From Sphyrna mokarran (lineage: Eukaryota), in NCBI GenBank assembly GCA_024679065.1, contig JAGIQG010000009.1, forward strand, positions 65,224,001 through 65,288,000: a stretch of 64,000 nucleotides of DNA, in the 5' to 3' direction. Made by a program: the position numbers and the translations under genes. Positions 1-64,000 of the stretch are shown here, one piece after another. The notes under the pieces were generated by a model, which was given only the letters and a program-made list of their open reading frames with translations, ran no database searches and had not been told where the DNA came from. The stretch's first letter is position 1. Every line of letters starts with the position of its first letter.

Positions 1-1056
1 AGTACTAACAATCAGAGCACAATGAGAAATATTTGGAAAGAGGCTGCTCAAGTATACAAGATTCATACAGTAAATTCAAGCACCGCACTTTCTCCTCCTG
101 ATGTAACTGGATTAGGGGATGTATTGAATGCTAATGGAACCATGTACAGCAAGAAAAGAACAGGGTATATACCCCATCACCAGTATAAGTATATCATTAA
201 TGAACCAAACAAATGTGAAGGACAAAACCCATTCTTAATTATGTTGATTGCAGCTGAACCTGACCAAATTGAAGCTCGACATGCCATTAGGCAAACCTGG
301 GGAAATGAAAGCATCGCCCCTGGATTACATATGATACATCTTTTTCTCCTAGGTTTTAGAAAGGCTAGTGGGAACTTTCAACAAACTTTACTGGAAGAAA
401 GCAGACAATATCATGATATTATTCAACAAGACTTTCTGGATACATATTACAATCTGACTATTAAAACTTTGATGGGAATGAACTGGGTCGCAACATATTG
501 CCCACATGCCCGGTATGTTATGAAGACTGACAGTGATATGTTTGTGAACACAGAGTATTTAATAAACAAACTGTTAAAGCCTGTGCATCCTCCACGTCAC
601 AACTATTTCACTGGATATCTGATGCGTGGTTATTCCCCAAACCGTAACAAGGATAGCAAATGGTACATGCCTCCAGAGCTCTACCCCAGTGAGCGCTATC
701 CAGTTTTCTGTTCAGGCACTGGTTATGTTTTCTCTGGGGACTTAGCAGAAAAGATTTTTAAAGTTTCTTTGAGCATCCGGCGTTTGCACTTAGAAGATGT
801 CTATGTTGGAATTTGTCTTGCCAAACTGAGAATTGACCCAGTGCCACCACCCAATGAGTTCCTCTTCAATCACTGGCGAGTTTCTTATTCCAGCTGTAAA
901 TATAGCCATTTAATTACCTCCCATCAGTTCCAGCCCAGTGACTTAATCAAATACTGGAATCACTTGCAGCAAAACAAGCACAACGCCTGTGCCAGCATGG
1001 CAAAAGAGAAAGGCTACAGAGGACATGGCAAGTATCGCATAAAGAAAGTGCACTGA
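1..1056 (+). CDS. B3GALT2: Beta-1,3-galactosyltransferase 2, 5'-truncated by the window edge; nested antisense in CDC73 intron 10
   Basis: The frame is open from base 1 (STNNQST-MRNIWKE...), so the true start lies upstream. GT31 motifs are present: AIRQTWG, DTYYNLTIKTLM, KTDSD (DxD), EDVYVG. The C-terminus KYWNHLQQNKHNAC matches vertebrate B3GALT2 as recalled. Stop TGA at 1054-1056. Nesting in CDC73 matches the known vertebrate arrangement. Confidence 0.97.
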   Translation, partial: STNNQSTMRNIWKEAAQVYKIHTVNSSTALSPPDVTGLGDVLNANGTMYSKKRTGYIPHHQYKYIINEPNKCEGQNPFLIMLIAAEPDQIEARHAIRQTWGNESIAPGLHMIHLFLLGFRKASGNFQQTLLEESRQYHDIIQQDFLDTYYNLTIKTLMGMNWVATYCPHARYVMKTDSDMFVNTEYLINKLLKPVHPPRHNYFTGYLMRGYSPNRNKDSKWYMPPELYPSERYPVFCSGTGYVFSGDLAEKIFKVSLSIRRLHLEDVYVGICLAKLRIDPVPPPNEFLFNHWRVSYSSCKYSHLITSHQFQPSDLIKYWNHLQQNKHNACASMAKEKGYRGHGKYRIKKVH

Positions 1057-2610
1057 TGACAATTCTGAATCCAAGATACCCAATCTTCACTGTATTGTAT
1101 ATTAATTCTCCAAGCATGTGTAAAGACTATGTATGAAGCCAATGCAACATTCCAACACTTACAAAACCATTACCTGGATTTGCATTTTTTTTTATTCTTA
1201 ATTTAAAAGTTAGCCTCTCAGAAAAAGTCATAAGCATACAATGGCAGTACATGTTGTGAAGTTTATCTGCTTTTGGAGTTCTTAGTTGACTGAGTGTCTA
1301 TATATACCAAACTTGAATTTTATTTTAAGCAATGCAAAGCAATGAACCTCAGTGAACTATTCTTACTGTTTAATTGTGGCAACAATAGATAATCTTGAAA
1401 TAGAGCGTGGTTCCAAATTTTGTTGATAGCTGTACAAGTTGATCTGTGTCAAGTTTTGTTCAATCTTGTTGATAGAAATTATTTAAGGAATGTCACTTGA
1501 GAACAATAAATTAGAATGATTTTGTAAAACTACATTGTTTAAAACCAACACTGAAAATTTCTAAAATGCAGAATTATTTGCCAAATTACAATACTTCTGT
1601 TATAAAGGTAGAATGTTTAATGAATCAAAAAGAACATTCATAGAATGGTGTGTATGAAAGATTGATTTGTGAATGGAATGCCTCTTTCCTCGAATACAGG
1701 CCTGAATGGAGAAAGTTTAGAATATAATGATGCAACTTTTATCTAATCTAGAATGTTAGTTCGCCAACTTTTTTTTTTGAGGGGAACTTACTTTTCCAGA
1801 TTGACTTCAATTGTATGTTCCTCCACAAAACCATTCATAATTATGTTCACACTATTTCTGACCATCTTTTTGTGGTATACTTTGTTTACAGGAAGAAGTG
1901 GAAAACTACTTCAAAAAAACTTGTCTATTTACTGAAACAACTGATTTTCCTCAGCTCCCCTTGTGCACCCCCTCCCCAGCTGGACAGAGATTTGGTGAAG
2001 ATCCAATAAAGCTTTATTGCTGCAATTGTTAAATAATTTGGGTGTAACAATAGACAACCAAAAGAGGGTACAAGTCTAAAAATCAATTTTTCCTTCCAAT
2101 GTTCCTACCTTGCTGTCAACCATGGTACTTTCTTTTTTGTATTGAAAGTTTCATTGTGCAATATTGCTTTCTGCTGTAAATTTATCAAGATCATTGTACA
2201 GCTCCAAAAAAAAAAAGAAAGATAACTTTGAAGCTTGGAAACCCATTATTAAATCAATACTGAAAACATGTGTTTGATGATAGTATTAAAGTAATTCTGG
2301 AATGCAACTGAAATGTGTGTCATAAACTGAAATGCATCTTGAATACTTTGGATCTATTTTTATATAATATACAAATCTAATTTCTCATAATTCAAACATA
2401 AACATGATGGTAGTGTGGTTGACCTTCATTTCACATACTCGCCACATCGAAGCATCTCTTATTTATTAAGAAAATCTAAGCTAAAGATGATCTGTGGTAT
2501 AACATAAATATCACCAGTTTGCTTTAGAGTTTTGGCATATTTAAATGTTCTTTTTTAAATGAGATCTTTGCAAAATCTGAAACAGAATAAACCTTTGAAT
2601 AAATGCAACA
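1057..2610 (+). other. B3GALT2: Probable B3GALT2 3' UTR with candidate poly(A) signals
   Basis: AT-rich region with no recognisable TE. AATAAA at 1505, 2005, 2586 and 2598; ATTAAA at 2248 and 2285. The site actually used is unknown. Confidence 0.6.
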
Positions 2611-2879
2611 CATCATTCTAAGCAACATTTATAATATTGACTTAGAAATGCTTGAAAAATGCCCAAGTAATAAGTACAGCACTCCAACACAGGATGACAT
2701 TATCCCAGTTTGTACAAAACTAAATTCTATACCTATATGTGAACTTCAGCTCCTCCTAACTCTGCTGTCCTTTTTCTATCTCGAAGTCCCACTAAATATT
2801 AACACATTTTGGCTCCACACCACCTCAAAGACATTTTATATCCTTGTCTTCAAAATGCTCACTTGGCTTATTCTTTCTG

Positions 2880-3400
2880 ATCCCAGTAACTTTAGCCAAT
2901 AGCACAAATATTCTACAACTCTCTGCACCTCCAACAATGGTCTCCAACACAACACAGCTTCCCCACCTTATTTTGGCCTATTCTTGGTGGCCATGCTTTC
3001 ACTCACTTAGGCTACATGTTCTAGAATTCTCTCCCTAAAACCTTTCCACTACTCTCCTGTTTTGATACAGTACCTGAAGTCCACCGATCCGGCCAATTTT
3101 TGGTCACTTGTCTCTTCCCCAGAATGTAATGGAAGCTAAATTTATGAATTTATTTAAGGCAGAGTTAAACAGACTTCTGTTAGGTAAGGGAGTGAAGGGT
3201 TAGGGAATGCAGACAGGAAAGTGGAGTTGAGACCACAACCAGATCAGCTATGATGTCACTGAATGCTAGAGTAGACTAGGAGGGCTAAATGGTCTACTCC
3301 TTCTCTGATGTTTCTAATACTACTTCAACTCAGCAATCTTCATTTGCCATATGTGAAGTGCCTTTGTTATGTTAAAAGTAACACACAAATGCAAGTTGGT
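2880..3400 (+). mobile_element. L2 LINE 3' remnant interrupted by a CR1 3' fragment (~3115-3320)
   Basis: L2-type tail 'gtgaagtgcctttgttatgttaaaag...aaatgcaagttg'; the CR1 piece ends 'gagggctaaatggtctactcc'. Confidence 0.6.
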
Positions 3401-5682
3401 GACTCAATTTAACTACACAATTGTCAGAATCATAAAATGCTCATTAGGATAGAAGACATAAATAACAAATCATTTGGTTCTGAAACCTAACTTAAGCTGC
3501 AGTTAAGCTAAAAACAGAAAACCTGCTTAACAATTCCATCAAAACAGGTTAGTTTTTCTTCACAAAAAATTACTTTCCAAAGGCTAGATAGATGGGATGG
3601 CACTAAACGTTACCGTCTGCTAGCTGAGTTAGCTGATATCAACAGGTATTGCCTCAAGCACCATTAATCTACAGCACCCATTTTCTTCTTTTTTTAATGT
3701 GGAGCATCCCCTGCAAATGTTAAACTCCTCTCTAACATCCTTTTTTTTAAATTCTGGCGTGCTTTCAGAAAACTACTTCTCAGCAAACTGCAACAAATAC
3801 AATGTGTCAGTGAAATAAAATGCACTTGAGACACACAATGTGAAGTACACAAAAGACAGAAGTTTAACGTTCATATAACACAAATCCAAGAAGGGGACAG
3901 AGATAGGAATCAGAACAAATTACAGCCAAAATTTCTCCTCCTAACTGCTGCGGCAAGTACAAACATGGACAGAAGAAAACCTGAAGCAGATTTATCTGCA
4001 ATTCATCTCCCTATTCGCTTATATACAAACCTGACAACTAAAATCTCAAATCAGAAAGGGTGGGGACAAGAAAGAGAAACTAACTCTCCAGGACAAGTCT
4101 TCAAAGCAAATCAGTATAACTCTAACTAATATTTCATAATGTTTATGACTTTTTAGTTTTCCTCTTAATTGCTTTTCTGTTTACTAACGCTACAACAATT
4201 ATTGAAAGATGTCAATAGCTAACAGCCACGATGTACAAAGAGCTTTCCACAGAAACCACAAATTTCAACTAATTTTCAGTATTTTCTAATTACTAATTGT
4301 AATAGTACCAAATTGTGATCTTGCTGGCTGATATTCTTGAATGTGCAAAGATCCTGCAGGATCAGAAAGATTCAACAGATAAAATGACATCCAATAACTC
4401 AATGTGCTTTGTGACTACAAAATTGGCATAAGATTTTTTTTTGCTGCCAAAAGATTGAGAATTTAAAGTACATAAAAAAATCTTTATCAGCATGCACAGA
4501 GAATGGATGGTACTGATTAACAGAGTTCTATTACCAATGGAATAGTCAGTTATCTATAGCTTGAACTTTTTAAGCCTAAAGTAGAACTAATATGCAATCA
4601 CTCAGGAAGCAGTATTCTTTTACTATTAATCTCCAATTGTACTTTAAAACAGTTTAAAATATTACACTACACAGAGACTCAAGAGAACCAATCCTCAGCA
4701 CCCTTTACAAACCATTCCTGAAGACCCACAGAATGAGCCCGAATACAAGCCTTGGATTTTGTACTGAATAAATCCCTGGTGTCAGCTACGCAAAGGCAAC
4801 CCAATTAGTACTCACCACTAACAGGATGCTACTGTTAAGCAAAGAGACGTTTTACGTGTCACACCAATAAGTACTATTGCATACACAAGGCCATTAGTCC
4901 AAAGATTGGCAAGATCATGTCAAACAGCATGTCCCAGTTTGCAATGAGCAAGGTACAAATCATCTTGGATTTGCAAAATTCAAAGCAGAATTTCCAACAT
5001 TAGATCTGATTATGAGACCAGACAACATTTGCTAAAAAATCATTACTGTTAAAAATTACACTGACAACCAATTTAACTTGTCAGCTGAGCTGCTCATGGC
5101 CCTATATATATATATACTGGTAGCAACATATATTAATATACAGGGCCCTGTTCTTTGCAGAAAGAAAGAACATGTATATACATTGCAGCTGTTTCAATGA
5201 AACAAAACAAGTCATGGCTGTTCACTGATTGATTCTTCAGGACAATGCCTTGGCCCAACATGGTCATCCTGCCTTGTTTAAATTTCAAATGATACTTGCC
5301 AAATAACTGTCAGTCACCATAAAGTGGTGCATTCTGTATGCCACAACTCTACTAACCAGAATCCTATTACTAACCAATCAGCATTCTATTCTCAGACGGT
5401 ATAAATTGTTGTTTTCCCTTACTTTGGTATTCTTGGAGTGCCCTAGTTAATGCAAGACAAAAAACTTCAACGTCTTTTTACAGGCACAGTGAAGCTCTGA
5501 ACCACTATGACTTAATCTGTTCAGTAAAGACTATTACAGCTTCCCCACCAGGAAGGGTTTACACATGAACATTGTGAAAATAGCCTGACAATTTTCACAA
5601 AGTTGATTATTCTGTCATCAGATTAAAATTTGGTTAACTGAAGAGAAATCATTCAAAATATTTCACCAGTATATTTCACCAG

Positions 5683-6758
5683 TGATTTAGCTAATTGGAT
5701 CAGGAATTGGCTAGCTGATAGAAGACAGAGGGTGGTAGTTGATGGAAATTATTCATCATGGAGTTCGGTTACAAGTAGTGTACCTCAGGGATCTGTTTTG
5801 GGGCCCCTGCTGTTTGTAATTTTTATAAATGATCTGGATGAGGGTATTGAAAGATGGATTAGTAAATTTGCAGATGACACCAAAGTCGGAGGAGTGGTAG
5901 ATAGTGAAGAGGGGTGTTCTTGTTTGCAGAGAGACTTGGACAAGTTGCAGAGCTGGACCGAGAGGTGGCAAATGGAGTTTAATGCGGAAAAGTGTGAGGT
6001 AATTCATTTTGGCAGGAATAACAAATGTATAGAGTATAGGGCTAATGGTAGGACTCTTAATAGTATTGATGAACAGAGGGATCTTGGTGTATATGTGCAT
6101 AGATCCCTGAAAGTTGGCAATCAAGTCGATAAGGTTGTTAAGAAGGCATATGGAGTCTTAGCTTTTATTGGTAGGGGGATTGAATTTCGGAGCCGCAACG
6201 TCATGTTGCAACTGTACAAAACTCTAGTGCGGCCGCACTTGGAGTATTGTGTGCAGTTCTGGTCCCCGCATTATAAGAAAGATGTGGAGGCATTGGAGAG
6301 GGTACAGAGGAGGTTTACCAGGATGTTGCCTGGTATGGAGGGCAGGTCTTATGAAGAGAGGCTGAGGGATTTGAGGTTGTTTTCGTTAGAAAGAAGGCGG
6401 CTAAGAGGAGACTTATTGAAACATATAAGATGATTAGAGGTTTAGATAGTGTGGACAGTGATAGCCTTTTTCCTAGGATGGAGAAAGCTAGCACGAGGGG
6501 ACATAGCTTTAAATTAAGGGGTGGTAGTTATAGGACGGATGTCAGAGGTAGGTTCTTTACCCAGAGGGTGGTAAGGTTATGGAATGCCCTGCCTGCTGCA
6601 GTTGTAGATGCGCCAAGTTTGGGGGCGTTTAAGAGGTTAGTAGATAAGTTTATGGATGAAAAGGGAATGGTTTAGGTTAGAGGGTCATTGCTTTTTTTTA
6701 ATTGGTTGGCGCAACATCGAAGGCCAAAGGGCCTGTTCTGCGCTGTAATGTTCTATGA
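5683..6758 (+). mobile_element. Young 5'-truncated CR1 LINE (RT C-terminal part and 3' UTR)
   Basis: ORFs 5732-6433 and 6430-6675 contain [16 protein letters not shown] and [13 protein letters not shown], with only one frameshift near 6415. CR1 tail 'aagggcctgttctgcgctgtaatgttctatg'. A 13-bp tandem duplication (atatttcaccagt x2) sits at the 5' junction. Confidence 0.95.
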
Positions 6759-7169
6759 TAGGACAGACAAACTTCAAAATCATAATTTAGACTAAGAGCA
6801 ATACCACAACTGAATCGTATTTTCAAAAGGAAGACCAACAAGTTAAACAAATATAACCACTGTGTGACATTTGAGATTTTTGTTTAAGAGGCTAATATAG
6901 CATAAATTGGAGTTCAAAGCTGGTTAGCAGAAATGTAATGAAGCAATGATTGGTAGAAAGCTATAGATAGTTGTTCCTGTATAGTTCAGGTATATTCCTA
7001 CAAGGGATAAAAAGAAAGCAATAATAGCTAGAGCACTCAATGACAAAACAATAAGACGGTAGGAGCGGATAGAAAAGAGTGCAAAATAAATTTCAGTGGA
7101 TAACAAAGGGTGAACCAAGCTGAATATAAAAAAGTATAGAGGACAAGTGAAAACAGAAATAAGAGACTC

Positions 7170-7605
7170 ACTAGTTTGTGGCAGGACTGCAGAGCTCGAC
7201 CTGATCCATTGGTTGTGGAGTCATTTAGTTTTGTCCACTGCATGCTGCTTACATTGTTTCACATTCTAGTTGTCCTGTGTTGCTGCTTCACCAGTTGACA
7301 CCTCATATTTAGGAATGCCTGGTGTTGCTCCTGGCATGTCCTTCTATATAATTCAATGAACTAGGACTTGATTGTAATTTAGCATGGTAGTAGTGCCACA
7401 CAACACAATGGAGAGTATCCTTACAGTGAAGACAGGACTTCATCTCCACAGGCACTGTGCAGCGGTCAATCCTACAATTACTATCATGGACAGATATGTC
7501 TGTGACAGGTAAATTGGATAAAATGAGGTAGATATGTTTTTTCCAATACTTGGTCCATTCACTACCTGCCACAAGCCCAACCTAGCAACAATGCCCTTTA
7601 GGACT
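7170..7605 (-). mobile_element. Old non-LTR retrotransposon fragment (same family as 25900-26885 and 63045-64000)
   Basis: Shares blocks such as 'ttgctgcttcaccagttgacac...atgcctggtg...cctggcatg' with 63500-63590. Confidence 0.65.
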
Positions 7606-10100
7606 TAGCATAGCATAGAGGTTTATAGCATTGAAACAGGCCCTTTGGCCCAACTTGTTCATGCTGTACTTTTTTAAAAAACCCTTAAGCTAATCCCAAT
7701 TGCCTGCATTTGGCCTATATCCCTCCATACCCATATAAATGCTTTTTAGAAGATAAAATTGTACCCACCTCTGCTACTACCTCTGGCAGCTTGTTCTCGA
7801 TGCTCAGCATCCTCTGTGTGAAAAAAGTCTCTCTCTGGACACTTTTGTATCTCTCCTCTCTCACTTTAAACTTAGCCCTCCAGTTTTAGACTCCCCTACC
7901 TTTGGGAAAAGATGTTGACTATCTACTTTGTCTATGCCCCTCATTATTTTATAGACCTCTATAATGTCACTCCTCAGTCTCCTACGTTCCAAAAAGCCAG
8001 TCCCAGTCTATTCAGCCTCTCCTTATAACTCAATCCATCAAGTCCCGGTAGCATCTTAGTAAATCTTTTCTACACTCTTTTTAGCTTAATAATATCCTTT
8101 CTATAAGAGGGTGACCAGAATTGCACACAGTATTCCAAATGTGGCCTTACCCAATGGCTTATACAACTTCAACAAGCCATCCCAACTCCTGTATTCAATG
8201 TTCTGATTGATGAAACCAAACATGTCAAATGCCTCCTTCACTACTCTGGCCTCCTTCACTACTCTCACATTTATCTAAATTAAACTCCATCTGCCATTCA
8301 TCAGCCCACTGGCTCAATTGATCAAGATCCCTTTGCAATTCGAGATAACTTTCTTCACTATGCCATCAATCTTGGTGTCATCTGCAAACTTACTAACCAT
8401 GTCCTCTTTATTCTCACCCAAATTATTAACATAAATGACAAACAACAGTGAGCCCAGCACTGATCCCCGAGGCACCGCTGGTCACGGGCCTCCAGTTTCA
8501 AAAAGAAGCCAATTTTGTATCCATTTAGATACCTCATCCTGGATCCTGTGAGATTTAATTTTATGCAACAACCTTCCATGCAGTATTTTGTCAAAGACCT
8601 TGCTAAAGTCCACATAGATAATATCAATTGTACTGCCTTCATCTACCTTCGTGGCTACTCCTTCAAAAAACTCAATCAAATTTAAGAGACATGATTTTAC
8701 ACTCACTAAGCCATGCTGATTGTCCCTAATCAGTCCTTGCATCTCTAAATCCCTGCAGATCTTGTGTCTTAAAATACCTTCCAACAATTTACCACCACAG
8801 ATGTGAGACTCACTGGCCTGTAGTTCCCAGGCTTTACCCTGCAGCCTTTTTAAGCAAAGACGCAACATTTGCCATTCTCCAATCTTCAGGCACCTCACCC
8901 ATGACCATCGATGATTCAAATATGTTGACTAGGGGCCCTGCAATTTCCTCCCTAGCCTCGCATTACATCCTAGGATATACTGTGGGGTTTATCTATCTTG
9001 ATGCGCTTTAAGACTTCCAGTACCTGCCTTTATAAAATGGACACTGCTCAAGACATCACTATTTATTTCCCCAAGTTCCCTAACATCCACGCTTTTCTCA
9101 GTAGTAAATACTGACGACGGATATTCATTTATAATCTCATCCACCTCTTGTGGACCGCATGTAGACGTCCTTGTTGATCCTGAAGAGGCTCTACTCTCTC
9201 CCTTCTTGCTCTTTTGCCCTTTATATATTTGTAAAAGCTCTTTGGATTCTCCTTTACCTCATCTGCCAAAACAATTCCATGTCTCTTCTTGCCCTCCCGA
9301 TTTCTCTCTTAACTTTACTTCTACATCAACAAATTCACTTGATCCCAGTTGCCTATGCATGTCATGTGTCTCTTTCTTCTTGACCAGGGCCTCAATATCT
9401 AGGGTTCCTGACTTCTGCCAGCCTTGCCCTTTACTCTAAATGGAATGCATTTATCCTGAACCTTAGTTAACACGTTTTTGAAAGCATGCCACTTACCAGA
9501 CATCCCTTTGCCTTCCCACAGACTCCCTGAATTAACTTTTGAAATTTCCTGCCTGATATCATCAAAACTGGCCTCACCCCAATTTAGAATTTTAAGTTTT
9601 GGAATAGACCTATCATTCTCCATAGCTATCTTAAAACTAATAAAATTATGGTCACTGGTCCCAAAGTGATCCCTCATTAACACATCTGTTGCCTGCCCTT
9701 CCTTATTTCCCACGAGAAGGTGAAGTTTTGCCCCCTGCCCCCTCTCGTCAGGCCATCCATATACTGAATAGAAATTCCTCCTAAATACACTCAACAAATT
9801 TCTTTCCATCTAACCCTCTAATACTAAAGCTGCCCCAGTCAATATTGGAAAAATTAAAATCTCTGACTATTACCACCCTATTTTTCTTGGAGCTATCTGT
9901 AATCTCCTTACATATTTGCTCCTCACTTCCGTGCTGACCATTTGGGGACCTACAGTACAACCCTATCAAAGTGATTTCCTTCTCCTTATTTCTCAGTTCT
10001 ACCCATACTCAGTGGCCGAACCCTCAGATATATCCCCTCACAGTATGGCTAATCAAAAGTGCAATTGTCCCTCCTCTCTTACCTCACTTCCATTTCCAGC
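7606..10100 (-). mobile_element. Degenerate CR1 LINE (~2.5 kb: endonuclease end, RT, 3' UTR)
   Basis: Minus-strand ORF fragments read DNQHG...CLLNLIEFFE...YVDFSKVFDK, FGTSDHN and VIVRDFNFSNIDW; CR1 tail near 7610. Confidence 0.92.
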
Positions 10101-11779
10101 ACCCACTCGACGCTGAAAACATGCACAAAAGATGGGGGAGGGGATATAAAATCCATCACTTAGTCTAACTAAACATGCAAATATGGAAGAGGTGATGGTG
10201 AAACGGCAGCAAAACTGAATGCGTTAACAAATTATCAAGTCCATAAAAAAGCAAATGCTTTATGACCTCCCTTGTTAACACTTCTGATATTTCTTTTCCC
10301 ATTTTCAGAGATTTACTTGAAACCTACCTTTTTGGCCAAATTTCTAATTCTCTCACCATAGCTCATTTTTAAAACGATTGCTGTAAAGCTTCTTTTGATA
10401 CGTTTTTATACCAATGGCAGAATACGAGAACTTGAAACAAGTAGATTTTAAAATTGAAATGCTTTCAGTAACTTATCTACAAAAATTGCCTGACAATATT
10501 TTGCCACACTTTGTTCTATAATGTTCCATTCTTCTCAATTTAGATAATTGAGTGACAGCACTCAAAAGAAAAGATGTTGCAACACCAACACAAGGTAATG
10601 TTACAGTGAACATTTTAAATTTTGTTTAATCCTATGTGGCTAGGGAGCAGTCAGGTGGTTGATAAGAAACACTGGAATATTTAGAAGAGGGAATACATTT
10701 TTAAATGTCTGCTTCTTTTAATGCACTTCTGTGGACAAATATAGATACAGCTTGTGTTTCATTGTGTGGTCTAGACATTGTTTTTCTTCCAAAGTATGCT
10801 GCTCAAGTCTGTAGTTTCCAAAACTTATTCTTTACTGATAGGAAAATTTGACCTAATTGGACCTCTGTATGAGTTTGGAATTTCTTCCTGCTTCCAGATC
10901 TCTCAATCATGTGTCATGATATCATTATTACATCAGCATCATATATCTAATGTTAATCTTAACTCTATATCTAGTCTTATTTGATTTGTCTTGTGCAGAG
11001 TTAAATCAAGTAAGTAATTTTAGGATTTAAACTATAGACTACAGGCATCTCTGTAGGTACATTTCTTTAAACACCAATCAGGATTGTTGGTGTCTCCAGT
11101 ATCAATATGTGTAACTTGTTTTCTACATGTTGAACAAAGTTTGTAAAAGAACTTTTGCACTGAGGCATGTTTGATTGTGACGTCTTAAATCTGAACTACT
11201 TAAAACCAAGTTGTTCAGCAAAATCCAAGCATAGGTCACAATCGTACAATTGTACTCTTGGTTTTAGATATTAACTATCAGAATTAGTAGATCTTGGTAC
11301 AAGATCAGCAGATGACGTTAGCTGCACAAGTCTTAAGCATTTTCCTAGGCACTGCTTCATCCAGTCTCTTGGCAGTAACTAAATTAGTACCCGTAAAAGT
11401 ATTAGGCCCCTTAGTTGCAGCATGGAATTAATTCTAATGATTGATACGGCTAAATAACTAACTGTGTCAAGACTTCTACTAAGCGCTGTACATCGTATAA
11501 AAAAATGAAAGCTTAAATAAACTTGGCAGTTTTTTTTAAATTGGAAAAAAAAACAACCACTTATTAACAGAATGCCAGCTGATGTCCAATAAAATTTTCA
11601 TTTCTTTTAAGTCATTTCATAACTGGCTTAGATTTCCTCTGTGATAAATAACCTTCAATATTGTAAAAAGAAGTCTGATCACACTAAAGGCAAACAAAGA
11701 AAACAGTGCAATTAAGTGGCTGAGATTTAAATGCCAGTTTTTTTTTCCTATTTTAAATTTGTTCATACTATTCAAATGT

Positions 11780-13330
11780 CCTCAAAAGTGCTGCTCTGCC
11801 CCAGATCTTCTCCAATTTCCCCCTTCTACTTTCTCTGAGCTCATCTTGTCCACAAATTCTTATTGCCATTATCTATGCCCATAAACTGCTGATTATCCAA
11901 CTTCTCCTCACAGTAATTGTATTAACCAATCTTGTAAACGGTTCTCTCATTAGATTTGCCCCCTCTCCTTTAAATACACTGTCACTATCACTTATCTCAT
12001 GAAAAAACAACAAATTCTTGCCCCCACTATCCTTGCAAAATACCCATCCCATCTCTGCAACTCACTCCCACCAATCTCTCCTAAGTCCTTGAACGTCCTT
12101 GTCATGTCCCAAATCAGTTTCTGTTTTTCCCAAAGCTCTACATTTGAAACACTCCAATCAGGTCTCCCCCTTGCTACATTACCAAAACACCACCTCAATT
12201 TCACAAATGACATCCAATTTAACTACGACAGAGGTAAAATTTCCTCCTTATCTTTCTCAATATGGTGCAGTGTTTAACAGAATTGATGAAGCTGTCCTTT
12301 TCCAACACCTCTGTTGTCCAGTTGGATGAAACAGTTTTCACAAGGTTCCATTCTTAATTATCTAATCATAGCCAAGAAATAATTTGCAATGGTTCTCTTG
12401 CTGTCCATGCACTATTATCTCTGGTGTTCACCCAAGGCCAATCCTTGGCCTGCCCCCACTTCTCACTACATGCTCCCCTTGGCAGCCTCATCCAAAAACA
12501 GTGTTAATTTCATACCTATTCTAACCACACTGGCTCTGCCTTAGCACTCTCTCTCTCAATTTGGCTTCAGTGTTGCTAAATTATCAAGAGAGCTTATCCA
12601 ATATCCAGTACTGGATGAGCAAACATTTCCTCTAATTGAATATAGGGAAAACAAAAGCCATTGTTTTTGATTCTTGCTCCAAGCTCTGTTCCACACCTTG
12701 GCAACAGCTTATGATTAAAATTATCAGTTCACAAATTCAATGACATGTTTGAACCTGAGGTGGGCAAACCTCATATCTGCGTGATGGTTAAGATCACCTG
12801 CTACTACCTTCATACTATTGTCCATTTTGGCCAGTCTCTGCCCATTGGCTGCTGAAACCCTCACTCATGTTATTATATCATTTGTAAACTTGTGATCACC
12901 CAAAATTCTGATGGCTGTGCAATAACCTGTGCCAAATCCCATTCTCCTATTAATCCTGTGCTTGTTAACCTACAGTGACTCCTGGTCAAGCACTAACTTG
13001 ATTTTAAAATTCTCATCTTTGTTTCCAAATTCCTCTTTGGTCTCGCCATTCCTATTTCTATAATTTCCTCCAGCCCCAGAATTCTCTGAACATCTACATT
13101 CCTTTAATTCTGACTTCTTGTGCATCTCCAATTTTAATTGCTTCACCATCAGTGGCCGCATCTCCAGTTTTCTAGACACCAATCTATGGAATACCTCACT
13201 ACAGGTCTCTACTTTGCGTTCTTCCTATAAAACCTTCCTCTCTGACCAACCTCTTAACCACCTCTCACAACTCCTACGCCTGTGAAGTGCCTTGGGACAA
13301 CAGGCCGGTATGAATCTAAGCTATTATCAC
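11780..13330 (+). mobile_element. Degenerate L2 LINE
   Basis: Remnants 'LQSG' and 'ggtgttcacccaaggccaatccttggcc' (GVPQGSILGP), 'tttaaaattctcatc', and tail 'gtgaagtgccttggga'. Confidence 0.8.
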
Positions 13331-14469
13331 TTGCATTGATTTCAAAAAATCATTTCACATTTGTGAATTCTTTATCCATAATCTTGCAACAGTAAAGCCC
13401 ACGGATAGAATTCAGCAAGCAGTAACTTTAGGCAAATTAAACGTCGCTCAAACACTGTCTCACTGTTTAACAAAGCAGAATTATAGCAGGTTTCTTCTGA
13501 TTTACAAAGGACACATTTTTATATTTTTTAAAATCACAACAACTCTTAACAGCAGTGCCCAATGGCTTCAAGGCAGCTCACCGACCTTTAATTAACAGAA
13601 AAAGAGGATTGTCTTGGACTCCGAACATAATCCTGATATTTGCAATGTGAGATAACTTGTGTACAGTCTCTTCAATTTACCATACCACCTTGATTGTCCA
13701 GGATGGAAATTTTCCTATCTTAAGATTGAAGAAACAAGTCAATGTTTTGTTGCATGTCTCTGATTTATCCGCAAACATATACGTGGCCTATAATCAGTTC
13801 CGAAAAGGCATACAAACAACAACTAAGGGCACACTTAAAACTTGAAATATTTATTCCTTCATGCTTTCGATATTCTTGTGTCTTTTATTTTCGGCTTTAT
13901 CTCGACTATAACGTCTTCCTATTCTCAAAGTGAAAATCTGTTCTTCACTTGCTAGGAAAACATTTTGTGAAGTATGGAAAAGAAACTTCACTGAATCAGT
14001 CAAAGAAAATTAACATGGAGTGTAGCTGTCAGGATCATCAAGTTATAATGTATCAATTGCAAACAGAAAGACACTTTCACATTTCAAACCCGTAATGGCC
14101 CAATTTGCTTAATGCCTTTGCTTTGTCAGGTCTCCACTTCCTTACTCTCAAAATGTAACATTTCCCTGTGACAGAAGGCTGAAAATACATAACAATATAC
14201 CTACAGCTAAAAGTTTAAAAATATGAAATACAAGACATGCACGCACCTTTTATCACCAACCGATACGTGAAAAAATATGCACCTAAGATAGACTAACTAG
14301 ATACAACATATTAAATAAGGCACTTTTTAATGTTTAGTTGTTAACTATGGATAAAATATGATTTTATGAATATATCAAGAAGGATCAGAGGATTAAGCTA
14401 TGAATTCTCCCAAGATTAGCTAGTTAAACTTCTTCATTGTGTGTTAGTAAGCATGGCCCCCAAACTTTT

Positions 14470-15010
14470 TTGCTTGCCATTTCAACTCAACACTGTGCTC
14501 TCAAGCCCACATGTCCATCCTAATCCAACACAAACTAGAAGAACAAAACTTCATCTTCCAACTCAGCACATCATAATCTTCTGGACTTAACATTTAATTC
14601 AACTATTTTAGAACGCTATTCCTTCCGTAACTTAAACCTTACCCCTTCCATTTTGTAGTTTATTACCTGTTGCTTTTCATCTCACTGGCGTGGCCCATCT
14701 CTTCCCCATGTAGCCACCACTCCCTGGCTGCTCAGTTGCTCCCATTAATGCATTCTGTTACCTCACTTTTTGCCATCATTAGCACTCTTCATCCCTTAAT
14801 GCCACTCCCCTTTGTCATATGCCCAAGTCAAATTTGCCTGCATCTCCTTTGCCTCGACTTACCCCGAGATTTTTATTGTCCCACTTCTCCATTTCCAACT
14901 ATATAATGTTGCACATTTCTACCTTGTTCTAATTCTGTAGAATATTTCTATTTTTCTCCACAGATATTACCATCCTGCTGAATTTATCCAGCATTTTATG
15001 TTTTGATTAT
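14470..15010 (+). mobile_element. Penelope-like element 3' remnant
   Basis: Encodes a KLEEQNFIFQL...SGLNI-like end of a GIY-YIG ORF; terminal 'ctccacagat...cctgctgaatttatccagcatttt'. Confidence 0.7.
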
Positions 15011-16959
15011 AGCTAGTTAAACTGTTGTTTAATTAGTTATCATTAACAAATATGATGATCAAAAAAGTTGGGAAAATAATGTTCATACATAAAAATGAAT
15101 GTAAATGTAAAGTGCATGTCAATCTTCTATTCAGCACAGGGTCAATACAGTGCATTTTAAATGAGAGAGGGGTCAGTTGAATCAAAACTATTTCTCTCGT
15201 TTACCTGTTATAAAACCTTTTGAATTACCACCATTAAAGAAATCAACATATTGGCCTGCACAGACAGTTAGTAACCCCTACACAAGTTACAAAATGAAAC
15301 ATCACAACACTTCATTTAAAAAGCACACAAATGATACACTGCCATTAAAAAGAATAGCTTCAAGGAAATTGGTGTTGCCAATTCTAATTTCATTTTACTC
15401 TTAGTATTGGATTAGACAGTGAAACTTTATGGTAGTACTTTACTGTGTTCTGCGCTTTGGGAAAACAAGTCCCTCGTCACACCCCAGTTTACAACAAGCT
15501 CCTTCTCCGTCATGCCAGGTTGAATCATGCAGTGTTCTTCAAAATTTATTTCAAACAGCTTATGTATTCAACAATTGTTCAGACCCACTTTGATGACTCC
15601 TTACCCATTAAATCTCAAAAGGTTCCTTCTAATTTGTCATTGTCTTTTCAAACAGAGCACCAGCTCTCACCAGCATTCTGCTTAGTTACCAATAAAATAA
15701 AGTTGTTTCTTGCTCTTTGAAGCAGTAACTGCTCTGTTGCCCTTGTTTTTTTTCTCTCTCTGCCTCTCTTTCCAAAAGTAAATAACTCTTTTCTTGGGTC
15801 AAGGTATGAAAACTGTCATTTGCTTTTCAATAGCTTTTGGTTTGCATTTTTTTCCTCAAGACCAGATCACATGGATCTGTCTCCAAGCAGTGGTTTTTTA
15901 TTATGATCACCACGCTTCTTCACAATACCTATCCAGAAAATTTTGCTTTCTCTTAAACTACAGGAGACATTTAAAAAACTATTCATTACAATTAGATAAG
16001 ATAGTACAACAGGATTGGTCTGTTGTGTCTGCCTATCTGATTAGCCCAATCTAGAATTCACTGCTCTTAATACTGCTCTATACATTTACTCCTGAAATAT
16101 GTCTCTAAATTCCCCAAACTCCTTAATGGTTACCACCATCTTTCCATTCAAATACAATTAGTTAAAATCCCCAAAATGCCTATGGAGTTTTTAAATTTTA
16201 AAAATTACATACCACTCTATGACACCTTATAAGTCTTTCAGAGAAAGAAAGGGATTATTAACTCGGCATCAAGCCAAAGAGAGATTTTAAAGGATCCCAG
16301 CTAAAGTCTTCAACTTTATCCTAACGCTGCTTCCTTGAAGCTGGATAATAAATCCAAACATCCCCTGTCAGCCTGGCTAAGAGTCCATATATAATCAATA
16401 CAAAAAAATTAGAATAATTTCCCCACAAGTGTTGGATATGTGTTGGAGAGGTTCAGTTCCAGTTTCTTACTCTCCATCTTGTCCGGGTTCCCCTTATCCA
16501 TGGGAAGACAAAAAAAGACAGCAAGAAACACCCATCTGTAGCTCATTCAAGTCAGGGCTGTAGTAGATTAAATAAAAAGGTTTAAAAGTATTACAAAAAA
16601 AAGTAACAAGTCTGAGCATTGACAGTGTTTTAGAAAACAACAAATATTTACCAAAAAGTTGATAAAAGGAGAGTAAATTAACCAGTAATACAAATAAAAA
16701 TTCAAGAGCTTTTCAGTCTATAAAAAAAGTAACTAAAGTTAATGTTGGTGTCTTAGAATGAGAGACCTGAGAAATTGTAGGGAATGAGGAAATGGCAAAA
16801 TATCAAACTAATGTATCTGCCAACTTCTGTGATCGATCTTAGTTTGCTGATGATACAATGATAACAGGTCAAGTGAGGGGGGAACAAGATGGCAGATGAA
16901 CTATATAATGAAGGGAAACGTTAAGTTATTCATTTTGGTCAAAAGAAGAGGAGAACAAA

Positions 16960-18960
16960 GAAGAATACAGCACAGAAACAGGCCCTTCTCAATCCTCAAA
17001 TCTTAATTTAGACCCAGTACTTCTTGCCCATACACTGTTTCCATCCATCTGCTCATCTCATGGGTCTGTCAAGGCATGCTTGAACGTAGGTAAATGTGCC
17101 TGCTTCCATTATATCCTCTGGCAGTGTATTCCAGGCACCTGCCACCCTATGGAATAACTTTCTCCATACGTCATCCCCAAAACTTTCCTCCTCACCCTGA
17201 ATCTGTGCCTTCATATAGTTGACCTTTTCACTCAGGAAAAATCTCTTGACTATCCACCTTGTCAACGCCACTCAGTTTTGTAGACTTTGTAAGGTCGCCC
17301 TTCAGCCTCCAGTGAAAACAATCCAAGTTTATCCAACCTCTCTCCTCATACCTAAAACCCTCCAGAACTGACAACATTTCAGGAAATCTTTTTTGCAGCC
17401 TCTCCAAAACATCTACATACTTCTGATGTGGTGACCAGAATTGCACGCAATATTTAAAACATGACCTAATTAATGTTTTATAACATGACTCTCCAATTTT
17501 TGGAATCAATGCCCCAGCCGATGAGGCAAGCATGCTGTATACCTTTTTGACCACTCTACTCATTAGTCTTCCTACTTTTAGTGATCTACAGACCTGTATG
17601 CCCAGATCCCTTTGTATGTTAATGCTCCTAAGTGATGTGCCATTAATTGCATAACTCACACCTGAATTTGATCTGCTAAGATGCATCACCTCGCATTTGT
17701 CCAGATTAAACTCCATCTGCCATTGCTCTACCCACGTCTCCAAACTATTTATATCCTGTAGTACCCTTTGACAATCCTCGTCACTATCTACGACTCCACT
17801 AATTTTTGTGTCATCCGCAAACTTATCTGACCACCTTGGCATGGTGGCACAGTGGTTGACACTGCTGCCTCAGTGCCAGGGTCACAGATTCAATTCTCAG
17901 CTTGGATCATTATCTGTGCAGGGTCTGCATGTTCTTCCTATGGCTGCATGGGTTTCCTTCCAATGGTCTAGTTTTCTCCCACAGTCCAAAAGATGTGCTG
18001 GTTAGATACATTCACCATGTTTAATTCTCCCTCCATATACCTGAACAGATGCCAGAATGTGGCAACTGGAAGATTTTCACAATCACTTCATTACAATGTT
18101 ATACAAGTTTACTTGTAAACACTAATAAATCAAAATAAACTTTTTCCTCCAGATCATTTATATATAACATCCGCACGTTTCCCTCATCATTCTTGTCACC
18201 TTGTCAAAAAACTCAAACAATTTGGAGAAACATGACCTTCCACATATAAAATCATCCAAATGTGAATAAATTCTGTCTTAGTATCTTTGCCATCAGCTTC
18301 CCCACCATTGACGTCAGGTTCACTGGCCCACAATTAGCTGGATTATCTTTGTTTCCCTAATTAAATGAAGGAAGGACTATGGCCATTCTCGAGTTCTCTG
18401 GGACCTCGTCTGTGGCCAACAAGGATGAAAAGATACCTAAAGGCCCCAGCTATTTTCTCCCTTACCTCACAATGTCCTGGGATAGATTCCAACTGGCCCT
18501 GAGCACTTGTCTATGTTAATGTATTTTAAGACTCCCAACATTTCCTCCACCATCGCACTGACCTATTCAAGAGTATTCACACAGCTTTCCCTAAGATTAA
18601 CATCCTTCATGTCCCTCTCTGGTGAGTACTGATGCAAAGTACTCATTTAGGATCTCACCCATTTCCTCTGGTTCCACACCTTTATCCTTGACTAAGCTTA
18701 CTCTTTCCCCAACTATGCTCATCTTTCTAATATATGCTTAAAATACTTTGGGTTCTCCTCAACCTTGTTGGCCAAGGACGTTTCATGGCCCTTTTAGCCC
18801 ACCTAATTCACCATTTTAGCTTCTTCCTACATTCTCTATATTCTTCAAGAGTTGTGTCTATTTTTAGCTGTCTATACCTTCCTTTTTTCCTCTGGCTAAC
18901 TGACAATTTCCCATCATCAAAAGTACCAGAATTCTGTCATTGCTGTCCTGAGCTGAATAC
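16960..18960 (-). mobile_element. Degenerate CR1 LINE interrupted by a SINE; plus-strand CR1 scraps at ~16550-16950
   Basis: ORF 17228-17842 contains KFADDTK, WQMEFN and YCVQFWSP. Confidence 0.9.
17838..18143 (+). mobile_element. tRNA-derived V-SINE/HE1-like SINE nested in the CR1
   Basis: Head 'ggcatggtggcacagtggttgacactgctgcctc', V-domain 'tgcatgggtttcc...cccacagtccaaaagatgtgc', tail 'cttgtaaacactaataaa'. Confidence 0.85.
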
Positions 18961-19032
18961 TTTTTAAAAGGTGAGAAACTCGTTCAGAAAGATTTGGATG
19001 TGCTGGTACAAGGAACACAAAAAGTCAACATA

Positions 19033-19575
19033 CTGTTGTTTAAGGGTCTCTTGGACAGCCACATGAGCGGTATGCAGATAGAGGGATATATTAGGACTGT
19101 TTAACTACGGCTTTTTTCCACAGGTAATTCAGTCCATAATTTGAGCACGCGTTCGGCAGGTGGTGCGGGTACAGCTCTTGGATGTTGATTCATGGGATGC
19201 CTGGTACCTCATGTCGTATATGAGTGCTTTATGTGGACCACCTGAAGGGCACCATGACAGCTCAGAGACTATCGATGTGGCTGTGCAGACACTTGGAATT
19301 GGGCCGGTGTCTGCGGGAGTTTGCGCGTTCTCCCCGTGGTTGCGTGGGTTTTCTCCGGGCACTCCGGTTTCCTCCCACAACCCAAAAATTCGCTCTTAGG
19401 CTGATTGGGTAACAAATTGTCCCTATGGTGAAAATTTTCCAAATTAGGATTAATATATATATTATTATATAGGAATATTAAAATAGGATAATGTATTTGG
19501 TATTACGGTGGCGCGGGCTCGTTGGGCCGAAGGGCCTGTTTCCCGTGCTGTGTTGCTTAATTAATAATCTATGTA
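19033..19575 (+). mobile_element. CR1 3' end with a long 3' UTR containing a V-SINE domain
   Basis: LFKGLLDSHMSGMQIEGYIRTV* resembles a CR1 ORF2 C-terminus. It is followed by a V-domain at ~19305-19410 and a CR1 tail 'gggccgaagggcctgtttccc'. Inserted into an older CR1. Confidence 0.75.
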
Positions 19576-19639
19576 GAAATACAGGTATAGCAAACAATTA
19601 TGAAAGAAAACAGAATGTTGACCTTTATGCAATAGAAAT

Positions 19640-19975
19640 AGAATCTCTATAGTGCAAAAGGCGGCCATTCGGCCCATCGAATCTGCACCACCTCTCCAAA
19701 AGCGCACATTACCCAGGCCCTATTCCAATAATTCCACATATTTACCCCTCTATTTCTCCAATCTACACATCTTGGGACATAAAGTTGCACTTTAGCATAG
19801 CCAGTCAACCTAACCTGCTCATCTTTGGAATGTGGGAAGAAATCAGAGCAACCAGGGAAAACCCATGCAGACATAAGAAGAATGTGCAAACTCCATACAG
19901 TCAACTAACACTGGAATCGAACCCAGGTCCCTGGTGCTGAGGCAGCAGTGCTAAGCACTGTGCCATCATGCCGCT
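19640..19975 (-). mobile_element. HE1/V-SINE-like SINE, near full length
   Basis: Reverse complement shows a tRNA head (A box, and B box GGTTCGATTCC), a V-domain and a CR1-type tail. Confidence 0.9.
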
Positions 19976-20199
19976 CTTGTGTGGTTTTAGCTCAGAGCTG
20001 GCAAGCTTCATTGGGTTGGCCTTGCATTTGGAATTCACCAAGCTCAAATTTTCCCCACTACACCTAGATATGTTACTTCTTTTGTGCCCTAACTCTTTCC
20101 GCCATGGAGTCAGTGGCCTTCTTCCACTTTCTCAACACCCCTAGAACTTCTCTTGAGCCTTAATTACACAGCACTATCAAATGGTTGCTGGGACCTGCC

Positions 20200-20908
20200 T
20201 TGAACCCAACTACGTAAAGCTAGCAAGCAGCAACAGTTTTGCTTTGTAGGTTAAATGTGTTAGATGTGGTAAATGTGTTGGGTCACGGAGATGGGAAGGG
20301 GAGAGCGCCTAGATAAGATATACTCTATGGGTGTTTCAGTCAGAGTTGGTGCAGACTTAGTGGGCCAAATGGCCTTCTTCTACATTAAAGGAATTTCTAT
20401 GATACCAAGCAGAGATGGAAATGCAGAGGTGGAAACCCAGGAGAACAGATTCTTGGAGATAAGATGAAACCGTAAGAGGTATGCAGTCATTCTGAGAAAG
20501 ACCAGCTTTGAAGGAATTCAGAGATTTGTTTGTCATTTCTCACGAGAGAGACTGAGTTTAATGAAATTGGTTTACTCAGTGTTTACTGACATTGGAATGA
20601 GTTTCTGAAAAATTCATGAGATCTAGCTTGGTTCTTTATTTACAATGTGGGGGTTCATTCACAGTTTACCTGTAATTTCACATGCATCTCCTATTAACCT
20701 TGCAGAGTATAAGACAGATATTGTAAACTGATTCTTCCTTTTTGACTTTCTACAGTAAACTTTAGCTTGGTTCAAAATGCAAGGAATCTTGTGGCTTTCC
20801 TTCTTCAGTAAGGGTTTTGAATCTCAAACTTTGTCTACTTTGAACAAAGTGTCATTTGTCCCTAACTGGACCTTGCCAACATGTGGGAATCTGATCTAGG
20901 ATCATAAC
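20200..20908 (+). mobile_element. Possible solo LTR remnant with a SINE 3' fragment inserted at ~20250-20403
   Basis: Ends in 'ggatcataaca', a typical LTR 3' terminus. No TSD or 5' TG was confirmed. Confidence 0.35.
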
Positions 20909-21244
20909 ACTGAAATGCTTCGGGTTTTTTTTTGCTGGGAACAAAGCAAGATGAGAGGTGATTGAGAAAATCCAGAGCAGCAGAAATATCTAAGTAAGCA
21001 ATTCCAACCTTTTTAAAATACAGTTCTTTGAACCATAGCACGTGATTATACAGGGAAATGCAGCACTTTATAGATAGAAGACTCCTGAAAACAACAATTT
21101 GATTAACTGGTTGATTAGTCAATGAAGCCACACCCAAATCCAAAATAACAAGGAAACAGTAATTCAAGAACAACAGATGAGTGATGAAAGAGGAGAATTA
21201 AAGTCCCTACAACATTGATGCTTGACTTCATCCTTAATTGCTCT

Positions 21245-21648
21245 GAAAACGAGAGGGCTGCTCTTGGATTTTTTCGAGAGTATCCTAATACTTCACGTCA
21301 TTAGTGTACACTTGACCTGGACTATTTGATGGGCAACACGACAGCTTAGTGACTATCGCTGTGCTGTGCGGATACACGGATTTGGGCCTGTGTCTGTGGG
21401 AGTTTGCGCATTCTCCCCATGCTTGTGTGGATTTTCTCCGGGTGCTCCAGTTTCTTCCCACATCTGAAAAATGTGCTCTTAGGCTAACTGGCAAAACAAA
21501 TTCTCCCTAAATTGTCTCAAATTTGGTTTTTAATCCATAGATCTATAAACATAGACAGGAATCACAGGTAGAGGTGGGAACATCGAGGTGACGGCATGGG
21601 TTCGTTGGGCCGAAGGGCCTGTTTTCCATGCTGTTTTGTTCTTTGAGA
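21245..21648 (+). mobile_element. Second copy of the CR1-UTR/V-SINE chimeric element
   Basis: Shares the leader 'ctcttggat...gggca.ca.gacagct.ag.gactatcg.tgtg', the V-domain and the CR1 tail with 19170-19560. Confidence 0.7.
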
Positions 21649-22834
21649 TTCAGTTGCAACCAGTTCACAATATGAAATATGGAATGATTAATATAATCTT
21701 CCCACAGGCTTTAAAATTTGAAGACTTACACAATGCTATTGATGCAAAAAACTCTTCCATGCTAGAGAACGAAGCTACTGTATTTTATCAACATAGGAAA
21801 GTAACTTTATAAAACCAAGGAAAGGAAAAAGCCTCACTTACCACCAATCCATTTAACATTTTATTTATGAAATGGAGTCATTGCAGGAATGCATTAACAG
21901 CTTGCATTATTTTAACTCTATGCTTCTATTATTCTCCAGCTCAGGACAAGTTTATCTGGATTCCAACGTATGGGAAAAGGCTTACTCCATGAAATTCTCA
22001 AAAAAAAAATGTAATAATAAGTCTATACAATCACAGCTTTTCTAGTGACTTATGATTTTAAGTGCAAAACAATGGAAGCTCATATCCATAAAGAAAATAA
22101 TCAGTCAAGCTGCTACAACTTATCAGATGTGGAAAAGTGTAGACATATGGATACAAAATACTCAGATTAAAAATCATCAGCAGGAATCATTTATAATCTA
22201 TGACTTTATTCTAGATATATAAATAAAAATATCAGGGCCAATCACTTTGGAAAACAGTGTCTGCAATTTCTATTTGCAAATGTTCTGAAAGAGGTTCACT
22301 CCACCTACAACATTAATCCAAAATGAAAATCGTCCTTGCACACATCAGATGTCAACTTTAACTCACAAAGAATGACACAGCAGATTTCAAAACAAACATT
22401 TCCCCTCACTTCCTTCATAGCTGCTAAATACAATGATTTCATGTTACATGATCCAAAACGCTTCATATGTCAGTACTCCAATATGTTACAATGAACTTGA
22501 ATAAGTTATGTTGTATTATGCATCTATATCTACATCAATCTACTCAAATTGATTTGATGGGAAATTTTGAAAGCTAGTTCCTATTTTTGTTATTTTCTTG
22601 CTTAGAAACAGTAAGATCAACAGCCAAATGAGCATCATTTACACAACCCTCGTAACAAAGATGCATTGTGGAGTGAAAAGACTAGTAAATAAACAGGCAA
22701 TAGGAGGTACTGCTATAAACATGCTCGTTTACAAATCATTCAGACCTTCATAGGTTGAACTGAACACTAAAGTGGGATCTGGGCAATAAGTCAGGAATCA
22801 AAAATAATATCAATAGCCGAAACTATTCGCACTA

Positions 22835-23025
22835 AAGTCCAAAGATGTGCAGGTTAGGTTGGTTGGCTATGCTAAAAATTGTCCTTATGATGCATAAATT
22901 AGAGGGATTGGTGGGTAAAATATGTAGGGATATGGGGGTACGGCCTGGGTGGGATTGAGGTCATGCAGACTCAATAGGCCAAATGGCTTTTTTCTGTATA
23001 AAGGGTTTCTATAATGATTTCTGTG
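22835..23025 (+). mobile_element. HE1-like SINE 3' half (similar fragment at ~24255-24370)
   Basis: 'agtccaaagatgtgcaggttaggttggttggctatgctaaaaattgtcc...ggccaaatggc'. Confidence 0.8.
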
Positions 23026-24689
23026 ATGATAAAGAATATTATCATGAAAAGTCAATAATCAAATTAGATTAAATTTTCACACAATGGAACAACAACTTAC
23101 AGCAGCTTTAACACAGTAAATGTGCCAAAGTACTCCACAGGGGCATTATGCAGGAAGAATGTGCAAGATTGCAACTGAATAAGATTTAGATTGAACAAGG
23201 AGTTGGGAGTTCAATGCAGAGGGGCAAAGGAAGCCTTTTTCTACTTTTCAAATTCCAATATGGTGAGTTTTCTTCTTTGTCTCCAAGTTAGGTAAATGCT
23301 AACTGAAAGTAATAGACTCACTTAGATCAGTTAAATCTCAGTTGACAGGCCAGTTTAACATCTGAGTCTGAGAGACCATTTTAACATGCAAGATATATTA
23401 GAAGCAGGATAGTACAGAATCTTGTATATAGGCAGATAAAATATATTCACTGGACCAGGAAAAAAATGTTTCCCCGGCATGATTATCTGCCTTGTATTGT
23501 ATGCTAAGTATAAGCTGGATTTGATTTAGAGTTTTTCAATTTGGATGTTGTTTGGGACCTGGAGAATCAGGATCGCAAATGTACATATTTTGGGACAATA
23601 TCTGCGCCTGTATGTAGTAATTCTGACAGTTAATTTCTTAAAATATTATAGTCCTATTCATGTGCATTTGTTTTTTTATTTTCATAAATACTCTTTAGTA
23701 TGTTACACAGCAGCTGGGCTAGTTATTCACACTAGGGTTTCAAGTGACTCCACACATCAGTCCAGAAACAAAACTATACAGCACCATGAACCTATTTCAA
23801 GTTGAGACACCCTTGCAGTTAACATCCGTATGGTTGCAACATATAGAAATTGCAGAGCTAATGGTGTGCCTTGACTGCAACACCTGTGAACCTACAGAAC
23901 GCACAGCAATCTTGGACAACCACATCTGCTGAAAGTGTCTTAGCTAAGGTAACTTTGGCTCTGAGATGTTGAGCTGGAGTCTCAAATTTAAACATTGCAG
24001 GTCAGAGAGGGTGAGAGTTACTTGCACATTTTGTTCCAGGAAGCAGGAGCAGGAGGATGTGACTGCGAGTCATGGAGTGAAGGAGAACCAACATGTAATG
24101 GGAGGAGCCTCAGCCTGTGATCACATTCAAAAGGTATGAGGGTACATGCAATTGTGTGGATGAGGACTGCCAAGTGGATGAGCAGATTGACTATGGTACC
24201 ATGGTGAAGGCTGCCATTCAAGTGAGAGAAGTGAAGAGGATTGTGGTAGTGATTCTGGACAGATGGGCTAAATATGTGAGGTTACAGGGATAGGATCTGG
24301 GTGGGATTGTTGTTGGTGCTGTTGTAATGGGTTGAATGGCCTCCTTCTATGCTGTAGGGATTCTGTGATTCTCTGAAATGAGTTTCAATTAATAGGCACC
24401 CATACTGGGGAAAATGGGAGCTGCATTATTGGCACAATCTACACCTAAATAATGCTGAGAGCAATTTTCTGGCGAATTGTATAATTAGAGCAGTAGCAAG
24501 GTCTTTAAACTAAATATTTGGAGAAGGAATCAGGAGAGAGGAGAAATACTAAGGAAAATAAAGTAATGATGCAGGGCAACAATTTAGCCAATGAGTTCCA
24601 TAGTGTGACAGGAAGGGGCAGAGCAGACAACTGTATGAGTGCACCAGGGACGTGAAGCCAAAAATGGTAAAAAAAAAATAATTTAAGAT

Positions 24690-25520
24690 GCTGTATCTGA
24701 ATGCATGTAGCATTTGCAACTAAATGGAAAAATTGTTAACACAGGTAGAAGTAAATGTATATGACCTGAATGACAACATAGACATGAATGAAAGGTGACC
24801 AGGGTTGAGATCTTAATGTGCAAAAAGATGTTTGACAAACTGAAATAACAGGAGGCTGGGAAATACAGCAGGGTAGCTCTGTTATTTAAGCATGGAATTA
24901 GTAAAGTAGATTCAGTTTGGGTAGAGATAAGAAATAAAACGTCACTTGTGGGAGTAGGCTAAATGCTTTCCCCCACTCCCTCTCCCAAAAGTACATACTG
25001 TAGAATATGCAGTAAAACATAAATGACATGTATAAGTGTACCATGATAATCATGGGTGCCTTCAATCGACGTATAGATTGGGAAAATTAGATTGTCAAAT
25101 GTTGCCTGGAAAATAAGTTCATTGATGCCTGTCTAGACAAATCTGTGAACCTTAGTGTAGGATATTCTAATGTTAGCCAGGGAGCAGGCTGTATTCAATG
25201 CTAGTATGCAGTGAGTCAGGATTAATCAATAACTTAATGTTAAAGGAACTTCTCTGTGATAACCATCATGATAGAACTTCATGATCAGTTACAAATGGAG
25301 AAGTGTGGCTCCGTGACTAATGTGTTAAATTTAAATAAAGGTAACCAGAGTATGAAGGCTATGGTACATTGGGAAACCAGGTTAAAAGGCAGCACAGTAG
25401 AATTGCAAAAAGATTTATCCCAGTGAGAAAGATGTTTTGAGAAGCACCATCCATAACTAAATAAAGTTAGAGATGGTATTAAATTGAAATAAATACTACA
25501 AATCTGCAAAGATAGTTGTC
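24690..25520 (+). mobile_element. Old CR1 LINE, endonuclease region
   Basis: 'ctgtatctgaatgcatgtagcatttgcaac' (LYLNA.SI.N) and later 'ataatcatgggtgccttcaat' (IIMG.FN). Confidence 0.75.
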
Positions 25521-25867
25521 ACAGTAAAAAGTCTTATAACTCAGATTAAAGTCCAACAGGTTTATTTGGTAGTAAATGCCTCTAGCTTTTGGGGTTTACT
25601 CTTTCGTCAGGTGAGTGGAAGTTCTGATCACAAACAGAACATATAAAAACTGTGTGCGCCTTCCTATGCTCTGTTTGTGATCAGAACTCCCACTCACTTG
25701 ACGAAGAGGCAAATCCCGAAAACTGGTGACGTTTACTACTAAATAAACCTGTTGGACTTTAATCTGGTGTTATGAGACTTTTTATTGTGACAACTATCTT
25801 TGCAGATTTGTAGTATTTGTTTCAATTTAATACTATCTTTAACTTCTTTATTTAGTTATGGATGGTG
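25445..25867. repeat. ~420-bp imperfect palindrome: two Penelope 3' ends back to back plus ~75 bp of duplicated CR1 flank
   Basis: 25445-25642 is the imperfect reverse complement of ~25665-25867. The inner part matches the 3' end of the Penelope element at 59250-59373. Confidence 0.92.
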
Positions 25868-25899
25868 ACATAGACAGCATTCAACTAATACTGATAAGT

Positions 25900-26885
25900 G
25901 TTGCTGCATGGTGATACTGACTGCTTCAACATCTTGAATTTGCAAATGGAACTGAATATGGTGTAATCATCAAATAAACCCACTTCTGGCTTTATGATGG
26001 ACAAATACCATTGGTCAAACAGCTTATAATAGTTGGGCTTTGGACCCTACCTGGAGGAATTCCTACAGCAATGTCCTGAGTCTGAGATAATTGGCTCCAA
26101 AACCTACTATCTTCCTCTGTGCTAGATGGGACTCAAACCAACAGAGAACTGTTGGGCAGTGGGGATTAGAGTTTTGCTGCCACACGGAATAAGAAGATTC
26201 CTTGGAGTCAAAGCCATCACTCTCATCCCACTTCCAGAATTTAACTCTTTTGCCCATCATTTAGACTACAGCTATACTAAGACCTGGTGCCCAGAGCCCG
26301 GCAAACTCCAAATGAGCGTTGATACAGAGGCTGTTGCTGAACAGGCGCCGCTTAACATCACTGTCAACGACATCTTCTGTCACTTTTCTGATAGAGGATA
26401 ATCTGATGGGTAGAAACTGGTCAGGTTAGATTTGCCCTGCCTTCTGTGGACAGAACATATTAGGGCAATTTTCCACATTGCTGGGTAAATGCTAGTATTG
26501 TACTGGAACAGCTTACCAAGGGGTGCAACAGTTGGAATGTTGTCAGGATTCTCTGCCTATGCTATATCCAATGAATTCTGACATTTCTTGATATCACAAG
26601 GAGTAAATCAAATTGGCTGAAGATAGGTATCTACAATAGTGGGGGTCTCAGAATGCAGATACACCATTCAGTCAGCAATTCTGGCTGCAAATGCTTCAGT
26701 CTTATTATTAGCACTGATATGTTGGGCTCCTCCAACGTGGAGAATTGGGATACTTATGGAGCATTCTCCTTCAGTTGGTTGTTTAATTGGCCACCATTGT
26801 TCACAACTGGATGTGGGGGAACTATAGAGCTATGATTTGTTTGGTTCATTGATTGCTTTACCTCATCTTATATGACTTCCGCTGT
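25900..26885 (-). mobile_element. Old non-LTR retrotransposon fragment
   Basis: Colinear similarity to 63170-63500 (e.g. 'ggctgcaaatgct', 'tttcttgat'). Confidence 0.65.
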
Positions 26886-27751
26886 GTAGCATTCATATAG
26901 CCCTATAGCATATAGCAGACCATCAGGCTCTTCAAGATAACGCATCTATCATATCACTAATATAACTTGATTGTATGTATACAACTGATTCATGCAGACC
27001 CTGCTTGCAATAAGATGACTCTGACTATGTCAGAGTTACTCAACTAGAATACATGGAGGAAATTATCATGCAAGATGAACTAAGGAAGCAATGAATACAC
27101 AGAACACATACTTTAATGCCTATTTTCAAAAAATAAACTATAATTATACTTTACCACATTAAATAATTTTTTAAGATACAGGTTTGTTCCCATAAAGATT
27201 TTTTAAAGCAAATCCATCCCAAAAGTTCATCTTCTGATATTCGCATTTGCAAAAATATCTCAATGAATTTATCATTTTCTATTCTATGTAGGATAAGGAC
27301 ACATTGCTACGGTCAATATTCATTGTCCTGTGCACATTAAAAATGAGTTGTGTAGCATGGAATTGGAAATACAAGCAAAACTTTCTTAAAGACTTTAGTA
27401 AGCCAGAAAACCTGGCTGCTTTCACAATCATTTTATCTAGTGCTGACCCATAAATTACCACATTTATTGAATTCAATTTGTTTCTTTTGGTGGGATTTGA
27501 ACAGTATTGTAACTTGTAACCTACTGATTTTTTTTCATTTCAATGGTCTTTCCTGATAAATTATTCTCCAACTCTGATTATAAAAGCCCCAAGTTCTTGA
27601 TCTAGTGTTAACATCCAATGTTTATACCCCATGCCAGGCAGAACTTGAACGCTTTGTCTTATCGGACAATTTATAGAGATATTCATAGATATTAAAACAA
27701 TATGTTTGGAGTTACTTTTTCAATTCCCTTCATAGTCCTGAAGATTTCAGT

Positions 27752-27989
27752 TAAAGTAAAAAGTTTATTTATTACTCACAAGTAAGACTTACATTAACAC
27801 AGGAATGAAGTTACTGTGAAATTCCCTTAGTCGCCACACTCTAGCAGCTTTTCGGGTCAATGCACTAACCAGGGAAACCCATGCTGGCAAAGAAAGAAGG
27901 TACAAACTCCACACAGACACAGTGACCCCAGCTGGGAATCAAACCTGGGTCGCTGGCACTGAGAGACAGCAGTGCTAACCACTGTGCCA
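27752..27989 (-). mobile_element. V-SINE/HE1-like SINE with internal deletion
   Basis: Reverse complement of the head 'tggcacagtggttagcactgctg' and tail 'gttaatgtaagtcttacttgtgagtaataaataaac'. Confidence 0.85.
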
Positions 27990-29212
27990 ATTAAATCATG
28001 CAGAAGTTTGACATTTTCAAAAAAACAAAATCTAACTATTTAATCATTCCTCAAATTTCTTGTACTGTATTTGTTTTCCTTTAATTTTCACTTTCATACC
28101 CACTTGAGAGAAATAACATCTTTGCAGCAATTCAGTGACCTAAATGTACTCATTACTCCAAAGTGGAACCTATTGTTATGCACAGCAACAATATAATCTT
28201 ATATGAGATACTGTCCTATTTGTCTTTCTTACCAGAGTCATATACTGGACTGTTTGTCTGATTATTAAATTAAAATTAAATAACACACAGATTTCTCTCT
28301 CTGATCAGTAGACTCTAGGACTATGCTCCCTTCTCTCTTTCCCCACCCCAAATCAAATAATCTTATATTCGATTAACTACATTGTCAGCTATTAGCCTAA
28401 TTAGCCAAGAAGTCCTGCCAAAAATATTTGTGGTCCCCGAATTGCTCTACCTCCCTTTGAAACTCATATGCAGATCTGGAGAGTTTGTCTATAATATCTT
28501 CAAGATCATTAGTATACATTAAAAGTAGCAATAACCCAAAATCAATTTTTGAGTACTCTACTCATAATTTATTAGTAGGAAAAATGTTCCACAAAGAGCT
28601 ATCCTGCTTCTTAACTTTAAATGAATTATTGACGATCCTTTACTGCACTTATTTATTCTCCAAGTGAATCTTGCTAAAAGCTTTTTTTGAAAAATCTACA
28701 TATAAAGTCAAGTGCAGTCTAGAAAGTTAAACAATTCCTTGAATTACTGCCCTTAAGATTGCTCACTTAAAATTGTTCTGAAGACTCTTTCTAAAACTGG
28801 TGCTATCCTTACTAGCTGACAATCAGATATGTCATTTGGCCCATTTATATTAATTGAGACTCATCAGTTCTGTATTTGGAGAATGTCAACCAAAATTGCC
28901 ACTTACATAATTCAAGAAAAATATCTACACCATCATTTTACTGGCTTCTGCTAACAATACTAGATTCCTTTCCTCCATGAGTATCTGGTTGCAATATGAA
29001 CAAAGAAACTCTGTTGATCAAAGGCCATGTCAAAGGAAGCTCCTCTACTTTCACTCATGCTTCCAGCAATATAATCACGATGTGACTGACAGAAGATTTC
29101 TCGGTTCACAAACTGTAGTCAGCTAAATGAAAAATCTTTCTGCAGTTTTAAAAGAAAGAAGAAACAATATAGTTGTAAATCAGTCCCCAAACTTGAAAGA
29201 CTGGACAACTTC

Positions 29213-29535
29213 TATGTAGAACATAGAACACTGCAGCACAGAACAGGCCCTTCGGCCTTCGATGTTGCGCCGACCAATATAAAAAGCAATGCCCCTCCAA
29301 ATTAAACCATTCCCTTCTCTTCCATATACTTATCAACTAACCTCTTAAACGCCACCAAACTTGGCGCATCTACAACTGCTGCAGGCAGGGCATTCCACTC
29401 CCGAACCACCCTTTGGGTAAAGAACCTACCTCTGATATCCGTCCTATAACTATCACCCCTTAATTTAAAGCTGTGTCCCCTCGTGCTAGCTTTCTCCATC
29501 CTAGGAAAAAGGCTATCGCTGTCCAATCTATATAA
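29213..29535 (-). mobile_element. Young CR1 3' fragment, same subfamily as 5683-6758
   Basis: Encodes DSDSLFPRMEKASTRGHSFKLRG...EKGMV, almost identical to 6450-6675. Confidence 0.95.
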
Positions 29536-31232
29536 TGATTTTAGAACATAATCGACAGATGAAACAGATTTGGTTAGTGACAAGTTCAAGTTGTGTCCCT
29601 GTTGTCTACACAAGTCAACTGACAATCACACATGAAATGCGATGGTTTAATATCAGACAAAACAATATTAATAGCTCTAACACTGTCACAACTCAACAGC
29701 ATGATCGGCTGTCTAGAGAAAGTCACTTCAGTAAAAACATTTTCGCTTCAGTGAAAATCACAAATTATAAGTCAGAAGCAGCAAGTCTTGGGAAAGTATT
29801 GTAGTCTTTACTTTCATGAGAAATTGACTTTAAAAGTCAATTCAAAAGATAGTTAATAACTGCTTTTCTATATCATAGCTTCAGGGACAAATATTAAAAA
29901 GTACACTACTATCATTTGGGACAGATACAACACTGTACCTTTGAGATACTATCAGATGATTTACTGGGTAAAACATTAATGATTACAATGGTTCTGTCTT
30001 CATTCCATAAATGTTTATATTAATCAATAAAAATATTAAAATTTAGACCTACCCTTCAACTCTATCTTATTACTATGAAATACATCTTTCTAATGTCTGT
30101 GTATCTATCAGTATTGATTTTATTCAGTTTAAACATTTTGACTTTAATCAGCACAAAAGGGCAGCATGAAGCAATTAACTCACACCATTTATTATGCCAC
30201 TCAATGTTTTCTTAATAAATTTTTCCCTCACCAACAACAGTTGGAAGGCAATTTTCATTGTTCTGGCCTTGTTAAGATCAATACAGTATCATACATTTCT
30301 TACATTTAAAAACTTTTTTGCGTTATTGCCACTAAAGATTGAAAAATGTAGTGTGCTACTGGAGCTCCAAGTCTCAAAGGGTCCAAGTGATAAAACTTAA
30401 TACTGTAATGCTATTTGTCGAATTTATCAATGTTTATTTCACTGTATCCCTTCTCTCCCTTCCATGGACCCCTTTTCCTCACGTAAATAATCTAAAGACA
30501 TAGATGCTGGTGCAAGCAACTGCAACCTAACTCAGTTAACCCAGAATAATAGTAAAAGGCATAGAAATGGAAAGCATTTATCTAATTAAACATGCAAAAT
30601 AAAATATTTTTTAAAAATGATCTGCACAGAATTACAGTAGCATTTCCCTCAAAGAAATACCAAGTTTTAATACAGAAAGCAGCCTAAAAAAAGGAATCGA
30701 CTTCCTCAAGGACCATATTTCAATTGCTTCAAATATGAGTAAAAATGTCAATATAGTATTTTCACTGTAATGATTTATTTTATGAAATAGAATTTGTAAT
30801 AGAAAAGGAGTATTGGTCATGATCAAAATTAAACAACCAGATGGATAGAAAAACCTATCTGGTTCCCTAATATCCTTACTCAGACTAATCTGTGACTCCA
30901 GGCCCAAAACAATGTGGTGATCTCATAACTGTCTTCTGGAATTGCCTAGAAAGCCACTTAGTTCAGGACAATTAGGAATTGGCAATGAATGCAGGACCAG
31001 CCAGTAACAACCACATATAATCAATAACTAAAAAAACTCCAACCTCTCAAGAACAACTTGGGATTTGGAATGGGCAACAAAGTGCTGGTTTTGCCAACGA
31101 CACAAATATCCAATGAATTAAGTGATTTAAAACAAAAGCAATTTGTTATTTCTTTTCTCCAAGTCTGTTCCATCTGAACATAAACACATATACATGTTTG
31201 TATTTTAATTCTTAAACATCTGCTCAATTTCA

Positions 31233-31346
<114 letters not shown>

Positions 31347-31609
31347 TTATATACATCCACAATATAGCAGTACATTTTTCAAATGTATAAAGAAGTTAAC
31401 TGAAAAAACATAGTGCATTTTATAATGTTGCAGCCATTCAATAGAAACATGCTGCAAAAAAGTTCCAAATTTTATTAATAATAATTAAACATTTGTAAAG
31501 TAGAGTTGATCTTATTTTTATTGTGGGGCCACCAGAAATAACTTCAGACCCTAAAACAGATGTTCAATTTCTTAAAACCTCCTTCCATAAACTCCTTTTG
31601 TTTCCTATC

Positions 31610-33392
31610 TTAATGTCCCCTTATTGCTCAGTATCAAAATTAAATTATCCCAATGCAGCGGCTTGAGTTGTATTACTATGTTAAAGATACTATGCGAATA
31701 TAATTGTTGATGTAAGGATAAAGAAAAACTGTGAAAAGCCAAATTACATAAGGTTAAATACGCTTTTCTTCACTACTTTTTAGTATTTGGTCACTGTAGT
31801 CTAAAGTTGCAATACAAATTTTTTTATACAAAGGTTTTTAGGTTGGATGGAAAGGCCATCATCTATTCACATTATTAAGAGCTCATAACATTTCCAAGTC
31901 CATTCATAGTAAGCACATTCTCCTTGATTCCAATTCACACAATGTGAAATACAACAGCCCAGATTTGACAATCAATGATGAAGGGCCAGTGCTCGCTATT
32001 CTCTACACTGATAGTTCAAAAGATCATTAGAACATCTGAGCAGCTGAGATTCGCTCTGATTGTAGCCACTGCACAGGGAATATGTGACATGAGCAGAAAT
32101 TTCAACCAGATCAGAGGATCCTCATAGACACAAAATTTAAACCTGAAACTGAAAGTAGAAGTTAGATTTAGACTCTGTACACTGGCAAAATCAAGATTGG
32201 GAAAGATGGGATCAAGATCAGTGAGATGGAAAGGAAAAGCTAAAAATTGAAAATCTCCAACAAGAGTTGAATTCTAAAAGAATGAGACTGCATCCTTAAA
32301 AACAATCATTTTTATTGAGCAGCAATGATCATTTACTACACCATTAATTTTCACTTGCACCTGAATGTCCAACATTTCCTGACTTGTTCAGTGAGTAATT
32401 ATTGGCAAGTACGTTCACATTGAGCCTACTAGTGAGGTACAGTTATAGTGCCACCTGTGGAGGAGCAGGGAAAGTCAGATCAGAACTTCCATATTTCCAA
32501 GTTTAACTGCACATACTTCAAAAATTGCTACTCAAGTTACTCTATACTCACTAAATACTGACAACCTTACCTTCTTATTAACATTAATCCAAATCAATAT
32601 GTACACAGACATAAGTAGAATGATTTGATCATCTGCTGACACTATAAGGCCTCAGATATTCTAGCACAGCTTTGGAAATGCTCAATTACGAGTATGAATT
32701 TAGCAACATGATTCAATGAAAAAGACCTTGCATTTCAAAAACACTTGCATGATTTTGGACTTTCCAAAGCATGCACAAACCAAAGCGGGCAACTCTTCAA
32801 AAGTAAAATGTACTCAAGGTTGTAAAAAATTGTTGCAGCCAATGTATGTAGTGAGGTTACACAAACAGCAACAATATAAATTTGATAGCATTTTGATAAT
32901 GCTATCAAAATGCAAGTTGAAAGATAAATGTTAGCAGACACCTGGAGAACCCACTTCCTTCCCATTCATCTTCAAATAATACTATGGAAACTTTTAACGT
33001 CTTATTCAATATTTCAATTGAAAGACTTTCACTGTAGCATATTGTATGGATTGCATTAAGTGTCTAGGATAGTTTAGCTCATAGTGCTAGTTAACTAGCA
33101 CTGAGGCACAGTTTACATCTAATTCAATGCATTGATAATTTAACAGAAAGAAATAAAAAGGTACAATATAATTATAAACTCACACTATTTATTGTAACCT
33201 TAGACTACAGTGACCAAATACTAAAAAGTAGTGAAGAAAAGCATTTTTAACCTTAATGTAATTTGGCTTTTCACTGCTTTTCTTCATCATTACATCAACA
33301 ATTGTATTTGCATAGTGCTTTAACATAGCAACACAAACAAGCTACTGCATAAGGATAATTTAATTTTGACACTACGCATACAATGGGACATT
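31610..33392. repeat. Inverted repeat with ~200-bp arms (31610-31815 and 33187-33392) and a ~1.37-kb spacer
   Basis: Perfect 43-bp core (31762-31804 vs 33200-33242); the outer parts are more diverged and derive from an L2 tail. Confidence 0.9.
32446..32463 (-). promoter_or_regulatory. Candidate CTCF site
   Basis: Minus strand reads CCTCCACAGGTGGCACTA, close to the CTCF core CCASYAGRKGGCRS. Motif match only. Confidence 0.4.
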
Positions 33393-34020
33393 TCGACAAT
33401 TGACAAAAAGCTTGCTCAAAGAGGTATGTTTTCAGAAGGGAGGGAATTAATGAATATAGTTCAAGTCAACTGAAGGCATGATTGCCAACAGTGAGACGAC
33501 TAGAAACAGCTAAGGCAACTATAAAAGCTCAAAATTGGAGCATGCAGACATCTAGTAGGGTTGTAGAGTTAAAGGATTACAGGCATCAAGGGCTAGAAGG
33601 GTCTGGCAACAAGGGCAAGAATTTTCTAATCAAGGCATGGCTGGACCAAACAATGTAGACCAGCAAGCACAGCAGTGACAGATGCACAAGAAGAAGATTT
33701 TCGTGAGCTTATGGTTACAAAGCACAGAAAACGTTAGACCAGCCAAGAAAGCAATGGAATAATCTAGTCTAGAAGTAACAAAAGCAAGGTTGAGGGTTTC
33801 AACAGAAGGTAAGCTGAGTGAGGACAAAGACAATCGATGTTACGGAAATGGGTGCAGGCAGTCTTGTGGCGGAAAGGATACAAAAAAATGGAAAGCTGAA
33901 TTCAGAGTCAAACACATTGTAAGAGTTGCAAGCAGAGTCCAGATCAACCTCAGACACTGGTCCAGGAGAATAACAGTGGGTGTTGAGATGATTAAGCATT
34001 ACTCAAAGGAATTATAAGTA
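33290..34020 (-). mobile_element. L2 LINE 3' portion
   Basis: ORF 33630-33833 contains AFVTSRLDYS.AFLAGL; L2 tail at ~33290-33350. Confidence 0.85.
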
Positions 34021-34716
34021 AAGGTCAAAGCTAATTTATGTCATAAAGTAAATATATTCACACATTTTGGAATGGCGTTGCACAAGGTCACAAACCACCG
34101 TGGAGTTAAGAAGTAATGTACTCAAAATAAATGCTTCCATTATCAGAATGAATGGATTACATTTTAAGAGATAAATCATTAATTAACTGCAATTAAAGAA
34201 ACTGTCTCTAAGCAGTCTTGCAGACACCACCACTGGCAGAGGAGGATATATTACTCTGATAAATTAAATAGGTAGTTCGCAGTACAAATGTGGACATTAG
34301 AATTTACAAGAATTTAAAAGCTGGCCAGGTGTGCAAAATACATTAATAATCCAAAAATTGAGTTTATAGTTTCAACAATACTCTGGTGTAACAAAAATAT
34401 AAATGCCAATATATCACAATTATAATACATGCTTGGAGTTACCAGAATATTGACAGAAAAACAATTTTCAAACAACTGCATACAGTATAATTTTGTTGTA
34501 CTAGGTTTTGCAAAGAATGTTAGAGAAAAACTTTATGCACTCATTATTTCAATAGTAGCATATAATAATGCCATTTTATATATTAAATTGGAGCTAAATG
34601 CCATAATCAGAATTACTAAAATTTTACATACTTCCCATTAGTTACTACCAGTATTAATTTTGTTTTCAAGATTTTGCCATACATTTTAGACAGCACCATA
34701 GTAAATAGATTCAGAA

Positions 34717-34960
34717 GAGGCAGTGGTGTAGTGGCACTGTCGTTGCATCCATTACCTTGGGTTCAGAGTCCCAAGTTGATGATGTGCAAACTTGTGGTCG
34801 AATCCCACCATGACAGATGGTGGAGTTTGAATTCAATAAAAACCTGAAATTAAAAGTCTAACAATGACAATAATCAATTGTTGTAAAAATCCATCTGGAT
34901 CACTAATATCTCTTAGGGAAGGGAATCTGTTGGATCTATCTAGTCTGGCTTCCATATGGA
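34717..34960 (+). mobile_element. tRNA-derived SINE of a second family (related pieces at ~30840-31130, ~44980-45135 and ~62640-62740)
   Basis: Head 'gaggcagtggtgtagtgg...tcgaatcccaccatg', body 'ccatctggatcactaat...tagggaagggaatctg'. Confidence 0.7.
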
Positions 34961-36974
34961 TTCAAGTTGGTTACACTTTTTCTGTTCACAAGTATTCTAT
35001 GTCCATAAGGTCATAGAATCATGGAATTACACAACACAAAGCCATTTCACCCATCAAATCTGTGCTGATTCTTTCAAAAGAACAATTAGTTTCACACCCC
35101 CGTTCTTTGCATTTTTCTTCTACTAATTAAATTCCCTTTCAAAAGCTGCTATCGTGTTTGTATCCTACACCCTTTCTGACTAGACATTCAGACTCTAATC
35201 TCAAAATGCATTTGGTTTTTATGACAATCACCTTAAATCTTGCTCTCTGGTTATCGATCCTTCAGCCATTTTTACTCTTTAAAAGACCTCTGTTGGATCT
35301 TCTCTGCTCAGAGAAAAACAATCAAGCTTCTCCAGATTATAAATATATTCCTCATCCCTGAACCTTTTTAGTAAATATATTCTGTACTTTCTCCAAAGCC
35401 TTCACGTGCTTCCTGAGCATTTTAAGCTGAGACTGTTCTAAACATCATGCTGATGAAGAAGTCTCAAGCTAAAATGCTGGGCATGATCCTCCGGTCTCAT
35501 CCATGATGGGATCCGTTTTGAGTTAGAGTAAAATTTGACATTCCAGCCAAAAACGCCATCACACTCAGTGGCACTGTAAACTCTCCGCCATGACTGAGGA
35601 TGGAAGAATTTGGCTGTTAACTCTGATTTCCTCTCTATAGATGCTACCAAAAATCTGTTGTACATTTAAACCACTTTTCGCTTTTTTTGTATATTTTGAG
35701 AATTATTTTGTTTCTGAACTTTATAAGTTTTATATTATTTTATCATAATTTTCTGGCTGCTGTACTTTGCCTTTCCATAAGCTTCATTAACTTGCTTTGT
35801 CACTTTGAAAAATTGGTGCACATATACCCAAAGTCGTTCTGTTCTTCCCCCTACTTTAAAATTAAGACTACTTACTATGTGCAGCCTCTCCATATTTTTA
35901 CTACCATTTCAAATATGTTCAAATGATCTCTTTGCTTGTAAGCTTTGCAAATAATTTTCAGCATGGTCTTTCTAATCAATTTGTTTGCATATGAGATGCT
36001 AATTTCTACATTATTCTGTAACTGCCTTACTAGACCAGTTGGATTTATCTTCATTTCTTACTTCACAATGTTGCACAGTCGATGCAAACTTCTTTATGTC
36101 CCTTATAATACCTTGTACAAGTGTCAAATAGCACATGCTATCCTAAATGCCACTGCAATCAAATATCTAAATGAAAAGGGTATACTGTATTCAATTTCTT
36201 AAATAAAAAGAATCAGTTTTTTTTTTAGCAAATAGAGTATATAACTACTCTACATTGGGGAAAAATGACTAGTCCGCCCAAATTTTGAAAATCTGTTTGA
36301 AAATATTAATGCAAGATTTCTTCCACAGCAAATGTTGAATATTCTAATTTACATTATACAGTTTGCAGCAACACCTAAAAGCCAACAAAAGTTTTATTTA
36401 GACAAAATAAAGACATGACATCATAAAATTTAAGTGATTTTTTTTCTCATTCACTACACAACACTAAGACAAATTTTTTTTTTTACAAAACTGACATGAC
36501 TGGCTGCACCTAATCACAAACCTGTTTTTGATGGACTCATTAATATATATTAAGTACGTGATCTATGAGGAAAAAAGACCGAATTTCCTTTGTCAACATT
36601 TGCATCAAGTTATGTAACTGATCTTGAATTAGACACATCAAGTGTAACTAAAAGATTACTGCAGTTTTAAGACAATGGGAGCCAAATACATTATTTGTCT
36701 GTACTGTAAACAGGCAATTGAATACCATAACATTTGAGTTTCAAATTTATATTTAAGAAATTATTTTATTTTGGTTTTAGCTTCTCAACTAAGTTTCCAT
36801 ACAGCTACATGGCATTTCTTTGACCATTACCTGATGCATTCCTAATCAACTCAACTGAGTAGAGGGGTAAAGTATTTCTATGCTGAAAAGAAAAAAATCT
36901 TAAAGTTCATTAAACATTTTACTGGGGGATCTAGAATGAAATGTGGCATACATGTAAGAACAATGCATATTCAC

Positions 36975-37053
36975 CTTCTTTCTTTGCAAATCTTTCCTGA
37001 TCGTATCTGTTGTATGCTGCTGGTATAGGCTGTTTATTTCGCAGTGCTGGATC
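36975..37053 (-). CDS. CDC73: Parafibromin coding exon (equivalent to human exon 9, 79 bp)
   Basis: ttgcag|GATCCAGCACTG...AAAGAAG|gtgaat encodes [26 protein letters not shown](E). The phase-1 end joins the 65-bp exon in frame. Confidence 0.97.
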
Positions 37054-37904
37054 CTGCAATACACAAAATTGGACACTGAAGCAAGAATTATAAAATTATT
37101 CTTTTTCAAATATAAAATGCACAGGAAAAAAAATCAAAGTGGAAGACATTTAATCGCCAGCTTTTGGAGATGAGCAAAGACCTGCTAAACAAATGTACAG
37201 CTGTAAAGACTATTATTTGGGTATTAATTATGAATTCTATTTTTAAAACTTAACAGCTATCTAACATGACAAACTATAGTTTATAAGAGATATGAAGGAA
37301 TTAGCTGATCTTTATGGCTGCACAAATCATTACCAGAATAGTTAGCATGTTTGCCATGTCAAATGAATCTTTGAATTAATTTACTTCCTATGCTTATTCT
37401 ACAAAACTATAGCACTGCATTTATCTTTTATCTTCCATCAAACTGGATTACAGTGTTTCAAATAGGAAATTACCAACAAGAGTCTCTCAGTACTATCACA
37501 GTTGAGGTGCAGATTACATATGCACAACCAACAAAACACAGTACCAATACAGTGAAGTCATGGAATCATACAGCATGCAAGAGAATCTTTTTAACACTAG
37601 TGATACTGTTGACTCAATGTCCAAATATTCCAGCAGTTTTTCCATTACACTTTAAATTAGACTTCTTCAAATTACCTTTCGAAAATTTGACCACTCTTTC
37701 AGCTAGTATATTACTGACCTTAACGTGTGGGAAGAAGTTTCTCATTTCCAACCTAGTTCCTCTGACAATCACTTGAATGTCTATGGCCATTCAATGCAAA
37801 CCCACTTGGAGGAATTAGTTTCTCACTAATTGCTTAATCAAAACCCCTCAATTTTGAACATTCCTTATCAGTCTCCCTTTAATTTTCTCTATTCAAAGAC
37901 TGTA

Positions 37905-39790
37905 AGACCATGAAGACATAGGAACGGAATTAGGCCACTCAGCCTACTCTGCCATTCAATCATGATATTTTTCTTATTTCCATTCTCCTGCCTTTTCCCA
38001 TAACTCCTGATCCCCTGATTAATCAGCGACCTATTTATCTCTGTCTTAAAGACACTCAATGGCCTGGCCTCCACAGCCTTCTGCAGCAAAGACTTCCACA
38101 GATTCACCACACTCTGGAAGAAGAAATTCCTCCTCATCTCTGTTTTAAAGGATTGTCCTTTCACCTGAAGTTATGCCCTCTGGTTCTAGTTTTTCCTACT
38201 AGTGGAAATATCCTCTCCACATCCACCCTATCCAGGTTTCACACTATCCTGCAAGTTTCAATAAGATCCCCCTCATCCTTCTAAACTCCAACCAGTACAG
38301 GCCCAGAGTCGACAACCGTTCCTCATACGACATTCCAGGGATCATTCCTGTGAACTTCCTCTGGACCCTTTCCAAAACCAGCACATCCTTCCTTAGATAT
38401 GGAGTCCAAAACTGCCCACGATACTCTAAATGAGGTCTGACCAGAGCCTTATACGGCCTCAGAAATACATCCCTCTTGACATGAATGCTAACATTGCATT
38501 TGCCTTCCTAACCGCTGAATGAATCTGAATGTTATCTTAAGGGAATCTTGAACAAGGACTCCCAAAGTCCCTTTGTGTTTGATTTCCTAAGCATTTCCCC
38601 ATTTAGAAAATAGTCTATGCCTCCATTTCTTCTTCCAAAGTACATAATCTCACATTTTTCCACATTGTATTCCATCTGCCAGTCTTTGCCTGCTCTCCTA
38701 ACCTGTCCAAGTCCATCTGTCACCCTCTGCGTCCTCAATACTACCTGTTCCTCAACATAGCTTTGTATCATTTGCAAACTTAGCAACAGTGCCTTCAGTT
38801 CTTTCCTTCAAATCATTTATAGTGAAAAGTTGCGGTCCCAGCATTGACACCCGAGGCACACCACTAGTCACTGGCTGCCATCCTCCAAAAGACATCTTTA
38901 CCCCTCTTCTGCCAGTCAGCCAATCCTCTATCCATGCCAGGATCTTATCCTTAACACTGCGGGCAGTTAACTTATTTTATAATCTCCTATGCACACCTTG
39001 TCAAAGGCCTTCTGGAAATCTAAACAAAATCACGTCCACTGGTTCTCCTTGATTTAACTTCTGTTACCTTTTCAAAGAATTCTAACAGATTTGTCAGACA
39101 TGCTGCTCCCTTGACAAAGCCATGCTGGCACAGTCCTACTTTATCATGCACCTCCACCTATTCTGTGATCTCATCTTCAATAACAGACTCTTGCCAATGA
39201 CTGAAGTCAGGCTAAGCAGCAGATAATTTCCTGTCTGCTGCCTCCCCCCTCCCTTCTTAAACAGCTGTGTTACATTAGTTACTTTCCAGTCCTCTGGTAC
39301 CCTCCTTGCCTTCTGTGATCCCTGAAAGATCACCACCAATGCATCCACAATTTCCTCAGCTTCTCTTTTAGAACCCTGGAGTGTATTCTATCTGATCCTT
39401 GTGATTTATCCACCTTCAGACCTTTCAGTTTCCCCAGAATCTTCTCCTCAGTATTGGCCACTACACTCACCTGCGCCCCGTGACTCTCCTGGAGCTCTGG
39501 CAGCCCACTGGTGTCTTTCACCACGAAGACTGATGCAAAGTAACTATTCAGTTTCTCTGCCATTGCTTTGTTTCCTATTACTTCTCCAGCCTCATTTTCC
39601 AGTGGTCTAATGACTATTTTTGTCTCTCTTATCTTTTATATTTTGAAACAAACTGTTCCTATCTTCTTACTAGCTAGCTTACACTCATATTTCATCTTCT
39701 CCCTTATTGCTTTTTTAGTTGTCCTCTGCTTGTTTTTAAAGACATCCAAATCCTCTGGCTTCCCACTAATCCTTGCCAGTTTCTACAGTC
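37905..39790 (-). mobile_element. Degenerate CR1 LINE (~1.9 kb); older CR1 3' scrap at ~37550-37890
   Basis: Minus-strand ORFs read VPEDWKVTNV..LFKKG, WQMEYNVEKCE and FFQSVVNLW; CR1 tail near 37910. Confidence 0.92.
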
Positions 39791-40084
39791 CCTCCAAATA
39801 GCAAGTACCTCATTCTAGGTAGCAAGCTGGTATAGCTCTGCTCTACCTTTTTTCAAGTCTTCACACTTTTGCCAACGTGGTGAACTGAACTACTTGAAGC
39901 ACAGAGTCTGACACTGATGCATTTCGAATAATTCATTTGAAGAATTCAAATAAGTATGGAATGAACACCCCAGATATAAACTTTAATGCCTTAAATGCAA
40001 TTCAGATGGCCAGTTTGTACAATTACTGGAGGCGCTCAACAGATTAGATAGATCTGTGAACGAAACAATTTCTATCATGATGTA

Positions 40085-40483
40085 TCCAAATACAAAAAGA
40101 CTTGCATTTCACCCTGCACTTCTACAGCCACCAGATATTCCAGAAGCATACTACAGCCAATTAAACACTTTCTGCAATAACCACTAACATAGGAAATACA
40201 GCAGCCAATTTGTATGTAGCAAGCTCCCACAATGCAGTGTGATAAAAAGTTTTGTTGATCGAGAAATAAATGTTGGCCACAACCACTGGGGTAACTCTTG
40301 GTCTTCAACAAAATAGGACCTTTTACATCCTTTCAAGTGGGAAGACAGAGCCTCAAATTAAGGTCCCATCTGATATGCTGCATCACTGGCAGTGCTGTAC
40401 TGCACTGTGGTGTCAGCCTTGATTATTATACTCAAGTCCTGGAGCAGAACTTGAACTCATAACTTTAACTCAAGAGACCAGAG
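40085..40483 (-). mobile_element. DeuSINE-like (SacSINE1-type) SINE, head interrupted by a hAT MITE
   Basis: Reverse complement shows a head ('gagttcaagttctgctccaggacttgag'), a Deu-like domain ('cagatgggaccttaatttgaggctc') and an L2-type tail. Confidence 0.7.
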
Positions 40484-41191
40484 CAGTAGTGGACAACCTG
40501 GCCACATGCAGCTCACCGGGGTTCGGAGTGCCACTCAAGACATTTTGGTGACTGCGATTAGTGTACAGATCAGAAACTCCAAGATATAATATGAAGTTCG
40601 AGTGCACCCCAAATATTTGTTATTTTGGCATTAAAAGAATATGATTTTTCACTCCAGATGCAATTCTACTACAAACTGGGAAATTCTTATCAAATAAACT
40701 TTATTTAATATCACAGTTTAACTATAACAAATGAATTAGCTTAACATTTAAACAAAGCTTAAAAATAACGAGATACACAATATACAACTTATACATCTTA
40801 AATGTGCAGTATCATTGCACTGTTGCAGAGAAGCCACATGTCGCTGGCTTCTATCTGTGCAATTTATTTCCTACCAGTAAAGTGATAGGCACGAAAAGGC
40901 ACTTGAAATGAAGTACGTGTTGACTGCACAGGATGTTGCCTTAAAGAGCCATGCACTCCCCTACATCCAATTAAACACAAATATTTATTGTGTTTTACCA
41001 TAAAGTTGATGATAGTTCTATTAATGTATGAATGTTACTCATTTTCTATAACTTATGAAATATTTGGCATGTATTAAATGTTATCCGAGGGTCATAGTTA
41101 GTGAATATGCCCCATTTCAATTTTGCAGCCCACTGAAATGAAAGGAGGCCACTCATGTGCCCCACTCATTGATCCAAGTTGCCGTTCACTA
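40484..41191. mobile_element. Non-autonomous hAT (Charlie-like) DNA transposon
   Basis: Imperfect TIRs CAGTAGTGGACAACCT / AAGTTGCCGTTCACTA, subterminal gcggccc-like repeats, and a degenerate 8-bp TSD (gaccagag at 40476 vs ggccagtg at 41192, 6/8). Confidence 0.75.
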
Positions 41192-41682
41192 GGCCAGTGA
41201 GCTACTTCTCTCCTGAACATGGTGCACAGGATGTCAGATCTAATCCATAATGAAAGTTAAGAATGACACCTATTCTTGAGTTCAAGGAAAAGTATGATGT
41301 TGAAAATAATGCCTTAAAAATGTTATATTACTACAGTTCTGCATCCTGTATATTTACATTAATTGCATGTACTAAACATTGCCCAAGGAAAAATGATCCA
41401 TATAAATTACAATTTAATCAGAGTAATTTGCACTTAATTCTGTAAATCATACTGAAAATTCCTAGTTACACCTATTTTTAATGTCTTAAATATGAAGGTA
41501 GTTATTACTTTCCTGTAATTTTAATTTGTAACTAACTACCTAATTATGGTAGGAAGGGAAAGAGTTAATGATAAGGAGTACGCAATCCCTTAACATAAGT
41601 TCTGAGAAATATCAGTTCAGTAAGCCAAGCACAATACATTTTATTCTTTCTTAAAAGAGGAAGAGAAAAAATGGTTTCTTAC

Positions 41683-41781
41683 CGGTTGTATTACGTTTTG
41701 TGGAGGTCTCTGTTCTGGTGCTCGTCCTTCTTCCCTAGCTTTGACTGATTGTAAAATTGCAAATATGTTCTTGGAAAAATT
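41683..41781 (-). CDS. CDC73: Parafibromin coding exon (equivalent to human exon 8, 99 bp)
   Basis: cctcag|AATTTTTCCAAG...CAACCG|gtaaga encodes [33 protein letters not shown], phase 0 at both ends. Confidence 0.97.
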
Positions 41782-41821
41782 CTGAGGATGGACAAAATAC
41801 AATCAGTAGTGGAAATGTTAA

Positions 41822-43630
41822 AGATAAAAGCAAATTACTACAGATTCTGGAATCTGAAAAACAGAAAATGCTACAAAATCTCAGCAGGACCAACAGCATC
41901 TATAGAAAGAGAACAGAGCTAACACTTCAAGACTAGTTGTCTCTTCATTAGAAGACTGATTGACAGCAGAAATGGTTACGGTTCTAGATAATTAAGAATT
42001 AAATTGAACTTCGTTATCTTTCACCTACATGTTGCCATCTTTTGTACAAAAGAAAGAAATGCCAGAATCTAATCAGTCAGCAGTTCTCAGATACTTCTTC
42101 CTATATCCCCAAGAACATAAGAAATAGGAGCAGAAGTAGGCCATCTAGCCCTTCAAGCCTGCCCTGCCATTCAATAAGATCATGTCTGATCCGAAAGTGG
42201 CTCAGTTCCACTTGCCCAGCTGCTCCCATTAACCCTTAATTCCCTTATCAATCAAAAATCTACCTACCTGGGACTTGAACATATTCAAGAAGTAGCTTCC
42301 ACCACTTCAATGGGCAGAGAATTCCAGAGATTCACTACCCGCAGAGAAGAAGTTCCTCCTCAATTCTGTTCTAAACTGACCCCCCCCCCCATCCTTATTT
42401 TGAGGTGTGTCCTCTAGTTCTTGTTTTCTTTCTAAGTGGAAAGAATCTCTCTGCCACTACCCTATCTAGCCCGTTCATTATATGTCTCTATATGATCACC
42501 CCTCAGCCTTCTAAATGCCAATGAGTCCCCACCACTAAAGATCAATTTGTTTCCAGAATCATCATCTAATCCAAAGATCTTCCCTGCACAGCTTCCTACC
42601 TCAGTTCCCTAACACCATACAACCCACTTCTCCCTCTCCCCCAAAATCCACAAACATTACTGTCCTGATAGACCAATTATTTCAGCCTGTTCCATTCTCT
42701 CTGATCTTATTTATTCCTCTATTTTGTTCTCCCTTTATTCAGTGTCTTTCAACTTACATCCATGACTCCTCCTCCATCATTCCCATAATTTCTGATTTCC
42801 CAGCCATAACCACTTCTTTAACATGTTAAATCTCTCTACCTCTCCATCCCTCCACCAGGACTGTGTAAGGGTTTCTCAATTCACTATGCTGAAGTGATTC
42901 CTTTAACTTATCTTGCTTTCTCCATACAAAAGATGTTGTGATGGTATTTGCATTATGCATCTCTTTGTACGGTAGAAATGCTGTACATTCCTCATCAATG
43001 ACTAAATCAGTGCCGCTTCCTGCTCAGAACTGAAAAAAGTCAATCAATCTTGCTTCCCATCCCCTCTCATCTCCAACACTTCCTTTCCTCAACTTTTCTG
43101 TCATTCTGTCTATTTCTGGGGGTAGACTGTCTGCTAATATTCATTATAAGCACAATGACTCCCATAGCTATCTGGACTACACTTCCTTGTTCCATCAGCT
43201 TCGCATCTGTTCAGATGATGCTACCTTCCACAATAGTACTACTGGCATATCTTTATTTTCTCTCAAATAAAATTCCTCCCATATTTTCCTTTCCACTAAA
43301 GAGTCCTTAACCACATTCAACCTGTTTCATGTACTTAGCCTCTCACCCCTTTCCCTCCCTCCCCAAGCTACAATAGATCTTCCTTTCCATATCCCAAAAC
43401 TCCACAAACGAAGGATTATGGCAGTCTCCCATCCCCTATCAGCAGTCCAATAGGATTCTTTCTTCCAGAACACACTGGTCCATTCCTCCTATGCTCTACA
43501 TCCGCTTTCAAATGGCATAAGCATTTTTACCTCTCTTAATTCTGAAGAATCATTCAACTCGAAATGTCAACTGTTTCTCTATTCATGAATGCTGCTAGTC
43601 CCGAAGTTTTAATGCCAGAATTTAGATATT
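41822..43630 (+). mobile_element. Degenerate Penelope-like element with an inverted terminal copy (41822-41955) and a minus-strand CR1 insert (~42112-42530)
   Basis: RT remnants PKIHK..CP.RPIISAC (~42640-42695) and SLY.SIP; the 3' end 'ctgaaga...cgaaatgtcaactgtttctct...gctgc' is mirrored in reverse at 41822-41955. Confidence 0.75.
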
Positions 43631-44634
43631 ACAGCCTTAGACAGGCTTTTAACTTAAACAATTGATCAAAAATACAAAAATTAGCTTGCTTCTGCTGCTG
43701 AGTAAGAGCAGTGAAAATTTAATAATTGGCATTACTGGAATAGGCCTGCAAGGAAGGGATAACACATAACTCAGATATCAAATATCCCAGTGAAGCAGAC
43801 ATATTCATATTCAAGCTTGACAGAAGACTCTCCTCCTTCCTTCAAAACCAACTTGGAATAATTGAGGTATTTTACAATTAAATATGGTGATAAATCATTG
43901 CAATTCAAAGGCATCAGCTGGATGGATAGGTTTTCCTTAATATTAGAACTCTCAGCATTGGGGCAACTTTCCTCCTCAGAGTTCAGTTTCCCAAACAAGT
44001 GGCTCTTTCCCACAGCCAGGTAATCATCATTTTTATTGTTAAATATGTGGTCTTGGCAACTAATTTGTTTAAATTAACCATCTCAACAAAAGGGGCTCAT
44101 CCATCTTTTTAAACTTTAGCACAAGGCATCATCAGCATCCTGTCATCCAATTAGAGAAAATGGGCACACAGCAAACAAATCCATAACTTCACTGTTTGTT
44201 GTGCAGCAAAGACATGATTTAAGGACCAGATCTGTAACATTCATATTCTCCCCTTGACCTTATAGCCTGTACACCTGCACCCAGTCATTTGCAAGAGTTG
44301 TTGTAAGGTACTAACCAGAGGGAAATACCATTTAACATGATTTCACTTCAGATATTGCCAGGTTTATTTCCCTAGACATTTACTTAGGATAGATTATAGA
44401 GGACAAGGTTTACCTTGCCCTTTTTTAATCAACAATGTACAGCCTTGGACATACAGCTATTTCTTAGGTAATGGAGAGGACAAAAGGTGCTTAAAATCAC
44501 ACTTCCAGGTCAAGATGATATTCAAAATGTGATTAAAATTTAACTGTTGTGTATTTTAGCTGTATGTACATGCAGTTTATTTTCAGTAAATTATTAGGTG
44601 ATATGGCCAACAATTAGAGAATATACAAAGTGTC

Positions 44635-44960
44635 ATAAGACAGGAGAAGTCAATGAAAATCATGACTGATCTGACATAATCACCAATTCCTCTTTTCCAC
44701 CTAATCCCAATAATCCTTGATTTCCTTAGTTTAAAAATCTGTCCATTTCAGTCTTGAATATATTTAATGACACAGCCTCTGCAGTAAAGAATTCCACAGG
44801 TTCACCACCCTCAGGAAACATTTTTCCCCATCTGTCTTCAATGGACCTAGACTTTCTAACAAGGATAAGCACCCTTTCAACATTTATCCTATCAAGACCT
44901 CTGAGAATCCTACATATCTCAATAACATCACCTCTCATTCTTCTAAACTCCAAGGAGAAT
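44635..44960 (-). mobile_element. CR1 3' fragment
   Basis: EFRRMRGD.IE...ILRGLDR...LNIFKTEMDRFL. Confidence 0.85.
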
Positions 44961-47799
44961 TAATCTCTCCTCTTAAGAAAATCCCTCTAAAATATCTTAC
45001 CTGGTCTGGACTACATGTGACTCTAGAGCTACACAGCTTTGTGATTAACTCGCAACTGCCCGCAAGGGCAAATAGAGATAGGCAATAAATGCTGGCCAGC
45101 CAGCAACACCAATGTCCCACAAATGAATAAATATAGTTACCTTTTCCTTCCTATTTATCCTTATAAAAAGTATCATAGCCTGAATATTTAATTCCTAATT
45201 GAATCTCTTTGTAACCACATCTCTGTAATGGCTATAAAATCCATACCTATTAACCTCAAAGTGTGTCATTAATTCATTTATTTTGTGCCGAATACCATGT
45301 ACATTTAAGTAAAGAGCCATTAATTTTGCTGTACCATTTTATTTCCCTTTTTGATATTATTTGTTGCCTTTTTATGTTTCTTCCTGTCACACTCAGGGTA
45401 TCATTACAAAACAGCTGACTTTCAATTATGCCATATCCTTTTGCTTTGAAAAGACTACATATCCCCTTTCTAGCACAACTGCCCACTGTCCAGAGCTGCA
45501 ATCAGTGCTGGACACAGTGTCTGAATTTCTGTGTTCTGAGCAAAGAGATTAGCTGAGCCCAAGTACAGCTGAGACCAGTTCAGATCAGTTTCCTTAAATT
45601 CTTTCAGCTATTGCCACTTGATCACCTCTTGACCCCTTATTTAGGCCCCTGGGGGAGAGTTACAAGTTAAACAATACTTGCATTTAAATGTTAAAACACA
45701 AATACAAACCAAATTAGATTTTTAGAAAAATGTTTAAAATTTCCCTCTACCTAACAAACTTTCACACATTGTCCTAAGCCATACTCCACATAAAGAAATT
45801 ACAATAAGCGTCTGGTACAATTTGAAACAAACAGTTCAAACAAAATAAAATCATTTCCTTTGAGTATTCATAAGTGATATGTCCTCCTCAGACAATGACC
45901 GCCCAAGGAGGTAACAACTTTAGTATAAATTGGATGTAAATAGTAAATTGGCTATAAGTTCTAAAAACAAATCTCCAAGAAGAATGACATCCATTTCAGA
46001 GTATTGAAAAAGAGAGAGAGAGAAATGGAGGAGGAGATATATGAAGATGATCATTACAAAGCAAGCAAATACGAGGGAAGTCCCAGTGGATAGATAGAGA
46101 CTTCATGATATATGTTTGCAAACATGGCAACAAAGCAAATTCCAACACCTCTGCAACTGCGAATAAGAAAATGGAATCCATTATCAGGAGCCTACTTTAG
46201 GTTTATCTGTACAATGATGACCTAATAAATCACAATCAATACAGAAAGACAATAGTCAGACAACATCTGCCTTTTCTGAATTTGAGCATGGTGATATCTT
46301 ATTAGAAGCCACCATAGAATTATAAATGACACAGCACAAGGGGCCAGTGTGACAATCAGGTTTGTGTTGACTCTTTAGTAAAGCAATCCAATTGAGTCAA
46401 CTAAGCCATTCATTTTTAACAGTCTCTAAATGGTTTCCTGAAAAATATATGGCCGACTCTCAAACAGCCCTACTATAGTCCTGTTAAATTACACAGAACC
46501 TTACTAGGTCCTTAACTGAAGTACTTACCCAAGGAAGGATGCAATAAAGGCTCAGATTGATCTACAGGAGGAGAGATCGTAGAGACTGGACCAAATATTG
46601 TGATTGTGTAACTTGTGCATGAGTGATATTAACCTGTTGTTTCAATGGCTGACAAGCATATACTGAGCTGTTCTGTACATTTTGAAGGCAAGAAAAGACA
46701 ATGACGAAAGATGGCTGCCATCAGAGTCCTGACTTTTGGTACAGCTAGTGACCAGTTTCTGGAAAGTCCCAACGTGGAACAAATTTTAAACATGCCACAG
46801 CATACTTTTCTGGAATTTCACACTGGAGGATATCAAGAATTACTTCAAAATGTATGGGACATAGCAAGTGCATTTCCATAAAATGCTCTCTCCAACAGAG
46901 AAAGAAGGCCTGCTAGAACTATAGGTGCATGGAGAGATATTTTCCTATTTCATCAGGATGTACAATGACTCACTTAAGATATTATGGTTAGGACATTATA
47001 GAGTCAAATCCCCTTACCGTGAAACAAAAACAATTGTTAATTAAGACATCCGATAAACAAACAGCCTTTTGAAATCATTATAGGGAGTGGGGTTCCACAA
47101 CTAAAGTGACCATTTTAAAATCTTTAACAAGCTACTCAAGACGGAAGTGAGTATCTGGAAAAGGTGCCAATGAACAATAATGATCACCTGCTCTCTCCTA
47201 AGTTAAGACACTATTACAGTTTAAAAATTCAATACATAAATGAATTTTCCAAAGAAAGGAACTTCAGATGTAAAACAAAGTGACACTGGAAGAGGTGGAT
47301 TAAGGATTTAAAAGAAATCATCTCCAGCAACTGCAGTTAGGAACAATATAATTGCTGAAATCTAAAACTTGGGAAAATCTCTGCTGCAGCCACAGTAAGA
47401 CAAACAAGGACTCAAACAGTATACTCTCAATTTCTTTACCTTTCAGTAGTGTACCTCAACTTATCTAAGAAAGTAATTAGCTATAGTAAATTTTACATGG
47501 TAGTGTGCATGAGAACACGGGCTGTGAATGTTTGAGAAGTGTGAGTTTACCCTTTCAAGTATTTTATCTTTACCTGGATGGATATTAAACTTAAAAAAAA
47601 ACAAATCCCTATTTATTTTAAACTTTAAGAAAGCCTGCAGGACTTGCCTTCCCTGCAACCAGTACAAATGGTTAAACGTAGGCATTCAGAAAATTCCTTC
47701 ATCCTTCCAAATTGACAAAATAAACTGTTACGGACAGATTTGGAGTGGTAGCACAGGAGAGATATATTTTGTCCCTCCTCATTCGGCCTTAACACAATA

Positions 47800-50700
47800 A
47801 ACTCCAGAATTCAAATGAATGAGAAGAAATTCAGAATAGTCGTTATGGACCGAAAGCCATCAGGAGATACTCAGACACTACGATTGTGTTTTCCCAAGTT
47901 TCAGCCGGTCTCCCTTATACTAAAGATTTATACACAACAAAGATGACCTGGTCTAACCTGACAGAGTGAACTAACCCTCCCCCCACCCGTTATCCCATTG
48001 GACACAAATCAGTAACAATTCAAAAAAAGAATGATTAAAAAAAGCCATATTCAAGACAAATTCCAGCAAAGGCTCCACCAAACCAACTATGACCTGTGAT
48101 GACACAACAAGGAATGTAAGATCCACCTTTGTGCTAAGAGGACTCTGAGTTCATCTGCTGCCACGAGTTCAGTAAATTGAATGCAATAACCCAATCGATT
48201 TCACCAGGCCTGGTAATAACTATTTCTCAGGTAATTAGCATAGTTTGAGGAAAGTTAACTTAATCTCTCATATGAGAATTGTTTCTATAATCAGAGAGTG
48301 TTTTAATAAAGCTAAGTTTGAACCAATCCTTTGTTTGTCTCAAAGTAAAAGCACTTGAGGTAAATGTACTAAATTGGTTGAAGTCACTGTATGAAATATT
48401 TTTACAGACAACAGTAAACCCCAGTGGGGGCCATCTAAACAGAAAGCGAGAAGAGGGGTCTGTCCATAACTTGCCCACAGACATAGCCTCCGATTTTGTA
48501 AAATTAATCTTATAATCCGAAAAAAAAGACCAAATCTAGCCATCACATCAATAAGAGCAGGGATAGAGATATACAGTTTGGAGACAGACAACAACACATC
48601 ATCTGCATAAAGTGAAATTTTGTGTTGCCTATCTCCATTGGACAACTCATAAACCTGGAGGCCACATCTAATGGCTTTAGAAATTTGAAATGTCAGCTAC
48701 GACTCCCAAGTTTTACAGATGCACCACAACAGAAAGCATTCTTTCTGGTTGTATCACAGCTTGGTACGGCTCCTGCTCTGCCCAAGACCACAAGAAACTA
48801 CAAAAGATCACGAATATAACCCAGTCCATCACACAAACCAGCCTCCCTTCCACTGACTCTGTCTACACTTTCCATTGCCTCAGCAAAGTAATAAACATAA
48901 CAAAAGACTCCATGCACTCCAGCCATTCTCGCTTCCACCTTTTTTCTTCAAGGAAAATATACCGTACCAAATGACTTAAGAACAGCCTTTTCCCTGCTGC
49001 CCTCAGACTTTTGAATGGACCTAATTTGTATTAAGTAACTCTTGCTCTACATCCTTGCTACGACTAAAGCACAACATTCTGAACTCTCTCGTTTCCTTCT
49101 TTTTGAATGTATGCTGTGTCTGTACAACATGCAGGAAACAATACTTTTCATTGAATGCCAATGTGACAATAATAAATCAAATCAAAAATTAAAGATTCAA
49201 TAGTTAAAGCAACCTAAGGAGAGACTGGACATCCCTGCCTTGTCCCTTTATGAAGGCCAAAATTCTCCACTTAGAGCCATTTATGAAGACCACTGCCATT
49301 TGATTCCGATGGAATACATCAATCCACTTCACAAAATCCCCTCCTAATCCAAATTTATGCAGCATACAGAACAAAGAATTCCACTCCACCTTATCAAAGG
49401 CTCTTTCAGCATATAGGGTGATGAGTAACCCAAAGCATGCTACAGGGAGATTTGGATAATATTCAATAATGTACTAACATTATTGCACGAGTTCTGAACC
49501 TTAATAAATTCAGTCTGGTCATCCCGGATAATGACAGGGAAGGATTTTCTCCAGATGCATTTCCAGGACCTTAAACCTTTCATGTCAACATTCAATAAAG
49601 AAATGAGTCTGTGAGAAGTACACTGGTCAGGATTCCTGCCCGGTTTCAGGATTAAGAAAATAATAGCCTTACGGACCAACTGCGGTAGCAAATCTATGCC
49701 AAATGTGATGATATATACCAATTAACAGATTTAATTACAAGGCTTTGAATTAATACCCAAAACCGTTAGACCTGGATGCCTTACCAGGCTGAAGCTCCTT
49801 TATGGCAGACCACCACCCATCTCAGAGATCAGGGCATTCAAAGCTACTCTCAAATCCTCTGAGATAAAAGAAAACGCAAGAGAAGAAATGCTTTATTAGT
49901 AATAGGGTATCATCAGCTGGACCAATGAATACAAATGAGCATAAAAGCTCTTAAAAGCTTTGTTAATATCTTCTGCCTTTATCTCCTACACACTGGAGTC
50001 CACCACCGAAGCTACTGTCTTAGAGTCTGATTACTTCCTGGTAAGAAAAGCCAAATACATGCAACTTCTGTTAGCAAACCTTAAATTCCTACCTGCTCAC
50101 TGGGTCTACAAAGACTTCAGTCCCACCATAACTATACCAATTTCTTTCAGCTTCACACAAGAATTCTTACCGCACCTCTTCCCAATTCAGCCAACCAGAC
50201 CTCCAACTGATGTCTTTTTCTAGCCAGGAATGAGATGACTAAACCTCTAGCAAAGGCTTTGCAAGTCTCCCAGATTATAACGGGGTTGACATCAGAAAGA
50301 GAATTAACCAAATAAAAAGGATCAAATTTGGTCTTGGAACACAAGATGAAATTATTATTTTTCAGTAAAGATGCATCATATCTCCACACCACTTCACAAG
50401 CTAAAGTCAACACTTTTGCTTGTTGCACAGGAATGCTTCTCATAACAGAGAGATCAATTAGCAGGTTAAAATGGAAATTAAAATTACTACCAATAAATGA
50501 ATAGCTGGAGGCCAATTCAAAGTCCATAAAGACTTTAGAGACTAAGTCTGGGGTAATTAAGAACCATTAACATTCATTATTCTCCCCATACACTAGTATC
50601 TTGGCAATCACATACTACTCCCTTGTCTTTCACACAGTTATCCAAACCAAAATACAGATTTTTGTTAACCAACATTGTTGCACCTCAACTGCTAGTCAGA

Positions 50701-50810
50701 AATAGCAAAACATACCTGCCCCAACCAGCCCCCAAGTTTATGCGCCCTGTAATCCAGATGAGTTTTTTGTACCAGAGCAATGTCAACTCTATCCTGAAAG
50801 AATATAAGAT
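47800..50810 (-). mobile_element. Degenerate L1-clade LINE ORF2 (EN and RT), interrupted by Rex1
   Basis: Minus-strand fragments KISLYADDVLL, LILKPGR.P..C.S.R.ISLLNVD.K, DQT.FIK, WETCKAFARG..IS and KFGLG..F.KWI. Confidence 0.85.
48673..49190 (+). mobile_element. Rex1/Babar LINE 3' fragment nested in the L1
   Basis: FYRCT.ESILSGCITAWYGSCSAQDHKKLQK; tail 'gtgacaataataaatcaaatcaaa'. Confidence 0.88.
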
Positions 50811-50814
50811 CTTC

Positions 50815-51895
50815 TTAACACACAATCTTCTTCAACACAGGTGCTCCATCAGGCTATATCCTCAGCCCCTTACTATATTCCTTATATACCTTTGACTGTG
50901 TGGCCAAATTCCCCTCCAACTCAATTTTCAAACTGGCTAATAGCACCACCATTGTAGGTCAGATTTCAAAAAATTATGACACACTATAGGAAAGAGATAA
51001 GAGAATCTGGTGAACTGGTGCAACGATATTAATCTCTCCCGCAATGTCAACAAAAAGATAGTCATCCACTTCATTTTTGATTTGATTTTTTATTGTCACA
51101 CGTATCAACACACTGTGAAAAGTATTGTTTCTTGCGCACATGGGCTACTCTGTGTCGTCATTGTTTAAGATCTGACCCACTATGGTAGTGTCATCACTAA
51201 ACTTGAAAATAGAACTGGAGGGGGAGCGTAGTGGAGGGAATGCCCTGTCTATGTCAATGTGGATGAAGCAGAAATGGTTGAGAGCTTCAGGTTTTTCTGT
51301 ATTCAGATCACCAACCTGTCCTGATCCCTCCATACGGACACTATAGTTAAGAATGCTCACCAATACTTCTATTTTCTCAGGAGTCTAAAAAAATTTGGAA
51401 TATCTGCTACAACTCTCATTAACATTATATTGGACCAAAGAAAGCATTTTTTCTGATTGTATCGTAGCTCGGCATGGCTTCTGCTCTGTCCAAGACTGCA
51501 AGAAATTACAAAGAGTCATGAATGAAGCACAGCCCATCACTCAAACCAGCCTTCCATCCACTGACACTATACACACTTTTCGCTGCCTCGGAAAAGCAGC
51601 TAGCATAGTCAAGAACCCCAGGGACTCTCTTCCAACTTCTTCCTTTGGGATAAAGATATAAAACTCTGAGATCACGTACCAACCGACTCAAAAACAGCTT
51701 CTTTCTTGCTACCTGTTTGAATGGACCTACCTCGCATTAAATTGATCTTTCTCTACACCCTAGCTATGACTGCAACACGATATGCTGCACTCTCTCCTTT
51801 CCTTCCTTATGCATGGTATTCTTTGTCTGTATAGCACGCAAGAAACAATATTTTTAACCATATACTAATAAGCGTGACAATAAAAAAGTCAAATA
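50815..51895 (+). mobile_element. Rex1/Babar LINE with an internal inverted insert (51076-51225)
   Basis: RT remnants 'PLLYSLYT.DCVAKF.SNSIFK' and 'ESI...CIVA..G.CS.QDCKKLQRV'; tail 'gtgacaataaaaaagtcaaat'. Confidence 0.88.
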
Positions 51896-51897
51896 AA

Positions 51898-52216
51898 GAG
51901 CAGTACAATGGTTAGCGCTGCTTCCTTACAGCGCCAGGGATCCGGGTTCAAATTCAGCCTTGGGCGACTGTATTATGTCTTATCAATCATGGCTGCATTG
52001 GTTTCTTCATAGTATTCCAATTTCCTTCCACAGTCCAAAGATGCTGTGCTAAATTACCTCGCAGTATCCAAAGTATTGTAAGTTAGGTGGATTAGCCACG
52101 GTTAAAAATGCACAAAGGATATAACTGGGGTGGGCCTGCTAAGGTGCTCTTTTGGAGAGTCTGTGCAGGCTCAATGGGCCAAATGGTCCCCTTCTGCACT
52201 GTAGGAATTCTATGAT
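51898..52216 (+). mobile_element. HE1/V-SINE-like SINE
   Basis: Head 'tggttagcgctgc...cagcgccagggatccgggttcaa', V-domain, and CR1-type tail 'gggaattctatgattct'-like. Confidence 0.85.
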
Positions 52217-53174
52217 TCTGATTCTTTTTAACAAGGTGATAAATTCCCTGCACGTCCCTGGAGCAAATCTGGCGTTGCTTATTCAAGCACAAAAAATACA
52301 GGATATTAGCACTTGTAAAATGCCGATAAAACTGCCATAGATTTTCATCCACAGTTCTGTGTGCACCTAGGACAGCTTACCACAACCCTTACCATAATGG
52401 AATACAATGCAATATCTCTTCCCAGGATATATAGTGTGTCTGTACTATATTAGGAGTTAAGCATTCTATCGTCCCAAAATATCTCAAATACAAATATGCA
52501 AGCCTTAATCCACAGGCCTACCTCCCCGCAAGTGCACTGCTCATTTTAATGATAATTGTAAAAGGATATCTGGTGAAAAACTCCATCACTATGTATACCA
52601 GGAAGATGAGAGAACAGATAAAAATCTCACAGCTGGAAAGCCCTACAATCTATGCAACACACTCCTTATGAGCAAGTAGTACATTGTGAGATATATTCCA
52701 TTAAGGATAAATGAGTGCTCCTGGGTACATCAGGATAACAAGCAAAAATTCACAGTCATGTACACTCGTAGATTGCCCCCATCAATCCCAACCCCCTTTA
52801 TCTGACCCATCAAATATCCGACACTATTCTCTCGTCCTCATTTGTTTATCCAGCTTCACATTAAAAGTTTTTGTTATTTGCCTCAACAATGCTTTCTCTC
52901 AAATTCTCTATTGAATTTAATATTGACTCTTACATTTATCAGTCTAGTTTTTTTGATTTCCCATAAGTGGATTATGATCACAATTACTGAGATTAGCTTT
53001 GAACTCCTCAAATATCAATTAATTGAATTTAAACTCTACCAGCTGTGAAGATGTGAAGATACGTCCTCAGAGCATTAAAATAAAAAGAAAATACTGCGGA
53101 TGCTGGAGATCTGAAATTAAAACAAAGTGCTGGAAAAGCTCAGCCAAGCCACTACATTCATTTAAGGTATTCCC

Positions 53175-54195
53175 AGTAGGCAACTGCAAAAAATAGAGAG
53201 GCATGGGATTGAGAGTGATTTTGCAGCTTGGATCAGAAATTGTTTAGCTGAAAGAAGACAGAGGGTGATGGTTGGTGAGAAACGTTCATCGTGAAGTTCA
53301 GTTACTAGTGGTGTACCGCAAGGATCTGTTTTGGGGCTACTGCTGTTTGACATTTTTATAAATGACCTGGATGATGGCACAGATGGATGGGTTAGTAAAT
53401 TTGCAGATGACACTAAAGTTGATGGAGTTGTGGATAATGTGGAAGGATGTCGCAAATGGAATTTAATGCGGAAAAGTGTGAGGTAATTTACTTTGGAAGG
53501 AATACAGAGTGCTGGCCTAATGATAAAATACTTGGTAGTGTAGATAAGCAGAGAGATCTCAGTGTCCATGTGCATACATCCCTGAAAGTTGGCACTGTGT
53601 GTTAGCTTTTATTAGTAGAGGGATTGAGTTTCGGAGCCCCAATATCATGTTGCAGCTGTATAAAACTCTGGTGTGGCTGCACTTGGAATACTGCTTACAG
53701 TTCTGGTCGCCGATTATTGGAAAGACGTGGAAGCATTGGAAAGGATGCAGAGGAGATTTACTAGGTTGTTGCCTGGTATGGTGGGAAGGTCTTATGAGGA
53801 AAGGCTGAGTGACTTGAAGCTGTTTTCGTTAGAGAGAAGGTTAAGAGATGACTTAATAGAGGCACATAAGATGATCAGAGTATTTGACAGGGTGGACAGT
53901 GTGAACCTTTTTTCTCTGATGATAATAGCTAATATGAGGAGATATAGCTTTAAATTGAGGGGTGACAGACATAGGGCAGATGTTATAGGTAAGTTCTTTA
54001 CTCAGAGTAGTAAGAACATAGAATGCCCTTTCTGCAATAGTAGTGGACTTGTCAACGTTAAGGGCATTTAAATGGTCATTGGATAAGTATCTGGATGATA
54101 TTGGAATAGTGTAGGTTAGATGGGCTTTAGATTTGTTTCACAGGTCAGTGCAACATTGAAGGCCTAAGGGCCTGTACTGCAACGTAATGTTCTAT
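53175..54195 (+). mobile_element. CR1 LINE 3' ~1 kb, inserted between inverted Penelope terminal remnants (~53085-53145 and ~54240-54520)
   Basis: [16 protein letters not shown] and HLEYC.QFWSP; related to the 5683-6758 subfamily but more decayed. Confidence 0.92.
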
Positions 54196-55739
54196 GAGCC
54201 TACCACCATCTGAACTAGCTCAGAAGAATCATATTGGACAAGGAATGTTAACTCTGTTTCTCTCTTCACCAATGGTGCAGGGCCTGCTGAGTTTTACCAG
54301 CATTTTCTGCTTTTATCCCTACAGCATTAACTTGGACCTCTGGATTGCAAGTGCAGTGATTTTACCATTATCACTTTCAATTCTACTTCTCTAGAGTAGC
54401 TTATTAACTACTGTTACTCTTAGGTGACAAGCTGGAGTGTTCACTCTTTTTCCCCTTTTTGGATGCTGAAACAGTGCTGTGCATCTGTTTTTATTTTAGA
54501 TTTCCAGCATTTGCTATTTATATTCTAGCTCCATTTTATTTGTGTGGCTGCAGTAGGTCAAATAAAGTCATAGCATTGCCAATTCGCTGGCATTCCCAAA
54601 GCCATTGGGACCTATCTCTGCACACTGACAGATGTTACATTTCTCACCACACTGCAGCCAAAGCCTAAGACCACTATCTCAATTCTGACAAAACACAAGT
54701 TCACCCTTCTGAAATCCAAGACTCTGCACAATACTACCAAATTCCTCAACCTCCCATGCTGCTTTGAACTCCTAATATCCATCTCACAGCTACATTCATC
54801 CCAACTACTGTGAAAGCAAAAGGCACGTCCTGCTTGAGTACTCCCAAGTTCTCAAACCTTTACCCATGTTGGCCAACATAAATCACAATAACTATTTTTA
54901 GAAACAATGCATCCTTTAACTCAGTGAGCAAAGCCAGGGAAACTTGCTAACATAGGAACATTTTGTATAAAGCATGTACTTTATTAAGCAAACTATATAT
55001 GTGCATTCAGATAATAATATATTAAAGGCAGCCTTTCAGCTTCAGTATCATGGAGCTATGATGACAATTAAAATTAGATGACATTAGGTGTCATAATATT
55101 GTCTAATATTTGTCTAATATTTTGACCAATATAGTAAAACTGTCAACCAAAGTGGAGAATCATCACACCAAGTCGAAGCCTCAAGAGTCAGTCTAAAATG
55201 ATTGCATCAGGGACTTCGAATAACAAAGCACAGCAAATGCAAAAAAAAGTACGTACAAGAACAAGTTCAAATTAGGAGGCATTGTGAGTCAGACAGATAA
55301 CAAATGAGGAATACATGCCATGCTAAAACATCCAATTACCCACAAAAACAATAATGAAATTATTTATTTAATTACTGAAGAATATTTCAACAAAAGATTT
55401 TTCTCAGTAATGGGTGATTTTAAACCTACTACTTTTTGTTCTATAGCACCATTGAGCTACATTTTTACCAAAAATAAATGACAAAGCAGTACTCAATTTC
55501 AGTCACAGGGTGGTGCTAGCAATACCAAGGGGCAATTCAAATCCAAACTTGCTTGGCATTTGCCTGAAGATACCAAGGAGCTAACAAGTTGCCAGCTATT
55601 TCCACCAAACCGCACCAACTCAAAGATTTCAGAAGAGGCAACTGGAAGAGAGAAGAAAACATCTTCATATTCCATAACAATCCTCCTGAAATCAACAGTA
55701 ATAAAAATGCCACTAAAACACCCAATGTAACACCGTGGA

Positions 55740-56250
55740 AGGATGTCAAGGCTTGCAGGTTTACTAGAATGTTACCAAGAATGAAAACTTCAGTTACATG
55801 GAGAGATAGACAGCAGAGAAGATTGAGAGAATTAACAGAAGTTTTAAAAATACTTGACAGTTTCTCTTTATTTATCTAAACTATTTTGAGTGGACTTAAA
55901 AACCAGGTGCAATGAGGAGGTTATGCCATGAGTTACAATGATTTGGAATGCATTGGTGATGGTGAAAGCACATTCAATAGCAAACATCAGGAGAAAATTA
56001 GCTAAATACTTGAAAATAAATTAACTTTCAAGGTTATGCAGAAAGAACAGAAGAGTGATTACACAAATTGATTTTTAACTCTTTTGAAATCAAAGAGCAA
56101 AGGGATCATTTTATTTATGTTTCGTATTCATGTGGTCAAAAACATGTCAAATTTTGAATTTCACAAATACAGCAAAGTGTGGAAAATTCCAAGCTCTATG
56201 AGCAGCCACCCAGGCTGAATAGGCTCTTTCTGTGCTTTATGTTTCTGTGA
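55740..56250 (+). mobile_element. Old CR1 3' fragment carrying a ~135-bp insertion
   Basis: RFTRMLPRMK remnant; the 3' UTR is split at ~56062-56195. Confidence 0.7.
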
Positions 56251-56460
56251 AAAAGGAGATATGAAAGCTGAATTGCTTGAACAACTGAGAAGTATGTAAT
56301 TTATATTTATTGCTGGAAAATATTAGCAGAAAACTTAACCCAGACACAGATAATGTTTGGGATTAATATATTACTAACAGAAAACAAAGACAATACACTA
56401 TCTGTAAGCTGGAGAACACTAGCAAGCAAACCGCTATGCCTATTTCAACATACTGTGGCT

Positions 56461-59373
56461 GATGCCGGCATTGGACTGGGGTAAACACAGTAAGGAGTCC
56501 AACGCCAGCATCTCCATATCATGACTACCATCGACACTACAAACTGCCAGCTTCAAGTGCAGAGGATCTCCAAGAACATCGCGCATATCGACACAGACGT
56601 CAAGTTTTTACAAAGATGCAAGAAAGCAGACAAGATACTCAAAGGACTACAGATCATGAATCCACTCAGGTCAACCTATAACAGAGACTACGCTGAGAAA
56701 CTTTGCCATCATATTTCTCTCACACTCCTCAACCACTTCATACACCAGCAAATGCCGCATCCTGGAAACCAAGATAGAATTCATATTCTCAACTTGCACT
56801 CAGGACACAGACCAGCAGCGAAACGCTGTCAAGCAAATGAGACAAAGAAACTACACCATCTACATGCACATCAAGAACAGGAAACTTGAAAAACTCGGCA
56901 TCACCACCAGCTGCAATCAAACTTCCCCGGCACTACAGTAGAAAACAGTGCCACCACAGGGAAGTCTATTGTCAAATTGTCAAAGTACACACATCAACCA
57001 TACAAAGTCGAAGTTCTCAGCCGAGGGCTCAATTTTGCCCCACACTAAAATGGACCTCGTCAGTCACACAGAGGACACAGAGGAATTCATCAAGTGAATG
57101 AGGCTACGGGAGTTCTTCCAAAACCTCAAGAGACCAACAGTGAACACAATGAGACAGAATGAACCGAAACAGCTGACAGAGTGTTCCACAGTGCAGCAAC
57201 CAATTGGACTTCTCCAGAAGGCCACTGCCCTTGACTTGACATGTATGCTCAAGCCATCAGGAGGTGCGTCAACACCAGATTCATCAACCACGTTCACAAG
57301 ACAGCCCCAAACATCACCCAAGCACAATGCAACACCATCCACGCTCTCAAGACCAACCGCAACATCGTTATCAAACCAGCAGACAAAGGAGGGACCGTCA
57401 TACTGAACAGAACAGATTACTCAAAGGAGTGTACCGACAGCTGAATAATGAGGAACACTACAGACAGTTACCTGCAGATCCAACCAAAGAACGCACCCCA
57501 TCAACTCAACACTCTGATCAAGACCTTTGATCCGGACCTTCAGAGCTCCCTCCATGCTCTCATCCCACGTACTCTCAGCGTTGGGAAATCTCTACTGCCT
57601 CCCAAAGATACACAAGGCCAACACTCTCAGCTGTACCATTATATCGGGCAATGGGACCCTGTGCGAGAATTTCTCTGGCTAAGTCAAGGGCATTCTGAAA
57701 TCCATTGTACAAAGAATCCCCAGCTTTTGTTGCAACACTACAAACTTCCTACAGAAACACAGCACACTGAGCAATTGAACCAGGGGCACTCCTCGTCACA
57801 ATGGATGTCTCAGTGCTCTACACCAGTATTCCCCACGAGGATGGTATTGCTGCAACTGCCTCAGTACTAAATGCCAACAATTGCCAGTTTCTAAACGCAA
57901 TTTTACAACTCATCTGCTTCATTCTGGACCACAATGTCTTCACCTTCAACAACCAGTTCTTCATCCAGACACACAGATGGGGATCAAATTCGCACTTTAA
58001 TATGCCAACATCTTCATGCACAGGCTTGAACAAGACTTCTTCACCACACAGGACCTTCAATTGATGACATACGCTAGATATATCGATGACATTTTCTTCC
58101 TTTGGACTCACGGTGAACAATCACTGAAACAACTGTCTGAATGACATCAACAAGTTCCATTCCACCATCAGACTCAACATGGACTGTTCTCCAGAAACTG
58201 GATGCATCCTTGGACACGTGCATCTTCATCAAGGACTGCCACCTCAGTACACCGCAAGCCCATAGATAACTTCACGATGCTCCACTTCTCTAGCTTCCAC
58301 CCTAAACATGTTATCCAGTAAAGACAACCCTCCATATACACAGGATCTGCTCAGATGAGGAGGATCGCAAAGACACCTTCAGACACTGAAAGATGCCCTC
58401 ATAAGAGCAGGATATAGCGCTCGACTCATCAACAGTTCCAACATGCCACAGCGAAAAACTGCATTCACCTCCTCAGAAGACAAACACAGGACATGGTAGA
58501 CAGAGTACTCTTCGCCATCCAATACTTCCCCAGAGCAGAGAAACTACGACGTCTTCTCTGGAGTCTTCAACATGTCATTGATAAAGACGAACATCTTGAA
58601 AGGGCCATCCCCACACCCCCACTTCTTGCCTTCAAATAACCGCATAACCTCAAACAGACCATTCTCCGCAGAAAACTACCCAGCCTTTAGGAGAATATCA
58701 CGCAACCCTGCCACAGCAACCTCTGCCAGACATGGATGCCATCATCTCACACGAGAACACCATCCACCAGATGCATAGCACATAATCTTACAACTTGGCC
58801 AATGTTGTCTACCTAATGCGCTGCAGGAAAGGATGTCCCGAAGCACGGTACATTGGAGAGACCATGCAGATGCTACAACAATGGATGAATGAACATCGTT
58901 CCACAATCACCAGGCAAGACCTCTGATCTTTGAGTAAATGTTCTCCAAAGCAGCCTTCATGACATATAACAGCACAGAGTTGCTGAGCAGAAACTGATAG
59001 CCAAATTCTGCACACGAGGACGACCTCAACCGGGATCTTGGGTTCATGTCACAATATCTGTAACCCTCATGACTTGCGTGAACTTGCAACATCTCACTTA
59101 CTGTCTTGTAATGGAGACAATACACATCACTTTAACCTATGTTTAATGCTATCTCCACTCACATTGCCTACACCTTTAAGACTTGAATAGCAGATTAGCT
59201 ACAAAGACACACGTTCTAATCAGTATTCTGTCAACTGTGTGTGCCTTTATATGCCCTGTTTCTGATCAGAACTCTCCACTCACCTCTCAAAGGAACAGCA
59301 TTCCAAAAGCTTTGGCGTTTACAATCAAATAAACCTATTGGACTTTATCCTAGTGTTGTGAGACTTCTTACTG
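56461..59373 (+). mobile_element. Near-full-length Penelope-like retroelement (RT and GIY-YIG), frameshifted
   Basis: Fragments NIVIKPADKGG, MDVSVLYTSIPHEDGI, RYIDDIFF.WTHG and NVVYLMRCRKGCPEARYIGET (GIY-YIG); 3' end 'aaataaacctattggactttatcctagtgttgtgagacttcttactg'. Confidence 0.95.
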
Positions 59374-59399
59374 CATTTCAACATACAACAGAGGTTTGC

Positions 59400-59810
59400 T
59401 ACAGAGATATTTCCAAGCTGTAGATTAGATTATGACATAAAACAGATAGTTCATTTTCCAAAACATATTAGTGTGCAGGTACAGTCAGTAATTAGCAAAG
59501 TAAGGGGAACTGAATGCAAAAGTTAAGAAGGTTATGCTTCAGTTATACCACACATTGGTAACATTACATCTGAAGCACTGTGTACAGTGGCGCTCTCCTT
59601 ATTTAAGAAAGGTTGTAAACACACTGGAAGCAGTTCAGAGGTGATATGATACCTAAGGGGTTACCACTGAGTTGCCTTATGGGGAAAGGCTGGACTAGAG
59701 TTGCATCCATTATAGAAGAGTCAGAGATAACTTGATTGAAACAAAATCCTGAGGGGACTTGACAAGGTGGAAAGGGTATTTCTTTTTGAGGGAGAATTCA
59801 GGATAAATAG
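59400..59810 (+). mobile_element. Old CR1 RT fragment
   Basis: 'gttatgcttcagttatac...catctgaagcactgtgtacagt...ctggaagcagttcagag'. Confidence 0.7.
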
Positions 59811-61772
59811 TAGAGCTAAATGTCAATTCCCAGCAGAACAAAAATGGAAAAGCACTTATCCCCATTTTTTATTAAATTATGGACTGAGCAGCTCATGATT
59901 CCAGTGATGGAATTTAATTATTTGGCAAGGCCAGTAGTGACATCTGGAAAATATCAGTCAGCAATAGGACAACAAAAGTACAAATCCAACAAAACAAAGA
60001 GGAGAATAAACATTTGCAATGATTTCTATGCTTTCTTTCCAAGATCTTTTTATGCATTTGAGCAACAGCAGCTGCTATTTATATTTTCCAACAGAATCAA
60101 CACAAGATCAGGGGAAAAATATCATTTTTCAACTTTCTAACCTATTATTTAAAGTACTTCCAAATTTATTCAAGTGGAGGGAGGCTGTAAGCTTGAGGCA
60201 ATGTAACCCAAACAGGAGACTTGGAAAGAAAAATAAGTTAGTGCCATATTGCAACTGCGGTATCTATTATATAGATAATTCAGTTTCTGAAGCACACAAT
60301 TCCAAAATTTCACTTAAAGTATCAATGCCTATAGGTGGCACTATATCAAATCATACAATTGCTTATTATAAGCAATTATAATTATTATAAGGGACTAAAA
60401 TCTTTGATTGCACAAAATGATTTTAACTCTTGAAATCAAGAGCAAGATGGATGATTTTATTTATTTTTTATGTGTTCATGTGGTCAAAAACGTGTCAGGT
60501 TTTGAACCTCATTAGTACAGCAAAGAATGGAAAGCTCCAAGTTGTCTTTAAATTGTATCCTTGAGGTCTCACCCCTAAGCATTCCTGAACCACTATTCTA
60601 TTAACTTGATTATTTAGTCCTATGCATTGATGTGTATTGTTCCACAAGCTACTGTTCCATTAACTTACTTTTCTATTCAACTCATTTTGCATTTCCCAAG
60701 CTATCGTCTCAGACTCAATTGTTTGACCTAGTCTGATACGGTCAGCAAACTTTACCAAATTTGACAGTCCCCAGTAAGAATTTTTTTTAGATCAAGAAAA
60801 TCACTCAAATTTCAGAAATCTTGGATGTTTCAATATGAAGTGGATGTGCACACTACTATGCCTAACTCTCTCTGGATTTAAGTTTAGTTCAGTGTATTAT
60901 TCACATTAATCAGGGAAACCCACACAGATTAGAGTTAAGTAAGCAAGCAGCAGAAATTTTTGTGAACATTTTTCTGAAGCAGCATAAACAATCAAGGAAA
61001 TGAGGGGATAATTGCATTTCAGTGCAAAATTGTCTTTCCAGGAAACATTTGTATAACAGAATTCTCAAAATAGGTCAACAACTGGACAAAAACGTCATCA
61101 CTTTTCAGGAAATCAACTAATTACTTTCATTGAATTCTAATAGTCATGAACACTGAGGGGGTAAAAAGTAATTCAGCAAAGACTGCATCCTTTGTCTCCA
61201 TTTCTTTCCTAGCAACATTCGCAACTGTAAACTCATCTCACCACTGATCAGCAGCAAATAAAGCCTTGAAGAATATGAGAAAACCAATACCTTCAGACTA
61301 AAATGTGCAAACAGTTGTCACCCTATCTACTTTTCCAATTTACTTTCATAACAATTAATGAAGTTCTATTAATCTTTGCAAATAGAGTTGATAAAATCCA
61401 GTTGTTGCAAAGGGGCAGTCCTTTTGAATATTTTCTACTTTTATAAACCTATCTGTTGAGATGTCATAAAAACTAATACAATTAACTTTCTGAAGGTATG
61501 AACTATTCACATTATACAAAATTATTCTGCATATTGTGCAATTTACTATAATCAGAATACAATTAAAGTACCTAAAGTCAAAAGCTTGGAATCTGTCAAG
61601 ACATTCTTCTGAACTAAATCGAAAAGTTAGGAACAAGATTAGGTCCTGTTCCTCATCCTGTACCACCGTTCAGTAGCAATAACATAGTAAATGATTCTGG
61701 AAACTCAAATTACATCAACTGGAAAAGCCATCACCCAATAACCAGAGTTACGGCTTCAAAATGTGGAAAACA

Positions 61773-62068
61773 CAGCGGCACAATAGTTAGCACCACTGCT
61801 TCACAGCACTAGGGACATAGATTTGATTTCCAGCATGGATCACTGTCTTTGCAGAGTATACTTTCTCCACGAGTCTGCGTGGGTTTCTTCCGAGAGCTCT
61901 GGTTTCTTTCTACAGTCCAAAAGACATGTGGTCAGATGCACTGGCCATATTAAAATCTCCCTTAGCACAACCTGTACAGGTGCAAGAATGTGGTGATGAG
62001 AGGATTTTCACAGTAACTTAATTGCATTGTTAATGTAAGCCTACTTGTGACAATAATAGATAAACTTC
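61773..62068 (+). mobile_element. V-SINE/HE1-like SINE
   Basis: Head 'ggcacaatagttagcaccactgcttcacagc', 'tctgcgtgggtttc', tail 'gttaatgtaagcctacttgtgacaataa'. Confidence 0.85.
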
Positions 62069-62183
62069 AAAAACATTATCAGAATTGACCAACTACTTAA
62101 ATTATGGCAACTATGCTTTATAGCCTCCAAGAACACTGAACAGCAGCCTGTAAAATTCTTAAGCAGTTTCATCATTACAGACT

Positions 62184-63039
62184 GTGTTATAATGACCAAC
62201 TTTTTTTTGTGATTTTGTTGCTGAATAACTATTGAAGTATTGGCAGGACACCAAGAAAACTCCTTTGGTCCACTGGATATTTAGTGTTTGTGTTTACGGT
62301 CGATGAGACCTTGGTTTAATATCTCATCCGTTGGAAGTGCACTCGATGGTGTACCTAGATTCACATTTATAAACCTAGATTCACATTTTTTTCTGTCAAT
62401 TAGACAGCAGTTATTATCTCTCAGGCCTTATGCACAACTACTATTTATTTGCTTCAAAAATATTAAGCTAATTTCATAGGTCTGCTCTAATTTACTCATC
62501 CAATCTGAGGTATATGCCACATTGGTCAACTACTATGAGCATTTAATTTTTGACATCAAGTATATAACCAAAGTTTGTGTTATAAATTTCTACCAGTGAT
62601 GTCACAAAATCAATCCACATACTCTACAACATTTATAAATTTCAAGGTGGCAGCTTGCAATCACCTTCTCAAGAGTAGTGATAAACAATGAATGCTGGCC
62701 TAGCCAGTAAAGCGCACGTTGTGTGGAAGGATAAATTTTTTAAAAAGGTGAATATCTCGCCTTTAAATATTCCTACCTAAATAATCATCAGCCATGATGC
62801 AGTAACTATCATTCCCATCTGAGTCAATATGTTGTGGGTTCAAGTTCCTCATCAGAGCTTGAGCAGCTCTACACCATCGAGTGCACTTCCAACGGATGAG
62901 ATATTAAACCAAGGTCTCATCGACCGTAAACACAAACACTAAATATCCAGTGGACCAAAGGAATTTTCTTGGTGTCCTGCCAATACTTCAATAGTTATTC
63001 AGCAACAAAATCACAAAAAAAAGTTGGTCATTATAACAC
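62184..63039. repeat. 170-bp inverted repeat with one mismatch (62184-62353 / 62870-63039, 516-bp spacer), DeuSINE-derived
   Basis: Base-by-base comparison gives 169/170 complementary positions (mismatch C62260/A62963). Contains the Deu-like motif 'cggatgagatattaaaccaaggtc...ggtgtcctgccaat'. Confidence 0.95.
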
Positions 63040-63044
63040 CAGTG

Positions 63045-64000
63045 CATACAGACCATAAAGAATTTGCCATGTGAAATTTGGATGATCAGCTACTTCTGGA
63101 GTACAAGTCTTCAGCACTATTGCCAGAATGTTTTCAGTGCCCATTTCTTTTGCAGTATTCTGTGCCTTCAGCCATTTCTTGATGACATGTGAAGTGAATT
63201 TAACTGACTGAAGGCTAGCTAGTATCTGTGAAGCTAGGGACCTCAAGAGCTCGAAATTGATCCTGCACTTGGCACTTCTGGCTGAAGATGGCTGCAAATG
63301 CTCCAAACCTTATCTTTTGCACTGATGTTCCCAGCTTCCCCATCAAGGATGACAATATTTGTACAGCCTCCTCCTGCAGTTAGCTGTTAATTCTCCATTA
63401 CTACTCATGACTAGCTGTGATAGGATTGCAAATCTTAGATCTCATCTGTTGGTTTTTGGGACAATTTAGTTTTATTTATCATATGCTGTCCTACTGCTTT
63501 GCATTTAAGTAGCCTTGCCTTGTTGCTTCACCAAGTTGACACTTCATTTCTAGGTATGCCTGGTGCCATTCCTGGCATGCCCTCTGCACTCTTCATTGAG
63601 CAAAGCTCAGCCTGGCTTAATGGTAATAGTGGATGATATGCCAGGCCATGCAATAACAGGTTGAATACTAATGCTGCTGCTGGCCCCTTCACCAATAGGA
63701 TAGATAATCAATGTTGAGTTGTTAGATCCATTTGAAATTCTCATTTGGCAAGGTGGTAATGCCACATAACACAATGGTGGGTACCCTCAAAATAAAAACA
63801 AGACTTTGTACCTATAAGGACTATACGGTTGTCACTCCTATCAATACTGTCATGTATAGACACATCTGCAATAAGTAGGTTGGCAAGAAAGTCAAATAGG
63901 TTATCCTCTCACCATCTGCCATAGGCCCCATCTTCAGTTAGTTCAAATTAGTAGTGATGTTACCAAGTCACTCCATGAGATTGCAACTGAAGTCCACCGA
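63045..64000 (-). mobile_element. Old non-LTR retrotransposon fragment running to the window end
   Basis: ORF remnant KEMGTENILAIVLKTCTPEVA is typical of the region before a LINE RT; homologous to 7170-7605 and 25900-26885. Confidence 0.75.

What the first reader, a model, noticed from the sequence alone, without database searches (positions are those of the whole stretch)
62184..63039. Old SINE sequence held as a 169/170-identical inverted repeat, fully paired on the CDC73 strand
Seen: both arms are heavily decayed relative to the DeuSINE-type consensus as I recall it, yet differ from each other at one base. On the CDC73 (minus) transcript that position is a G-U wobble, giving an uninterrupted 170-bp duplex with a 516-nt loop. 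Each copy also seems to have its own SINE-like sequence outside the identical core: a tRNA-like head at ~62800-62865 on the right, and 'cctagatt' (tandemly duplicated at 62354-62388) on the left. Inference: either a very recent inverted duplication or ongoing arm-to-arm gene conversion of an old pair. It is a strong candidate ADAR/Dicer substrate and a candidate invertible segment.
Basis: partly seen in the sequence, partly recalled or inferred. Interest (0 to 1): 0.7.

Follow-up and report, generated by a model that had tools for sequence, protein, structure and literature searches.

The report
Young inverted copy inside CDC73 intron
A 170-base piece of an old, dead repeat in an intron of the CDC73 gene of a fish (likely a shark or ray) sits copied backwards about 500 bases away; two related species lack the copy, so it is likely the scar of a recent, ordinary DNA-repair slip, with no function shown.

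Summary
The inverted repeat is real: arms 62184-62353 and 62870-63039, 169/170 identical, 516-nt spacer, in a 25.1-kb CDC73 intron. A same-species run holds both inner junctions. Single contigs from two relatives (7-8% diverged) run from 62181 across 7-10 other letters straight to 62365/62368 and carry only the right arm. The insert has two templated parts: the inverted arm, copied from the one full SINE 500-690 nt away, and 11 nt copied from 20 nt downstream, rejoined at a 4-nt microhomology. That second piece explains the 'cctagatt' tandem copy. This is the known complex templated-insertion (inverted-duplication) pattern. It is common here: 3 such pairs at 95% or more identity, and 13 at 80% or more, in 494 kb. 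The G-U wobble is a coin toss. ADAR editing is plausible but untested; Dicer processing and spacer flipping have no support. One point is unexplained: the junction 8-mer matches the SINE family in register. The scan found the same kind of event before on other DNA. Ordinary; low interest.

The parts
62184..62353 (-). Left arm: the new, inserted inverted copy of the SINE core. It extends to 62181 if a 1-nt gap is allowed.
   Evidence: absent from relatives X3 and X5
62354..62364 (+). Second templated piece of the insertion (11 nt), a direct copy of 62374-62384
   Evidence: 16/16 direct repeat; this 11-mer occurs only at these two places in 494 kb; absent from X3 and X5
62365..62368 (+). 4-nt microhomology where the insert rejoins the ancestral sequence (inferred)
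   Evidence: X5 resumes at 62365 and X3 at 62368; same 4 nt end the duplicated 16-mer
62373..62388 (+). Local template of the second piece; ancestral single copy (inferred from where the relatives' alignments resume)
62354..62869 (.). 516-nt spacer; same orientation as in relatives X3 and X5
62639..62754 (+). 3' end of a different, abundant old repeat family inside the spacer
   Evidence: 39 other genomic matches at 72-84%; alignment of 11 copies
62787..62869 (+). Head of the old SINE (tRNA-like by recall; no tRNA call by ARAGORN or Rfam)
   Evidence: negative
62870..63039 (+). Right arm: core of the old SINE and donor of the copy; its outer half is aligned in both relatives
61771..62071 (.). 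High-copy old repeat ending about 110 nt left of the insertion site; not part of the event
41782..64000 (-). Host intron of CDC73 (25,147 nt; its donor site lies at 66928, beyond the window), 3,889 nt from donor to repeat and 20,402 nt from repeat to acceptor
41683..41781 (-). Next CDC73 exon downstream (CDC73_N profile positions 243-267; the low boundary is approximate)

Best explanation
The left arm is a lineage-specific insertion, absent from two relatives, that likely arose in one recent template-switch repair event. Shown: in both relatives the left flank (to 62181) joins through 7-10 other letters to 62365/62368, and only the right arm exists; in this genome those letters are replaced by 183-186 nt. 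Inferred mechanism: at a break or stalled fork near 62181 the free end annealed by about 1 nt to the opposite strand near 63043. It copied about 173 nt of the old SINE backwards, switched to a second template 20 nt beyond the break (62373-62388), and rejoined at a 4-nt microhomology at 62365-62368. One substitution has arisen since, probably in the donor arm. Inferred consequence: a 170-bp duplex in CDC73 pre-mRNA that would be an incidental nuclear ADAR target and be discarded with the intron; most likely neutral.
For:: X3 record 22 (923 nt) and X5 record 28 (970 nt) each bridge left flank, spacer and right arm with no left arm; the joint 62181-62368 has 10 letters between in X3; the extra 11 nt are an exact local copy; only the right copy has a SINE head; arms differ at 0.6% (95% Poisson range 0.015-3.3%) against 7-8% between species, so the arms last matched within roughly the last 7% (range 0.2-45%) of the time since the split. 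Both arms share changes that the relatives lack: one more T at 62201, and 78 letters where both relatives have 92; an age series of local inverted pairs (13, 8, 5 and 3 pairs of 60 nt or more within 2 kb at 80, 85, 90 and 95% identity in 494 kb; 2 pairs at 2-5 kb; 3 direct pairs within 2 kb). The pattern matches 'complex' MMB-TI events (PMC8421209, section 10 part 1) and human 'Inverted Dup' variants (PMC4617611, passages).
Against: The 8-mer just inside the left arm equals the SINE family majority at the expected place (about 1e-4 by chance for five pre-set positions; column support 0.48-0.66); I treat this as coincidence but cannot show it. The left outer flank is faintly family-like (12 of 200 shuffles as good; right outer flank 18 of 200). 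Direction (gain here rather than loss in the relatives' ancestor) rests on two relatives whose tree position is unknown. The relatives' letters for 62870-62947 were not seen (one search returned no result). The outer-left junction lacks independent read support, and X1 may be the assembly's own sample. The enzyme (MMBIR, FoSTeS or polymerase theta) cannot be told from sequence.
Confidence: 0.9

Rival explanations
1. An old inverted pair of SINE copies was homogenised by arm-to-arm gene conversion in this lineage, and the relatives' ancestor deleted the left copy's core.
For: In-register 8-mer at 62354-62361; faint family likeness of the left outer flank (12 of 200); the direction of change is not rooted by a third species. 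An earlier AI note (e1-9215933, not tested here) reports conversion at another palindrome in this genome.
Against: No left arm in 2 of 2 covered relatives. No SINE head on the left (61 of 200). The outer end of identity falls within 3 nt of the relatives' breakpoint, which an insertion gives automatically and conversion only by chance. It would need conversion between copies about 30% diverged (family median 68%).
Confidence: 0.04
2. Same insertion, but guided by longer homology: the site was the remnant of a gutted SINE, or the donor still held the family 8-mer, and this steered the template switches.
For: In-register 8-mer; the right copy lacks 11 family letters just before the arm.
Against: X3, X5 and X2 align up to 62869, past that 11-nt gap, so it seems older than the split. 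The left junction lacks three donor letters it should carry if it had been copied from an intact donor.
Confidence: 0.04
3. Assembly artefact (fold-back or mis-join).
For: The outer-left junction is not covered in X1, and X1 may be the assembly's own sample.
Against: X1 record 8 (576 nt, depth 16.8, like flanks at 16-18) carries 30 nt of arm at both ends of the spacer with no differences. The insert has a two-template junction and replaces ancestral letters, and the arms differ by one substitution and a 1-nt gap at the outer edge.
Confidence: 0.02

Closest known systems
MMBIR-type templated insertions (MMB-TI), 'complex' class; Osia et al. 2021, PMC8421209 (passages and section 10 part 1 of 2 read)
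   Same: Insertion that is an inverted copy of a nearby template, followed by a switch to a second, forward template, with short microhomology at the junctions; found as germline variants (33 of 103 and 26 of 99 events were complex).
   Different: Their tool looked only within 100 bp; here the main template is 516-690 nt away and the insert is 183-186 nt. Seen here between species, not in reads against a reference.
'Inverted Dup' structural variants, 1000 Genomes phase 3; Sudmant et al. 2015, PMC4617611 (3 passages read)
   Same: 54% of their sequenced inversions were inverted duplications, nearly all under 1 kb and inserted within 5 kb of the other copy, not typically linked to retrotransposition. 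This is the size and spacing seen here.
   Different: Those are human polymorphisms; whether this one still segregates is unknown.
Four-point template-switch model; Loytynoja and Goldman 2017, PMC5453318 (passages read)
   Same: A switch-and-return event copies a reverse-complement fragment and creates a new inverted repeat.
   Different: Here there are two successive switches, and the fragment is longer than the tens of bases that motivated that model.
Synthesis-dependent MMEJ, loop-out and snap-back; Yu and McVey 2010, PMC2943611 (passages read)
   Same: The 11-nt direct copy ending in a 4-nt microhomology resembles a loop-out product.
   Different: The main insert is much longer and more distant, and no primer repeat longer than 1 nt is seen at the switch.
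Intronic inverted-repeat dsRNA edited by ADAR; PMC5625713 and PMC7006430 (passages read)
   Same: Near-perfect intronic duplex from repeat sequence. Hyper-editing is recorded in elephant shark brain (200,171 sites, 81% in repeats), and near-perfect inverted pairs are abundant in pre-mRNAs (0.78 million across 49 organisms).
   Different: The arms come from local duplication rather than two insertions. At 170 bp it is below their 'long' class (over 300 bp). No RNA data here.
Recurrent NAHR inversions between inverted repeats; Giner-Delgado et al. 2019, PMC6748972 (passages read)
   Same: A spacer flanked by highly identical inverted repeats.
   Different: Their 24 NAHR inversions have repeats of 654 bp to 24.2 kb; these arms are 170 bp, and no flipped allele was seen.

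Membership tests
Local inverted duplication / complex templated insertion | Copy absent from the ancestral allele (an insertion, often with a small loss) | tested here: met
   X3 and X5 contigs bridge the site without it; 7-10 letters replaced
Local inverted duplication / complex templated insertion | Insert is an inverted copy of a nearby template, under 1 kb long and within 5 kb | tested here: met
   170 nt at 516 nt; no third copy found in the genome search, which skips very common words
Local inverted duplication / complex templated insertion | A further template switch with a resolvable second template | tested here: met
   62354-62364 equals 62374-62384
Local inverted duplication / complex templated insertion | Microhomology at the junctions | tested here: inconclusive
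   About 1, 1 and 4 nt; 1 nt is chance level, and the ancestral letters come from relatives 7-8% diverged
Local inverted duplication / complex templated insertion | Dependence on a given repair pathway or polymerase | not testable with these tools
   sequence only
Old inverted pair under gene conversion | Both arms present in relatives, alike within and unlike between species | tested here: not met
   one arm only in 2 of 2 covered relatives
Old inverted pair under gene conversion | Decayed homology continuing beyond the identical core | tested here: not met
   identity stops at both ends; inner-left flank 61 of 200 shuffles, outer-left 12 of 200, one 8-mer apart
tRNA-headed SINE, DeuSINE superfamily (SacSINE1-like) | Dispersed family with shared head and core of about 400-450 nt | tested here: met
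   29 other copies from one exact pattern; profile and identities of 62-74%
tRNA-headed SINE, DeuSINE superfamily (SacSINE1-like) | tRNA-derived head | tested here: inconclusive
   B-box-like motif in the family majority (motif identity recalled); no ARAGORN or Rfam tRNA hit at this copy
tRNA-headed SINE, DeuSINE superfamily (SacSINE1-like) | Deu central domain matching the published consensus | not testable with these tools
   no repeat library on hand; PMC4824008 passages name SacSINE1 as the shark member; resemblance is recalled
ADAR-edited intronic duplex | Long duplex can form on the transcribed strand | tested here: met
   predicted fold; intron position
ADAR-edited intronic duplex | A-to-G changes in RNA against matched DNA | not testable with these tools
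   no RNA holder listed
Invertible segment (NAHR flip-flop) | Both spacer orientations occur | tested here: inconclusive
   window orientation equals that of X3 and X5; contigs of X1 cannot show orientation across 170-nt arms

The most novel reading that the evidence does not exclude
The copy was steered into the remnant of a gutted older SINE and refilled it in register from its neighbour. The resulting perfect 170-bp duplex still segregates, lets the 516-nt spacer flip, and is edited heavily enough to alter CDC73 pre-mRNA processing.
Probability: 0.04. Interest if true: 0.45.

Novelty: new member of a known kind. Interest (0 to 1): 0.13.

Why it matters
By itself little: one more local inverted duplication deep in an intron. 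Its value is as a clean, outgroup-resolved example with all junctions readable in a fish genome. The count around it (3 pairs at 95% or more in 494 kb, 2 without the one I was sent to, plus a 59-nt perfect pair) suggests thousands genome-wide if this region is typical. That would make local template switching a steady source of intronic double-stranded RNA in this lineage. It is one region only, chosen around the finding.

Tried and rejected
Polarity of the one mismatch from family copies: inconclusive (A 9, G 8, other or gap 12 of 29). The tentative polarity rests on X3 and X5 not showing T at 62260. Higher conservation of the arm in relatives (3 of 91 and 3 of 90 differences against 7-8%): not significant (p = 0.06). 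X1 arm-contig depth (19.4 against 16.8-17.7) lies between one- and two-arm expectations and might hint at heterozygosity, but contig depth is no copy number; not used. Run X2 (about 99% alike) does not cover the left junction. No RNA holder listed. Of 18 runs listed, 4 were laid, meant to show the right-arm region in X3, X10, X12 and X6, returned no result. A profile from the 17 loci (11 aligned) described the spacer repeat, not the arm family. Lenient local alignments of the left copy run through flanks by chance and were replaced by the shuffle test. Rfam: 0 hits at gathering score in the window, 3 chance-level hits at E 2-4. A search for CDC73 + B3GALT2 + intron (8 papers, listing only) showed nothing on this repeat; I make no wider claim of absence from print. 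No supplements were read; those of PMC8421209 and PMC4617611 may hold size and distance tables that bear on the comparison.

Full report
Observation. On the minus strand the mismatch is U-G, and the predicted fold pairs all 170 positions (z = -33). Any transition mismatch is G-U on one strand, so this has even odds. A 1-nt gap extends the match by about 3 nt at the outer end.

Setting. The genome has 2.77 Gb; I take it for a shark or ray from recalled repeat likeness and from unchecked earlier notes. CDC73_N and CDC73_C exons lie on the minus strand on both sides of the window, and three more exons lie inside it at about 41.7, 37.0 and 31.3 kb. The repeat sits in a 25,147-nt intron, 3,889 nt from the donor site and 20,402 nt from the acceptor. 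The nested B3GALT2 reading frame on the plus strand ends at window 1056, 61 kb away.

What the arm is made of. One exact pattern from the head found 29 other copies. Their profile matches 62787-62968 (E 7.6e-12). This copy is 62-74% alike to them, and they are a median 68% alike to each other (383 pairs with over 200 aligned letters), so the family is old. Only the right copy has a head: 0 of 200 shuffles reach its score, against 61 of 200 for the matching stretch inside the left arm. Relative to the family majority, the right copy lacks 11 letters after 62865 and about 32 after 62892 in 3 of 4 gap settings, and has extra letters near 62927-62948. A genome search with the arm found only these two copies, but it skips common words. 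DeuSINE membership is recalled, not tested; PMC4824008 (passages) names SacSINE1 as the shark member.

Is it real? Of 18 runs listed, 4 were laid on 60900-62869. In X1 (same species; 1 difference in 915 nt of flank) a 576-nt contig covers 62324-62869 exactly and carries 30 further letters, so the spacer meets arm sequence at both ends. A 426-nt contig holds the arm and runs on into other sequence, as expected for the right flank. X1 has no cover at 62088-62153, so the outer-left junction is unconfirmed, and X1 may be the assembly's own sample.

Relatives. X3 (organism C) and X5 (organism D) differ from the window at 7-8% of flank and spacer sites. Each has one contig that runs along the left flank to 62181, crosses 10 (X3) or 7 (X5) other letters, resumes at 62368 or 62365, follows the spacer in the same orientation, and then enters arm sequence on the opposite strand. 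That is the right arm alone. X2 does not cover the junction. So 2 of 2 informative relatives lack the left arm. Both arms here share features the relatives lack: one more T at 62201, and 78 letters where both have 92. The 92 fits 78 + 31 - 17 from the family alignments; this is inference from lengths, since those letters were not seen (one search returned no result). Neither relative shows T at 62260, so the single substitution probably arose in the donor; family copies do not settle this.

Reconstruction (inferred). Seven to ten ancestral letters were replaced by 2 nt + the 170-nt arm + 11 nt. The first 172 nt match the donor region read backwards, with one G missing. The 11 nt equal 62374-62384, and occur nowhere else in 494 kb. 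The insert rejoins at 4 nt that also end the duplicated 16-mer. This is a two-switch templated insertion with about 1, 1 and 4 nt of microhomology. Arm divergence is 0.6% (95% range 0.015-3.3%) against 7-8% between species; one difference or fewer in 170 at 8% has probability 1e-5.

Against this reading. The 8 letters next to the left arm equal the family majority at the place the family predicts, about 1e-4 by chance for five pre-set positions. The left outer flank is faintly family-like (12 of 200; right outer flank 18 of 200). The direction of change is not rooted by a third species. An old converted pair would, however, need a headless left copy, conversion between copies about 30% apart, a deletion in the relatives' ancestor, and a conversion tract ending within 3 nt of that deletion's breakpoint. 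I put that at 4%, a homology-guided insertion at 4% and an artefact at 2%.

How common. In 494 kb spanning the gene, inverted pairs of 60 nt or more within 2 kb number 13, 8, 5, 3 and 1 at 80, 85, 90, 95 and 98% identity. Only 2 lie at 2-5 kb, and direct pairs within 2 kb number 3. The other young inverted pairs are 753 nt at 97.2%, 245 nt at 96.7% and 59 nt at 100%. Ten inverted pairs (50 nt or more, 80% or more, under 5 kb) lie within the CDC73 span. This one is the most perfect long pair there, in a continuous age series. Earlier AI notes report like events elsewhere in this genome and in a camelid; they are unchecked and not counted as support.

Known kinds. Human 'Inverted Dup' variants are under 1 kb and within 5 kb of their source (PMC4617611, passages). 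Complex MMB-TI events copy an inverted and then a forward template (PMC8421209, passages and section 10 part 1). The four-point model (PMC5453318, passages) and SD-MMEJ (PMC2943611, passages) describe the same logic at smaller scale. The pathway cannot be assigned from sequence.

Function. The duplex would form in pre-mRNA (predicted). ADAR hyper-editing of repeats is recorded in elephant shark, and near-perfect intronic inverted pairs are abundant across animals and are depleted far less than in mRNA (PMC5625713, PMC7006430, passages), so incidental editing is likely and unremarkable. Dicer acts mainly in the cytoplasm (own knowledge), which an intronic hairpin rarely reaches. Human inversions that recur between inverted repeats have arms of 654 bp or more (PMC6748972, passages), and the spacer here is in the ancestral orientation. 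Nothing here shows selection or expression.

Verdict. A real, young, lineage-specific inverted templated insertion of a known kind, most likely neutral. Interest 0.13.

Noticed in passing
window 31612-31814 / 33190-33392: Older local inverted pair, 205 nt at 87%, with its inner half more alike than its outer half. It lies about 280 nt upstream (on the transcript) of the CDC73 exon at about 31.3 kb; it could be an aged duplication or partly converted.
   Followed up: partly
window 63709-63834 / G000:C1548:65288612-65288740: Another inverted pair, 129 nt at 85% and 777 nt apart, only 670 nt from the right arm.
   Followed up: partly
G000:C1548:65444789-65446491 and 65452451-65453963: Two young inverted pairs 8 kb apart: 753 nt at 97.2% with a 197-nt spacer, and 245 nt at 96.7%.
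   Followed up: no
G000:C1548:65105086-65105648 and 65405261-65406840: A 59-nt perfect inverted pair inside CDC73, and a 135-nt perfect direct pair 1.3 kb apart beyond the gene.
   Followed up: no
window 1-1056 (+), starting 219 nt before the window: Intact 424-aa B3GALT2 reading frame nested antisense in a CDC73 intron; the same nesting is recalled from mammals.
   Followed up: partly
window 25522-25787 and 59233-59373: Two adjacent stretches match the same distant sequence in opposite orientations (78%), so an older fold-back arrangement may lie at 25522-25787.
   Followed up: no
G000:C1548:65014001-65508000: Inverted pairs within 2 kb outnumber direct pairs 13 to 3 and outnumber inverted pairs at 2-5 kb 13 to 2; one region only.
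   Followed up: partly
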